Origin: Marsupella aquatica
Lineage: Eukaryota; Plantae; Marchantiophyta
DNA length: 64,000 nucleotides
Reading direction: 5' to 3'
Assembly: GCA_973895155.1 (NCBI GenBank)
Contig: OZ316898.1
Span: 312,751 to 376,750 of the forward strand
Below are positions 1 through 64,000 of the stretch, in pieces (the first letter of the stretch is position 1; each line of letters begins with the position of its first letter). The translations under genes and the position numbers were made by a program. Below the pieces are notes generated by a model. The model saw only the letters and a list, made by a program, of their open reading frames with translations. It searched no databases and was not told the origin of the DNA.

Positions 1-599
1 CAAGTTGGGAAGCTTAGAGTGAGGAAAGCTCTACCACAAAATCAGATCCTCTAAGCCTGCTAGGTATTTGTGATACACCTGAGGCGCTACAAGTTGAGAA
101 GCTTTAACTCAACATTTGGCACAAAATCAGACTGGCCAAGTCTAAGCCTAGGCACTATTTGTTATACACCTTCATGCTTCCAGGCTGCTTGTGAGAGTAT
201 GACACAGCAAGGAGATTCTCAATAGTGGTCTTCCACTTGTTCACATTACAGGGCACCCACTTATGAGTGTCATACAAAACAAACCCACTCTTTCCACTGA
301 TAGTGTCCAGGTAGAAGAGTTCTGCCACTACCAGACAATCACTCTCCTCCCTAAAACAATAACACATGTCTCCGTCTTAGAACTTTTTGCCTTCTCCTAG
401 AATTTTAGCTGGATTTCCTAACTGGATTCTCTGTTGCTGACCAAACTCACAATCTTCAAAATGAAAAGCATATGTTCAGCCAATGTTCTCCACATTCCAA
501 AGCTCAAACTGAGTGCACAGTATCCAGGCCCTATCCATATCTAGCCTAGTGGAAGATACAAGCTGGAACTTCCACTTTGCATTGGTGAGGAAGGTGTGA

Positions 600-1297
600 T
601 ATTAGTGTAGGTAGTCTTTTATAGCATACATATGAGGTGAAACAATAAGATTGGATCTAGTTTGTGATTGGAGCCCTGCAAAAGAAAGAAAGTTTCAGAA
701 AAGCATACACATACAAAACCTCCACAACACACATGACCTCCACAACACACATGATGAAGAGGCACAGTTAAATCAGCACACCCAGCCCACGGAGGCCGGA
801 ATGCAGCCTGGAACAACCCGCTTGCGCCTACAATGTGCATGTCTTAAAGCGAAGGTTCTTCATTGCCCGCATTTGAACTTTGAAGCACAGCATACTGTGT
901 ACACTCTCGAAGGAGTGTTGACAGAAGGGATAAGAAACGCAAAGGCCGATTGAAAGTCACGGAAAGGCTCAAGGACTGAGATGCTGTCGAGTTCCCTACT
1001 GACATTGATGGTAACATCGTAAGCACTTACCTGTGAAAGCTCTGAGTGGTATGCTCCGCTTAGTCGCCTTCAATCTTAGTCGACAGTTTAGACTTCTATC
1101 GTGATTTGCGCTGACCTCTCCTGTGGTTATAGGACTTGCTCACAACTTTTTATATCACCATAAAAACCTTGTGCATCCGTTCTCCACCTCACGGTATGGC
1201 CGCGGCCTTCATTCCTCAATGTCTCTGGCGAACGAAGCACTTCAGCCTTCTCGATTATGAAGCCCGCTTTGTCGGCTATTTTGAATTTTGAACAACA
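600..1297 (+). mobile_element. Possible degenerate LTR of an LTR retrotransposon, with internal sequence to its left
   Basis: Purine tract GGTGAGGAAGG (584-594) directly precedes TATTAG (a possibly mutated TGTTAG), and the segment ends ...AACAACA at 1297. No partner LTR or TSD found in the window. Confidence 0.3.
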
Positions 1298-4289
1298 CTT
1301 AGGACCCTACACAGTTGATGCGGGAGTCGACTTAAGGGCTCATGGTGGTTTGGAACAGGGCGGACGGAATAGACCTAAAGAAGACGCGTGTATCAAATTG
1401 GATGGAGACTGACCCATGGTTCACCCTCGTCCATCCTGGGTTAACCACATACGGAAACAGTGGGAGTATTGTTAATTGCCACATCTTTAGTGTCAATGTA
1501 GTTAAAAGCTGTTAAGTTTTATCCGAGTGATGCAGATAGTTGTGGCTATAGAGAATACTTAGGACATCATCGTGCGGTAGATCTGTTCCTTTACCTCACC
1601 TCAATTGGATCAGCGGCAAAACTGTTTGAAGAAACTGTTATAAGACGGGAGATATCGCAGTTCGGATTTGGGATAGCGCAGTTCGGCTCACTTAGCTGGG
1701 CTCAGTTCAGCTGAATTCCAAGTGATAGATCAAGGTTTGTGCGAGGAAATTCGAGAGACAGATGCGCTCAAACAGTGTCTCTTCTCAGGGTTCCCCCTCC
1801 TCGCCACCGAGATCTCTACTTGAATCCAAAAAGATCCCCGGGGGCTATCCCAAATCCCGGGCTGTCACAAGCTAACAATGCTTGTAGAATTCACAACCTG
1901 CTAAGAATTACACGTCGTAGCTCATTATTTAATGTTGCTTTACTTGGGAGCTGGTAGCGAGCTGTGTATAGCTGCATGCTGACGAATCCAGTGATCCCTA
2001 TTTGCTTTACGTTACCACTTTTACACGGCCTCTCGCGGCGTCCTGTGGGCAGAGAATTCCTAGTAAGGCCCTACCTATACTGGATGTTTTTCTGCGTTTA
2101 GGGCAACAATACTTCTCAAGTCTTAGTGCCCAAGAAAGCGGGACAGAAGCTCTTTTTGTTCCCGGGATACATATTCGTCTCTCCATCCTGGTTCAAGTCC
2201 TGTTCAATTCTTGGATGACGTCTTCTGCTGCTTGCTTTTATGGACAATGTACCTTTTTTCTTCAGACATTGAAAAAGTTAAAGGATAGTTCCGTTCATGA
2301 GCTTCTTTTATTGCCCATCACAATATAGGTCAATTTGCTTCAACTTGATGTTCTGAAGGAATTGTCGAGCCTGCCCAATTTGCTACTTGCACGGCCTGCA
2401 TGTCACTTCTTCAAAAGGTCGTCGTTGTAGAAATGTCGTCAATTTTTCGTTTGCTCTGCAGAACAATTCGGTTGGAAAAGGTTCTTTCTTGGAGGGCGAT
2501 AAACAAGAGCACTTGCACCAAAGTTTTTCACGTCAATGTTCAGGTATGGCGTTGGTTGCTTTGGGATATGAAAGGAAGAAATTCTCGCGTCAACAGTTTT
2601 GATTCTCAAGTTTGGATGGCACAGCTGGGATAAGACTAAAACGAGTACAGCAATTCTTAATTCTTAATGCAGAAGCAAGTGATCCCGGAGAAGATACTGC
2701 TACTGCTATGCTTCTAGGGGTTCCTCCAACTGTTACGTTGAGCTCAGATTCTTCTTCCCGGGTAAAGTTTCTGCAACAGAGCCCTCGCCTAGTGAAGTAT
2801 CTTTCCTCTGTCCAAGGGCAAGGAAAGATGAGACTTGAAATTTGAGGGCTCTGCGAGATTGCAGTACTTAAACTGATTGAACGTTTGTCAAGCAGGTAAG
2901 ATCATATTTCTCACAACTGTACCGTTAAGCTCTCTATTCCTGGGCACGGGAACGGAGCTCACTTGATGGAAATTTTGGATATGGACTGCTTTAGGCAACA
3001 CTCCACAGCCAGGTATGATTAATTTTCTATGCATGTCAATTTGTTGGATTATGACGTGACCAAACATCCTTGAATACATTCTCAACAAAGACGTTTGATT
3101 TGCAGAGTTCATACATCTTACGGTTTGATTGGTATTGGCATCAACCATTGTTCTTGTACAAGGCCTTCAGGTAATGAGACTGAAGAGCGATTCAACGTTG
3201 TGCGTACCTAGTTTTAAACAAAACCGCTTGTTCCAGCACCACGGTGTGTCATTTATGTTTGCGTGAATTTCCTGCTATGAGGCTTATGTGATGAAGACTT
3301 GACTTACACCTCAAGTTTGATTCTGTTCATCTGCAAGGAAGCACAGGGAAAGTGGGATGGGGGGGGTGTGCTTTCTCATTCATGTCATATGTGTCTCTCG
3401 ACGGATTCTATAAGAGCCAATTTAAAGAATGCTGGAGAGGCTTTATTTCTGAATTTTATGAGAGGGAGGGGGAGCGCTTTCACATTCATGTCATTTGCGT
3501 CTAATCACAATGATTCCATAGAGCACACTGTAGGCAACTTACAAATGAAATCCTGTCAAGGTGCCCTTAGAGTCTATCCTATACATCAACCAAGGATAAC
3601 GTGACTGCTTGATGAACTTTTTTAGTGCCAATTCGATAAGCCCTTGACTCCTACCTTTCTTTGGTTACAGTGAAATACCGGAGTATGAACGAGCTTATTG
3701 ATACTTGAGGTACCTGGATATGCCTTGCACAATTATTTCATTATTCTATTCTAAGATCATTGCATTCTTGACAGAAAGCCATTACTCTCAGTTGAAAGGG
3801 AGTCATATAACTTTTAAAAGTTATCTGAACCAAAGATCACAGCAGAGCAAGAGAGACAAGAAAATACATCTTTCGACGGAGGTAGGCAAGCAATTATCCT
3901 AGCCCTAAGACTCGAGAGACTTACTAGTCTGCTATCTATATCTGAACGTTTCATCGTAGAACGATCATTGTGGAATATAGTCCTCAAGAAATAAATACAA
4001 ATCTGTCCTAGTGGAATTTCCTGGATTTTATTCTGGTACCAGTCAGACTTTCCAGATCTGATCGTGGGTTGTGGTTCTGACATATGAAGCCCAGAGCACC
4101 CGAGTTCAATCATAAGATGACAAGGAAAGCACTTTGGGTGGATGGATGGTGAACTCCAGTATGGGTTAGGGCAAGGGCCAATTTGTTTACTCACTGCAAA
4201 TTTCAATCTCATTTTAGTTATTGCGCGAGAGATTGGTCTCAAGTCACTGTAGAAGGGAATGGCAGTAGGCATTTGCATGATGCTGGTAC

Positions 4290-5896
4290 CACGAGTGAAG
4301 CAATTGCTGTTTTGATAGATCGTCGACAACGGGGCCTACTATAGACTCGTACACATATGTTAAAGTTTTGCAAATGTGCTTGCAAAAGAAAGACCTTTCA
4401 GCAGCCAAGCAAATTCATGATTGCATCTTCGAGAGTGGAATGGATAAGAATCCATATGTGGCAATCACGCTCTTGAATGTGTATATCAAATGCGGAGGAT
4501 TGTTGGATGCACGTAGAGTTTTTGATCAACTTCAGAAGAAGAGTGTTATTACTTGGACCAGCATGATTGCAGGATACGCTAAGAGTGATTATACTGAATC
4601 TGCGCTAGACCTTTTCAATCAAATGCGCCAAGAAGGTGCGGAGCCTAATGAGATCACATATCTGACCGTCCTGAGTGCATGTTCCAGCCCATTAGCTCTC
4701 AAATGGGGAAAAGAAATTCATAAGTGTATTCGACGTGCCGGCTTTGAATCAGATGTGCGTGTAGGGACTGCGCTCGTTAAGATGTATGCAAAATGTGGGT
4801 GCATAATGGAGGCAAGGCAAGTTTTTGAAAGTTTGACCAATCGAGATGTCATCACATGGACTGTAATGGTCGGTGGACTTGCACAACATAGAAGTGGGCA
4901 CCCGAACCAAATGCAATCACCTATGTGAGCATCTTGAATGCTTCTGCAAGTGCGGGGTCTTTGGAGTGGGTGAAGAAGGTCCATGGGCATGCCAGCAAAG
5001 CGGGACTCGAGTCAGATTTGCGTGTGGGCACAGCACTGGTTCACATGTATGCAAAGAGTGGCAGTATAGATGATGCCCGACGGGTTTTTGACAGAATGGA
5101 GAAACACAATGTAGTTATATGGAATGTAGTGATGGGTGGACTTGCACAACATGGACGTGGGAATGAAGCACTGGAACTCTTTAGGAAGATGAACGCAGAC
5201 GGTGTGCAGCCCGACGGGACTTCATTCGTGGCAGTTTTGTCCGCCTGTTGTCATGGAGGCCTTGTTGATGACGGCCGTAGACTCTTCGTAGCTATGACGC
5301 AAGATTATAGCATCGAGCCTGACATTGTGCATTATACCTGCATGGTGGATCTTCTGGGGCGGGCTGGACACTTGGAGGAAGCAATGCTGTTCATTAGGGA
5401 TATGCCAGTTAAACCAAGTGACGTAACTTGGAAAGCCTTGCTTGGCGCTTGTAGAACTTATGCTAATATGGAGTTGGGCGAACTTGCCGCGAAAGAGCTA
5501 TTGAAGTTGGAACCCAATAATGCCTCTGCATATGTGCTTCTCTCCAACATCTACGCCGCAGCTGGGAAGTGGGACAAGGTGTCACTGGTCCGGGCCATGA
5601 TGCAAGAGAGAGGTGTTCTGAAGGAGCCAGGGCGTAGCTGGATTGAAGTGGATAACAAGATTCATGAATTTGTTGTAGCGGATACATCTCACCCAGAATC
5701 GAAGGCGATATATGCTGAGCTCAACAAATTGACTGAAAAACTTAAGGCTGAAGGTTACATTCCTGATACCCGGGTTGTGTTGCATGATATCAACGAGGAG
5801 GATAAAGAACTAGCTGTTTGCTCTCATAGTGAGAAGCTGGCTATTGCGTACGGACACACCCGAAGGTTCACCCTTTCTGCGAGCAACGGGCAGTAA
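4290..5896 (+). pseudogene. PLS-class PPR gene (P-L-S arrays, E/E+, truncated DYW deaminase domain), frameshifted
   Basis: ORFs 4368-4928 and 4925-5896 carry PPR motifs (VGTALVHMYAKSGSIDDARRVFDRM), an E domain (YVLLSNIYAAAGKW), the PG box (KEPGRSWIEV) and HSEKLAIAYG. There is a frameshifting deletion at ~4900 (GLAQHRSGH jumps to EPNAITY in another frame) and an apparent second frameshift at ~4337. The ORF ends before CxxC and DYW. Confidence 0.9.
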
Positions 5897-7020
5897 AAGT
5901 CATTCTCATTCCTTCAGGTACTCTCACTGACAAACAATCGGGAAGAAAATCGTTGGTCACTTGAGTGTTGACAAATGTCCAATTTCTAGCTTCACTGAAT
6001 AACATATAATAGAGAGAAGCTGTGTCAGTTGCTTCCTCACATTCGAAATCACAGATCTGCAAAGTCTAGCTCTTGGCTTGATATGTGCGAAAGGAAATTT
6101 CGAATCTTGAAGGTTTGCTGAGTATAGAAGGCGTGTGTTCTTGTGGTTATTACTGGTGAGCAGATAGAAAGCTGCGTTGCTCTGGCCGGAAATTGACTGT
6201 GAACAGTACTCACTGGCAGCCCAGATATAATCAGGTTTTTCCTTGTTTCGGTGATGAAGGGTATAAGATTAAATAAACCGTTATTTCCGGGAGATTTTAT
6301 TGCATTCCTCGGCGAGGCCAGTTCTGTGACAGGAACTTTGCGATTACGCAATTTGGAGTTCTAACTAGCTCCTCCTCCCACGTGTAGCCTTGAGATACAG
6401 TACAAAAGGAAATTTTGATATGTCCTCCAAATTTCCTCGTTAGATTAGGACACGTGCTCCGGTCGTTGCGTTGTAGTGGGTGGACAAGGGCTTGCAAGAA
6501 GGATCATACTTTAACTGAAGCAAGGTGAAAACGTCCGACGTGCAATTTCTCAGTTCATGTTTTGAACTCATCATGAATGAAAGTTTCCTTCTACAACAAA
6601 GGAAGAGCATTTAGCTATCTACTTTGGTAAGTTTGAATGTGTGTGTCATTACAGGTCTTGGTTTGCTGTCTAAAGAAGGCGTGTGTTCTTGTGGTGATTA
6701 CTGGTGAGCAGATTGAAAGCTGTGTTGCGCTGTCTCGAAAGTGACTGTAAACAGTACTCACTGGCAGCCCAGATATAATCCAGTTTTGCTTTTTGCTTGA
6801 TGAAACGCTTACATTCAAAAAGATTATTCTAGAGAGGTTTTCATTACAGCCCTCGGCGATGGCAGTTCTGTGACAGGGACTTTGTGATTATTCAATGTGG
6901 TGTTGTAACTAGTCCCTACCAGGCAAGGCCGTTTCATCTATTCAGAAATTTTGCGAGCAACTGGCAGTACTGGCCATTGCCGATCCTTCAGGTAGTCTCA
7001 CTGAAAACTCGGGAAGAATA
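5872..7020. repeat. Diverged local duplications downstream of the PPR gene
   Basis: ~6110-6365 is repeated at ~6658-6910 (AGAAGGCGTGTGTTCTTGTGGT...CACTGGCAGCCCAGATATAATC). ~5872-5948 is repeated at ~6950-7020 (GCGAGCAACnGGCAGTA...CCTTCAGGTA). Confidence 0.8.
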
Positions 7021-7620
7021 TCCATCCTCCTTCTCCGGTTGGGAATCCAAAGCCGCTAGATTGGGTAGTCCACAGTCCAAAATGCTCAAGAAAATGACCA
7101 CCCACTTCATCAGAATACAATGCGAGCCCTACCCAAGACCGACCAGGGGCATTCCAGTCACAAAGGATGCGGAAAGAGCTATACACCCCTTGTGTGTTAT
7201 TTTCTCCACTGTACTTTTGTCCACAAGTCAGCATCTTCTCAAACATTTTCCTGTCCAAATGATGATTGTTCATTCTATGTTCTTTTCACAGTTGTAGTGG
7301 ACTATGGTCCGGTAGACATTTTCCAACCAGTATGGAAGTTATATATCAAAGTTTGCTATCATTGCTCCTTCTATATGTGGCAATTGTATAGATTCTTCTC
7401 TATGTTCTACCCATGTTAAAGCTACCTCCACCGATCGACCAGTTGAACTCTTCTCCAATTGTCCCATGAAAATCTTAGTGGACCTGGCTTCCAACAAAAA
7501 GTGTCAACTAGATGCAGTTTAGGTTCTAGGTCATTTCAACCGCTCTTATCAATTCCAACCACGTAGAGTATCCCCCCTCCTCCTTTGGTTTCTTGGGTAT
7601 TCAATCATATGAAATCACCT
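7020..7620 (-). mobile_element. Possible highly decayed Ty3/gypsy pol fragment (integrase zinc-finger region)
   Basis: Minus-strand translation DEVGGHF...GFGFPT resembles the integrase HEEEAGGHF...GYWWPT seen in the intact gypsy of this window. No other domains are recognisable. Confidence 0.3.
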
Positions 7621-7704
7621 AAGAGAATCCATGGTTCATTGTTGATAAGTACCTAACCTGTATCTTCGCTTTTATCATGACCTGTTGATGTGTATACTTT
7701 TACA

Positions 7705-8160
7705 ACCCTAAAGTGTCATAGTTTGGGATGGTCAAATCAGTAACATATGGCTCTCTTGCTGTCAAGAATGCGGTTCTTGCAAAAGAACCCCAATGCGTTT
7801 TGGTTGGGTTAGTCAAATGAGAACCATTTGACCCTTTGCTGTCAAAAAATGCCATTTCAACAATAGCTACTTGCATTAGAACCCCAAAGAGTTTTGGTGG
7901 GGTTGGTCAAATGAGAACTATATGACCCTTTGCTGTCAAGAATGCCATTTCAACAATAGCTACTTGCATTATAACCCCAAAGAGTTTTGGTTGGGTTGGT
8001 CAAATGAGAACCACATGACCCTTTGCTGTCAAGAATGTCATTTCAACAATAGCTACTTGCATTATAACCCCAGAGTTTTAGTTGGGTTGGTCAAGGGAGA
8101 CCCATATAGATATTTTGCTGTCAAGAATTCCTTCATTAACAATAGCTATTTGCACCTAGG
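7705..8160. repeat. Minisatellite, ~96-bp unit, about 4.5 copies
   Basis: Unit AACCCCAAAGAGTTTTGGTTGGGTTGGTCAAATGAGAACC...GCTGTCAAGAATGCCATTTCAACAATAGCTACTTGCATT recurs in tandem. Confidence 0.9.
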
Positions 8161-11091
8161 TTTTTTCAAGGTTGTGATTCAACAGTAAAAAAACTCAAAT
8201 TAATCTACTGTAGATTACTTAAAAGAGCCGGTATTATAAAATGAGTGGTGTGGATAGCACACATAGCCAAACCCTGAGCAGTTATCCGAAAATCATGACA
8301 TAGACTCCCAGCCTATACATCAAGAAGAACAAATTAACGATATATAAAGGCTGATCTCCAGTCCCTCACTGCCAGAGTACCGACTGGGGAGCACGAGCTG
8401 GTTGACTACGGTAGACGGTAGGAGGGAGTCGCGGGAGTTTAAAATGAGGAAATGAGGCCAAGATGCGATTTTACGTCAAGCTGGTCCTCATCTTCGTCGT
8501 CGTTCTCTTGGCGACTTACCCTGCTGCCTCGTTGTTCTTGGTACCCCTCAACTTCTTCGCTCTGTTCTTCCTCTCTTTCACCTGCTTTCTAGATTTCTCG
8601 ACCAGCAAGTTACTACGTACTCAAGTTTTGTTTTGATTCTCGATTAGTGGAGTAAGTTGATGAAGATTGTAACTTTGATACCTCTTAAAAGTCTTGTACT
8701 ACTCCAATGGGAGGCAGTCTGCATTACGATATACCAAAAAATCCCATATAGTTTTGACTGGCCGGAGTCGAAGGCATGTCCTGCGCAAGACAAAGAAGAT
8801 TCAGACCACAAATAGCTCAGGCAATTTCATAGTTTTCATCTAAATGAAGAGAAAGAATGAAGAGAATATTGTGTAGGAACACGAAAAACATGCATTTCAA
8901 TAGGTCAGCCAACCCTAAACCTTAAAATTCTGGTAGCAAGCCCATTCCTGATTAACCTGTCATTCCGCTCATACTTCTTGGCAGAGTCCAAATTATCGAC
9001 TCGGAGACATTGGGCCGACAAGGGTGCAGGACATCGATAACGAATTAGTCCCAGTTCTGATGGGTGAGCTTGACCCTCAGTGAAGTTACTGTGGTTGTGT
9101 CCAGCTAGCAGTTTTTTGACAGCACAAACGATGCCTCTCCAGTGAGGTTTGATCTTGTGATAGCCCTTAATTTGTTTGTTCCTACTGATCTGCAGGGAGT
9201 CCTCAGAGGTTTGGATCAGACGAAGTCCATTCCAAGCTACGTCTCATACCAGTGTTGTCGTGATTGAGTGAAGCAAGCGCTAGCCCCTCAAGTGCTCCCG
9301 GATGACTTGCAATTTGGGACTTCGCCTTACCGACACCAGAGGCAAGGATGGCCCGTGTCATTCCTGGAATTTTCTGTAAGGCAGAGTCGCTCGACTTGGT
9401 CAGAGAATCCACAATGCCTCCAGTGTACCGGGATGGTCTACGATTTTGGCCTTCATCCACCATTTGCTAAGTTGCTCCAGGCGAACGCCTTTTGCTGTAA
9501 GATGGGACTTTAGATTCTTGTCAATGGCAGTGTCAGGTCCATTAGCACCCCTGGATGGTTGAGCGTCATCATCTTTCCGTTGGCGGCTCCGGAATCCAAG
9601 TTGCCGATAGCAGATGCTGCGTTTTCTTGTACAACAAGGTTCCAATATATCGTCAATGCCAATATCAGCCCCTGGATGGTTGACCATCTGGGCCGTTGTC
9701 GTCAAAGTGTCCCTCCACACGCCAAGTTTCCCAAAGCAAGTGCTGTACTTCCTTGCAATCGAAGAACTGAGCCGATGGAAGAATCTTTAAATTATCCCTC
9801 AAGTTTTCTTCAGCTGCTCCCTCAGATCGATCTGGATGGACCTCCTTCCGTTCTTGAAGGGAATTTCAGAAGTATGCTTGGTGGAGTCACTAATGCATGT
9901 GGCCACCCACTATTTCTGACTTGAATAGAGAAGCAGCTACCGCAGGAAAAGATAAACATCAGTGGCGTCATCCTTTCTGTGGAATTGTCCAAAGATATAA
10001 AGCTGGTCTTCTTATCCATATGATTACAATCCCAAGCATGACTGTGTAGACCAGAGTATGGTCTCATTCGGATCCAAGTTTTAACTGAAAACGGCATGTA
10101 CACAGGATCACTTCGATGTAGGGAATTGTCATATGAACTGAACTCAGGGGCTGTACACGTATTAGCATCAAATAGGTTGGTTTCTTTCAATTCGAGACTC
10201 TTTTTTCCCCAAATTTCTATCTGGTAAAATGAGTCTTATTTATAATTTGTGTTATTTTTTCTGTGTTGTCTCAGGGAAATCTTTCAACCAGCTATCGGCC
10301 GATCCCCTGTATTAGCAACGAATGAGCGGTTGAGGGGGCCCGTTTAGGGTTTGAAGCACTCTGTTCCTTTGCTTCGCTTCTATTGTGAGGTATTCCTCCA
10401 CTCTAGTCACACCCCACTTGCATCAACTCGTTGTTGAGAAAGAATTGTCGAGCCTCCTGCGCAATTTGCTACTTACACGGTCTGCATGTCACTTGTATAC
10501 AAGTTCTTCTGTGAACGAATGTCGTCAATTTTTCGTGTTGCATGCAGAATAATTTTCGTCTGGTATGTGGAAACAACGGGAATGACGATACCCACTGGAC
10601 AATGACTGAAGACTAGATTGATGAGAAGGGAAAGGATTATGAATTCTGAACCTGCAGATCGAATTTCTCATTTTTGAGCTGAATTGATCAACCAATCATT
10701 TCACTGTATTGATTAATTCACCACAAAACTGACCCTCTCAACTTATGCCTATCGACACCGCATAAACTAGGTGGCTCTTTTGTGGAAAGACTTTATGCTT
10801 ATCTTCCCTTGCCTTTCTACTTACTTCTGTATGATGATGTCATCTCTTTCCTTATTTTAATGCATTTCTCCATATTAGATTCTGGCAGCATTGCCAAAAA
10901 GAAAGAGGTGGATATCACCCACAGCCAGCACTGATCTGGATCTGCTCTGGCTAGAAGACTCATTTTGATGCAAAAGTTGTTCATCCAGGTTGGTTGGGAT
11001 GTTGAGCAAAGTTAGGTGACTGTTGCACTAAGTGAAGGAAAGATGTGATATCACGCAAGCACCTCAAGAGAGAGCTCTTTGAGTTGCAATC

Positions 11092-13151
11092 ATGGGATCA
11101 GCACCAATAGTTCTGCTAGGTTTGCTGAGAAGGTTCTTAGGAGGCGTTGCAGTGGGAGTGGCAGCAGGAATCACAGTATCCGATAGGTTTGGTTCAGTAG
11201 TTCGCCTTCATGGTCGATCCATGCGGCCTACGTTTAATCCTGATGATGATGGCACTCCTGGTCATGATGTGGTGTTGGTAGAGAAGTTCTGCCTCCGCAA
11301 TTTCAAATTTTCCCGAGGAGATGTCGTGGCATTCAGGTACACGTCTACACCAGCTGTTATGCAATTGCCTTTCCCTTTCTGAGGTGTTAAATGGAAGTAA
11401 AGGAATCTCATGAAGTCCTCCAAAAAATTTGTAATTGAATTTCTATGTTAGGAATTGAAGCCCGAGGCAAATGTACAGCCCCTACCTGGTTGTACATCTA
11501 AGAATTTGAAATCTCTTTGGCTTTCTCCCTTCATAATAATGGCCGGTGACCTTTCCAAATGAAAGGTTTGGTATGGTAACATGTTCGTCGGGATTACAAG
11601 TCCTCCTCTTCTCTGTTGATTCAGTTCTACATGTCAGTTAGTGAATGCGAAAATGCGAAAATTTGGGTCTGATTTTAGTCCATGTCACACTTACTGGCTG
11701 CAATCCTGCAGAGGTGCTACAGTAGTAGTAACGATGTTTGCTCACTAAACAATCAGTAATTATGGAAAGAACGCGCTAGAGGGGACGGACCAACAGGCCG
11801 TCAAGAAGGGGGCGGGGGGAAAACAATTATTGAAATCAGGTTACTTGCAAAAGAGAGATTTGCTGCCCATCTAAGAGATACTAAACATCATGGCCTGAAA
11901 TTTCAATCATTTTCGCAGAAGCCGAATATTCCACCTTCATATGGCGGGAAATTGAAAGAAAGCTTGACTTAATTATAGATTTGCTAACGACGTACGGTAT
12001 GATCGTCATGACAAGTATGGTCTTTAGTTTCTTCTTACCCACTCATGAAGTTACAGTTCTCCATTCTTGGCAATAATATACGTTACCTGTGGCCCACAAA
12101 GGTGGTCCAGTTCTCTATGAAGTTTGGAGCTCCCTAGGTTTCCAGTAACCCTTTCTGGCAGGTCACCGCAGGATCCGAAGGAATACCTGGTGAAACGACT
12201 GATTGCACTACAAGAAGACTGGATCACTGTTCCAGGAACATATGAGATCTTGCAGATTCCCAGAGGGCATTGTTGGGTTGAAGGCGACAATGTGGACGTT
12301 AGTTTGGATTCAAAAGAATTTGGCCCTGTGAGTACTTCAATTCTAAAGTTTGACTTCGAAGTTTCAATGAAGGATTTGATTATCATTCAATAGAGGTAGG
12401 ATGGAGACTAGTAATGCACAATGGCTGTCCAGGATTTAGCTAATGAACATCTATTAATTTAAGTGGATGGCGTACGTCCTGGCGAGAGGCTAATGTTGTC
12501 TTTGCTTTGTTAAAGATTCTATGTTTTGTTGGCAAGATGACAGGAGGTCCATTTACAGCATTAGGAATAGCTTCCACATTAATGATCCTTGAAAATAAAT
12601 TATTAGGAAGAAACATAACTTTTGCAAAATTGCGCTCAGACGGTCACGAGAAAATACCCATAAATTTGGTGACATTATTTAGGGTTTAACTAAAATCAGT
12701 GATTACCAGAAGTGCAGTATCGTTGTCAGAGTTCGGCATAGTTTTTTGGAAAGCAGCCTATTGCAGAAATTGAGCATATAAACAACAAGTCTACCTCAGA
12801 AAATTGATTATGACCAAAATGGATTCTAGGAAGGAAGGACCTGGGGCAGCGCCCTTGTGCGTTTTGCTATGGATCAGGCTTGTTGCCTGTCTAAAGTATG
12901 TCAGTACCGTTATGAAGCCTACAATAGTATGCGGTCAATTTCTCTGCCTGTCCTGCATGTTTTATCTTCAAAAGGTGCTGCGGCTTTATCTCGTTTAGTA
13001 TTTTTGATGGCTCTTGGGACATTTTATGCAGATTCCTCTTGCTCTCATGCGAGGTAGAGTTACACATGTTGTCTGGCCACCAAAAAGGGTTGGCCAAGTA
13101 GTGAGCAAGTTTCCAACAGGGCGAGTATTTTCAAGGAAAGAGGGACATTGA
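11092..13151 (+). CDS. IMP2: Mitochondrial inner membrane peptidase subunit 2-like (S26 signal peptidase family), 3 exons: 11092-11336, 12162-12327, 13032-13151 (176 aa)
   Basis: Catalytic Ser motif GRSMRPT, RGDVV, catalytic Lys LVKRLIA, IPRGHCWVEGDN, DSKEFGP and C-terminal IPLALMRGRVTHVVWPP. GT/AG junctions keep the frame (245+166+120 nt). Confidence 0.9.
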
Positions 13152-14412
13152 ACTGTTCCTGGTTGTGGACACCTGATTTGTGAAGGGATTAGCCGAATTC
13201 TTATGTGGGGTGCTATTACTGAGAAATAGCTTGACAGGAAACTTCTTGTAGATAGTGAAAGTGTTATGAAAGTAACTTAAGTCAGGGGAATGAACTATGA
13301 TCTATGTCTCGGTATCTGTTTCTTGTAGAGTTCCGCTTTATGGTACATGTGAGGACATTTTTCCATTTGTACAATTAGGATATTAATGAGATCTGAGTAC
13401 TGCCAGTTTTGACTTCCATCAAATTTTTGTTTGAAGTCGTAACAAAGGAAGGTTGAATCTGAGACCATAATGCCCGATTTGCAGGAGTTATGTTTGAATT
13501 GAAAGGTTGAACTTAACCTAGAACAATGATCAGCCTCGTCCTGGAGCGCTATGCCCAACACTATCTGAAGCAGAGCGTCTTTGTCGGGGTTTTCTAAATT
13601 TAAGTCCAGGTACCAGAAGAGCTATGGAAAATAATGCACTGGAGAGAGGAATCAAGAAAATTCAGGTCGATAGCATAATTCACTGATGACTGATTTTTTT
13701 CTGGAAGTGATAGAACCCACAATCAAACTTCCTCCAATCTATTCAAATCATCTTAGCGGCTAGATCCTTGCAGACTTTAAGTACCACTCAAGTAAATACT
13801 GTCACACCCTTAAATTTCCAGTTTAGTTTTTTGCATTAGCAACTTGTTCTCACTGTTGTTCTTCCTTTTCATGAAATGGTATCATCAACTTGGCGTCTCA
13901 TCCTAGCACTTCTTTACATCATACTCTATCACATTCAGCATGGGAAAAAGGATCCTCGATCTTGTCAAGTTCTGATTGAAAGGATGGCTTTTTCTTTCGT
14001 GGGTGGGCATCTGCAACTTGCATCCGCATTTGAACTCTTCATAGCATCTTACTGTCCTGGAATCGGTTCATTGCCTCAGAACGGGGAAAGGGTGAGAGAC
14101 CATATTTGAGCTTTTCATGAAAAGCACTGCTCAGATGGATGGATTCTACCTCTATGGATTTTACTCAAGATAGGTATTATAGTGATAAGATTCGTAAAGG
14201 GAGGAGCATTTTATATGCATGGATGGTGACTTGTTTAGGGTAGCTCATTTGTCTTGCTTGGAAAACAATGTCTTTTCTAAAAGTAATTGTTTCTGGTTCA
14301 TTCTTTCACTTTGTCATTCTTTATTTTTGGGTCCTGCAAATTCAAAAGATAATCACTGCAAAAAAGGCGCAACATTTTATTATAGTTGTAGATGTTCGGG
14401 AGTTAAAGATCC

Positions 14413-14863
14413 TGTACCAAGCTATCGAGCTCTTGAGATTTCTCTAGTTTTTGTAATTAGGATGGGAGTCTCGGTATTTCTCATGTACCAAGCTATCGAG
14501 CTCTTGAGATTTCTCTAGTTTTTTGTAATTAGGATGGAAGTCTCGGTATTTCTTATGTTTATCGTTTATGTCAAGGTGGGAGCATCCATGCTATTTAACA
14601 CTTTTGAGACACTCATTAGTCAGATGGTATGATTACATTTTGATTCAGAATGGATTTGGACATCCTAGATTAACTAACTTCCAAAGAATTTATAATTCTT
14701 TACCACTATAATACCATGTCAAGGTGGGAGCATCTATGCTATTTAACTCTTTTGAGACACTCATTAGTCAGATGGTGTGATTACATTTTGATTCAGAATG
14801 GATTTGGACATCCTAGATTAACTAACTTCCAAAGAATTTCTAATTCTTTACCACTATAATACC
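14413..14863. repeat. Two adjacent tandem duplications (~71 bp x2 and ~148 bp x2)
   Basis: TGTACCAAGCTATCGAGCTCTTGAG... occurs twice (14413-14555). TGTCAAGGTGGGAGCATC...TTACCACTATA occurs twice (14568-14863). Confidence 0.85.
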
Positions 14864-15189
14864 TAACCCGGATTGTCCTTCTACAAACTAATAAAAAATG
14901 AGAATCAATCTTGACCGTTTATCAAATCATTGTTTTTTAACACTGTTAGATCTCTAATAGACACCATTGAAAATAAATGTCATCCAAGGTGCTGTTTAGC
15001 CGGCCCAAGATACAAAACTTTATTTTTATATTTAATAAAATATTGCGGTTTGATTGTCCTTGGATTGTATGATATGGTGGCAGTTATTTCATGTTTCCAA
15101 TTTCTATGTGCAATGCACAAGTTATTGAGAAAAACCATAAAAGTGTATGCCTAGGACAAAAAATAGCATGTATGGATACCTACAATACA

Positions 15190-16257
15190 AAGCTTATAAT
15201 TTTGTCTTGCTTTAATATCTTTCTCACCTTACATATTTTTCTCTCCTCAATATCTTTTCCTTGCCTTGTCATCTTGTTTTCATCTCATCATCTTCTCACA
15301 TTTGACATCTTCATTTCAACATGACTTTTTTTCCCCCTTGACATCTTTCCTCTCCTTGACATATTTTTTCTCCTGAACATTTTTTCTCTCTTTGCGGGTC
15401 TCTTTGACATCTTTTCTTCACCTTGATATCTTATCTTTTTCTCATTTTGCCATGTTTTTTCTCACCCTGACATCTTTATCTCCCCATGGCATCTTTCCCT
15501 CATCCTTGATATGTTTCTCTATTTGATATTTTTTCCTCATCCTCGTCCTCATCTTGACATCTTTTTCTCACCTCACCATATTTTCTGTCCTCGACATATT
15601 TTTCTCACTTTGATTTCATTTCCTCACCTCAATATTTTTTTCTCTCATCGACTTCTTTTTTCACTTCGACATCTATTCATCATCTTGACATTTTTTCTCA
15701 CCTCAACATCTTTTGTCCAGCGCACAAGTATCGGGCTCAAAATGTACTTAAGAACATATTTTACATCACAACATCTTTTACCAACAACGTACTGCACTTG
15801 TCGACCATTTTGTACTTAACAAATATTTGTACTTAACAACAACATCTCTGGCATAACGACATCATTAGCAACATGATATCTATTTATTTGACGACAACTT
15901 TTTGCTTGACGACATTTTGGACGACACAACACCTTTGATGAAATGACTTCTTTTTTACTTTATAACATCTTTCACATAACAATGTCTTGGGCAACACAAC
16001 ATCTTTTCTCTTAAGGACATCTTGGGCGACACTACAACTTTTTTCTTAACATCTTGGGCAAAACAATATCTCTTTTCTTAACGACACCTTGGGCAACACA
16101 TCATCTTTTTTCTTCATGACATCTTGAGCGACACTACATCTGTTTTCTTGACGACATCTTGGGCAACATGGATTTTTGTTCTTAACAACATCTTGGGTGA
16201 CACAACATCTTTTTTCTTCATGACATCTTTTGTGCAACGCATGGGTATTGAGCTAGT
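15190..16257 (+). mobile_element. Putative non-autonomous Helitron-like element: GACATCTT minisatellite ending in a hairpin plus CTAG|T
   Basis: A degenerate (GA)CATCTTTT array ends with TGTGCAACGCATGGGTATTGAGCTAG|T (16231-16257). This matches the plant Helitron 3' end pattern GTGCAACGCAC...CTAG inserted before T. The 5' end is not defined. Confidence 0.55.
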
Positions 16258-16289
16258 TTATAGTATATATATATGGACTCTTGCTCATT

Positions 16290-17460
16290 CCTTGTATAGG
16301 CTACCACATAGTTCTAGTTTATTCTCGTTTACAAAGGTTTGGTTTTTCTTCCCATAACTTCTTGTTGAGTAATTATATTGGTTGCAGTCTTTACCCTCCC
16401 CTAAATCAGAGTCAAGATGGAGATTGTTAGGATTAACTCTTAGGTCTAGAGTTACAACTATACCACAGTTAGGGCTAACCTTAGTCGTAGACCTAGTTAG
16501 CTTAGTCATATTACACACACTATACCCAAGCGGTGTTTGCTTGGATAGTGGGAACTCAGGCTCATTCTTACAGAGTCAGTTGAGAGATAGAGATAGCTTG
16601 TGTTGTGGATGCTTGGTATGGCTAGTTGACCTAGAGTTCAGTAAAGCTCTTGTGTGTTCTTGTGGAGGTGAACCACGTATCTCTCTGTGTTGACTACTTG
16701 ATCATTGGATGGTTATGGGCATGTCAATGTGAATGTCACCAATGCTCAACAATTGGTATCAAAGTATGTCTGGGAGATGACGAGATTTTTCTTGTAACGG
16801 GTTTTCTAAAGTTCAGTGTTGGTGTTGTATTCAGATTTTTATCGCATGAAAGTCAAATGTTATGGGCTGAGCGGATAGATCAATGTGAGGGCTTTCTAAT
16901 AATGCTTAGAAATCACTAATCGGAGTTTGTGGTGCGGAGGAATCAAAGTTTGTGATTTTCTGGAATTCTTAGTTAAGTTTCGTGTTTGACAATTTTTGGG
17001 GGGAAAGTCCAAAGTTTGTTTTTCTTGACGGTGTGAGTTGTGCAATGCGCGAGGCATTGTATGTTATAGCTCAAGTTATAGATCATTGAAGTGAGCTGGT
17101 TGTTTTGGTACCTGGATTGCTAACGTTTGCAGAATGAGCTAGTGCGACGTGATGAGTGGAAGTTGAGTTATGGTTTTTTGACAAGCTAGCTATAGTGCTT
17201 GTTTTTCCCTGAGCCGGGTTTCTTGTCATGACACTCAACTTGAAGAAGAAACCGCGAAGTGCTAAGGCTCAACGGAGAGGTCATAGCAAAGTGGTTGTTT
17301 TTGAGTCCAGGATTGGCACTTGACACAGAAAGAGTGGGACATGAAAAAGTTTTTTCTCTGTTGTACATGGAGACTGTGTCGATGCAATTCAACAACTTTC
17401 TCCTGTTGGCGGTCGGCACTTTTCTCATTTGAATTCGGAGCAATGAGGTTTGCAACACGA
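16290..17460 (+). mobile_element. Decayed Ty1/copia fragment: 3'UTR+PPT, LTR (16425-16751), PBS (16754-16764), 5'UTR
   Basis: LTR TGTTAG...GCTCAACA is homologous to the reverse complement of the LTRs at 29933 and 58171. It is preceded by PPT-like AGAGTCAAGATGGAGAT and followed by TGGTATCAAAG (iMet PBS, 1 mismatch). Confidence 0.8.
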
Positions 17461-18039
17461 CATAATTAATATTTTTTACTTAGTGTAGCTGTTTTTTGGT
17501 GTGTATTAAGGTATAATATATACTTGCGCCAATTTTTACAATGGTCGTCATTCAAATTTTCAGGGTTCCCCCTGCAAATATTCTTATCTAATAGAAGGAA
17601 GGAATAAAGACAAAATAAATTTAGTTTAATTAGTGTAAATGAAAAAGAGTCACACCAATGTCCATTTAAAAGGGAATCAAATGGGATAAGCAAACAAAAG
17701 AGGGCCTCACTAACACAATGCACAAGGATTAAGGAGGATCCTCACTCCATGATCCATGACAGGGAGTATTGTACATACAATAAGGTGTACATACTCAATA
17801 GAGTGAGATAGTGCATAGTTTCTTGTAATATTGGTAGTAGTTAAATTTTAGATACTATTTCACTCAATAGGGGACTACATACACTATTATTCTCCCAATA
17901 TTTAGGGTGATTTTTTCCATTCGTTTTTGGTGTCCTTTTCATTGTAAAAAAACAAAAGTTATAAGGTCCAAAGACATAGTAAAGATCAAGGCACTTGCAT
18001 TGATGGCAAAGGTGTCGGGAGAGGGACACACTTTTACTT

Positions 18040-18715
18040 GACATTATCTTTTTGCTTCACAATATCTTTCACATAACAACCCATTTGCCACCACATCATC
18101 GTTTACTTAACATCATATTTTTATTCATGACATCTTTCACATAACACATCTTTGGCAAAATGACCTCTTTTTTGTTAACGATAACTTTTTACTTGATGAC
18201 AACTTTTTACTTGATGACATGTTTGGCAAAATGACTTCATTTTTCTTAACGACATCTTTTACTTGCAACGTCTTTCACATAACTACATCTTTTGTGAAAC
18301 AACTTCATGGTTCTTAACAACATCTTTTTACTTCAAAACATATTTCACATAACGACATCTTGGGCGACACAACATCTTTTGTGCAACGTAGAGGTATTGA
18401 GCTCTTTTGTACTTAGCAACATCTTTATACCTAACAAAACCTTTGGCATAATGACATAATTGGCAACACGACCCCTATTTCTTCCACAACCTCTTGGCCG
18501 AGATGACATCTTTCTTCTCAACAATCTCTTGGCTGACACGACATCTTTTGTCTCACCAACATCTTAGCCAACATGAAATCTTTTGTTCTCAACGACATCT
18601 TGGACGACGACATCTTTTTCTCAATGACCTCTTGGCCGACACGACATCTTTTGTTCTCATCGACATCTTGACCGACACGACATCTTTTGTGCAACGCATA
18701 AATATGTGTATACAC
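18040..18715 (+). repeat. Second GACATCTT-rich minisatellite of the same family as 15190-16257
   Basis: Repeated ACGACATCTT(TT/GG) units, with TTTTGTGCAACG motifs at ~18378 and ~18686. Confidence 0.75.
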
Positions 18716-19459
18716 ATGTCTTTTGCCCTGGCCCAAGACCATTCTGCCTCCCTCCCTCCCGGTTGTTCCCCGCCACGATTGTGGCCAGCAACGCGGCCGG
18801 TCCAGAACCTGCAGCCCGTGGGTTTTCACCCTCAACCACCCCCATTTCCCGGCCCTGCACCATAACGCCCTCGCGCCCTGACCCAAGCCTTTTTCCTCCC
18901 AACTGGCCTGACCTTTCGGCAGCCGCATCATCGTGGCAACATTCAAACCCCAACCCGGCCTTTTATGGTGTACAAGGTTGCGTATAGCCGCTTTGGCCTC
19001 CCACGTCCCTACCCCTCTTGCATACCCGCCATAACCCGTACGCGCCCCGACCTTATACACATGTTTTTTCTAAGGGGCTTAACCCCCCCCCCCCCCCCCC
19101 TTTAGGGCTATTTTGTTTGTTTTTCCTCCCGGGTCTTCTCATTGGTTGTCCCGGACCTGGCGAACTCCAAATTTAACCGCTTGGATAGGGGGAACTGCCC
19201 CCTGTGAGACCTCTTGTATTGTGCAGGGAATATTCAAAAAATAGATAATGTGTTTTTGGCCATTTGTCAATGATTCCGACTAAAAGATGGAAAAAAAATT
19301 GGTTCATTTTTGGTGAGGTCGTAGCCATTGAAGTTAGCAACGCGGAGCACCAATTGATTTTCATTTCTGACAATGGGTGGTACTTTACATTTCATTTATT
19401 CCGTGAGGTGGTCAAAACTGGGGAGTTTTCCATGGTTTTGCCCACCCTGACCAAAATTT

Positions 19460-21513
19460 GAATAAGTATTTTGTCGGATTTTGATTTTGGTTTTCAGTGT
19501 TGGATAGCTAGCTTTGTGGGCTCCGCAATGATGTTTAGGCTTGAGTTTTTTAGTTATTGCAAAAATGGTATTTTTTTGTGATTTAATCATATGAGTGATT
19601 GAGAGAAGCAACTCAAAGATGTGGAACTTGAAGCAAGAGGATCACCCAAGCGGTTTGAGGAGGAGATAGAGAAGCAGGGGAAAGAGCACGTGACATCGGT
19701 CCCATCACCGGTGCGGCGTGTAATGGAGGAAGACTCTTACTACCGGAGCTAAGGGTAGTTGCAAAGAAGAAAATAGGGACATTCCAACTTGGGGGACCCA
19801 AGTATGAAGTCACAAATTTGATGGGCAATTATCTTCTGTAGAAGAAGCAAGTGAAGGGGGTGTTGTATGCATCAGGAATGGGCAAGTTGTTGACGCCTCA
19901 TTCTGATGATATTCAGGAGAGTGATTAAGAGGCTATGTAGGAATAGGGAGTGTGGTGTGTTAAACTTTACATGTCATTGTTTGAGGCTTTGTAGAAGAAG
20001 TATCACCACATGGAGCTATCAAACCGGCTCTTCAAATCCTTCAAACTGATGAGTTTCAGGATGAAGGAAAGCGGTAGGAAGCCACAGGATCATGCGGATT
20101 TATTCAACGACTTGGTTGTTGATTTGGAAAACCTTGGGGAGGAATTGGGTGATGAGAAGAAGGCATTGCATCTTCTTAGCTTTTTGCCTCCATCTTACTA
20201 GTCCTTATCATGAGTGTTGTTGCATCGTGATAGGTAGACCATATCATACAATGAGGTGGTAATTTTTCTGCTTATTGATGATCTTCAACAAAAGATGTAG
20301 TTATCGTCATAGCCTTCATAGTCAACTAGTGCTGCCCTCAATGTTAATAGTGGGAGGACTTTGCAACGACCAAATAGAGAGCGCAGAACCCAATTTAGAT
20401 CTAAATTTAGATCTAAGTCAAGGGGGAAATCCCCGGACAGGAGGCAAGTGACACGTTAGAAGTGTAACAAAGCTGGACATTTCAAGTATGTAGCCACAAT
20501 AGAGGTGGCAAATGAGGCTATTTGGTTGGGGAAATTGGCTCGTGATTTGGGGATTCCACAAGAGCAGGTCCAGGATCTTCATTGTGATAGTAACAATGCT
20601 ATGCATATTGTAGCAAACCCGATGACGCATGCAGGGTAAAGCATATTGATATCAGGTATCATTTTCTCAGGCAGGTTGTTGCTGAGAAAGAGATTGAGTT
20701 AATCAAGATTGATGGAAGTCTCAAACCTACTCATAAGTTAACAAAAGTCATTCCTTTGGCTAGTTTCACGGAGCATTGTGCAAGGCTTCAAATTTTGCAC
20801 AAGGATGCTTAGTGTCAGTTTTCTTGTATACTTATTCTCTATTTGGTATCTAACGGCTATGGTCTAATTCTAGTTAACCCTCATAGAGAAGGTGAAATAT
20901 AGGTTTTCAGTCTAGAATTTCCTGAGGAGATATATATGGGTAGCAAGAGCTAGTACTAGATAGGTAGTTTACTTCTATGTATATTTGATCTATCTGACAA
21001 TTTGTCAGCTACGGCTTAGTTCTAGTTAGCTCTCAGGTATAGGGGGAAAACTCATTGGTTTCACCTTCTAGAACTTCCCAAAGAGATGTATACGGATAGT
21101 TAAAAGTAACACTACCAGGAGTTAGCTGAGGACTAGAGTCAAGGAGGATTTTTTAGGTTATGCCTCTAGTATAACCTATATACTTCCATTATCCTAGCTA
21201 GATTTTAGTAGGCTAGGAAAGCACTAGTTTGAGTTCCAGGTTCCCATAGACCATAGAAGGGGGTATACCCAAGGGGAACACAAACTTGTGCTCACACTTG
21301 AAGGCTCACTCTTGAGGATAGAGAGTGAGAGAGTGAGAGGAGGAGCTCTAGCACATTGGCTATGGCAAGTGTAATCATTTTGCATTACTGACTTTCTCTC
21401 ACGGCCGTGGCCGTAGCCCAGACGGGATGAACCGCGTACTTTCAATGTCGGAGTCTATGGATGAATGTTCACACGAAGATGTTGTCTCGTTCGGTCTAGA
21501 TTATATCCCAACA
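19460..21513 (+). mobile_element. Internally deleted, decayed Ty1/copia element (5'UTR, gag, RNase H end, PPT, 3' LTR ~21151-21513)
   Basis: gag from ~19591 is homologous to the gag at 63875 (DVELEARGSP, ELSNRL, LHLLS). The zinc knuckle (GHFK) is fused at ~20486 to RNase H (YVA...[14 protein letters not shown]). PPT GAGTCAAGGAGG is present and the LTR ends CCCAACA. Many stop codons. Confidence 0.85.
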
Positions 21514-22331
21514 GGATTGTCCTATGCACAATGTGCAGTTGTGCTGTACCTTGTCTTTTGGAATTGCATAAGAGGGATAGTTTTTGTTGCGGACCCATCA
21601 CGATAGTTACCCCTTAGACCAAGAAGGCACCGTAACAAAGGTGGTCAAGAGTGGTATTTAATTAGCAGCACCATCACGAGGTCCCCATTGACCTGACTGT
21701 GATGCTATGTGTGGCATTGCTAACAGAGTCACTAGCCGGGAGTTTTGGTCCCTACTAGAAACGGGTGGGGGCCATAAATAGGCAACCACAGCTGGTTGGG
21801 GGTTGAGCGTATATGAGGAGGGTATATGTTCTGATTAACAATCCTCACAAGCCATCAGTCGTGATCAGTTGAGATGCATCGCTAGTCCTGCTGAGCTAAC
21901 AAACAAGTGTAGTGCACAAGCGCTAATGCATACACGTGAAGCATAGGGGAGGTTGGTTGACTTCCAACTTGTGGTGCACTCCAGGCTGGGTGGCTATTCT
22001 GTGGCCCAATGGCGGGGCTTTCATTGCAGCATGTCTGTGGGCAACGGACCATAGCTTGAGATCCACACATGATCTCAAGGAGCTAGTGTGTGCATTGCAA
22101 AGCGGGTGACAAGGGCTATCAGGGGCAAAGGTCAACAGTGGGACCCCAGGTAGGGATTGGGGTGCTACAGTTTCAGTCATGTTGCACCTTTTTTTTTAAT
22201 GCATCACCAATTGACGTTTCTTCTCGCTATTGATACCTGAAAATTTTGGATTTGCTTTGTTATTTGTGGAATGACTTAGGCAAGTCTGACCATTGTGATT
22301 TTCACAGAGGCAGTTCCACGCCGCCTTGGGT

Positions 22332-22573
22332 TTCTCTGACAAATTATGCTCCCTTGAATCTTGTTGTAACCTGGATGGGACACAACAGGTATTTCTCTGA
22401 CAAATTATGCTCCTTGAATCTTGTTGTAACCTGGATGGGACACAACAGGTATTTCTCTGACAAATTATGCTCCTTGAATCTTGTTGTAACCTGGATGGGA
22501 CACAACAGGTATTTCTCTGACAAATTATGCTGCTTGAATCTTGTTGTAACCTGGATGGGACACAACAGGTATC
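22332..22573. repeat. Near-perfect 60-bp tandem repeat, 4 copies
   Basis: TTCTCTGACAAATTATGCTCCTTGAATCTTGTTGTAACCTGGATGGGACACAACAGGTAT x4, with no unique spacers. Confidence 0.95.
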
Positions 22574-23897
22574 CTTGCTTGCAAAAGGCCAAGTTGTTCA
22601 ATGGAGGTAGGGGTTCGATTCCCCTCATGGATGTGAAATGCGGGGTTAAATGATTATATCATCCACTGGCCCAAACTAATCCATTCTCTTTGCAACTTGC
22701 TCTTCCACCACAGAAAAAGATCCATACAAGCACCTATGCATGGCTAGAGTTCGCTTGCAGGCAAGGAAGCTGTGCCCAAACTTGCCTGTTCCTGCCCCTA
22801 AACAATTCCCAAACAATACCTTTTATGCTGATATTTAGGCTTACTAGGCTTAAGTACATTAGAGTAACTATTCACTACTCCATATGAAGTTCTCTTTAGG
22901 TAACTATTAGAGAGTGGTTCCAACCAGATCTTAGGGTTTGGTTTGATCTGTAGTATCTCTCCCTTTTGTACTCCTTTGGCCAAATTCTGCCAACAATACT
23001 GACTTTGTGCAATGTCCGGGCCTCAAACTAGTCTATGTAAAGATTGCTAATGGGGGCTTGTTCATTGATATTCACATGATCTTGTATTCGTTCCTTGATA
23101 AAATGCTCCAAACCCAGCAAAGTATGCATGGAACATCTAAGCCAGTGAAAGTTGGAAAATACCAAGCAAGAACGGTGTTTGGTGGGGTCTTCCCTCCACA
23201 CCAACTAACCTACCTTCCCGCACAGTTCGAAATAGAACACAATGCTGCAATCTCTGACAAGCAAGAAGGGCTGGGTGTATGGACAGAGCTTGGTGGGGGA
23301 GCTTCCCTTAGTACCCTTCAACGAGGTTGGAGGTTGTGTTAGAAGTAGAAGACAGTTTAGTACCCTTCAACGAGGTTGGAGGTTGTGTTCAGTAGAAGAC
23401 AGTGAGACGTGCAACGTTTCTGACATGGCACACTGCTGAGAATGCTGGCACGCAGCATCTCGGAGGACTGCCAATAGTGCTATTAACGTGTGAAAAATGT
23501 GCTTTCAAGGTTAGTCAGTTTGCACTCTCACAGTTTGAGCAACAGGGTGTTTGATGTCTTGGTACTCAAATGACTCGACATGTGATGACGTCGAGTCATT
23601 TGTGGTCACCATGATTTGACCAGGCCTACTGACGGTTTTAATTAACTGAAACCATATTAAGTGGGAGGGAAATACTTGAAAAAAAACAAGAAAACAAAGG
23701 CAGAAAGCAAGGCTCCAATGAGACTGACGATCAAGGATGACCACCTCCAAAAGGGGTTTGCCATTCATTGATTATAAAATTGGACATAAATAATGGGGAC
23801 TAATGATACTCTTGGCCTGGCTACAACCTCCTGAACTCAGCTCACAAAAATTCCCTACAAAAACCTGCTAACTACGATTCCATGTTCCATCTGGAGA

Positions 23898-26800
23898 CTA
23901 CAAGACCATCTCAGCTATCTGGACGGCATTTAATGCAGCACCTTTGCGTATTTGGTCACCACATACAAAAATATCCAGCCTGTCAAACAGACACAATAGT
24001 AATAAGAAATCCCTCCTAGGTATCTTTAAGGGATAAATGATTCATGGACAGCTTAAGACACATGGAATTGAAAAGACCCCTCCCCACCTGATTCTCTGTA
24101 ACGACTGCCCATTGATGCTATGAGAAACTTTACCGTTTCAGTCATTTCTGAACAATTGAAATGATGATATTCAGAATATCCAACGCGCCATCATCCTAAG
24201 AATCAATTCATCCCAAAATTTGAAGATCAGGATCACAGCGAAATAGAGGTTAAGGTTTACCCATAATTGCCGTCTTGGGATATGTCATGCCTTATTCTCC
24301 CAACTGCAACATTGTCTCTACATGACACCTGGAAAATCGGAAAAAAAAACATCATAATTGTCCGGAAGCATGCCAATAACCAGCTTTGCAGATGCATTAT
24401 ATAGGCCCTTCTTCCATTCAGTCCTACTCCCCAAATGTAGCTTTCCCACTACTTGCTTAATGCGGCTCAGCATCCAAGATTATAGTGGCTCCATCAGAAA
24501 TAATGTGCACTGGCATAACGGACCTAGTTGTCTCTACGTCAGTTTATAAAAAGAGGTGTCAGGATGATTGTATAATGACGCAACGTCAAGTTCCCTTAAC
24601 GAGAAACCTTCGCGTGGCAGATTCTGCGCGACTCAAACATGCTTTCATGATGCTTATCAAACAAATAAATTAAAGGTTCGCCCTTACATTTGGAATAACA
24701 ACTCCTTTCCCTGATTTGATATTCACAGAAAAAAATGCCTCGATACCCTGGTAGACCATCTGTTACAGTTTGCAAAAATTGGGTGGTTCGTGCATACCTC
24801 AAGGGGTGTGGGAAAATGATTTCCATGACGATCGTCAATAACAGTTACACCCTCTGCCTCTTGCAATATTTGCCGCGCTGTTTCCTGTGAGATATTTGAA
24901 AGAGCTTTAAAACATCTAACACCAATAAGGCGGCTATAGTAGTTTTTAAGCTATTGAGACTACAGTGATGGATTCCCAAAGATTCTCAAAACAATTTGTG
25001 GCTCGCTAGGCAGTTCGTACGTCTATTACTTGTAGCAGGAAAATCAGGCGCCAGGGAAACACTAGCTTTTCTAAAGTAATAATATAGATAAAAGAAAATT
25101 GTGACGTCTCCTTACACAGGCACTACAGGTTTTGTAGCAGTCTCGATGGAACCACTCGCCTTTCTAACTCGAAAACTAGATAGACCAAGAGTTACCTCAT
25201 CCATCGGAGTTTCAAATTGCAGGTTTATACTCTCAGCATGAGCTCGCATGATGGGTACTCTTACGCAGGTGGCAGTGACCTTCACATCTTTATCATTCTG
25301 GAAATTGACATTGCCACTCCATATAAGAATTAGAGACACTCTTACCAACGTATCCTCAGTTGAATCTACGACTGACCATCTTTACCAATAAAGAAAGATT
25401 TCCTGTCCGCCACAGGCTCGCATTCAAGTGGTTGCATCCAAACCAACCGAACTATCTACCTGGACATAAACCATCGCATGGAAATTCTCAAGTAGACAAA
25501 TCAACATTACCCATATATCCTTGAACATCACAACAAAAATCAATTACCCAAATCTTCCTAGTCTCCTCGACAAGTTTCATCTCCTCTTCATTATACCCAT
25601 TTGCTGTCACAGCCGAGTTGTGGGAGAAGAGATTGAAAGCATACTGCAAAAACGAAGCAACTTTGTCAGAAAAAGGTGAGAATTACCCTGAAAGAATGGC
25701 TTTGCGGTGGGATGTGCGGCGTACATATCCTCGATCCGACTTCAAGCCCGTGCAGGTATATTTAGAAGTAAGTGTGAAGTGCGTACTCAACCTCAAAATA
25801 TAACGAACAAATAAAAGTTACCTGGATAAATCAGTAGAACTAGAACACCCAACAAAACTCCAAGATATATTGCTCTGGATTCATCTGTTCTGACAGCTGT
25901 CAAATCACTATGACCGTTCTCTGTCGTAGCTAATTCAGAAAAGGGGTTCTGGGGTTTGGGCATAACAAAGGTTGAGATTTTGAAGAGAACAACACATACT
26001 TGTGATTTAAATATGTTGCAAGTTGGTGCTTTACCATCCAGAACCTGCACAGGACAAAGATGTAAGGGATCCAGAGCTTGAAGTCCGCAAACGTAGATTT
26101 CTCATGGAGGCTATGTACTTACAGTGCAAAATAGTGCCAGGCAGACTATCACAGTAAATTATTTAGATGTCTACGCCTTCAAAACGCAGAACTTTGCCAA
26201 CATTTCTGTAATAGATTCTGCTGTAAGAAGACCTCGCGTGTTTGTAGCTCCAATTCCGCCATGGCTGCAGCACCAGCTCCACTAGCAGCTTGATATGTAC
26301 TGACAACCATTCTCTTCACCTGCCGAAGCCAATATTCCTCTCGAATAAATTCATCGAACAAGCGTCTTCATCGTAACAGCATAATTCGAAAACCATCATC
26401 GAATTCGCATTAACATTATTGGCAATCAGATCTTAAGAAACGAAGAGGCACCTTGGAATGACGATGAAGGGGTGTAGCTGCCATTAGACAAATGATGGTA
26501 GAACAATTAGGGTTGGCGATAATAGCTCCCTTCTTGTTGCTCAACTTGATGTGTGCCATTGCCTCAGCATTGACCTGAGCATTCCACATTCACCGGAAAT
26601 ATCTAATTTTCAGGTACAAGATCCACCGATCATTGATATAAGACATTCGGCTCACAAGTCCGTCTGGTAAAACCTTGCAGGGAAGACAAAAGAGGAACGA
26701 CACAGAGAGAAGAGAAACAAGAAATGCAATCCATCTGGCATTTTGAATTCTTGCATTTTCAGCAGATACACCAGCCGCTGAACACACATTAAATTACACA

Positions 26801-28069
26801 GTGGGTGCAATCTAGCAACTTTTGCGTTGGTGAATCCAAATATGGCAAACACTGCAAACAAAAAAACTAGCCAATGACTGCAACATACTCACCTATAGAA
26901 TGAAAGCGTACAGTTTACCAATTTGAACAATTATGAGGCTATTCATCGTTCGCAGCAAGACCAGACTTGGACAAGCTACCCATGCTCCCCATCCGTGAAA
27001 ACCATACCGCACCTGAGATACAATAAACTTCCAGAGAAATTTCTCCTTCTCCTTCATGTAATAGAAAGTGTTGACTACATGTTTTGGGTTTGGGGTTTTG
27101 GGCTTAGGTGTGATCCTTAGTGGGGAGCTAGCTGAGAAATTTTGTTGATGGTTTCAGAAAAGTGCGTAAGCAAAAAGAAATCGAGAGAGCCATAGGACGC
27201 ACCTCTGGAACCACCAATGGTACTCCCTCGTCCATTCGAAAAGCTGAGCTGTTATCTACTACAATTGTACCTGCAGAAGCTGCCACGGGGCCATATTGTT
27301 TGCTGCAAGACCAGGCAGACATTGTTGACACGGCCTTCTTGTGAACTTTTAAGATCTAGTACCTGTGATTTTGATTGAAGGGAGCAAAGATGCATCGGAT
27401 CCTGTGCGACCAATAACAGTAAGCTGAGGATCTCTAAGAAGCAGATATGAAATTGTCTACGAAATATGTAGAAATCATAGGGTAAGAGAGCTGCACCTGA
27501 TGGAACCCCCTGCGCTGAAAAGAGCAATGTCCACTCCGCTAAAGCTGTCCTCAGTAAGCTCTTCGATTCCATAATCGCGGCCCTAGAAAGACAGAGACGC
27601 ACACCATCCTTACTCTCTCCGCCAATTGCACCAAATCCTGGACGAAGCTACATAACGAACTCTTCAACAAAAACACCGAACACAAAATGATTTTCAATGT
27701 GAACTATGGGCTAACCTCAAATGTGATGTGTTTGCCCGCTGATCGCTTGCTTGCAAGCAGCTTTAAGCTACTATATGGAAAATTACGAGAAGTGAGAACT
27801 GAGAGGAATTCCTGCCCAACTGCACCAGTCACACCAACAATGGCCACAGTCGGTCCGTTCTCAGTCAAGTCCATTCTCGTCACATCAGGCCGGGGGTTCC
27901 GTTTCCATCCTGTCTTCCTGCTATTGGAGATCGTGCTGGACATTGATTGCACTCTGAAATCACCAATGCCGGAACCCTTCAGGGCACTCTTCAACGGGAG
28001 AGTGGAGATCCCGGCCTTGGCCACAGGATGGCCGGAAGAGGACACGCCATAGATTACGAGCTGTGACAT
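23898..28069 (-). CDS. ASD: Aspartate-semialdehyde dehydrogenase, plastid-targeted; 11 exons: 28069-27716, 27582-27497, 27302-27203, 26574-26452, 26319-26233, 26044-26000, 25643-25548, 25297-25196, 24884-24798, 24328-24261, 23979-23898
   Basis: Rossmann motif [23 protein letters not shown], catalytic [38 protein letters not shown] and [17 protein letters not shown]. All junctions are GT-AG and in frame. The N-terminus is Ser-rich and transit-peptide-like. Confidence 0.95.
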
Positions 28070-28474
28070 TGTCGTAGGCAACCGCAGCGAGCTCGCGGAC
28101 GAAATGGCGAGCTTCACCTCGGGCACCAAGGAGAGGCAAGCTGTTATACCGGAAAATGCCTTACATCCGAAGCAATGGTGAAAAAGCTCTCATTTCGCCT
28201 CCCCGGGGTGGTGAAAAAGTTTACTTGTTCCTTGAACGGAACTAGAGGGAGTCCTTTCCCCCTTCTTTCCCCCTTGTTTTAGTTCTCACTGCTTTTTTTC
28301 GGCAGCTAGTAAAGTTATCCTTAATGTAAAGGGGCCAAACTCAAGGCCAGAGTCCCTATTTGGTCTTTTAAGTGAGTTTCCTTAAACTCTCCTAAAGTTC
28401 CCTTGTAAGAACTGAGTTAAGTAAATAAACAGGTGGGTTAAGAGAGTTAACCTCCCACTTGAGTTAGAAGATAC

Positions 28475-28806
28475 CCGATGGAGGCAAGGATGGAGCGATG
28501 GAGGAACCAAAGCTGGGCTGCAGTGCTCAGCAGCTCGAAGCTATGGAGGGCTGGGCAATGTCGGGCCTGAGCAGCAGCGATGGAGGCACAATCAGGGGCA
28601 CGATGCAGTGTGGAGCAATGGAGGCAAGGAAGCTAGGCAGTGCTCGATCAGCAGCTTGAAGCTACGGAGGGCTTGAGCAATGTCGGGCCTGAGCAGGAAG
28701 GCACGATGCAACATTGGAGGCACGATGGGCCTGGGCAAGAAAGAGCAGAACGTCCTGGCACTAACTCGCGGCTGGCACTAACTCGCGGCTGACACTAACT
28801 CGCGGT
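28475..28806. repeat. GC-rich short-motif repeats upstream of ASD (ATGGAGGCA motifs; 17-bp GGCACTAACTCGCGGCT x3)
   Basis: Direct reading: duplicated CAGCAGCTyGAAGCTAyGGAGGGCT...ATGTCGGGCCTGAGCAG, and a 17-mer triplication at 28757-28805. Confidence 0.7.
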
Positions 28807-29316
28807 GAGAAGGGCCCGACACTGTTGGAAGGACAAAAAATGGGATTCACCCTGTTTCTCGCCCCTGAGTACTTGAAGTTTCCATTTAAGTTAACTCACC
28901 CTTTAATTTAGGTACAAGTCACGACCAGTGGCCCTTAATCACTCACATTGCGGATAACTTTAGTATATGTGATTCTTGAGCGGCCAGGCTTTCACCCTCC
29001 TTAGTAGGACTGAGTCAATTGGGCCTCCCATCAGGCTGGTTTGCTGCAGGACCCTCCTTTGCGGTGTAGTTGGGAGCTCTCCCAGGCTTTTCAATTCTCC
29101 TCTCAATAGGGTGTTAACCTTCATGGCTCCTTCATAGGTTGTATTTGGTCGGCTTTTGGTTTGGGATCCCCTCTCTTCCTCCCCTTCTTTGGGTTGCTTT
29201 GCCTTTGGTACCTTGTCTCCCAGTTTGGCGTTTTTTGCCCTTGGGCACTGTGATATATAAAAAACTAGAGAAGAGGAGAGAAAAGGAAAAAGATATATCA
29301 AATTGCCAAAAAGCAT

Positions 29317-29421
29317 AAGGCTCCCAACCGGGAGAAATGATGGTAGTTAAAGCCCCCATGTACTTGCACAAGGCTCCCAACCGGGAGAAATGATGGTAGT
29401 TAAAGCTCCCATGTACTTGCA
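29317..29421. repeat. ~53-bp tandem duplication
   Basis: AAGGCTCCCAACCGGGAGAAATGATGGTAGTTAAAGCyCCCATGTACTTGCA x2. Confidence 0.85.
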
Positions 29422-29932
29422 AGTTGTCCATGAATCCCTCATGATAAACTAAACCTGCATGGACCTGGTTAAAACATAAAGGTATGTTTGGACATTGCTA
29501 TTTACATTTATGTCCATAAAGTAGAGTGTCAATAACCAAATCATCATTACAAATCCATAAAAAAAAAATCTCTCACTAACTCTGTCACCACTTCTGTCCT
29601 AAACATATGTCAGTGGCCATATCACTTTTTTATTGAGAACTTGCTATTTTCTCCCAATACTCTTTCCCCTTCACATAATTACTCTAACTATGTTTTAAGA
29701 GTTTAATAAGAAAGATAACATGTAAAATACATTTAACTAGGTCCGTATGTCAGACCTTACCTGGCCTTCATGGTAGATGAAACTTTGAATAGATTTAGTG
29801 TTTCACATTTACTCATACCGCCTCAAGTAGTTTGCTCAATGGTAAAAAACCAAATGAACTTAATTTCCTCAAAATTATTTTTAAATATTTATAAGCCCCA
29901 CAAAAGGGGGGAAGCAAGCAGCACAATGACTC

Positions 29933-30274
29933 TGTTGAGCATAGACGACATTCGTAACGGCAAGCCCATGAACCATCCAACGCACAATAGTCGACACAGA
30001 GAGATACGTGGTTCACCTCCACATGAGGCTACGTCCACGGGAACACACAAGAGCTTTACTGCACTCTAGGCCGACCGGCCATACCAAGCATCCACAGCAC
30101 AAGCTCTCCCTATCTCTCAACTAGCTCCGTAACAATGAGCCTAAGTTCCACCAGGGTCTGGCATCAGCCCTGGCTATATGCACAATAGCACTACCGCTAA
30201 CATTAGCTAAGTCCTAACCCGAGTTAGACTAATTGTGGTTAGCTCATGAGTCACAAGACGAGCAATATCTAACA
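29933..30274 (-). repeat. 3' LTR of copia A (342 bp)
   Basis: Matches 58171-58514 with a few substitutions and a 2-nt indel; adjacent PPT. Confidence 0.95.
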
Positions 30275-30487
30275 AACTCCCCCTTGACTCTTGTTTTGGG
30301 GACTGGACTAAATGCAACCATATGGAATCCTCAGCGGGAAGTTCTAGACAATCACCAAACCAGGTCTCCCCCTAAAAACCACAAGGGTTAACTAAGGGTT
30401 AACTAGAACTAAGCCGTAGCCAAACAGGAATGAGTAATCCATATATAAATAGTCACACATTGCTAAATAACTCTACTTGCACTACAA

Positions 30488-31354
30488 CTACAAAACCTGC
30501 AAAGTAGCACGGTGTCTTGAGAAACTCTCCAAAGGAATCACTTTGGTAAAAGCATCAGCGGGATTGAGCTTTCCATCAATTTTGACTAGCTCAAAAGTTT
30601 TATCAGACACTGCTTGCCTGATAAAATGGTACCTGATATCAATGTGCTTCACCCTGCTATCTATCACCTGGTTAGCAGCCAAGTGAAGAGCACTCTGACT
30701 ATCACAGTTTAGAGTCATTTTTCCATGCTCTAAACCCATCTCCGCGATCAACTTATCCAACCAAATTGCTTCATTTGCTGCTTCTGCTGCTGCAACATAC
30801 TCTGCTTCTGTAGTAGACTGAGATATGCACTTCTGCAAGGTAGATTTCCAACTGATACATCCTCCTCCAAGAGTGTATACAAACCCAGTTGTAGACCTCC
30901 TTGTATCCAGACAACCTCCATAGTCAGAATCTACATAGCCAACTAACGTTCTATCTTATCTGTTATCAAATAGTAATCCATAGTCCTGTGTACCCTTCAG
31001 ATACCTGAGAATCCATTTCACAGCTTCCCAATGTACCTTCCCTGGATTTGACATGAATCTGCTAACCTTGCCCATCGCTAGGGCCAAGTCAGGCCTAGTA
31101 CAAGTCATCAAATACATCAGACTGCCTACTGCCTTCTCATAAGGAATCTTAGCCATCAGACCTTTCTCCACAGCATCTGTAGGAGAGAAAGCCGATGATA
31201 ACTTGAAATGTGAAGCTAAAGGAATACTCACTGGCTTACAGTTTTCCATGTTGAATCGTGCAAGTACTTTCCTCGCATACTGGCCTTGACTCAAGCACAA
31301 CTGTCCAGTCTCAGAGTTCCTAAAAATCTCCATCCCTAAGATCCTCTTAGCCTT
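30488..31354 (-). pseudogene. Copia A pol, C-terminal part (end of RT and RNase H)
   Basis: [32 protein letters not shown] and KHIDIRYHF. In-frame stop at 30956. Continues the ORF cut at 55590. Confidence 0.92.
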
Positions 31355-31712
31355 TGTGACGCCGCCGGTACGGCGGTTAATGAGTGATTCAGTCTAACTG
31401 CGCTCGGCACGCGCGTTAGGTGGGTCTTAGGCCGCTATTATTAGCATAACGACAGTATTTAGGTAATCATTAGGGGTAGGACATCATTAGGCAATAAGGG
31501 GGACTTCAGGTTCGGGCTGGCGGCGGGTCGCTATTCGCACACCCGGGTTATGAGCATGGAGGGGCCCCTCCCTCGGGTCCGTATAACAAACTTAAGGAAG
31601 CGGCCACTGACGCACGCTGACTCAGACCGGCGGAGTGGCCGGTACACCACAAGCGTGAGCGGTTCAACCTATGGGCGTCGAGGAGACGTCGGGGATCGAC
31701 AAGCCCTCAAAG

Positions 31713-31719
31713 TATAAAA
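31713..31719 (+). promoter_or_regulatory. TATA box of the gypsy LTR (also at 41821 and 51929)
   Basis: TATAAAAGGGG lies 358 bp into the LTR, followed by a CT-rich patch, ~108 nt upstream of the LTR-ORF ATG. Confidence 0.75.
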
Positions 31720-31820
31720 GGGGAGCCAACCCTTTGTAGTGCACCAGTCCATCAGTCCGCGCGCCAACTTCGACCCCAGCTCTCTCGTTCTCTCTAGGTC
31801 GCCACTACTATCTCCTCTGA

Positions 31821-34469
31821 ATGTCGCACACGATCCTCTCCAGCTCGGCCATTCGATTCTGGACGCAGTTCCTATCTACCGGAAGGCACTTGGCCGATTC
31901 ATTGAAACACGCCAACCCGCGCCGATACGAGATCGAACGCGAATACGAGAGAGCCATCCGCCTAGCAGGACGACACCACTACGTCCTTAACTTTGACTAC
32001 CCATCTCAGAGCGAGCTTTACCGACCAGCTGAGGTATCTGGGTACTTCTTTGACAGAGACAAATATATCGGGTTCTGGGAAGCATTGCTTCGGCTTCCGG
32101 ACGAGGTCTTCAATATCCCGGGTACAATCGACCTGCAGCGACATCACTTCGACCACATCCCTGCCCAGGTTCGGGCAGTCATTAACGGCGAGTCCAGTAC
32201 CAACCGTTCGACAAGGGCGTCCGTACTCGCTTCGGAGAACTTCTACCAGCACTTACAGAGCTTCATGGGAACTCGGCCATCAACCAACATGACCAACTCA
32301 GCCGGACTCGGACCCGTACCCGTACCCGTACCCGTGCCCATGCAACCTCAGCTTCAGCTTCAGCCTCAGCCGCAGCCTAGCCAAACCCCACCACCTATCA
32401 CCCAGCCAGCACAGGTACGCTCCGTCATCAACGCTGTGGATCTTAGCGATGACGACGAGGCTACCCCACCCTTGACCAGGCGGCCCAGAGGAACAAGCGC
32501 TCGGGGGGCCGACACTATACCGTCCCCACCCCCTGCTCTGACCCCAGGAGCGGCCCCAGCAGACAACATGGTGACCGTGGCCGCCCCGGGCCCGTTACCA
32601 ACCGCAGTGGCACTCCCCAGGCCCGATCGGGAGGATGGGGAAGTATCACCTTCCCCGAGTCAGTCACGGGGAAAGAAGAGAAAGGAATCCGCCAGTGCAT
32701 CCGGGTTACCGTTAGCCACGGTAGCTGTAGCCAAGGTAATGATGCATCGCATGGGGGAAAACGTTCACAGCAACATCCTCCATCCCAAGCATGCGGTGTA
32801 CCTGAAGACTCAGGGATTTGAGCACCTCGCCTCTCTCCCCTGGAACACTTGCAGGTACTACGGGGAGGACATGACAGAATTCGTCAAGAATTATGACGAC
32901 GTACGTCAACAGACTCGGCTGCGGGGAAGGAATATGTCCCTCACAGAAGAACGGCTCAAGATGATCTTCGGGTTACCCGAAGGTGACCATCGAGTCGAAT
33001 CACGGGCTCCCGGGGGCAAGGGGGCCAAGTACCAATCTTCAAGTTTTCCCTCAGAGGGATCAGTAGACAACGGGTTCGTGATGAGGACCTGCCTCATGCC
33101 CGAGATAGCTGAGCGGCTGGAGTTCCAGAGGTACGCTCTCCACTTGATGGAACCCCGGGGGGAGATCTCCGCCGCCCAGGTCATCCAGGTCGAGAACTAT
33201 CGACCTAGGAAGTGGGCGTCGTACTTCGCTAAGAAATTCCATGAAGAGATGGAGCGGCGAAGGAAGACGCTGTACATTGACGGGAAGCCGTATTTCGCTA
33301 GCCACATCGAAATCATTCTTGAGTGGTATGCCCGGTTTGATCGACGAACCCTTCCCCGCATCAACGTTACAAAGCTGGTCCCAGCTAGGTGGGTTTTTCC
33401 GGCATTGGAGAGACGACCCCAACCCGAGGCCTGAAGTCCAGTGGACACGCCAGCTTCACCCACCCCACCTCCACAAATAGCTGTAATCGTAACCGAGGAG
33501 GCGCCGGAGGGGTTGGTCGTCGCAACCGTTGATGCGACCCAACTAGCCGGGCTAAGTACAGAAGTTGGTACGGCAGAGGTCTTACCCGAACCCGGGTCTC
33601 CCAAGGACCCGCCGGTGGCAATTCCGGAGAACCGGACATCGCTGCAGGAGGATACTCCGGCCCCTTCCAACGTTATGTCCCCAGGGCTGGACGTCACTGC
33701 CCCGGCCCCTGCGCGTGTTGATGTCTGCCCGTGCCCAAATCCGGACAGACACAACTTGGACCACCCGGAACTCTTCGTACAGGGTACGTTTCTGAACGGG
33801 CTTCTGGGAGATTTCTCTCATCAAATTGCCCGGGATACCGGGGAGTTCATGGCTCGGAAGGTAGCCTGTTTCTTCAATCAGGAGTTGGTTGCCGCCGTAA
33901 AGGCAGGGCGGGCCCAGTCGGAGGCCCTTCAGAGGATAGAGCGGTACCGGGTGGAGTCCGTGTACCTAAAGAACGAAGTGGCGGCTCAAGAGGCTGAGCT
34001 TATGCAACTACGACCCAAGGTTGCAGCCGCCGATGAGTTGTTAGCAAAGGCATACGCTCTTACCGCCCTAGCTGAATAGGCCAAAGCTGGGAACGAGGCC
34101 GAGATTACATGACTCCGGAACCAGATTGACAGTTTGAAGAAACAAGCTGTCACCTGGCAGAAAGACCTGGAGGAGGCCGAGGAGCGAGCCCAGCGGGACG
34201 CGACGGGGATAGCCACACTGCAGGCCGAGATGGCGCGGCTCCAAACCGAGGCCGAGAAGCAGGACCAGCTGGCGAGTAAACTGGCGAGCGACGCCCAGCA
34301 GCTGGAGGAGGCATGTCAGGAGGCAGTAGAGGAGACGGACGCGGCGAGGCGAGAGAACGAATCTCTGCTGGACCAGGTCCAGCTCCTCAAAGCGGACAAT
34401 GACAGGCTTCGAAGGCAGCGGGATGGCCGTTCCCATTCGGGCGGCTCTGGCAAGCGTGCCAGGCATTAG
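31821..34469 (+). pseudogene. LTR-encoded ORF, copy 1 (three premature stops)
   Basis: Collinear with the intact 52037-54685 copy. Stops TGA 33432, TAG 34077 and TGA 34110 replace CGA, CAG and CGA. Confidence 0.9.
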
Positions 34470-35381
34470 CGGCGGAGTATGAATAGATTAGGATTAGAAT
34501 TGGCTTGGTCAGGCTCTTGGGGCAGGCACCTGCCTTAGGTACGGCAGCGCTGCCCTGCTGTCCAGCCTGCGTAGATTAGGATCTTCTAATAAGACACAGC
34601 TGTTTTCCGGCCTGACTGTCAGCTTAGTTAGGACCTTGGTCAGCGAATCTTCGGCGGGAGGACACCCCGTTCCTCGGCTCTTAGTATTTAGTGCACCCCT
34701 CGGTAGAGGCAAGGGGGGTTTTTTAGTTTCAGAGTCGGACATCCGCGGGACATGCGGGGAGTCCCGACCTCTGGGAATGACAGAGTACCAAGGGGAGGGG
34801 GTAGGACTAAGCTTGCCGGGCGAGTGCGGAGCCGGGCTCCGTTGTAGTGTGCACCCTTGGCCTTGAACCTGTGCATTCCAGGGCTGTCGTGTCAACTAAG
34901 TGTACGCATATGTTCCCTTTGTAGTAAAAATCCTTTCCCATCATTTTTCCTTCGTGTAAATCGAGATTGTATGCATGTGTGCGCATATGTGTGTGGGTTT
35001 CTCGTATATGGGTGGCAGCGCCGGGCCGAACGCACTACCCGAGACGTGCACAGGGTGCAGCCTACGGGTAAGTGGTTGCGAGCACGGGTTGAGGACCTGT
35101 ATCATCGAATCCGGATCGAAGGCGGACAGCACGAAGGCTTAGAAGCCCTTAAGCCGGGGTCGATCCTGCTATCGACTAAGGTACGTTCTGGCGGCGGAAC
35201 ACAAACCATACCTAGGAGGTGTCCGTATTTAGCAGTATGCGCACTTAGCGCTAGTTTACGAGAATAAGGTGCATTACGTGCTTCCCTTCCTGCCCGAACC
35301 CTCAGATTTACGAGGGATGTGCCCGTCTAAGCTGAAGTCTGAGTTAAGGCCGAAGCCTACGACGTGACATAGCCTTTGTTT

Positions 35382-35398
35382 TGGCGCTAGATGGAGGG
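35382..35398 (+). promoter_or_regulatory. Primer binding site, likely tRNA-Asn (second copy 45490-45506)
   Basis: TGGCGCTAGATGGAGGG is, from recall of plant tRNA-Asn(GUU) ending ...CCCUCCUUCUAGCG-CCA, complementary with one mismatch. It lies 12 nt downstream of the LTR end. Confidence 0.7.
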
Positions 35399-35492
35399 GG
35401 CACTCTACATATCGTAGAGGGGAGACATGTGCATATTCACCTAGGCAGGATACATCAGGACGTAGTACTAACCATTGCATTTATATGAGTAA

Positions 35493-38400
35493 ATGCCCGT
35501 CACTCGTTCTCAAGCAGCTTACTTGAGGAGATTGACCAGCGAACGAGAAAGTGCAACCACAACAAGCTCCGACTCGTCGGGCTCGGAGGACTCGCAATCG
35601 TCCCGACGTATGAACATACCCCCGGGATCTTCGGGGTCCGGTTCGACCGGCCCTGCTGCGGTACCACCACCATCACCACCACCACCACCACCACCTATGG
35701 CAGCCGCTCCACCGGTGGCCCGCGCTGCTCAGGCACCTCCACAAATATCGCAACGATCGCGATTTCATTATCGACCTTTCAAAGGGCGTCATGGGGATGA
35801 TCCGGATGAATGGTTGGATGAGTTTGAAGCCACTGCTAAAGCTAATGGGGAAGACGTCATTAAGCTAACCGTCCTCCCGGGAGTAATGCGGGGAGAAGCT
35901 CATCCATGGTACAACTCGTTACCACCCGGGACTACCTGGGCACAATTCCAAGCTGCATTGCTGCAGGAGTTTCGTGCCATTGGATCAGAACAGCGTTCTC
36001 TATTAAAGATTGGCCAGCTTCGCATGGGAAAAAAAGAGTCCCTGCGGAAGTTCATTCAGAAGTTTCAGAAACTTGCGGCCAAGATCCGGCCCAGGCCAGG
36101 AGACGCGCTCCAGCTTACATGGTTCCTTCATGGTTTGCCCACGAATATGCAATTCTGGGTACGCCAGAATAATCCAATTTCAATGCAGGCGGCCATAGCG
36201 TGCGCCGAAACTTACCGGGAGTCCACCTATAACTCCCGGCGGAGCCAGCGAGCACGCCGCAGGAAGGGTAAGTACGAAACCTTCAGTGACAGTGACTCCG
36301 AATCGGACGACGAGAGGAAGAAGAAACGGAAGAAGAAGAAGAAACATCATTCGACCTCGTCCAGCTCCGAGACGGAATCCAGTTCGGATTCAGCTTCAAG
36401 CATCGGATCCTCTACCTCCAGTTCATCAGGAAGTGACTTGGAGAGCGAAAGCCAGAGCAAAAAGAAGAAGAGACGAGTGAAGAAGGAGGGGAAGATTAAA
36501 CCCCGGGCGCGAAGAACGATACCAGATCCAAAGGCTGCCGAAGCAGACAAGCTGAACAAAATCACGGATCGACTCAAAGCACTGTCAGTACATCTTGCGG
36601 AGAAGCCGGTGGAGAAGAAGAAGCCATCTGAGATTCGAGCCCATGCGTGGTGTTCAAAGTGCTTCCAATCCGGCCATGTGGTGCAGGAATGCCCAAGGTG
36701 GAAGAACCGAGTTCACCAAGTAGAGCTGGATGATGTTGACAACCCGGGCCCCGAATCGGAGTCCACGGAGTATTTCTTTGAGGACCCTCCTGATTCCGTG
36801 TACCAGATTTCAACGGTTGGTCCGCGTAATTTAGCGGGTAGAACTGCGTACCCCTACCCAAGTAATGGCCGGAGTTTCCAGGTTATCAGTAACCCGAGCA
36901 TCCCTCCTAAGCCAGGGATTTGGCGGTCCCCGGTTTGTTACAACTGTGAAAAGCCAGGACACTTTGCGAGGGAATGCACCGAACCAAGACGTCAGGGAGA
37001 TGGCCGAGGCACCCCACTATGTCAAGTTTGCAAAACGGAGGCTCATTCCATGGCCAACTGTCCGTTGGTAATCGCTGCTCGAACGAGTGCGGCTAGACCG
37101 GCCCAGGCTGGACCAGTCACGAGCGATGCAGTCGTCCAAATGATTGCTGTAGAATGGCAAGATGACAACACCGAGTGGGTGAATCTGGTGGACGTGACGG
37201 AACACCCTAATCCATTGGATGAGGCCGAGTGCTACCGAGTGTCGACAAGGGCCGAACGGAAGGAAGAAAAGACGGAGGAGAAACGGAGGAAAAAGCAAGA
37301 TACTACTCCAGTGCAGCCAGCGATAAATATACCCCCGGAAAAGGACGATGACTACCGACGGGACGACCCGAAGCTATTTTTCCCCCGCATCGAAGAATTG
37401 GTAAAGAAACAGCTGGAGGCTTACGAAGCTCGGGAATACCAGAAGGCAATCGATAAGGACATCAAAGCAGCCGAGACAGCCCGGCGTCAGGAGCAAGAAA
37501 AGCAAGATAAACAAGAGGAAGCCAAGCAGCAGCCAACGAAAGAAACAAAGGAGGACTATGATATTAAGGAGGACGTGAAGAGTTGCCCGGTTACAGCGAC
37601 GGTGGGGCAACTGCTGCAGAACAACCCACAGTACAGACGACAACTGAGGGAGTTGCTCATGGGTCGCCGAAGGAGAAGACTACCCCGAGTTGGGAGTGCA
37701 GACTGCAACATGATATGCGAGGACCTTGGAGCGCCGGACATCTTGATCGAAATTAATAACTGTACCATCAAGATGGTCCTTGTAGACGGAGGAGCGGGAG
37801 TCAACATCATGACTGAAGAAACGTCAGTCAAGTTAGGATACCTCACGTATCAACCCACGGCCCGAGCTATCAGATTAGCAAACGGGGCAAGGGTCCTCCC
37901 ATTAGGCACGCTCACACGAGTGCTCACTCTGGTGGGAGGGGTAGAGTTCTATCTCAACTTCTTAGTCATGAGGCCGGTTCGTCCCTCCTCTTATCCGGTT
38001 CTTCTGGGCAGGCCGTGGCTGTACGGTGGCCGTGTAGTCACGGATTGGGGAAAGAAGGAGCTACGGTTCGGGGAACCCACCGTACGGGTATCTTGGGCAA
38101 TGGACGATTATCAGGGAGAAACCCCACAAGGACCCGAGGAATATGATTCGGAGACCTCGGAGGAAGAGGAACTCAATATGATCGAACTCATCTCGTCCCT
38201 ATCCGAGGAAGATGTCTTCGGAGTTGAAGCAACCCGAGAAACACATCTCCTAAATTACCCGAGGGCTGCCATTGAGTCCACCCCAAGTACATCTACTGTC
38301 GGGGATGAGGAAACGCACGAACAACTCGTCGAGACGGAGGACACGGCTCCAGCCAAGCAGGGAGCCGTGGCTACTCCTTCCATTTCAGAGCCTTGTAACC

Positions 38401-41400
38401 ATGAACCAGCCCAACAACCGCCTGAGGCCGAAAACTCGAGACCGAGACATAAAAAGCGAGTCTCATGGGATCCGTCCATTCCGCAATTGGAGGAAGTAAA
38501 CCCCATCCCGAGACCAATCCCGGTCCCACCCATGTACGGAGGGGTTCGGTTAGCTGAGCTTGACGCGAGCCTGGACCCGAGTCTGCGAAACCAGGTTGAA
38601 GTCATCAGGAAGGAGCACTACCGGAAGTACACTATTGGGATGGACAAATCTTTTAACCTGGGCCACGCTTTGACGGGGAAGGCTGAAAAAGCCATCCAAG
38701 CTTTGCTCAAGGAATATGAAGATGTGTTTGCATGGAGTCATCATGATTTAACAGGCGTCTCCCCCGAGTTGGGAGAACACACAATCGATCTGAACCTAGG
38801 AGCCCATGCGGTACGACAGCGACAACGTCGCATGAATCCGAGGTACTCCATCTTAGTGAAGGAGGAAATTGATCGTCTCCTCGCCGCCGATATCATTTAC
38901 CCGGTAATGGCCAGCGACTGGGTCTCTCCCATTGTCATTGTACCAAAGAAGGGAGGTACGGATGGAAAACCTAAGATTCGTATCTGTCAGGACTACCGTA
39001 AGCTGAATGACGCAACCCGAAAAGACCATTACCCATTACCATTCACGGATATGGTTCTAGATATGGTGGCCCGAAATGAAATCTATACATTTCTTGACGG
39101 GTATTCAGGTTATAACCAAATCTGGATTCGTCTCGCGGATCAGCTCAAAACAACGTTCACTACGGAGTGGGGAACGTTCGCATTTCGGAGGATGCCTTTT
39201 GGTCTGTGTAACGCCCCGGCTATGTTTAAGCGCCTTATGATGAATATCTTCCACGATTTCCTACGGGAATTTTTGGAGATATTTATCGATGACTTTGCCA
39301 TCTTCGGAACCATTGCCATGCACCCCGAACACCTACGACGAACGTTGCAACGATGCCGAGATGTTAACCTCAAACTACATCCCGCCAAATGCTTCTTCGG
39401 GGTAGAGGAGGGGGTGTTACTCGGGCATCGTGTGTCCAAACGGGGCATTGAGGTGGACCAAGAGAAAGTTGCGGCCTGGATGGCGGTGGTGTTCCCCTTG
39501 GATCAAAAAGCAGTACGATCCTTCTTGGGCTGCGTAGGGTATTACCGCCGGTTCATTAAAGACTTTGCTAAAATTGCGTTGCCCTTAACTGAGATGATGA
39601 AGAAGGACGCAGCGGTCGAGGAAACACCCCGGAGACGGATTGCTTTTGAGGAACTCCGTAAACGACTCACCACCGCGCCTATCATGGTCACCCCAGACTG
39701 GAATAAGGAGTTCCACGTGTATGTCGATGTGTCAGGGTTCTGTATCGAATCCGTACTTAGTCAGCTAGATGAGGATGGACGTGATCACCCCATCTATTTC
39801 GCTAGCCGTCAACTATTTGCAGCCGAAAAGAATTATTCCCCCACTGATCGAGAAGCTTTGGGAATAATCTACTTGTGTAAAAAGTTCCGACACTATCTGC
39901 TAGGCTACAAGGTCATTTTCCACACGGATCATGATAGCCTGAAGTACATGGTCAACAAAGCGGATGTGACAGGACGGATAGCCCGGTGGGTGCTACTTCT
40001 CCAGGAATTTAATTACAAAGTTTGGGTTCGGCCAGGAAGGGTACACCTCAATGCCGATTTCTTTTCACGACTGGACGGCGTACCAGTCGATCAGCCAATT
40101 GATGATATTTTTCCGGATGAGGAGTTGTTCCACGTAGGGGAAGGGACACCAACGTGGTACGGCTCAATAATCACCTTCCTTTTAACGGGCCGCATCCCTG
40201 ACGGCATCAATCAGGAGGCCGCCGCTGTGTTTTTACGGAAAGCCGGGCCTTACGTCATGATACAGGGTCACCTACATAAGGAAGGTATTAACGGAAAGTT
40301 ACGACGCTGCTTAGAGTATAAGGAGACACTTATCGTGATACGGGCCCTGCATGAAGAAGAAGCTGGAGGCCATTTCGCGGCAGTTACGACAGCCCGAAAG
40401 ATTCTGGACTCGGGGTATTGGTGGCCTACGTTGCATCGGGATGTACAGCGCTTCATTAAGGGCTGTGACTTGTGTCAACGAGCGGGGGCCCCGAGGCGGG
40501 CTCATCATCACCCGCTCACATCTGTGCTTCCATTGGCACCATTCGAAAAATGGGGGATTGATTATATCGGACCGTTCACTCCCGTTACCCGAAGGCGAAG
40601 GTGCAGATACATCCTATTAGCTATTGATTACTCCACCAAATGGGTCGAAGCGCGGGCTACGGTAAAGGACGACGCCGCAACTAGTGCCAGATTCTTATAC
40701 GAACAGATTTTCACCCGATTCGGACCGCCCTTAGAATTGGTAAGCGACCGTGGAACCCACTTCCTCAATGACACCGTAGCCCAGCTTACGGAGCGTTACC
40801 TAGTCAAGCACCGCAAGACTACCCCATATCATCCTAAAGCCAACGGGATGGCGGAGAGAGCAAATGGTATCATTGGGAAGATCCTCAACAAAACTGTAGC
40901 TGCGCACAAAACGGATTGGGATGATAAGTTGTACGCGGCGGTGTACTCGTATAATCTAGCTTACAAAACTACTACGAGTCATAGCCCGTACTTTCTGGTA
41001 TTCGACCAACATTTGTTGGTGCCCGTCGAATTTGAAGTGCACACTCCACGGGTCAGCATTCGGGATCGCTTACCTGAATCTGAAAGTCTGTCAGACCGAG
41101 CTTATCAGATTGAAGCCTTGGAAGAAGCACGGCTACTGGCAGCTCGACACACCGTGAAGAAACAGACAACTTCAAAGAAGCAGCATGACAAAGGACTACG
41201 GAGGGTCGACGTCGTGGCAGGCGATCTAGTCCTTCTGTACGATAGTAGGTACATGCAGTTTCCAGGGAAGCTGCATACCCGGTGGTTGGGGCCCTTCCTT
41301 GTCAATCAGATCTACCGAAACGGATCTTTGGAGCTTGCGACGTATGCCGGCGATTTACTCCCCACGCGAATCAGCTACGATCGTGTAAAAAAGTACCACC

Positions 41401-41495
41401 ATCAAGATGACGACGCCGATAGCGATGTTCGCGAGGACGCTTCACAATTAAGCAGGGAGCTATGTGACGCCGCCGGTACGGCGGTTAATGAGTGA
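35493..41495 (+). CDS. Ty3/gypsy Gag-Pol polyprotein, copy 1 (2000 aa, single ORF)
   Basis: Capsid-like N-terminus and three CCHC knuckles (CSKC..H..C, CYNC..H..C, CQVC..H..C). Protease LVDGGA; RT RICQDYRKLN, RMPFGLCNAP, FIDD; RNase H; integrase HHCC, DDE and WLGPF. No chromodomain. The stop lies inside the next LTR. Confidence 0.97.
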   Translation: MPVTRSQAAYLRRLTSERESATTTSSDSSGSEDSQSSRRMNIPPGSSGSGSTGPAAVPPPSPPPPPPPMAAAPPVARAAQAPPQISQRSRFHYRPFKGRHGDDPDEWLDEFEATAKANGEDVIKLTVLPGVMRGEAHPWYNSLPPGTTWAQFQAALLQEFRAIGSEQRSLLKIGQLRMGKKESLRKFIQKFQKLAAKIRPRPGDALQLTWFLHGLPTNMQFWVRQNNPISMQAAIACAETYRESTYNSRRSQRARRRKGKYETFSDSDSESDDERKKKRKKKKKHHSTSSSSETESSSDSASSIGSSTSSSSGSDLESESQSKKKKRRVKKEGKIKPRARRTIPDPKAAEADKLNKITDRLKALSVHLAEKPVEKKKPSEIRAHAWCSKCFQSGHVVQECPRWKNRVHQVELDDVDNPGPESESTEYFFEDPPDSVYQISTVGPRNLAGRTAYPYPSNGRSFQVISNPSIPPKPGIWRSPVCYNCEKPGHFARECTEPRRQGDGRGTPLCQVCKTEAHSMANCPLVIAARTSAARPAQAGPVTSDAVVQMIAVEWQDDNTEWVNLVDVTEHPNPLDEAECYRVSTRAERKEEKTEEKRRKKQDTTPVQPAINIPPEKDDDYRRDDPKLFFPRIEELVKKQLEAYEAREYQKAIDKDIKAAETARRQEQEKQDKQEEAKQQPTKETKEDYDIKEDVKSCPVTATVGQLLQNNPQYRRQLRELLMGRRRRRLPRVGSADCNMICEDLGAPDILIEINNCTIKMVLVDGGAGVNIMTEETSVKLGYLTYQPTARAIRLANGARVLPLGTLTRVLTLVGGVEFYLNFLVMRPVRPSSYPVLLGRPWLYGGRVVTDWGKKELRFGEPTVRVSWAMDDYQGETPQGPEEYDSETSEEEELNMIELISSLSEEDVFGVEATRETHLLNYPRAAIESTPSTSTVGDEETHEQLVETEDTAPAKQGAVATPSISEPCNHEPAQQPPEAENSRPRHKKRVSWDPSIPQLEEVNPIPRPIPVPPMYGGVRLAELDASLDPSLRNQVEVIRKEHYRKYTIGMDKSFNLGHALTGKAEKAIQALLKEYEDVFAWSHHDLTGVSPELGEHTIDLNLGAHAVRQRQRRMNPRYSILVKEEIDRLLAADIIYPVMASDWVSPIVIVPKKGGTDGKPKIRICQDYRKLNDATRKDHYPLPFTDMVLDMVARNEIYTFLDGYSGYNQIWIRLADQLKTTFTTEWGTFAFRRMPFGLCNAPAMFKRLMMNIFHDFLREFLEIFIDDFAIFGTIAMHPEHLRRTLQRCRDVNLKLHPAKCFFGVEEGVLLGHRVSKRGIEVDQEKVAAWMAVVFPLDQKAVRSFLGCVGYYRRFIKDFAKIALPLTEMMKKDAAVEETPRRRIAFEELRKRLTTAPIMVTPDWNKEFHVYVDVSGFCIESVLSQLDEDGRDHPIYFASRQLFAAEKNYSPTDREALGIIYLCKKFRHYLLGYKVIFHTDHDSLKYMVNKADVTGRIARWVLLLQEFNYKVWVRPGRVHLNADFFSRLDGVPVDQPIDDIFPDEELFHVGEGTPTWYGSIITFLLTGRIPDGINQEAAAVFLRKAGPYVMIQGHLHKEGINGKLRRCLEYKETLIVIRALHEEEAGGHFAAVTTARKILDSGYWWPTLHRDVQRFIKGCDLCQRAGAPRRAHHHPLTSVLPLAPFEKWGIDYIGPFTPVTRRRRCRYILLAIDYSTKWVEARATVKDDAATSARFLYEQIFTRFGPPLELVSDRGTHFLNDTVAQLTERYLVKHRKTTPYHPKANGMAERANGIIGKILNKTVAAHKTDWDDKLYAAVYSYNLAYKTTTSHSPYFLVFDQHLLVPVEFEVHTPRVSIRDRLPESESLSDRAYQIEALEEARLLAARHTVKKQTTSKKQHDKGLRRVDVVAGDLVLLYDSRYMQFPGKLHTRWLGPFLVNQIYRNGSLELATYAGDLLPTRISYDRVKKYHHQDDDADSDVREDASQLSRELCDAAGTAVNE
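41449..41462 (+). promoter_or_regulatory. Polypurine tract of the gypsy element (second copy 51557-51570)
   Basis: TAAGCAGGGAGCTA immediately precedes the LTR start TGTGACG and lies within the pol coding sequence. Confidence 0.7.
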
Positions 41496-44400
41496 TTCAG
41501 TCTAACTGCGCTCGGCACGCGCGTTAGGTGGGTCTTAGGCCGCTATTATTAGCATAACGATAGTATTTAGATAATCATTAGGGGTAGGACATCATTAGGC
41601 AATAAGGGGGACTTCAGGTTCGGGCTGGCGGCGGGTCGCTATTCGCACACCCGGGTTATGAGCATGGAGGGGCCCCTCCCTCGGGTCCGTATAACGAACT
41701 TAAGGAAGCGGCCACTGACGCACGCTGACTCAGACCGGCGGAGTGGCCGGTACACCACAAGCGTGAGCGGTTCAACCTATGGGCGTCGAGGAGACGTCGG
41801 GGATCGACAAGCCCTCAAAGTATAAAAGGGGAGCCAACCCTTTGTAGTGCACCAGTCCATCAGTCCGCGCGCCAGCTTCGACCCCAGCTCTCTCGTTCTC
41901 TCTAGGTCGCCACTACTATCTCCTCTGAATGTCGCACACGATCCTCTCCAGCTCGGCCATTCGATTCTGGACGCAGTTCCTATCTACCGGAAGGCACTTG
42001 GCCGATTCATTGAAACACGCCAACCCGCGCCGATACGAGATCGAATGCGAATACGAGAGAGCCATCCGCCTAGCAGGACGACACCACTACGTCCTTAACT
42101 TTGACTACCCGTCTCAGAGCGAGCTTTACCGACCAGCTGAGGTATCTGGGTACTTCTTTGACAGAGACAAATATATCGGGTTCTGGGAAGCATTGCTTCG
42201 GCTTCCGGACGAGGTCTTCAATATCCCGGGTACAATCGACCTGCAGCGACATCACTTCGACCACATCCCTGCCCAGGTTCGGGCAGTCATTAACGGCGAG
42301 TCCAGTACCAACCGTTCGACAAGGGCGTCCGTACTCGCTTCGGAGAACTTCTACCAGCACTTACAGAGCTTCATGGGAACTCGGCCATCAACCAACATGA
42401 CCAACTCAGCCGGACTCGGACCCGTACCCGTACCCGTACCCGTGCCCATGCAACCTCAGCTTCAGCTTCAGCCTCAGCCGCAGCCTAGCCAAACCCCACC
42501 ACCTATCACCCAGCCAGCACAGGTACGCTCCGTCATCAACGCTGTGGATCTTAGCGATGACGACGAGGCTACCCCACCCTTGACCAGGCGGCCCAGAGGA
42601 ACAAGCGCTCGGGGGGCCGACACTATACCGTCCCCACCCCCTGCTCTGACCCCAGGAGCGGCCCCAGCAGACAACATGGTGACCGTGGCCGCCCCGGGCC
42701 CGTTACCAACCGCAGTGGCACTCCCCAGGCCCGATCGGGAGGATGGGGAAGTATCACCTTCCCCGAGTCAGTCACGGGGAAAGAAGAGAAAGGAATCCGC
42801 CAGTGCATCCGGGTTACCGTTAGCCACGGTAGCTGTAGCCAAGGTAATGATGCATCGCATGGGGGAAAACGTTCACAGCAACATCCTCCATCCCAAGCAT
42901 GCGGTGTACCTGAAGACTCAGGGATTTGAGCACCTCGCCTCTCTCCCCTGGAACACTTGCAGGTACTACGGGGAGGACATGACAGAATTCGTCAAGAATT
43001 ATGACGACGTACGTCAACAGACTCGGCTGCGGGGAAGGAATATGTCCCTCACAGAAGAACGGCTCAAGATGATCTTCGGGTTACCCGAAGGTGACCATCG
43101 AGTCGAATCACGGGCTCCCGGGGGCAAGGGGGCCAAGTACCAATCTTCAAGTTTTCCCTCAGAGGGATCAGTAGACAACGGGTTCGTGATGAGGACCTGC
43201 CTCATGCCCGAGATAGCTGAGCGGCTGGAGTTCCAGAGGTACGCTCTCCACTTGATGGAACCCCGGGGGGAGATCTCCGCCGCCCAGGTCATCCAGGTCG
43301 AGAACTATCGACCTAGGAAGTGGGCGTCGTACTTCGCTAAGAAATTCCATGAAGAGATGGAGCGGCGAAGGAAGACGCTGTACATTGACGGGAAGCCGTA
43401 TTTCGCTAGCCACATCGAAATCATTCTTGAGTGGTATGCCCGGTTTGATCGACGAACCCTTCCCCGCATCAACGTTACAAAGCTGGTCCCAGCTAGGTGG
43501 GTTTTTCCGGCATTGGAGAGACGACCCCAACCCGAGGCCCGAAGTCCAGTGGACACGCCAGCTTCACCCACCCCACCTCCACAAATAGCTGTAATCGTAA
43601 CCGAGGAGGCGTCGGAGGGGTTGGTCGTCGCAACCGTTGATGCGACCCAACTAGCCGGGCTAAGTACAGAAGTTGGTACGGCAGAGGTCTTACCCGAACC
43701 CGGGTCTCCCAAGGACCCGCCGGTGGCAATTCCGGAGAACCGGACATCGCTGCAGGAGGATACTCCGGCCCCTTCCAACGTTATGTCCCCAGGGCTGGAC
43801 GTCACTGCCCCGGCCCCTGCGCGTGTTGATGTCTGCCCGTGCCCAAATCCGGACAGACACAACTTGGACCACCCGGAACTCTTCGTACAGGGTACGTTTC
43901 TGAACGGGCTTCTGGGAGATTTCTCTCATCAAATTGCCCGGGATACCGGGGAGTTCATGGCTCGGAAGGTAGCCTGTTTCTTCAATCAGGAGTTGGTTGC
44001 CGCCGTAAAGGCAGGGCGGGCCCAGTCGGAGGCCCTTCAGAGGATAGAGCGGTACCGGGTGGAGTCCGTGTACCTAAAGAACGAAGTGGCGGCTCAAGAG
44101 GCTGAGCTTATGCAACTACGACCCAAGGTTGCAGCCGCCGATGAGTTGTTAGCAAAGGCATACGCTCTTACCGCCCTAGCTGAATAGGCCAAAGCTGGGA
44201 ACGAGGCCGAGATTACATGACTCCGGAACCAGATTGACAGTTTGAAGAAACAAGCTGTCACCTGGCAGAAAGACCTGGAGGAGGCCGAGGAGCGAGCCCA
44301 GCGGGACGCGACGGAGATAGCCACACTGCAGGCTGAGATGGCGCGGCTCCAAACCGAGGCCGAGAAGCAGGACCAGCTGGCGAGTAAACTGGCGAGCGAC

Positions 44401-45477
44401 GCCCAGCAGCTGGAGGAGGCATGTCAGGAGGCAGTAGAGGAGACGGACGCGGCGAGGCGAGAGAACGAATCTCTGCTGGACCAGGTCCAGCTCCTCAAAG
44501 CGGACAATGACAGGCTTCGAAGGCAGCGGGATGGCCGTTCCCATTCGGGCGGCTCTGGCAAGCGTGCCAGGCATTAGCGGCGGAGTATGAATAGATTAGG
44601 ATTAGAATTGGCTTGGTCAGGCTCTTGGGACAGGCACCTGCCTTAGGTACGGCAGCGCTGCCCTGCTGTCCAGCCTGCGTAGATTAGGATCTTCTAATAA
44701 GACACAGCTGTTTTCCGGCCTGACTGTCAGCTTAGTTAGGACCTTGGTCAGCGAATCTTCGGCGGGAGGACACCCCGTTCCTCGGCTCTTAGTATTTAGT
44801 GCACCCCTCGGTAGAGGCAAGGGGGGTTTTTTAGTTTCAGAGTCGGACATCCGCGGGACATGCGGGGAGTCCCGACCTCTGGGAATGATAGAGTACCAAG
44901 GGGAGGGGGTAGGACTAAGCTTGCCGGGCGAGTGCGGAGCCGGGCTCCGTTGTAGTGTGCACCCTTGGCCTTGAACCTGTGCATTCCAGGGCTGTCGTGT
45001 CAACTAAGTGTACGCATATGTTCCCTTTGTAGTAAAAATCCTTTCCCATCATTTTTCCTTCGTGTAAATCGAGATTGTATGCATGTGTGCGCATATGTGT
45101 GTGGGTTTCTCGTATATGGGTGGCAGCGCCGGGCCGAACGCACTACCCGAGACGTGCACAGGGTGCAGCCTACGGGTAAGTGGTTGCGAGCACGGGTTGA
45201 GGACCTGTATCATCGAATCCGGATCGAAGGCGGACAGCACGAAGGCTTAGAAGCCCTTAAGCCGGGGTCGATCCTGCTATCGACTAAGGTACGTTCCGGC
45301 GGCGGAACACAAACCATACCTAGGAGGTGTCCGTATTTAGCAGTATGCGCACTTAGCGCTAGTTTACGAGAATAAGGTGCATTACGTGCTTCCCTTCCTG
45401 CCCGAACCCTCAGATTTACGAGGGATGTGCCCGTCTAAGCTGAAGTCTGAGTTAAGGCCGAAGCCTACGACGTGACA
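41463..45477 (+). repeat. Gypsy LTR2 (shared middle LTR, chimeric)
   Basis: Preceded by a PPT and followed by a PBS; 4015 bp. Confidence 0.97.
41929..44577 (+). pseudogene. LTR-encoded ORF, copy 2 (752 aa open, then two stops)
   Basis: Stops TAG 44185 and TGA 44218 are shared with copy 1. Confidence 0.9.
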
Positions 45478-45600
45478 TAGCCTTTGTTTTGGCGCTAGAT
45501 GGAGGGGGCACTCTACATATCGTAGAGGGGAGACATGTGCATATTCACCTAGGCAGGATACATCAGGACGTAGTACTAACCATTGCATTTATATGAGTAA

Positions 45601-48600
45601 ATGCCCGTCACTCGTTCTCAAGCAGCTTACTTGAGGAGATTGACCAGCGAACGAGAAAGTGCAACCACAACAAGCTCCGACTCGTCGGGCTCGGAGGACT
45701 CGCAATCGTCCCGACGTATGAACATACCCCCGGGATCTTCGGAGTCCGGTTCGACCGGCCCTGCTGCGGTACCACCACCACCACCACCACCACCACCACC
45801 ACCTATGGCAGCCGCTCCACCGGTGGCCCGCGCTGCTCAGGCACCTCCACAAATATCGCAACGATCGCGATTTCATTATCGACCTTTCAAAGGGCGTCAT
45901 GGGGATGATCCGGATGAATGGTTGGATGAGTTTGAAGCCACTGCTAAAGCTAATGGGGAAGACGTCATTAAGCTAACCGTCCTCCCGGGAGTAATGCGGG
46001 GAGAAGCTCATCCATGGTACAACTCGTTACCACCCGGGACTACCTGGGCACAATTCCAAGCTGCATTGCTGCAGGAGTTTCGTGCCATTGGATCAGAACA
46101 GCGTTCTCTATTAAAGATTGGCCAGCTTCGCATGGGAAAAAAAGAGTCCCTGCGGAAGTTCATTCAGAAGTTTCAGAAACTTGCGGCCAAGATCCGGCCC
46201 AGGCCAGGAGACGCGCTCCAGCTTACATGGTTCCTTCATGGTTTGCCCACGAATATGCAATTCTGGGTACGCCAGAATAATCCAATTTCAATGCAGGCGG
46301 CCATAGCGTGCGCCGAAACTTACCGGGAGTCCACCTATAACTCCCGGCGGAGCCAGCGAGCACGCCGCAGGAAGGGTAAGTACGAAACCTTCAGTGACAG
46401 TGACTCCGAATCGGACGACGAGAGGAAGAAGAAACGGAAGAAGAAGAAGAAACATCATTCGACCTCGTCCAGCTCCGAGACGGAATCCAGTTCGGATTCA
46501 GCTTCAAGCATCGGATCCTCTACCTCCAGTTCATCAGGAAGTGACTTGGAGAGCGAAAGCCGGAGCAAAAAGAAGAAGAGACGAGTGAAGAAGGAGGGGA
46601 AGATTAAACCCCGGGCGCGAAGAACGATACCAGATCCAAAGGCTGCCGAAGCAGACAAGCTGAACAAAATCACGGATCGACTCAAAGCACTGTCAGTACA
46701 TCTTGCGGAGAAGCCGGTGGAGAAGAAGAAGCCATCTGAGATTCGAGCCCATGCGTGGTGTTCAAAGTGCTTCCAATCCGGCCATGTGGTGCAGGAATGC
46801 CCAAGGTGGAAGAACCGAGTTCACCAAGTAGAGCTGGATGATGTTGACAACCCGGGCCCCGAATCGGAGTCCACGGAGTATTTCTTTGAGGACCCTCCTG
46901 ATTCCGTGTACCAGATTTCAACGGTTGGTCCGCGTAATTTAGCGGGTAGAACTGCGTACCCCTACCCAAGTAATGGCCGGAGTTTCCAGGTTATCAGTAA
47001 CCCGAGCATCCCTCCTAAGCCAGGGATTTGGCGGTCCCCGGTTTGTTACAACTGTGAAAAGCCAGGACACTTTGCGAGGGAATGCACCGAACCAAGACGT
47101 CAGGGAGATGGCCGAGGCACCCCACTATGTCAAGTTTGCAAAACGGAGGCTCATTCCACGGCCAACTGTCCGTTGGTAATCGCTGCTCGAACGAGTGCGG
47201 CTAGACCGGCCCAGGCTGGACCAGTCACGAGCGATGCAGTCGTCCAAATGATTGCTGTAGAATGGCAAGATGACAACACCGAGTGGGTGAATCTGGTGGA
47301 CGTGGCGGAACACCCTAATCCATTGGATGAGGCCGAGTGCTACCGAGTGTCGACAAGGGCCGAACGGAAGGAAGAAAAGACGGAGGAGAAACGGAGGAAA
47401 AAGCAAGATACTACTCCAGTGCAGCCAGCGATAAATATACCCCCGGAAAAGGACGATGACTACCGACGGGACGACCCGAAGCTATTTTTCCCCCGCATCG
47501 AAGAATTGGTAAAGAAACAGCTGGAGGCTTACGAAGCTCGGGAATACCAGAAGGCAATCGATAAGGACATCAAAGTAGCCGAGACAGCCCGGCGTCAGGA
47601 GCAAGAAAAGCAAGATAAACAAGAGGAAGCCAAGCAGCAGCCAACGAAAGAAACAAAGGAGGACTATGATATTAAGGAGGACGTGAAGAGTTGCCCGGTT
47701 ACAGCGACGGTGGGGCAACTGCTGCAGAACAACCCACAGTACAGACGACAACTGAGGGAGTTGCTCATGGGTCGCCGAAGGAGAAGACTACCCCGAGTTG
47801 GGAGTGCAGACTGCAACATGATATGCGAGGACCTTGGAGCGCCGGACATCTTGATCGAAATTAATAACTGTACCATCAAGATGGTCCTTGTAGACGGAGG
47901 AGCGGGAGTCAACATCATGACTGAAGAAACGTCAGTCAAGTTAGGATACCTCACGTATCAACCCACGGCCCGAGCTATCAGATTAGCAAACGGGGCAAGG
48001 GTCCTCCCATTAGGCACGCTCACACGAGTGCTCACTCTGGTGGGAGGGGTAGAGTTCTATCTCAACTTCTTAGTCATGAGGCCGGTTCGTCCCTCCTCTT
48101 ATCCGGTTCTTCTGGGCAGGCCGTGGCTGTACGGTGGCCGTGTAGTCACGGATTGGGGAAAGAAGGAGCTACGGTTCGGGGAACCCACCGTACGGGTATC
48201 CTGGGCAATGGACGATTATCAGGGAGAAACCCCACAAGGACCCGAGGAATATGATTCGGAGACCTCGGAGGAAGAGGAACTCAATATGATCGAACTCATC
48301 TCGTCCCTATCCGAGGAAGATGTCTTCGGAGTTGAAGCAACCCGAGAAACACATCTCCTAAATTACCCGAGGGCTGCCATTGAGTCCACCCCAAGTACAT
48401 CTACTGTCGGGGATGAGGAAACGCACGAACAACTCGTCGAGACGGAGGACACGGCTCCAGCCAAGCAGGGAGCCGTGGCTACTCCTTCCATTTCAGAGCC
48501 TTGTAACCATGAACCAGCCCAACAACCGCCTGAGGCCGAAAACTCGAGACCGAGACATAAAAAGCGAGTCTCATGGGATCCGTCCATTCCGCAATTGGAG

Positions 48601-51600
48601 GAAGTAAACCCCATCCCGAGACCAATCCCGGTCCCACCCATGTACGGAGGGGTTCGGTTAGCTGAGCTTGACGCGAGCCTGGACCCGAGTCTGCGAAACC
48701 AGGTTGAAGTCATCAGGAAGGAGCACTACCGGAAGTACACTATTGGGATGGACAAATCTTTTAACCTGGGCCACGCTTTGACGGGGAAGGCTGAAAAAGC
48801 CATCCAAGCTTTGCTCAAGGAATATGAAGATGTGTTTGCATGGAGTCATCATGATTTAACAGGCGTCTCCCCCGAGTTGGGAGAACACACAATCGATCTG
48901 AACCTAGGAGCCCATGCGGTACGACAGCGACAACGTCGCATGAATCCGAGGTACTCCATCTTAGTGAAGGAGGAAATTGATCGTCTCCTCGCCGCCGATA
49001 TCATTTACCCGGTAATGGCCAGCGACTGGGTCTCTCCCATTGTCATTGTACCAAAGAAGGGAGGTACGGATGGAAAACCTAAGATTCGTATCTGTCAGGA
49101 CTACCGTAAGCTCAATGACGCAACCCGAAAAGACCATTACCCATTACCATTCACGGATATGGTTCTAGATATGGTGGCCCGAAATGAAATCTATACATTT
49201 CTTGACGGGTATTCAGGTTATAACCAAATCTGGATTCGTCTCGCGGATCAGCTCAAAACAACGTTCACTACGGAGTGGGGAACGTTCGCATTTCGGAGGA
49301 TGCCTTTTGGTCTGTGTAACGCCCCGGCTATGTTTAAGCGCCTTATGATGAATATCTTCCACGATTTCCTACGGGAATTTTTGGAGATATTTATCGATGA
49401 CTTTGCCATCTTCGGAACCATTGCCATGCACCCCGAACACCTACGACGAACGTTGCAACGATGCCGAGATGTTAACCTCAAACTACATCCCGCCAAATGC
49501 TTCTTCGGGGTAGAGGAGGGGGTGTTACTCGGGCATCGTGTGTCCAAACGGGGCATTGAGGTGGACCAAGAGAAAGTTGCGGCCTGGATGGCGGTGGTGT
49601 TCCCCTTGGATCAAAAAGCAGTACGATCCTTCTTGGGCTGCGTAGGGTATTACCGCCGGTTCATTAAAGACTTTGCTAAAATTGCGTTGCCCTTAACTGA
49701 GATGATGAAGAAGGACGCAGCGGTCGAGGAAACACCCCGGAGACGGATTGCTTTTGAGGAACTCCGTAAACGACTCACCACCGCGCCTATCATGGTCACC
49801 CCAGACTGGAATAAGGAGTTCCACGTGTATGTCGATGTGTCAGGGTTCTGTATCGAATCCGTACTTAGTCAGCTAGATGAGGATGGACGTGATCACCCCA
49901 TCTATTTCGCTAGCCGTCAACTATTTGCAGCCGAAAAGAATTATTCCCCCACTGATCGAGAAGCTTTGGGAATAATCTACTTGTGTAAAAAGTTCCGACA
50001 CTATCTGCTAGGCTACAAGGTCATTTTCCACACAGATCATGATAGCCTGAAGTACATGGTCAACAAAGCGGATGTGACAGGACGGATAGCCCGGTGGGTG
50101 CTACTTCTCCAGGAATTTAATTACAAAGTTTGGGTTCGGCCAGGAAGGGTACACCTCAATGCCGATTTCTTTTCACGACTGGACGGCGTACCAGTCGATC
50201 AGCCAATTGATGATATTTTTCCGGATGAGGAGTTGTTCCACGTAGGGGAAGGGACACCAACGTGGTACGGCTCAATAATCACCTTCCTTTTAACGGGCCG
50301 CATCCCTGACGGCATCAATCAGGAGGCCGCCGCTGTGTTTTTACGGAAAGCCGGGCCTTACGTCATGATACAGGGTCACCTACATAAGGAAGGTATTAAC
50401 GGAAAGTTACGACGCTGCTTAGAGTATAAGGAGACACTTATCGTGATACGGGCCCTGCATGAAGAAGAAGCTGGAGGCCATTTCGCGGCAGTTACGACAG
50501 CCCGAAAGATTCTGGACTCGGGGTATTGGTGGCCTACGTTGCATCGGGATGTACAGCGCTTCATTAAGGGCTGTGACTTGTGTCAACGAGCGGGGGCCCC
50601 GAGGCGGGCTCATCATCACCCGCTCACATCTGTGCTTCCATTGGCACCATTCGAAAAATGGGGGATTGATTATATCGGACCGTTCACTCCCGTTACCCGA
50701 AGGCGAAGGTGCAGATACATCCTATTAGCTATTGATTACTCCACCAAATGGGTCGAAGCGCGGGCTACGGTAAAGGACGACGCCGCAACTAGTGCCAGAT
50801 TCTTATACGAACAGATTTTCACCCGATTCGGACCGCCCTTAGAATTGGTAAGCGACCGTGGAACCCACTTCCTCAATGACACCGTAGCCCAGCTTACGGA
50901 GCGTTACCTAGTCAAGCACCGCAAGACTACCCCATATCATCCTAAAGCCAACGGGATGGCGGAGAGAGCAAATGGTATCATTGGGAAGATCCTCAACAAA
51001 ACTGTAGCTGCGCACAAAACGGATTGGGATGATAAGTTGTACGCGGCGGTGTACTCGTATAATCTAGCTTACAAAACTACTACGAGTCATAGCCCGTACT
51101 TTCTGGTATTCGGCCAACATTTGTTGGTGCCCGTCGAATTTGAAGTGCACACTCCACGGGTCAGCATTCGGGATCGCTTACCTGAATCTGAAAGTCTGTC
51201 AGACCGAGCTTATCAGATTGAAGCCTTGGAAGAAGCACGGCTACTGGCAGCTCGACACACCGTGAAGAAACAGACAACTTCAAAGAAGCAGCATGACAAA
51301 GGACTACGGAGGGTCGACGTCGTGGCAGGCGATCTAGTCCTTCTGTACGATAGTAGGTACATGCAGTTTCCAGGGAAGCTGCATACCCGGTGGTTGGGGC
51401 CCTTCCTTGTCAATCAGATCTACCGAAACGGATCTTTGGAGCTTGCGACGTATGCCGGCGATTTACTCCCCACGCGAATCAGCTACGATCGTGTAAAAAA
51501 GTACCACCATCAAGATGACGACGCCGATAGCGATGTTCGCGAGGACGCTTCACAATTAAGCAGGGAGCTATGTGACGCCGCCGGTACGGCGGTTAATGAG

Positions 51601-51603
51601 TGA
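45601..51603 (+). CDS. Ty3/gypsy Gag-Pol polyprotein, copy 2 (2000 aa)
   Basis: Same domains as copy 1. About ten nucleotide differences read by eye (e.g. G>E, S>P, Q>R, M>T, T>A, A>V, D>G). Confidence 0.97.
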   Translation: MPVTRSQAAYLRRLTSERESATTTSSDSSGSEDSQSSRRMNIPPGSSESGSTGPAAVPPPPPPPPPPPMAAAPPVARAAQAPPQISQRSRFHYRPFKGRHGDDPDEWLDEFEATAKANGEDVIKLTVLPGVMRGEAHPWYNSLPPGTTWAQFQAALLQEFRAIGSEQRSLLKIGQLRMGKKESLRKFIQKFQKLAAKIRPRPGDALQLTWFLHGLPTNMQFWVRQNNPISMQAAIACAETYRESTYNSRRSQRARRRKGKYETFSDSDSESDDERKKKRKKKKKHHSTSSSSETESSSDSASSIGSSTSSSSGSDLESESRSKKKKRRVKKEGKIKPRARRTIPDPKAAEADKLNKITDRLKALSVHLAEKPVEKKKPSEIRAHAWCSKCFQSGHVVQECPRWKNRVHQVELDDVDNPGPESESTEYFFEDPPDSVYQISTVGPRNLAGRTAYPYPSNGRSFQVISNPSIPPKPGIWRSPVCYNCEKPGHFARECTEPRRQGDGRGTPLCQVCKTEAHSTANCPLVIAARTSAARPAQAGPVTSDAVVQMIAVEWQDDNTEWVNLVDVAEHPNPLDEAECYRVSTRAERKEEKTEEKRRKKQDTTPVQPAINIPPEKDDDYRRDDPKLFFPRIEELVKKQLEAYEAREYQKAIDKDIKVAETARRQEQEKQDKQEEAKQQPTKETKEDYDIKEDVKSCPVTATVGQLLQNNPQYRRQLRELLMGRRRRRLPRVGSADCNMICEDLGAPDILIEINNCTIKMVLVDGGAGVNIMTEETSVKLGYLTYQPTARAIRLANGARVLPLGTLTRVLTLVGGVEFYLNFLVMRPVRPSSYPVLLGRPWLYGGRVVTDWGKKELRFGEPTVRVSWAMDDYQGETPQGPEEYDSETSEEEELNMIELISSLSEEDVFGVEATRETHLLNYPRAAIESTPSTSTVGDEETHEQLVETEDTAPAKQGAVATPSISEPCNHEPAQQPPEAENSRPRHKKRVSWDPSIPQLEEVNPIPRPIPVPPMYGGVRLAELDASLDPSLRNQVEVIRKEHYRKYTIGMDKSFNLGHALTGKAEKAIQALLKEYEDVFAWSHHDLTGVSPELGEHTIDLNLGAHAVRQRQRRMNPRYSILVKEEIDRLLAADIIYPVMASDWVSPIVIVPKKGGTDGKPKIRICQDYRKLNDATRKDHYPLPFTDMVLDMVARNEIYTFLDGYSGYNQIWIRLADQLKTTFTTEWGTFAFRRMPFGLCNAPAMFKRLMMNIFHDFLREFLEIFIDDFAIFGTIAMHPEHLRRTLQRCRDVNLKLHPAKCFFGVEEGVLLGHRVSKRGIEVDQEKVAAWMAVVFPLDQKAVRSFLGCVGYYRRFIKDFAKIALPLTEMMKKDAAVEETPRRRIAFEELRKRLTTAPIMVTPDWNKEFHVYVDVSGFCIESVLSQLDEDGRDHPIYFASRQLFAAEKNYSPTDREALGIIYLCKKFRHYLLGYKVIFHTDHDSLKYMVNKADVTGRIARWVLLLQEFNYKVWVRPGRVHLNADFFSRLDGVPVDQPIDDIFPDEELFHVGEGTPTWYGSIITFLLTGRIPDGINQEAAAVFLRKAGPYVMIQGHLHKEGINGKLRRCLEYKETLIVIRALHEEEAGGHFAAVTTARKILDSGYWWPTLHRDVQRFIKGCDLCQRAGAPRRAHHHPLTSVLPLAPFEKWGIDYIGPFTPVTRRRRCRYILLAIDYSTKWVEARATVKDDAATSARFLYEQIFTRFGPPLELVSDRGTHFLNDTVAQLTERYLVKHRKTTPYHPKANGMAERANGIIGKILNKTVAAHKTDWDDKLYAAVYSYNLAYKTTTSHSPYFLVFGQHLLVPVEFEVHTPRVSIRDRLPESESLSDRAYQIEALEEARLLAARHTVKKQTTSKKQHDKGLRRVDVVAGDLVLLYDSRYMQFPGKLHTRWLGPFLVNQIYRNGSLELATYAGDLLPTRISYDRVKKYHHQDDDADSDVREDASQLSRELCDAAGTAVNE

Positions 51604-54600
51604 TTCAGTCTAACTGCGCTCGGCACGCGCGTTAGGTGGGTCTTAGGCCGCTATTATTAGCATAACGATAGTATTTAGATAATCATTAGGGGTAGGACAT
51701 CATTAGGCAATAAGGGGGACTTCAGGTTCGGGCTGGCGGCGGGTCGCTATTCGCACACCCGGGTTATGAGCATGGAGGGGCCCCTCCCTCGGGTCCGTAT
51801 AACGAACTTAAGGAAGCGGCCACTGACGCACGCTGACTCAGACCGGCGGAGTGGCCGGTACACCACAAGCGTGAGCGGTTCAACCTATGGGCGTCGAGGA
51901 GACGTCGGGGATCGACAAGCCCTCAAAGTATAAAAGGGGAGCCAACCCTTTGTAGTGCACCAGTCCATCAGTCCGCGCGCCAGCTTCGACCCCAGCTCTC
52001 TCGTTCTCTCTAGGTCGCCACTACTATCTCCTCTGAATGTCGCACACGATCCTCTCCAGCTCGGCCATTCGATTCTGGACGCAGTTCCTATCTACCGGAA
52101 GGCACTTGGCCGATTCATTGAAACACGCCAACCCGCGCCGATACGAGATCGAATGCGAATACGAGAGAGCCATCCGCCTAGCAGGACGACACCACTACGT
52201 CCTTAACTTTGACTACCCGTCTCAGAGCGAGCTTTACCGACCAGCTGAGGTATCTGGGTACTTCTTTGACGGAGACAAATATATCGGGTTCTGGGAAGCA
52301 TTGCTTCGGCTTCCGGACGAGGTCTTCAATATCCCGGGTACAATCGACCTGCAGCGACATCACTTCGACCACATCCCTGCCCAGGTTCGGGCAGTCATTA
52401 ACGGCGAGTCCAGTACCAACCGTTCGACAAGGGCGTCCGCACTCGCTTCGGAGAACTTCTACCAGCACCTACAGAGCTTCATGGGAACTCGGCCATCAAC
52501 CAACATGACCAACTCAGCCGGACCCGGACCCGTACCCGTACCCGTACCCGTGCCCATGCAACCTCAGCTTCAGCTTCAGCCTCAGCCGCAGCCTAGCCAA
52601 ACCCCACCACCTATCACCCAGCCAGCACAGGTACGCTCCGTCATCAACGCTGTGGATCTTAGCGATGACGACAAGGCTACCCCACCCTTGACCAGGCGGC
52701 CCAGAGGAACAAGCGCTCGGGGGGCCGACACTATACCATCCCCACCCCTTGCTCTGACCCCAGGAGCGGCCCCAGCAGACAACATGGTGACCGTGGCCAC
52801 CCCGGGCCCGTTACCAACCGCAGTGGCACTCCCCAGGCCCGATCGGGAGGATGGGGAAGTATCACCTTCCCCGAGTCAGTCACGGGGAAAGAAGAGAAAG
52901 GAATCCGCCAGTGCATCCGGGTTACCGTTAGCCACGGTAGCCGTAGCCAAGGTAACGATGCATCGCATGGGGGAAAACGTTCACAGCAACATCCTCCATC
53001 CCAAGCATGCGGTGTACCTGAAGACTCAGGGATTTGAGCACCTCGCCTCTCTCCCCTGGAACACTTGCAGGTACTACGGGGAGGACATGACAGAATTCGT
53101 CAAGAATTATGATGACGTACGTCAACAGACTCGGCTGCGGGGAAGGAATATGTCCCTCACAGAAGAACGGCTCAAGATGATCTTCGGGTTACCCGAAGGT
53201 GACCATCGAGTCGAATCACGGGCTCCCGGGGGCAAGGGGGCCAAGTACCAATCTTCAAGTTTTCCCTCAGAGGGATCAGTAGACAACGGGTTCGTGATGA
53301 GGACCTGCCTCATGCCCGAGATAGCTGAGCGGCTGGAGTTCCAGAGGTACGCTCTCCACTTGATGGAACCCCGGGGGGAGATCTCCGCCGCCCAGGTCAT
53401 CCAGGTCGAGAACTATCGACCTAGGAAGTGGGCGTCGTACTTCGCTAAGAAATTCCATGAAGAGATGGAGCGGCGAAGGAAGACGCTGTACATTGGCGGG
53501 AAGCCGTATTTCGCTAGCCACATCGAAATCATTCTTGAGTGGTATGCCCGGTTTGATCGACGAACCCTTCCCCGCATCAACGTTACAAAGCTGGTCCCAG
53601 CTAGGTGGGTTTTTCCGGCATTGGAGAGACGACCCCAACCCGAGGCCCGAAGTCCAGTGGACACGCCAGCTTCACCCACCCCACCTCCACAAATAGCTGT
53701 AATCGTAACCGAGGAGGCGCCGGAGGGGTTGGTCGTCGCAACCGTTGATGCGACCCAACTAGCCGGGCTAAGTACAGAAGTTGGTACGGCAGAGGTCTTA
53801 CCCGAACCCGGGTCTCCCAAGGACCCGCCGGTGGCAATTCCGGAGAACCGGACATCGCTGCAGGAGGATACTCCGGCCCCTTCCAACGTTATGTCCCCAG
53901 GGCTGGACGTCACTGCCCCGGCCCCTGCGCGTGTTGATGTCTGCCCGTGCCCAAATCCGGACAGGCACAACTTGGACCACCCGGAACTCTTCGTACAGGG
54001 TACGTTTCTGAACGGGCTTCTGGGAGATTTCTCTCATCAAATTGCCCGGGATACCGGGGAGTTCATGGCTCGGAAGGTAGCCTGTTTCTTCAATCAGGAG
54101 TTGGTTGCCGCCGTAAAGGCAGGGCGGGCCCAGTCGGAGGCCCTTCAGAGGATAGAGCGGTACCGGGTGGAGTCCGTGTACCTAAAGAACGAAGTGGCGG
54201 CTCAAGAGGCTGAGCTTATGCAACTACGACCCAAGGTTGCAGCCGCCGATGAGTTGTTAGCAAAGGCATACGTTCTTACCGCCCTAGCCGAACAGGCCAA
54301 AGCTGGGAACGAGGCCGAGATTACACGACTCCGGAACCAGATTGACAGTTTGAAGAAACAAGCTGTCACCTGGCAGAAAGACCTGGAGGAGGCCGAGGAG
54401 CGAGCCCAGCGGGACGCGACGGAGATAGCCACACTGCAGGCCGAGATGACGCGGCTCCAAACCGAGGCCGAGAAGCAGGACCAGCTGGCGAGTAAACTGG
54501 CGAGCGACGCCCAGCAGCTGGAGGAGGCATGTCAGGAGGCAGTAGAGGAGACGGACGCGTCGAGGCGAGAGAACGAATCTCTGCTGGACCAGGTCCAGCT

Positions 54601-55585
54601 CCTCAAAGCGGACAATGACAGGCTTCGAAGGCAGCGGGATGGCCGTTCCCATTCGGGCGGCTCTGGCAAGCGTGCCAGGCATTAGCGGCGGAGTATGAAT
54701 AGATTAGGATTAGAATTGGCTTGGTCAGGCTCTTGGGACAGGCACCTGCCTTAGGTACGGCAGCGCTGCCCTGCTGTCCAGCCTGCGTAGATTAGGATCT
54801 TCTAATAAGACACAGCTGTTTTCCGGCCTGACTGTCAGCTTAGTTAGGACCTTGGTCAGCGAATCTTCGGCGGGAGGACACCCCGTTCCTGGGCTCTTAG
54901 TATTTAGTGCACCCCTCGGTAGAGGCAGGGGGGGTTTTTTAGTTTCAGAGTCGGACATCCGCGGGACATGCGGGGAGTCCCGACCTCTGGGAATGACAGA
55001 GTACCAAGGGGAGGGGGTAGGACTAAGCTTGCCGGGCGAGTGCGGAGCCGGGCTCCGTTGTAGTGTGCACCCTTGGCCTTGAACCTGTGCATTCCAGGGC
55101 TGTCGTGTCAACTAAGTGTACGCATATGTTCCCTTTGTAGTAAAAATCCTTTCCCATCATTTTTCCTTCGTGTAAATCGAGATTGTATGCATGTGTGCGC
55201 ATATGTGTGTGGGTTTCTCGTATATGGGTGGCAGCGCCGGGCCGAACGCACTACCCGAGACGTGCACAGGGTGCAGCCTGCGGGTAAGTGGGTGCGAGCA
55301 CGGGTTGAGGACCTGTATCATCGAATCTGGATCGAAGGCGGACAGCACGAAGGCTTAGAAGCCCTTAAGCCGGGGTCGATCCTGCTATCGACTAAGGTAC
55401 GTTCCGGCGGCGGAACACAAACCATACCTAGGAGGTGTCCGTATTTAGCAGTATGCGCACTTAGCGCTAGTTTACGAGAATAAGGTGCATTACGTGCTTC
55501 CCTTCCTGCCCGAACCCTCAGATTTACGAGGGATGTGCCCGTCTAAGCTGAAGTCTGAGTTAAGGCCGAAGCCTACGACGTGACA
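51571..55585 (+). repeat. Gypsy LTR3 (3' LTR, contains the intact ORF)
   Basis: Ends CGTGACA followed by the TSD GCCTT. Confidence 0.97.
52037..54685 (+). CDS. LTR-encoded 882-aa protein of unknown function (N-terminal globular region, P/Q-rich linker, basic NLS-like motif, transposon-accessory-like domain, C-terminal coiled coil)
   Basis: Uninterrupted 2649-nt ORF wholly inside the LTR. Contains RGKKRK and GKRARH basic motifs, TEFVKNY...RLRGRNMSLTEERLKMIFGLP, and a heptad-rich E/Q/A/L C-terminal ~170 aa. Confidence 0.85.
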   Translation: MSHTILSSSAIRFWTQFLSTGRHLADSLKHANPRRYEIECEYERAIRLAGRHHYVLNFDYPSQSELYRPAEVSGYFFDGDKYIGFWEALLRLPDEVFNIPGTIDLQRHHFDHIPAQVRAVINGESSTNRSTRASALASENFYQHLQSFMGTRPSTNMTNSAGPGPVPVPVPVPMQPQLQLQPQPQPSQTPPPITQPAQVRSVINAVDLSDDDKATPPLTRRPRGTSARGADTIPSPPLALTPGAAPADNMVTVATPGPLPTAVALPRPDREDGEVSPSPSQSRGKKRKESASASGLPLATVAVAKVTMHRMGENVHSNILHPKHAVYLKTQGFEHLASLPWNTCRYYGEDMTEFVKNYDDVRQQTRLRGRNMSLTEERLKMIFGLPEGDHRVESRAPGGKGAKYQSSSFPSEGSVDNGFVMRTCLMPEIAERLEFQRYALHLMEPRGEISAAQVIQVENYRPRKWASYFAKKFHEEMERRRKTLYIGGKPYFASHIEIILEWYARFDRRTLPRINVTKLVPARWVFPALERRPQPEARSPVDTPASPTPPPQIAVIVTEEAPEGLVVATVDATQLAGLSTEVGTAEVLPEPGSPKDPPVAIPENRTSLQEDTPAPSNVMSPGLDVTAPAPARVDVCPCPNPDRHNLDHPELFVQGTFLNGLLGDFSHQIARDTGEFMARKVACFFNQELVAAVKAGRAQSEALQRIERYRVESVYLKNEVAAQEAELMQLRPKVAAADELLAKAYVLTALAEQAKAGNEAEITRLRNQIDSLKKQAVTWQKDLEEAEERAQRDATEIATLQAEMTRLQTEAEKQDQLASKLASDAQQLEEACQEAVEETDASRRENESLLDQVQLLKADNDRLRRQRDGRSHSGGSGKRARH

Positions 55586-57936
55586 GCCTTACCAAGATCC
55601 TTCATCCTGAATTCAACACTCAATTTCGCCTTGAGACTGTCAACCTCAGATTGATCTTTAGCCACAATCAGCATGTCATCCACATAGATCACCAGAATGA
55701 TGAAACCAAACACATCATTCTTGACTGATTTTGTATACATACAAGGATCATACACCATCCTTGTAAAACCTTGAGCAAGCATGAAATCATCAAACCGCTT
55801 GTTCCATTGTCTGGGAGACTGCTTCAATCCATACAAGGACTTGAGCAATCTGCAAACTAAGTTCTCTTGGCCCTTCTTCATAAAGCCTAGTGGTTGTCTC
55901 ATGAAGATCAACTCTTCCAAATTGCCATAGAGAAAAGCAGTAACAACATCCATCTGATCCATCACCAGACCAAAAAACACAACAAGCTGACACAAGATCC
56001 GAATTGTGGAATACTTAGCCACCGGTGAAAAGACCTCATTGTAGTCCACTCCTTTCTCCTGAGTGAACCCCTTGGCAACAAGCCTTGCCTTGTAGATCTT
56101 ATCTCCACCCTCTGAAGGACTGTCCTTCAACTTGTAAATCCACTTACTGTCCACCACTTGCTGACCTCTTGGAAGCTCCACCAGCTCCCATGTCTTGTTG
56201 TCACTCAAAGATTGCAACTCCCTTTGCATTGCTGCATTCCACTCATGCTTCTGCTTTGAAGCACAAGCCTCACTGTACGAAGAAGGCTCTCCTTCTTCCA
56301 AGATCAAAGCCATGTCATCATCATCAGGTGCAATGTCAATATCATCTAGCTTAGATGAGTCTGCCCATTGATCATACCTGGTAGGAGCTCTAGTAGAACG
56401 ACTGGAAGTTCTTCTAGTAGATGACTCAGGCTGATCTGCTGCTGCTGCTGGTTGAATTTGAGGTACCCCAGCAACAATCTGCTCCTCTTGTTCCATCACA
56501 GGAACCAGCTCCAAGCCCGGAGCTTCTCCATCTCTCCTATCATGAACTGCATCATGACTAATCTCCCCCTCAACCCGGTCCGGGATGGGAGATTTCCCCT
56601 TGTCAGTCTGGGAGTCCTGAGAACTCTCCCCCTCCTTTGATGATCTGGACTCATTAAAGGACACATCTCTACTGACAATTAACTTACAGGTTACTGGATC
56701 CCATAACCTATAACCCTCCACACCTTTCTGATAGCCAAGGAAAATGCACTTCTTCGACTTGGACTCCAGCTTGGATCGAAGCTGAGAAGGTGTAAGCACA
56801 TAAGCATCACATCCAAAAATCCTCAGATGTGAGTAATCTGCTGGACGCCCGTACCTCATTTCAAATGGCGTCTTGAATCCAATAGAACTGGATGGAGAAA
56901 AATTTACCAAATAAGCTACAGTGTTGACAGCTTCAGCCCAAAACTCATGTGGTAAGCATGATTGACTCAACATACTCCTCGAGCGGTCCAATAGTGTTTG
57001 GTTGAGTCTCTCAAAAACACCATTCTGCTGAGGAGTATAATTTGTTGTGAGATGGTGGGTTATCCCCTGCTCCTTACAATACGTTCCAAATTCCCTGGAA
57101 CTGTATTCACCGCCATTATCCGATCGTAGATATCTCACCTTATTACCAGTCTGATTCTCAACTTGGGCTTTCCACTCCTTAAAAGTGGCAAAAACATTAG
57201 ACTTACTGTGTAGAAAATATATCCACACATACCTTGAGTAATCGTCTATGAACGTGACATAGTATAATCGTCCAGAATGTGAGAGAGTAGGGGCTGGACC
57301 CCACACATCACTATGTACATATTCAAGTACCTCCTTGCTGGTGTGAGTTCCAACTCCGAAGGGTTTCCTGTGCTGCTTCCCTAGCACATAGTGCTCACAA
57401 AATTCCAACTTACAAGATTGCAAATTAGAAAGTAATCCTTTCTTCTGAAGAATAACCAAACCTTTTTCACTCATGTGACCCAAACGGAAGTGCCACAGCC
57501 GGGCCGTCTCCTCATGAGATAAGGTTATATTGGCTTCATCACAAACTACACAGCCCTCCAAAACGTATAGATTGCTATGTCTCTTTCCCTTCAATACAAC
57601 TTTAGTATCAGTTGAAACCTGAAGGACACCATTAGCAGAACTCCACTGATGGCCATTTGCTTCTAAAACTCCAAGTGAAATGAGATTTTTCATCATGGTG
57701 GGAATGTGTCTCACATTCCTCAACGTTCTTACAGCACCATCAAACATCTGAAATCTTACAGATCCAAGTCCAACAACTTGACATGGGATTCCATTTCCCA
57801 TCAACACTGACCCATTGGAAACCGTGTAAGAACTGAAAAAATCTCTCCTAGAGCAAATGTGAAAAGTACATGCACTATCTAGAATCCAGTCATCACTCCC
57901 TGGATTTGACACTACGTTGAGAACATAACCTTGACA
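55586..57936 (-). pseudogene. Copia A pol, N-terminal part (protease, GAG-pre-integrase, integrase, RT), interrupted by the gypsy
   Basis: WILDSAC, LWHFRLGHMS, VHSDVWGP, LRSDNGGEY, PQQNG, YKARLVAKG, QMDVVTAFL, SLYGLKQ and IYVDDML. Confidence 0.95.
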
Positions 57937-58156
57937 TCACAATATGTCATCATCATCGAGTAAATCTATCTCATGCGAGCTCGATGCCGCGTTAGCAGAT
58001 GCAGTAGGGACCTTTACTCGACAATCCCTTTTCATGTGGCCAGGCTTGCCACAATTCCAACATGCAAGAGGCTTCCTCTCTTGCGATTTCCCTCTAGATT
58101 TAGATCTCCCCCGTGATGTAGATCTAAACCTGTTCTGTCCATTTGAGCGCTGCGCT
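57937..58156 (-). pseudogene. Residual C-terminus of copia A gag (RS-rich segment and zinc knuckle)
   Basis: RSTSRGRSKSRGKS...CWNCGKPGHMKRDC begins directly after the PBS. Confidence 0.9.
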
Positions 58157-58170
58157 GCTCTGATACCACT

Positions 58171-58514
58171 TGTTGAGCATAGACGACATTTGTAACGGCA
58201 AGCCCATGAACCATCCAACGCACAATAGTCGACACAGAGAGATACATGGTTCACCTCCACATGAGGCTACGTCCACGGGAACACACAAGAGCTTTACTGC
58301 ACTCTAGGTCGACCGGCCATACCAAGCATCCACAGCACAAGCTCTCCCTATCTCTCAACTAGCTCCGTAACAATGAGCCTAAGTTCCACCAGGGTCTGGC
58401 ATCAGCCCTGGCTATATGCACAATAGCACTACCGCTAACATTAGCTAAGTCCTAACCCGAGTTAGACTAACTGTGGTTAGCTCATGAGTCACAAGACTAG
58501 AGCAATATCTAACA
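58171..58514 (-). repeat. 5' LTR of copia A (344 bp)
   Basis: Followed on the minus strand by PBS TGGTATCAGAGC; flanked by TSD GACTC. Confidence 0.95.
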
Positions 58515-59210
58515 GACTCATGAGCCAAGGAGACAACTCCCAGCAAGGAGGCTAGGTGGCACCCAAATAAGCTCAACTGTCACAAATGGATCAAAAAAAT
58601 TCTACACACTTTCTTGAGATTCTAGGGTATTGATTCTTTGCAGAACGATTATACAACTTATGAAGGGTCAAGCAAGAAAATCCAACTAGATGCCTAAAAT
58701 CCAACCGCCTCTCCCCTATAAAAAATAGTGAAGGCCTATGCCTGCTGAAGCGCAATAGACACCTGCCATCTAACAAAGGTTGTGATAACAGACACCAGGG
58801 GGTAAGGCCTTTGCTCAACATAATGAACCGCACAAAAATGAAAGAAACGGTCAAAAGTTGGGTGAAACACCCCAAAGACCTCCATGGAAACAGGTAGAAA
58901 GGCCCCCCAATAATGCAAAGCATAAGCCTCCTCCTCAAGGCAAGTAGCCCTTGTTGAGCATAGACGACGATCGCAACGGCAAGCCCATGAACCATCCAAC
59001 GCACAATAGTCGACACAAGAGATACGTGGTTCACCTCCTTGAGACTACGTCCACGGGAACACACAAGAGAGCTTTACTGAACTCTAAGCCCGTCGGCTAT
59101 ACCGAGTCTCCACAGTGTAAGTTCTCCTTATCTCTCAAGTGGCTCCATAACAATGAGCCTTGGTTCTACCTCTCCAAGCACACATGCCTCTTATGATATA
59201 GTGTGCAACT

Positions 59211-59336
59211 TAGTTGTACCTAACCACATAGTTGTACCTAATCATGTAGTTGTACCTAACCACATAGTTGTACCTAATCACGTAGTTGTACCTAACCACG
59301 TAGTTGTACCAACCCACGTTGTTGTACCAACCACGT
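59211..59336. repeat. 18-bp tandem array (7 copies) in U3 of the copia B LTR
   Basis: TAGTTGTACCTAA(C/T)CA(C/T)(A/G) repeated. Confidence 0.92.
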
Positions 59337-59579
59337 CATACCTAACCTAGACGTAAGAGTAAATACCCAACAATCTTCCCCTTGACTCTGGTCTAGGGGA
59401 GAGTAATACTGCCAATGTATATGATCCCTCAGCGGGAAGTTCTGGACAAAAACCAAACCGGTTTCCCTCTCTAACTAGAGCAAACCAGAACTAAGCCGTA
59501 GCCTAATACATAGGAATGAGGAAGAGCATATATCAATAATTACAATGAATGTTAAGAAAACTCTACTTGTGATGCAATT

Positions 59580-62500
59580 GCAAAACTTGCAATACGTCAC
59601 GGTGTCTAGAGAAACTCTCCAAAGGAATCACTTTGGTAAATGCGTCAGCCGGGTTGAGTTTACCATCAATCTTGACTAGCTCAACAAATTATCAGACACA
59701 GCCTGCCTGATAAAATGGTACCTGACGTCAATGTGCTTCACTCTGCTGTCCATCACCTGGTTCACAGCAAGGTGGAGCGCACTTTGACTATCACAATGGA
59801 GCTTCACATTCCCCTGTGGCAATCCCATTTCAGTGATAAGTCTATCCAACCAAATCGCTTCCTTTGTTGCTTCCGCAGCTGCAACATACTCCGCTTCTGT
59901 AGTAGACTGAGCAATACACTTCTGCAAAGTAGACCTCCAACTTATGCATCCACCGCCAAGTGTGAACACGTATCCTGTTGTTGATCTCCTTCGGTCCAAA
60001 TCTTGTCCATACTCAGAATCAACATAGTCAATCATTGATTTAGCATTCTTTGCATTCGCATCAAATAAAAGACCATGATCCATGGTACCCTTCAAGTACC
60101 TGATAATCCACTTCACTGCTTCCTAGTGTACCTTCCCTGGATTCGATATGTACCTGCTCACCTTGCCCATAGCCATGGCAAGATCAGGTCTAGTGCAAGT
60201 CATCAAATACATGAGACTCCCCACTGCCTTATCATACGGAACCTTTGACATCAACCCCTTCTCTGTGTCATCCGTAGGACAGAACGCTGATGATAACTTG
60301 AAGTGTGGAGCCAACGGGGTACTTACTGGCTTGCTATTTCCCATGTTGAACCTTGCAATTACCTTCCTCGCATAACTGCTCTGCGTCAACCATAGCTTGC
60401 CAGCCTCCAAGTCCCTAGTGATCTCCATACCCAAAATCCTCTTAGTTGGCCCTAAGTCCTTCATCTTAAACTCTGCACTAAGCAGTGCCTTGAGCTTAAC
60501 AATCTCAGACCTATCCTTGGTTGCAATTAGCATATCATCCACATAAAGTACTAAAACAATGAACCCAAAGACAACATTTTTTACCGGTTTCAAATACACA
60601 CAAGGGTCAAATACACTTCTGTGAAAACCTTGTGACCGAATCCAATCGTCAAACCGCTTGTTCCACTGTCTTGGTGACTGCTTCAACCCATACAAGGATT
60701 TCAACAATCTACAAACCAATTCCTCCTGTCCTCTCTTCACAAAACCTAGCGGTTGTCTCATGAAGATCACCTATTCCAATGTGCCATAGAGGAAAGCTGT
60801 GACAACATCCATCTGATCTAGCAGCAGACCAAACATTACAACAAGTACACACAATAGTCGTATTGTAGAGTACTTAACAACTGGTGAGAAGACCTCATTG
60901 TAATCCACACCTTTCTCTTGTGTGAATCCCTTTGCTACCAACCTAGCCTTGTAGACCTTTGATCCACCTCCTATGGAATTATCCTTTAGCTTGTAAATCC
61001 ACTTGCTGTCCACCACTTGCTGACCCTTAGGCAGCTTAACAAGCTCCCAAGTTTTGTTGTCCTTTAGTGACTGTATCTCCGTTTGCATTGCTGCAGTCCA
61101 CTTCTGCTTCTCCTTTGAAGCACTTGCCTCATGAAATGAAGAAGGTTCCCCTTCTTCCAAAATTAACGCATCACCCTCATCATCAGCTGCAAAATCATCC
61201 TCTTGCAGTTGAGATGAATCAACCCATTGTCCATACCTTGGTGGAGCGCGTACAGTGCGACCAGATGTTCTTCTAGCCGATGACTCCGATTGATCTGCGT
61301 GTGCTGGTACAATTTGAAGCTCAACAGCATCCACTTGCTGCTCACCAGCATCAACAAACTCCTCTGGTTCCTCTAGCACAGGAACCAGCTCCATAATTGG
61401 AGCAACTCCTTCTCTCCGATCATGCACCTCATAACCAATCTCCCCCTCAACAAGATCCGGGATAGGAGATTTTCATTTGTCAGTACGGGAGACCTGAGTA
61501 TTCTCCGCCTTCTTCAATAATCTGGATTCATTGAAGAAAACATCCCTACTGACAACGAGCTTACAGGCAATAGGATCCCATAGCCTATAGGCTTTCACAC
61601 CACTCTGGTACCCAAGAAAAACACATTTCTTGGAGGTAGGATCCAACTTGGTCCTATTTTGCTTCGGTGTGAGAGCATATGCATCACTTCCAAAAACTAC
61701 CAAGCCATGATAGTCTGCTTGCCGCTTATAGCGCATCTCAAACGGCGTTTTGAAATTGATAGCACTAGAAGGAGAAAGATTTACCAAATAAGCTGCGGTA
61801 TTGACAGCTTCTGCCCAAAATTCTTGTGGTAAACCTGATTGGCTCAACATACTCCGTGACCGCTCCAACAGTGTCCGATTGAGCCTCTCAGCGACACCAT
61901 TCTGCTACGGAGTATAAACTGTGGTGAGATGATGAGTTATCCCCTGTTCTGAACAGTACTCTTCAAATTCCATTGAAGTGTACTCCCCGCCGTTGTCTGA
62001 CCTCAGACTCTTCACCCTTGTATCCAAATACTTGATCGTGTTTCCAATCTGATTCTCCACCTGGGCCTTCCACTTCTTAAAAATGGACAAGATATCAGAC
62101 TTATGCGTCATGAAATAAATCCACACAAATCTTGAGTAATCATCAATAAATGATACATAGTACAACTTTCCAGAGTGTGAGGGAGTCGGGGATGGACCCC
62201 ACACGTCACTATGTATGTACTCAAGAACCGCTTTGGAACGATGAGTTCTAACACCAAAAGCACGACGATGCTACTTTCCAAGAATGCAATGCTCACAAAA
62301 CTCTAATTTACAAGATTGCAAATCAGAAATGAGTCCATTCTTCCGTAAGATAGCCAAACCCTTCTCACTCATGTGGCCTAGCCGTGAATGCCACAGTTGA
62401 GTCATCTCCTCGTGAGATTTGGTTACATTGGCCTCTCCACATACAGTATTGCCCTGTAACACATACAAATTCTTTTGTCTACTCCCCTTCAAAATCACCG

Positions 62501-63875
62501 TCTCTCCCGACCTGACTTGAAGTTCACCATCAATAACGCTCCATTGATGACCATTTGAATCCAACACACCGAGTGAAATCAGATTCTTACGCATGCCAGG
62601 TACATACCTGACTCCGGACACTGTGCGCACAGCGCCATCAAACATTTGAATCTTCACAGACCCAATTCCCTCAATTTGACAGGAGTGATCATTTCCCATC
62701 AGAATTGAACCGTTTGAAACAGAGTAAGAACTGAAAAACTCACGAATGTAACAAATATGAAAAGAGCAAGCACAATCAAGAATCCACACATCATCTGCTC
62801 TCCTAGATAACGTGCACAGGGCATACCTCCGGCTTCATAAAACATACTCATCATTGAGTAAATCAGTTTCTCCATCAGCCCTAGCCACATTTGCCGATGA
62901 AGTTTCCGCTGCCTTTCCCTTACAGTCTCGTTTGAAGTGTCCAACTTGGTTGCACTTCCAACATGTCACCTGCCTCCTCTGAGGGGATTTACCCTTGGAC
63001 TTAGATCTGGATTTAGATCTAAACTGGGTTCTACGGTCCCTAGTTGGTCGCTGCATACTCCTCCCACGGTTAACATTGAGGGCAGCACCAGATGATGAAG
63101 GCTGTGACGTGATGTGCATCTTCTGCTGAAGATCATCACTAAGCAGAGAACTTACCACGTCATTGTATGAAATGGTATCCCTATCACGATGCAACAACAC
63201 TCGTGATAGGGACTGGTAAGATGGAGGCAATGAACTAAGAAGCTGCAGAGCCTTTGTCTCATCATTCAAAGTCTCCCCAAGGTTTTCCAAGTCAACGACC
63301 ATGTCATTGAAAGCATCCACATGGTCTTGCAACTTCGTACCGGATTCCTTCATCCTGAAACTCATCAGTTTGTAGGAAGTGTAGAGCCGGTTCGACAACT
63401 CCTTGCGGTGATACTTGCTCTGCAATTCCGCAAACAAGGACATGCAATCCTTATGTGCACCCAACTGCTTGATGATGGGAGGCATGAGATAGAGTGTAAC
63501 ACCACACACTCCCTGCTCCTGCATGCGGTCCCATTGTTTCTCATCAATATCGTCTTCACGAGGGCTCAGCAGTTGGCCCATCCCTGACGCATAGAGCACT
63601 CCCTTCACCTACTTCTCCCATAGCAAGTAGTCAGAGCGCCCATTATACTTTGTCACTTCATACTTGGGTCCCCCAAGCTTGAAAGTCCTTATCTTCTTCT
63701 TTGGCACTACCGTGAGCTCCGGTAGTAGTACTGCTTCCTCCACCACACGCCGCACCGGTGATGGTATCGGTGTCACGTGCTCTTCCTCCTGCTCCTCTCT
63801 CTGCCCCTGAAACCTCCGCGGTGATCCTCGTGCTTCAAGTTCCACGTCTTTGAAAAACTCCTCCGAATCACTCAT
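59580..63875 (-). pseudogene. Copia B gag and pol
   Basis: gag MSDSEE...LSNRLY...CWKCNQVGHFKRDC; pol WILDCAC, LRSDNGGEY, YKARLVAKG, LYVDDML, TTEAEY. Premature TAG codons at CAG and TGG positions. Confidence 0.93.
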
Positions 63876-64000
63876 ATGAGAAAATCACAAAAAATGTTGT
63901 TTTTCACAACTTCTCAAAAAACTCGAAACTCAACACCGCCGCGTAGCCCACAAAGCTAGGAGTCCAATACTGAAAACCAAAATCAAAATCAAAATTTGAC

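Follow-up and report, generated by a model that had tools for sequence, protein, structure and literature searches.

Accessory ORFs that lie in or overlap an LTR, and are copied to both ends, are known from retroviruses (MMTV sag, HIV nef and foamy-virus bel), where they are located in U3. Among the systems that we compared, the closest to the locus described here is Athila, a lineage of OTA non-chromovirus Ty3/gypsy elements with a sense ORF2 (ATHILA, PF03078; Transposase_32, PF20167) between pol and the 3' LTR. In the REXdb lineage table, Athila has a 5-bp target-site duplication (TSD), a size of 7-23 kb and a primer-binding site (PBS) for tRNA-Asp (72%) or tRNA-Asn (12%), and the available text of PMC7197481 describes the Arabidopsis ORF2 as expressed from a spliced subgenomic mRNA. 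A review of extra ORFs assigns them to the internal region. Ogre, Retrosat2/RIRE3 and Diaspora have LTRs of 2.5-5 kb and, in some of them, an extra ORF. However, in the accessible parts of the respective reports, ORF0 of Retrosat2 lies upstream of gag-pol and is handled separately from the LTR (PMC3485330), and Diaspora has a polypurine tract (PPT) soon after pol and a 2.5-kb LTR for which no ORF is described (PMC1142308).

The window, that is the whole stretch of 64,000 nt from Marsupella aquatica that was analysed, contains an Athila-like Ty3/gypsy element with an unusual layout: the ORF (protein P0001) comes after the PPT, sits within the LTR and is duplicated. In contrast to the retroviral ORFs, its product is an unrelated and far longer protein, and a whole gene with its likely promoter is contained in the LTR of a plant retrotransposon. 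The element forms a tandem LTR-int-LTR-int-LTR array (Table 1) in which the three LTRs have exactly 4015 nt, start with TGTGAC and end with GTGACA, and the two internal regions have 6093 nt and an intact 2000-aa gag-pol each. The LTR limits proposed in the initial annotation were verified by the TSD GCCTT, the TG/CA ends, the PBS and the PPT, and both flanks map to one position (~60445) of a paralogous copia copy within the window. The PPT is located in the last pol codons, and the pol stop lies 33 nt inside the LTR. We take the PBS to be tRNA-Asn-like and that of the related elements to be tRNA-Asp. LTR2 is a mosaic, agreeing with LTR3 at LTR positions 1-649 and mostly with LTR1 at 701-4015 (crossover at ~42111-42163), and the array likely arose after insertion through unequal LTR-LTR recombination. 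As a separate observation, contig depth in run X1 gave an LTR:internal ratio of ~4.6:1, which would fit many solo LTRs, although depth is not copy number.

Table 1. Features of the element in the window (positions in nt of the window).
Feature	Position	Strand	Remarks
Left target-site duplication GCCTT	31350..31354	+	within copia RT gene
LTR1	31355..35369	+	4015 nt; ORF copy 31821-34469, stops at codons 538, 753, 764
Internal region 1	35370..41462	+	PBS 35382-35399; gag-pol from 35493, stop 41495 within LTR2
LTR2	41463..45477	+	4015 nt; hybrid; ORF copy stops at codons 753, 764
PBS	45490..45507	+	starts 12 nt past terminal CA of LTR
gag-pol	45601..51603	+	2000 aa: gag, zinc knuckle, protease, RT, RNase H, integrase
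Conserved 3' signal	51535..51570	+	GTTCGCG..CAC motif + PPT ending GGGAGCTA; abuts LTR; one per element
LTR3	51571..55585	+	4015 nt; ORF open
TATAAAA box	51929..51935	+	108 nt before ORF; CT-rich tract next
ORF (P0001)	52037..54685	+	882 aa; N-domain, low-complexity linker, basic patch, VANC/PMD-like core, linker, coiled coil
N-terminal domain	52058..52399	+	aa 8-121; helical, conserved, no clear fold match
Basic patch RGKKRK	52883..52900	+	aa 283-288; NLS-like
Core domain	52922..53656	+	aa 296-540; 43 homologs; model pLDDT 87.6; VANC21 fold match
C-terminal coiled-coil region	54194..54634	+	~aa 720-866; weak coiled-coil Pfam matches only
Non-coding LTR tail	54686..55585	+	900 nt; U-rich tract ~55130-55200; weak TATA-like TATTTAG 144 nt before end
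Right target-site duplication GCCTT	55586..55590	+	

The PR-RT-RH-INT order, the paired TG..CA LTRs, the TSD, the PBS and the PPT are those of a Ty3/gypsy element. The single gag-pol has neither a chromodomain nor a second RNase H (Pfam scan, E<=0.1), which together with the 5-bp TSD, the size of 14.1 kb, the PBS offset from the LTR and a sense extra ORF 3' of pol resembles Athila; the position of that ORF within the LTR, rather than between pol and the 3' LTR, does not. Phygy, Selgy and TatI differ in having, according to the lineage table, a 4-bp TSD, a tRNA-Trp or tRNA-Ala PBS and a short element, with an archaeal-type RNase H (aRH) in TatI. The aRH of Tat, compared through TatII, TatIII, Ogre and Retand, is absent from this pol; the Tat lineages Z1/Z2 lack an aRH (PMC10508981). 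In the lineage table, TatII is scored with forward extra ORFs at both the 5' (23%) and the 3' side (26%). In a pol tree of 22 rows, with 3 angiosperm Athila-like proteins as the root and without Tat, Phygy, Selgy and Tat-Z references, these angiosperm proteins formed a clade of their own, apart from the bryophyte-type pols.

As first annotated, the ORF begins 108 nt after TATAAAA, finishes 900 nt before the LTR end, is open in LTR3 and is stopped in LTR1 and LTR2 by C>T changes only. Each nonsense change is a single T against the C of LTR3, with no indels. The ORF is real, conserved and resident in the LTR, and each element bears two copies of it. When the LTR bases were shuffled (n=1000), the longest open frame averaged 170 codons with a maximum of 331. 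The three local copies differ at 25 sites (8 synonymous, 14 non-synonymous and 3 nonsense), a drift that is the post-insertion decay of one copy. All six LTR indels among the 12 listed of 40 lie outside the ORF, and among the listed variants 5 of 10 were synonymous in the ORF versus 17 of 26 in pol. Conservation was evident from 43 homologs of the core domain at E<=0.001 (HMMER, 1.84 billion representatives) and from P0203, a 906-aa homolog 30% identical end to end (aa 13-881), full-length open homologs being found at 70% divergence. The named core homologs were from the liverwort Calypogeia and not from mosses, where relatives had been expected. A word-based search gave no match for the core and one for alignment A3, and the viral contig search gave no relatives.

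With regard to the protein itself, the N-domain was also present in 8 of 58 homolog and cluster proteins (E<=0.01); its best fold match reached Z 5.3 among many helical ones, with an Atlas score of 0.77, and we draw no conclusion from it. A basic patch like RGKKRK precedes the core in P0203 and P0135 too. P0001 has no transmembrane helix (maximum Kyte-Doolittle 19-residue hydropathy 1.15) and no PF10536 or PF04195 match. The Atlas leads were PF03078/PF20167 at 0.81-0.82, and neither P0001 nor any of the 43 homologs matched these families at gathering score, a difference from Athila to which the extra N-domain adds.

We then compared the position of the ORF in related elements, all of them partial metagenome contigs and none with two complete LTRs. 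In L001, L002, L005 and L007 (pol identity 53-57%), pol is followed by the 3' signal and a TG, from which the distance to the ORF start is 500-660 nt (466 in the window); the TG end of L001 and L002 is the inverted repeat of the LTR end preceding the PBS. The LTR-resident layout recurs in these four relatives. In sister and outgroup elements (L006 and L008), a homologous ORF lies, Athila-style, between pol and a short LTR of 0.35-1.1 kb. In such ORF-internal relatives the same 3' signal is found 3' of the ORF, and in L004 the visible end of the ORF is followed by it in the same way. Directly after pol, L006, L013 and L003 display a degenerate 3' signal plus PPT, which in L006 and L013 is ~435-450 nt from the ATG. 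Homology of the relatives' ORFs to the core is clear (HHalign 97.2%, E 2.9e-11; L008 HMM E 4.6e-10), core homologs adjoin pol in several elements, and the L008 ORF weakly matches Transposase_32 (PF20167; E 2.5e-4, 21.4 bits, cut-off 45). No earlier description of an ORF-in-LTR layout was found in the searchable literature, in keeping with the suggestion of the initial annotation that it is undescribed; the ORF is unlike known extra ORFs in its residence in the LTR, but not in kind, being an Athila-type 3' ORF relocated.

In the same pol tree, the five ORF-in-LTR elements grouped as a single clade (97/98) that was nested within a set of ORF-internal elements, and we consider it quite probable that their state derives from the ORF-internal one. 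The ORF tree conflicted with it, as the L002 and L007 ORFs joined those of L006 and L013 (SH-aLRT 98) to the exclusion of the window ORF. This conflict points to at least one probable exchange of the cassette, and it leaves a single capture unproven.

The VANC21-DNA complex was the sole clear PDB match to the predicted core (Foldseek probability 0.99, E 0.013). By VIA, the core model and VANC21 (9LNK) aligned over 210 residues with Z 8.0 and rmsd 4.2, while the next of 48,161 chains reached Z 2.5; the identity is 10%, and a Z of 8.0 is middling by the tool's own scale. P0001 had no sequence-level match to DUF1985/VANC21, a PDB sequence search yielded coiled-coil-type matches only, and a BFVD fold search none at E<=0.001. 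VANC factors shield DNA transposons against silencing by the host. VANC21 (PDB 9LNJ/9LNK) resembles P0001 in being an accessory protein encoded by a TE and in pairing a globular domain with a coiled coil, but its gene belongs to VANDAL21, a Mutator DNA transposon, and not to a retrotransposon LTR, and VANC is described as dicot-specific (available text of PMC13547354). In the plant mobile domain (PMD) group, which we compared through MAIN/MAIL and the retrotransposon PMD-A of Ogre, PMD-C is structurally close to VANC DUF1985 and PMD-A is retrotransposon-encoded (bioRxiv 2024.09.27.615353). The extra ORFs of Retand combine TRP28 with Smc-type coiled coils; however, the ORFs of PMD-A and Retand elements are internal, and those of Retand are antisense in elements with LTRs of 315-1194 bp (accessible part of PMC11963269).

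The VANC21-only fold match, the coiled coil and the absence of a transmembrane helix make P0001 a candidate nuclear DNA-binding anti-silencing factor. Seven of nine relatives have an excess k-mer reached by 0-1 of 100 shuffles at some k, the strongest being TCCGGA in L001, L002, L005 and L007. This excess recalls the VANC target motifs (PMC5735166), although TCCGGA is dense in coding DNA as well, in contrast to the non-coding targets of VANC21. In the window element there was no significant repeated motif (the best, GTGCA, had 12 copies and was matched by 7 of 100 shuffles). The heptamer GTATTTAG, found 3 times per LTR in non-coding DNA, resembles YAGTATTAY of VANC21 but was taken as chance, since some 7-mer reached 3 copies in 100 of 100 shuffles.

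By analogy with the modelled fold, the VANC/PMD-like core may bind family-specific short motifs, the coiled coil may oligomerise, and the complex may act in trans to reduce the DNA methylation or Polycomb marks of the family, a proposal that we hold at slightly under even odds. A lesser but still sizeable chance goes to another nuclear job, for example as a transcriptional transactivator or as a chromatin tether or scaffold guiding integration, without removal of silencing marks. Foamy-virus Tas is such a transactivator. This alternative would agree with the window element lacking a motif array, which is also a difference from VANC21, and with the long coiled coil and the extra N-domain; DNA binding and demethylation by P0001 are predictions. 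VANC and the MAIN/MAIL proteins of the host have the fold in common (available text of PMC13547354 and bioRxiv 2024.09.27.615353), so a function cannot be read from the fold, which would indicate no more than binding to DNA or chromatin. Against this alternative, several relatives have a family-specific motif excess, and the functions known for the fold, as far as those texts and that of PMC5735166 go, are motif-directed and oppose DNA methylation or Polycomb.

Since the ORF-internal relatives keep a second PPT-like signal after pol, the LTR likely grew by an upstream shift of plus-strand priming, by which the ORF would fall in U3. The ancestral layout would have had the ORF between pol and a short LTR; priming at the purine tract upstream would have brought it into the LTR, while genomic RNA would still start in the 900-nt tail. 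The promoter-ORF cassette would then be present once in genomic RNA, reverse transcription would copy it into both LTRs, and every LTR, solo LTRs included, would be a self-contained gene. From the sequence comparisons, we favour this U3 placement by a modest degree. The initial annotation put the ORF instead in R/U5. On that reading, the TATA at 51929 would be the only promoter and the ORF would lie in a 3-kb R (or in U5); most transcripts would stop at the LTR polyA site as ORF mRNA, genomic RNA would come from read-through, and strong-stop DNA could reach 3.6 kb. It is true that the sole canonical TATAAAA of the 4015-nt LTR precedes the ORF and a CT-rich tract, with only TATTTAG near the LTR end, that the U-rich tract resembles a 3'-end region, and that the PPT matrix scored no old-PPT remnant in the tail (a purine run at ~55003-55019 was rejected as a leftover PPT, being outside the top 4 sites and poorly aligned). 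However, the internal ORF of L008 has its own TATA-like box at -107 (-108 in the window), so the TATA before the window ORF need not be the genomic promoter and is likely the ORF's own. Moreover, short-LTR relatives must begin genomic RNA 3' of the ORF; the three have TATAAA 83-99 nt before the LTR end (the end in L008 being uncertain), and their whole LTRs (991 and 1086 nt in ORF-internal relatives) are close in size to the tail. Of the ORF-in-LTR relatives, L001 has TATAAA 152 nt before the LTR end and L002 does not. The R/U5 placement is therefore not supported as stated, and we regard it as unlikely.

That the ORF encodes an env-like membrane protein or a decaying passenger captured from a host gene, as its sense orientation 3' of pol (the 'env-like' position; PMC7264820) and the neutral-type drift of the local copies might suggest, is very improbable and largely excluded by the lack of a hydrophobic helix, the divergent open homologs, their location beside pol in several elements and the post-insertion origin of that drift.

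We believe, with a probability of about one half, that this is an Athila-like Ty3/gypsy element whose 4-kb LTR holds a conserved accessory gene, likely captured via a priming shift, for a predicted nuclear anti-silencing protein. More speculatively, and to our mind doubtfully, every LTR of a bryophyte Athila-like clade, solo LTRs included, might be a gene for a VANC-fold sequence-specific anti-silencing protein that protects the family in trans. In that case the 'env-like' ORF of Athila would represent an ancient anti-silencing factor, and retrotransposons would be using the fold independently of the dicot VANDAL elements. Plant TE annotation regards LTRs as non-coding, yet at least five related elements carry a conserved whole gene in theirs, and the apparent intermediates suggest a route, the shift of the plus-strand primer, for an LTR to quadruple. 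Hosts usually remove retrotransposons by reducing them to solo LTRs, a process that would in this case leave the gene in place. Through the fold match, the Athila-type extra ORF, long unexplained, is linked with VANC/PMD proteins, and the anti-silencing idea is concretely testable in bryophytes, which can be transformed.

The Ty3/gypsy element is a tandem with the order LTR-internal-LTR-internal-LTR, in which three LTRs of 4015 nt alternate with two internal regions of 6093 nt, both carrying an open gag-pol of 2000 aa. The whole tandem is bordered by a 5-bp duplication (GCCTT) and its left and right flanks map to one position in a paralogous copia copy, so that the element boundaries are secure. 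The PBS starts 12 nt beyond the terminal CA, the last pol codons contain the PPT and the pol stop is 33 nt inside the LTR. The sense ORF that the initial annotation described inside the LTR was borne out by these LTR limits, by its length and by a control in which the longest open frame was at most 331 codons across 1000 LTR shuffles. This ORF starts 108 nt past a TATAAAA and ends 900 nt short of the LTR end. The breakage of its LTR1 and LTR2 copies by nonsense changes was likewise found, with three and two stop codons, respectively, and no indels.

Between LTR1 and LTR3 there are 34 differing sites, between LTR1 and LTR2 there are 13, and between the internal regions 10. LTR2 is a hybrid: it agrees with LTR3 at six of six informative sites as far as LTR position 649 and, from position 701 onward, mostly with LTR1, the crossover lying between these positions. 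We infer a single insertion and a later unequal LTR-LTR recombination, for which this pattern of differences is as expected; accordingly two of the ORF stops would predate the duplication, each having arisen a single time, in LTR1, and the third would postdate it. On sequence comparison, the 25 ORF differences among the local copies (8 synonymous, 14 non-synonymous and 3 nonsense) are drift of the window copy and not selection on the family. The spacer between LTR and PBS contains GCCTT in both internal regions, a match to the TSD that is probably a coincidence. The insertion site is within a copia RT gene, with at least two further diverged copia-related pieces nearby, one of them inverted, and the CpG observed/expected ratio of the element is 0.87-0.96 vs about 0.5 in flanking DNA.

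Features of the window, in window positions
Feature	Position	Strand	Remark
Tandem element	31355-55585	+	
Sense ORF in LTR3	52037-54685	+	882 aa
LTR-PBS spacer	45478-45489		contains GCCTT
Copia RT gene and copia-related sequence, flanks of the element	29933-31354, 55586-64000		
Copia-related pieces	includes 19477-20767		diverged
Local tandem or near-tandem repeats	7700-8154, 14568-18688, 22331-22572		
PPR gene	4374-5896		PLS-type; E, E+ and DYW motifs, spread over two ORFs

Pfam gave weak coiled-coil matches to the ORF and nothing else, and a full HMMER search with the core domain (aa 296-540) found 43 homologs; in 8 of the 20 homolog clusters looked up, the representative was assigned to Calypogeia fissa, a leafy liverwort. 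One homologous protein (P0203, 906 aa) aligned end to end with the ORF protein at 30% identity, the two having in common the N-domain, basic patch, core, coiled coil and basic tail. The LTR-resident ORF is a conserved gene. Public contigs from four runs fully cover the ORF region and, in the 12 of 40 variant rows that were listed, all six LTR indels were outside the ORF, which occupies two-thirds of the LTR length. Synonymous changes made up 5 of 10 substitutions shown in the ORF vs 17 of 26 in pol, and thus strong constraint is not evident in those few rows. The closest named pol relatives were from Riccia (53%) and Marchantia (46%). Together with the DYW-type PPR gene of the window, they point to a likely bryophyte host, probably a liverwort not belonging to Marchantiopsida, in which RNA editing is not known. 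Two Riccia sorocarpa gene models (P0094 and P0114) have pol followed by a core-domain homolog (E 1e-9 and 1e-5), placing the accessory ORF also in complex thalloid liverworts.

Pol alignment fetched 48 related loci on metagenome contigs, eight close ones of which run beyond the pol stop. A conserved 3' signal (GTTCGCG..CAC, then PPT, then TG) was present once per element in seven loci and in the window, and distinguished two layouts; L003 and L013, whose contigs are too short, were left out of these classes. In L001, L002, L005 and L007, the signal directly follows pol, as in the window, and the ORF starts 500-660 nt beyond it; since the TG start in L001 and L002 repeats, in inverted form, the LTR terminus that precedes the PBS of the same contig, the ORF is within the LTR. 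In L006, L008 and L004 (the last with the ORF end, LTR and PBS), the signal lies downstream of the ORF and the LTRs measure 991, about 350 (end uncertain) and 1086 nt, respectively. The relatives' ORFs, in a set outside which the L004 fragment falls, are homologous to the window core (HHalign 97.2%; HMM E 4.6e-10 for L008). A degenerate copy of the signal and PPT stands just past pol in three loci (L006:3730-3787, L013:2282-2337 and L003:3075-3132) and resembles a central PPT.

In an IQ-TREE analysis of RT-RH-INT (22 rows, a subset of 57, rooted on angiosperm Athila-like proteins), the window element and the four relatives with an ORF in the LTR formed one clade (support 97/98). As its sister is the L006/L004 group and L008 lies further out, the LTR-resident ORF is likely the derived state. 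By the simplest route, plus-strand priming would have moved to the upstream 3' signal, which would make the promoter and ORF into LTR sequence placed before the old LTR. A remnant of the old PPT was looked for in the window LTR tail (its last 900 nt) and none was detected. The ORF tree, which put L002, L007, L006 and L013 in one group and left the window ORF outside, conflicts with that of RT-RH-INT; ORF cassettes were thus probably swapped between elements, which counts against a tidy single event.

The R/U5 placement initially proposed because the ORF follows a TATA box was not sustained. The internal ORF of L008 also has a TATA-like box (at -107), and in the short-LTR relatives, where the ORF is internal, genomic RNA must start downstream of it; these present TATAAA 83-99 nt ahead of the LTR end, as does L001 at -152. 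From such signals, we put the probability that the ORF is in U3 at roughly 0.6. That it lies in R, downstream of TATAAAA as genomic-RNA promoter, seems rather unlikely, although besides the preceding TATA box it has in its favor that the window carries only TATTTAG (-144) near the LTR end and that no TATAAA occurs in the 164 nt examined before that of L002.

The core was modelled confidently (pLDDT 87.6) and, in a comparison with solved structures, clearly matched just one, the VANC21-DNA complex (Foldseek probability 0.99, E 0.013; VIA-align Z 8.0, rmsd 4.2 over 210 residues, next best Z 2.5). According to PMC5735166, VANC21 recognizes a short motif within the transposon that encodes it and removes methylation. 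The available parts of PMC13547354 and bioRxiv 10.1101/2024.09.27.615353 describe one fold common to VANC and MAIN/PMD and model both VANC and the Athila domain as coiled-coil oligomers, and in them no link between the Athila domain and the VANC fold was found. An env-like protein was rejected, since NLS-like basic patches are present and a search for a transmembrane helix in the ORF protein found none. A VANC-like system predicts family-specific motifs, and several relatives have strong ones: TCCGGA/CCGGA is in extreme excess in L001, L002, L005 and L007, in coding and non-coding sequence alike (CCGGA up to 50 per kb of whole contig), while AGCGCTA is favored in L006, AAACCGC in L004 and L013, and AATTGG in L008. 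TCCGGA and the last three are candidate binding motifs; no strong family-specific motif was found in the window element. The fold alone is no proof of function, and we give the predicted anti-silencing role, the reading we favor, slightly less than even odds.

In TSD length, size and PBS type, and in having neither a chromodomain nor an extra RNase H, the element fits Athila and not Phygy, Selgy or Tat with aRH (lineage features from PMC6317226); this assignment is by element features, the Athila references of the RT-RH-INT tree being angiosperm Athila-like proteins. Extra ORFs are placed in the internal region, or none is described in the LTR, in the available text of PMC7264820, PMC11728184, PMC11963269, PMC3485330 and PMC1142308, and the comparison also took in parts of PMC10508981, PMC12885004, PMC7197481, PMC3276544, PMC12859917 and PMC12844716. 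In the openly accessible literature, searched for plant retrotransposons with an ORF-in-LTR layout or a factor resembling VANC, no description of the layout was found, as the initial annotation had suspected. The ORF-in-LTR feature is real and common to a clade, and represents a novel layout among Athila-like elements, with the accessory gene now part of the LTR. As such, it offers a testable lead to the function of that gene.
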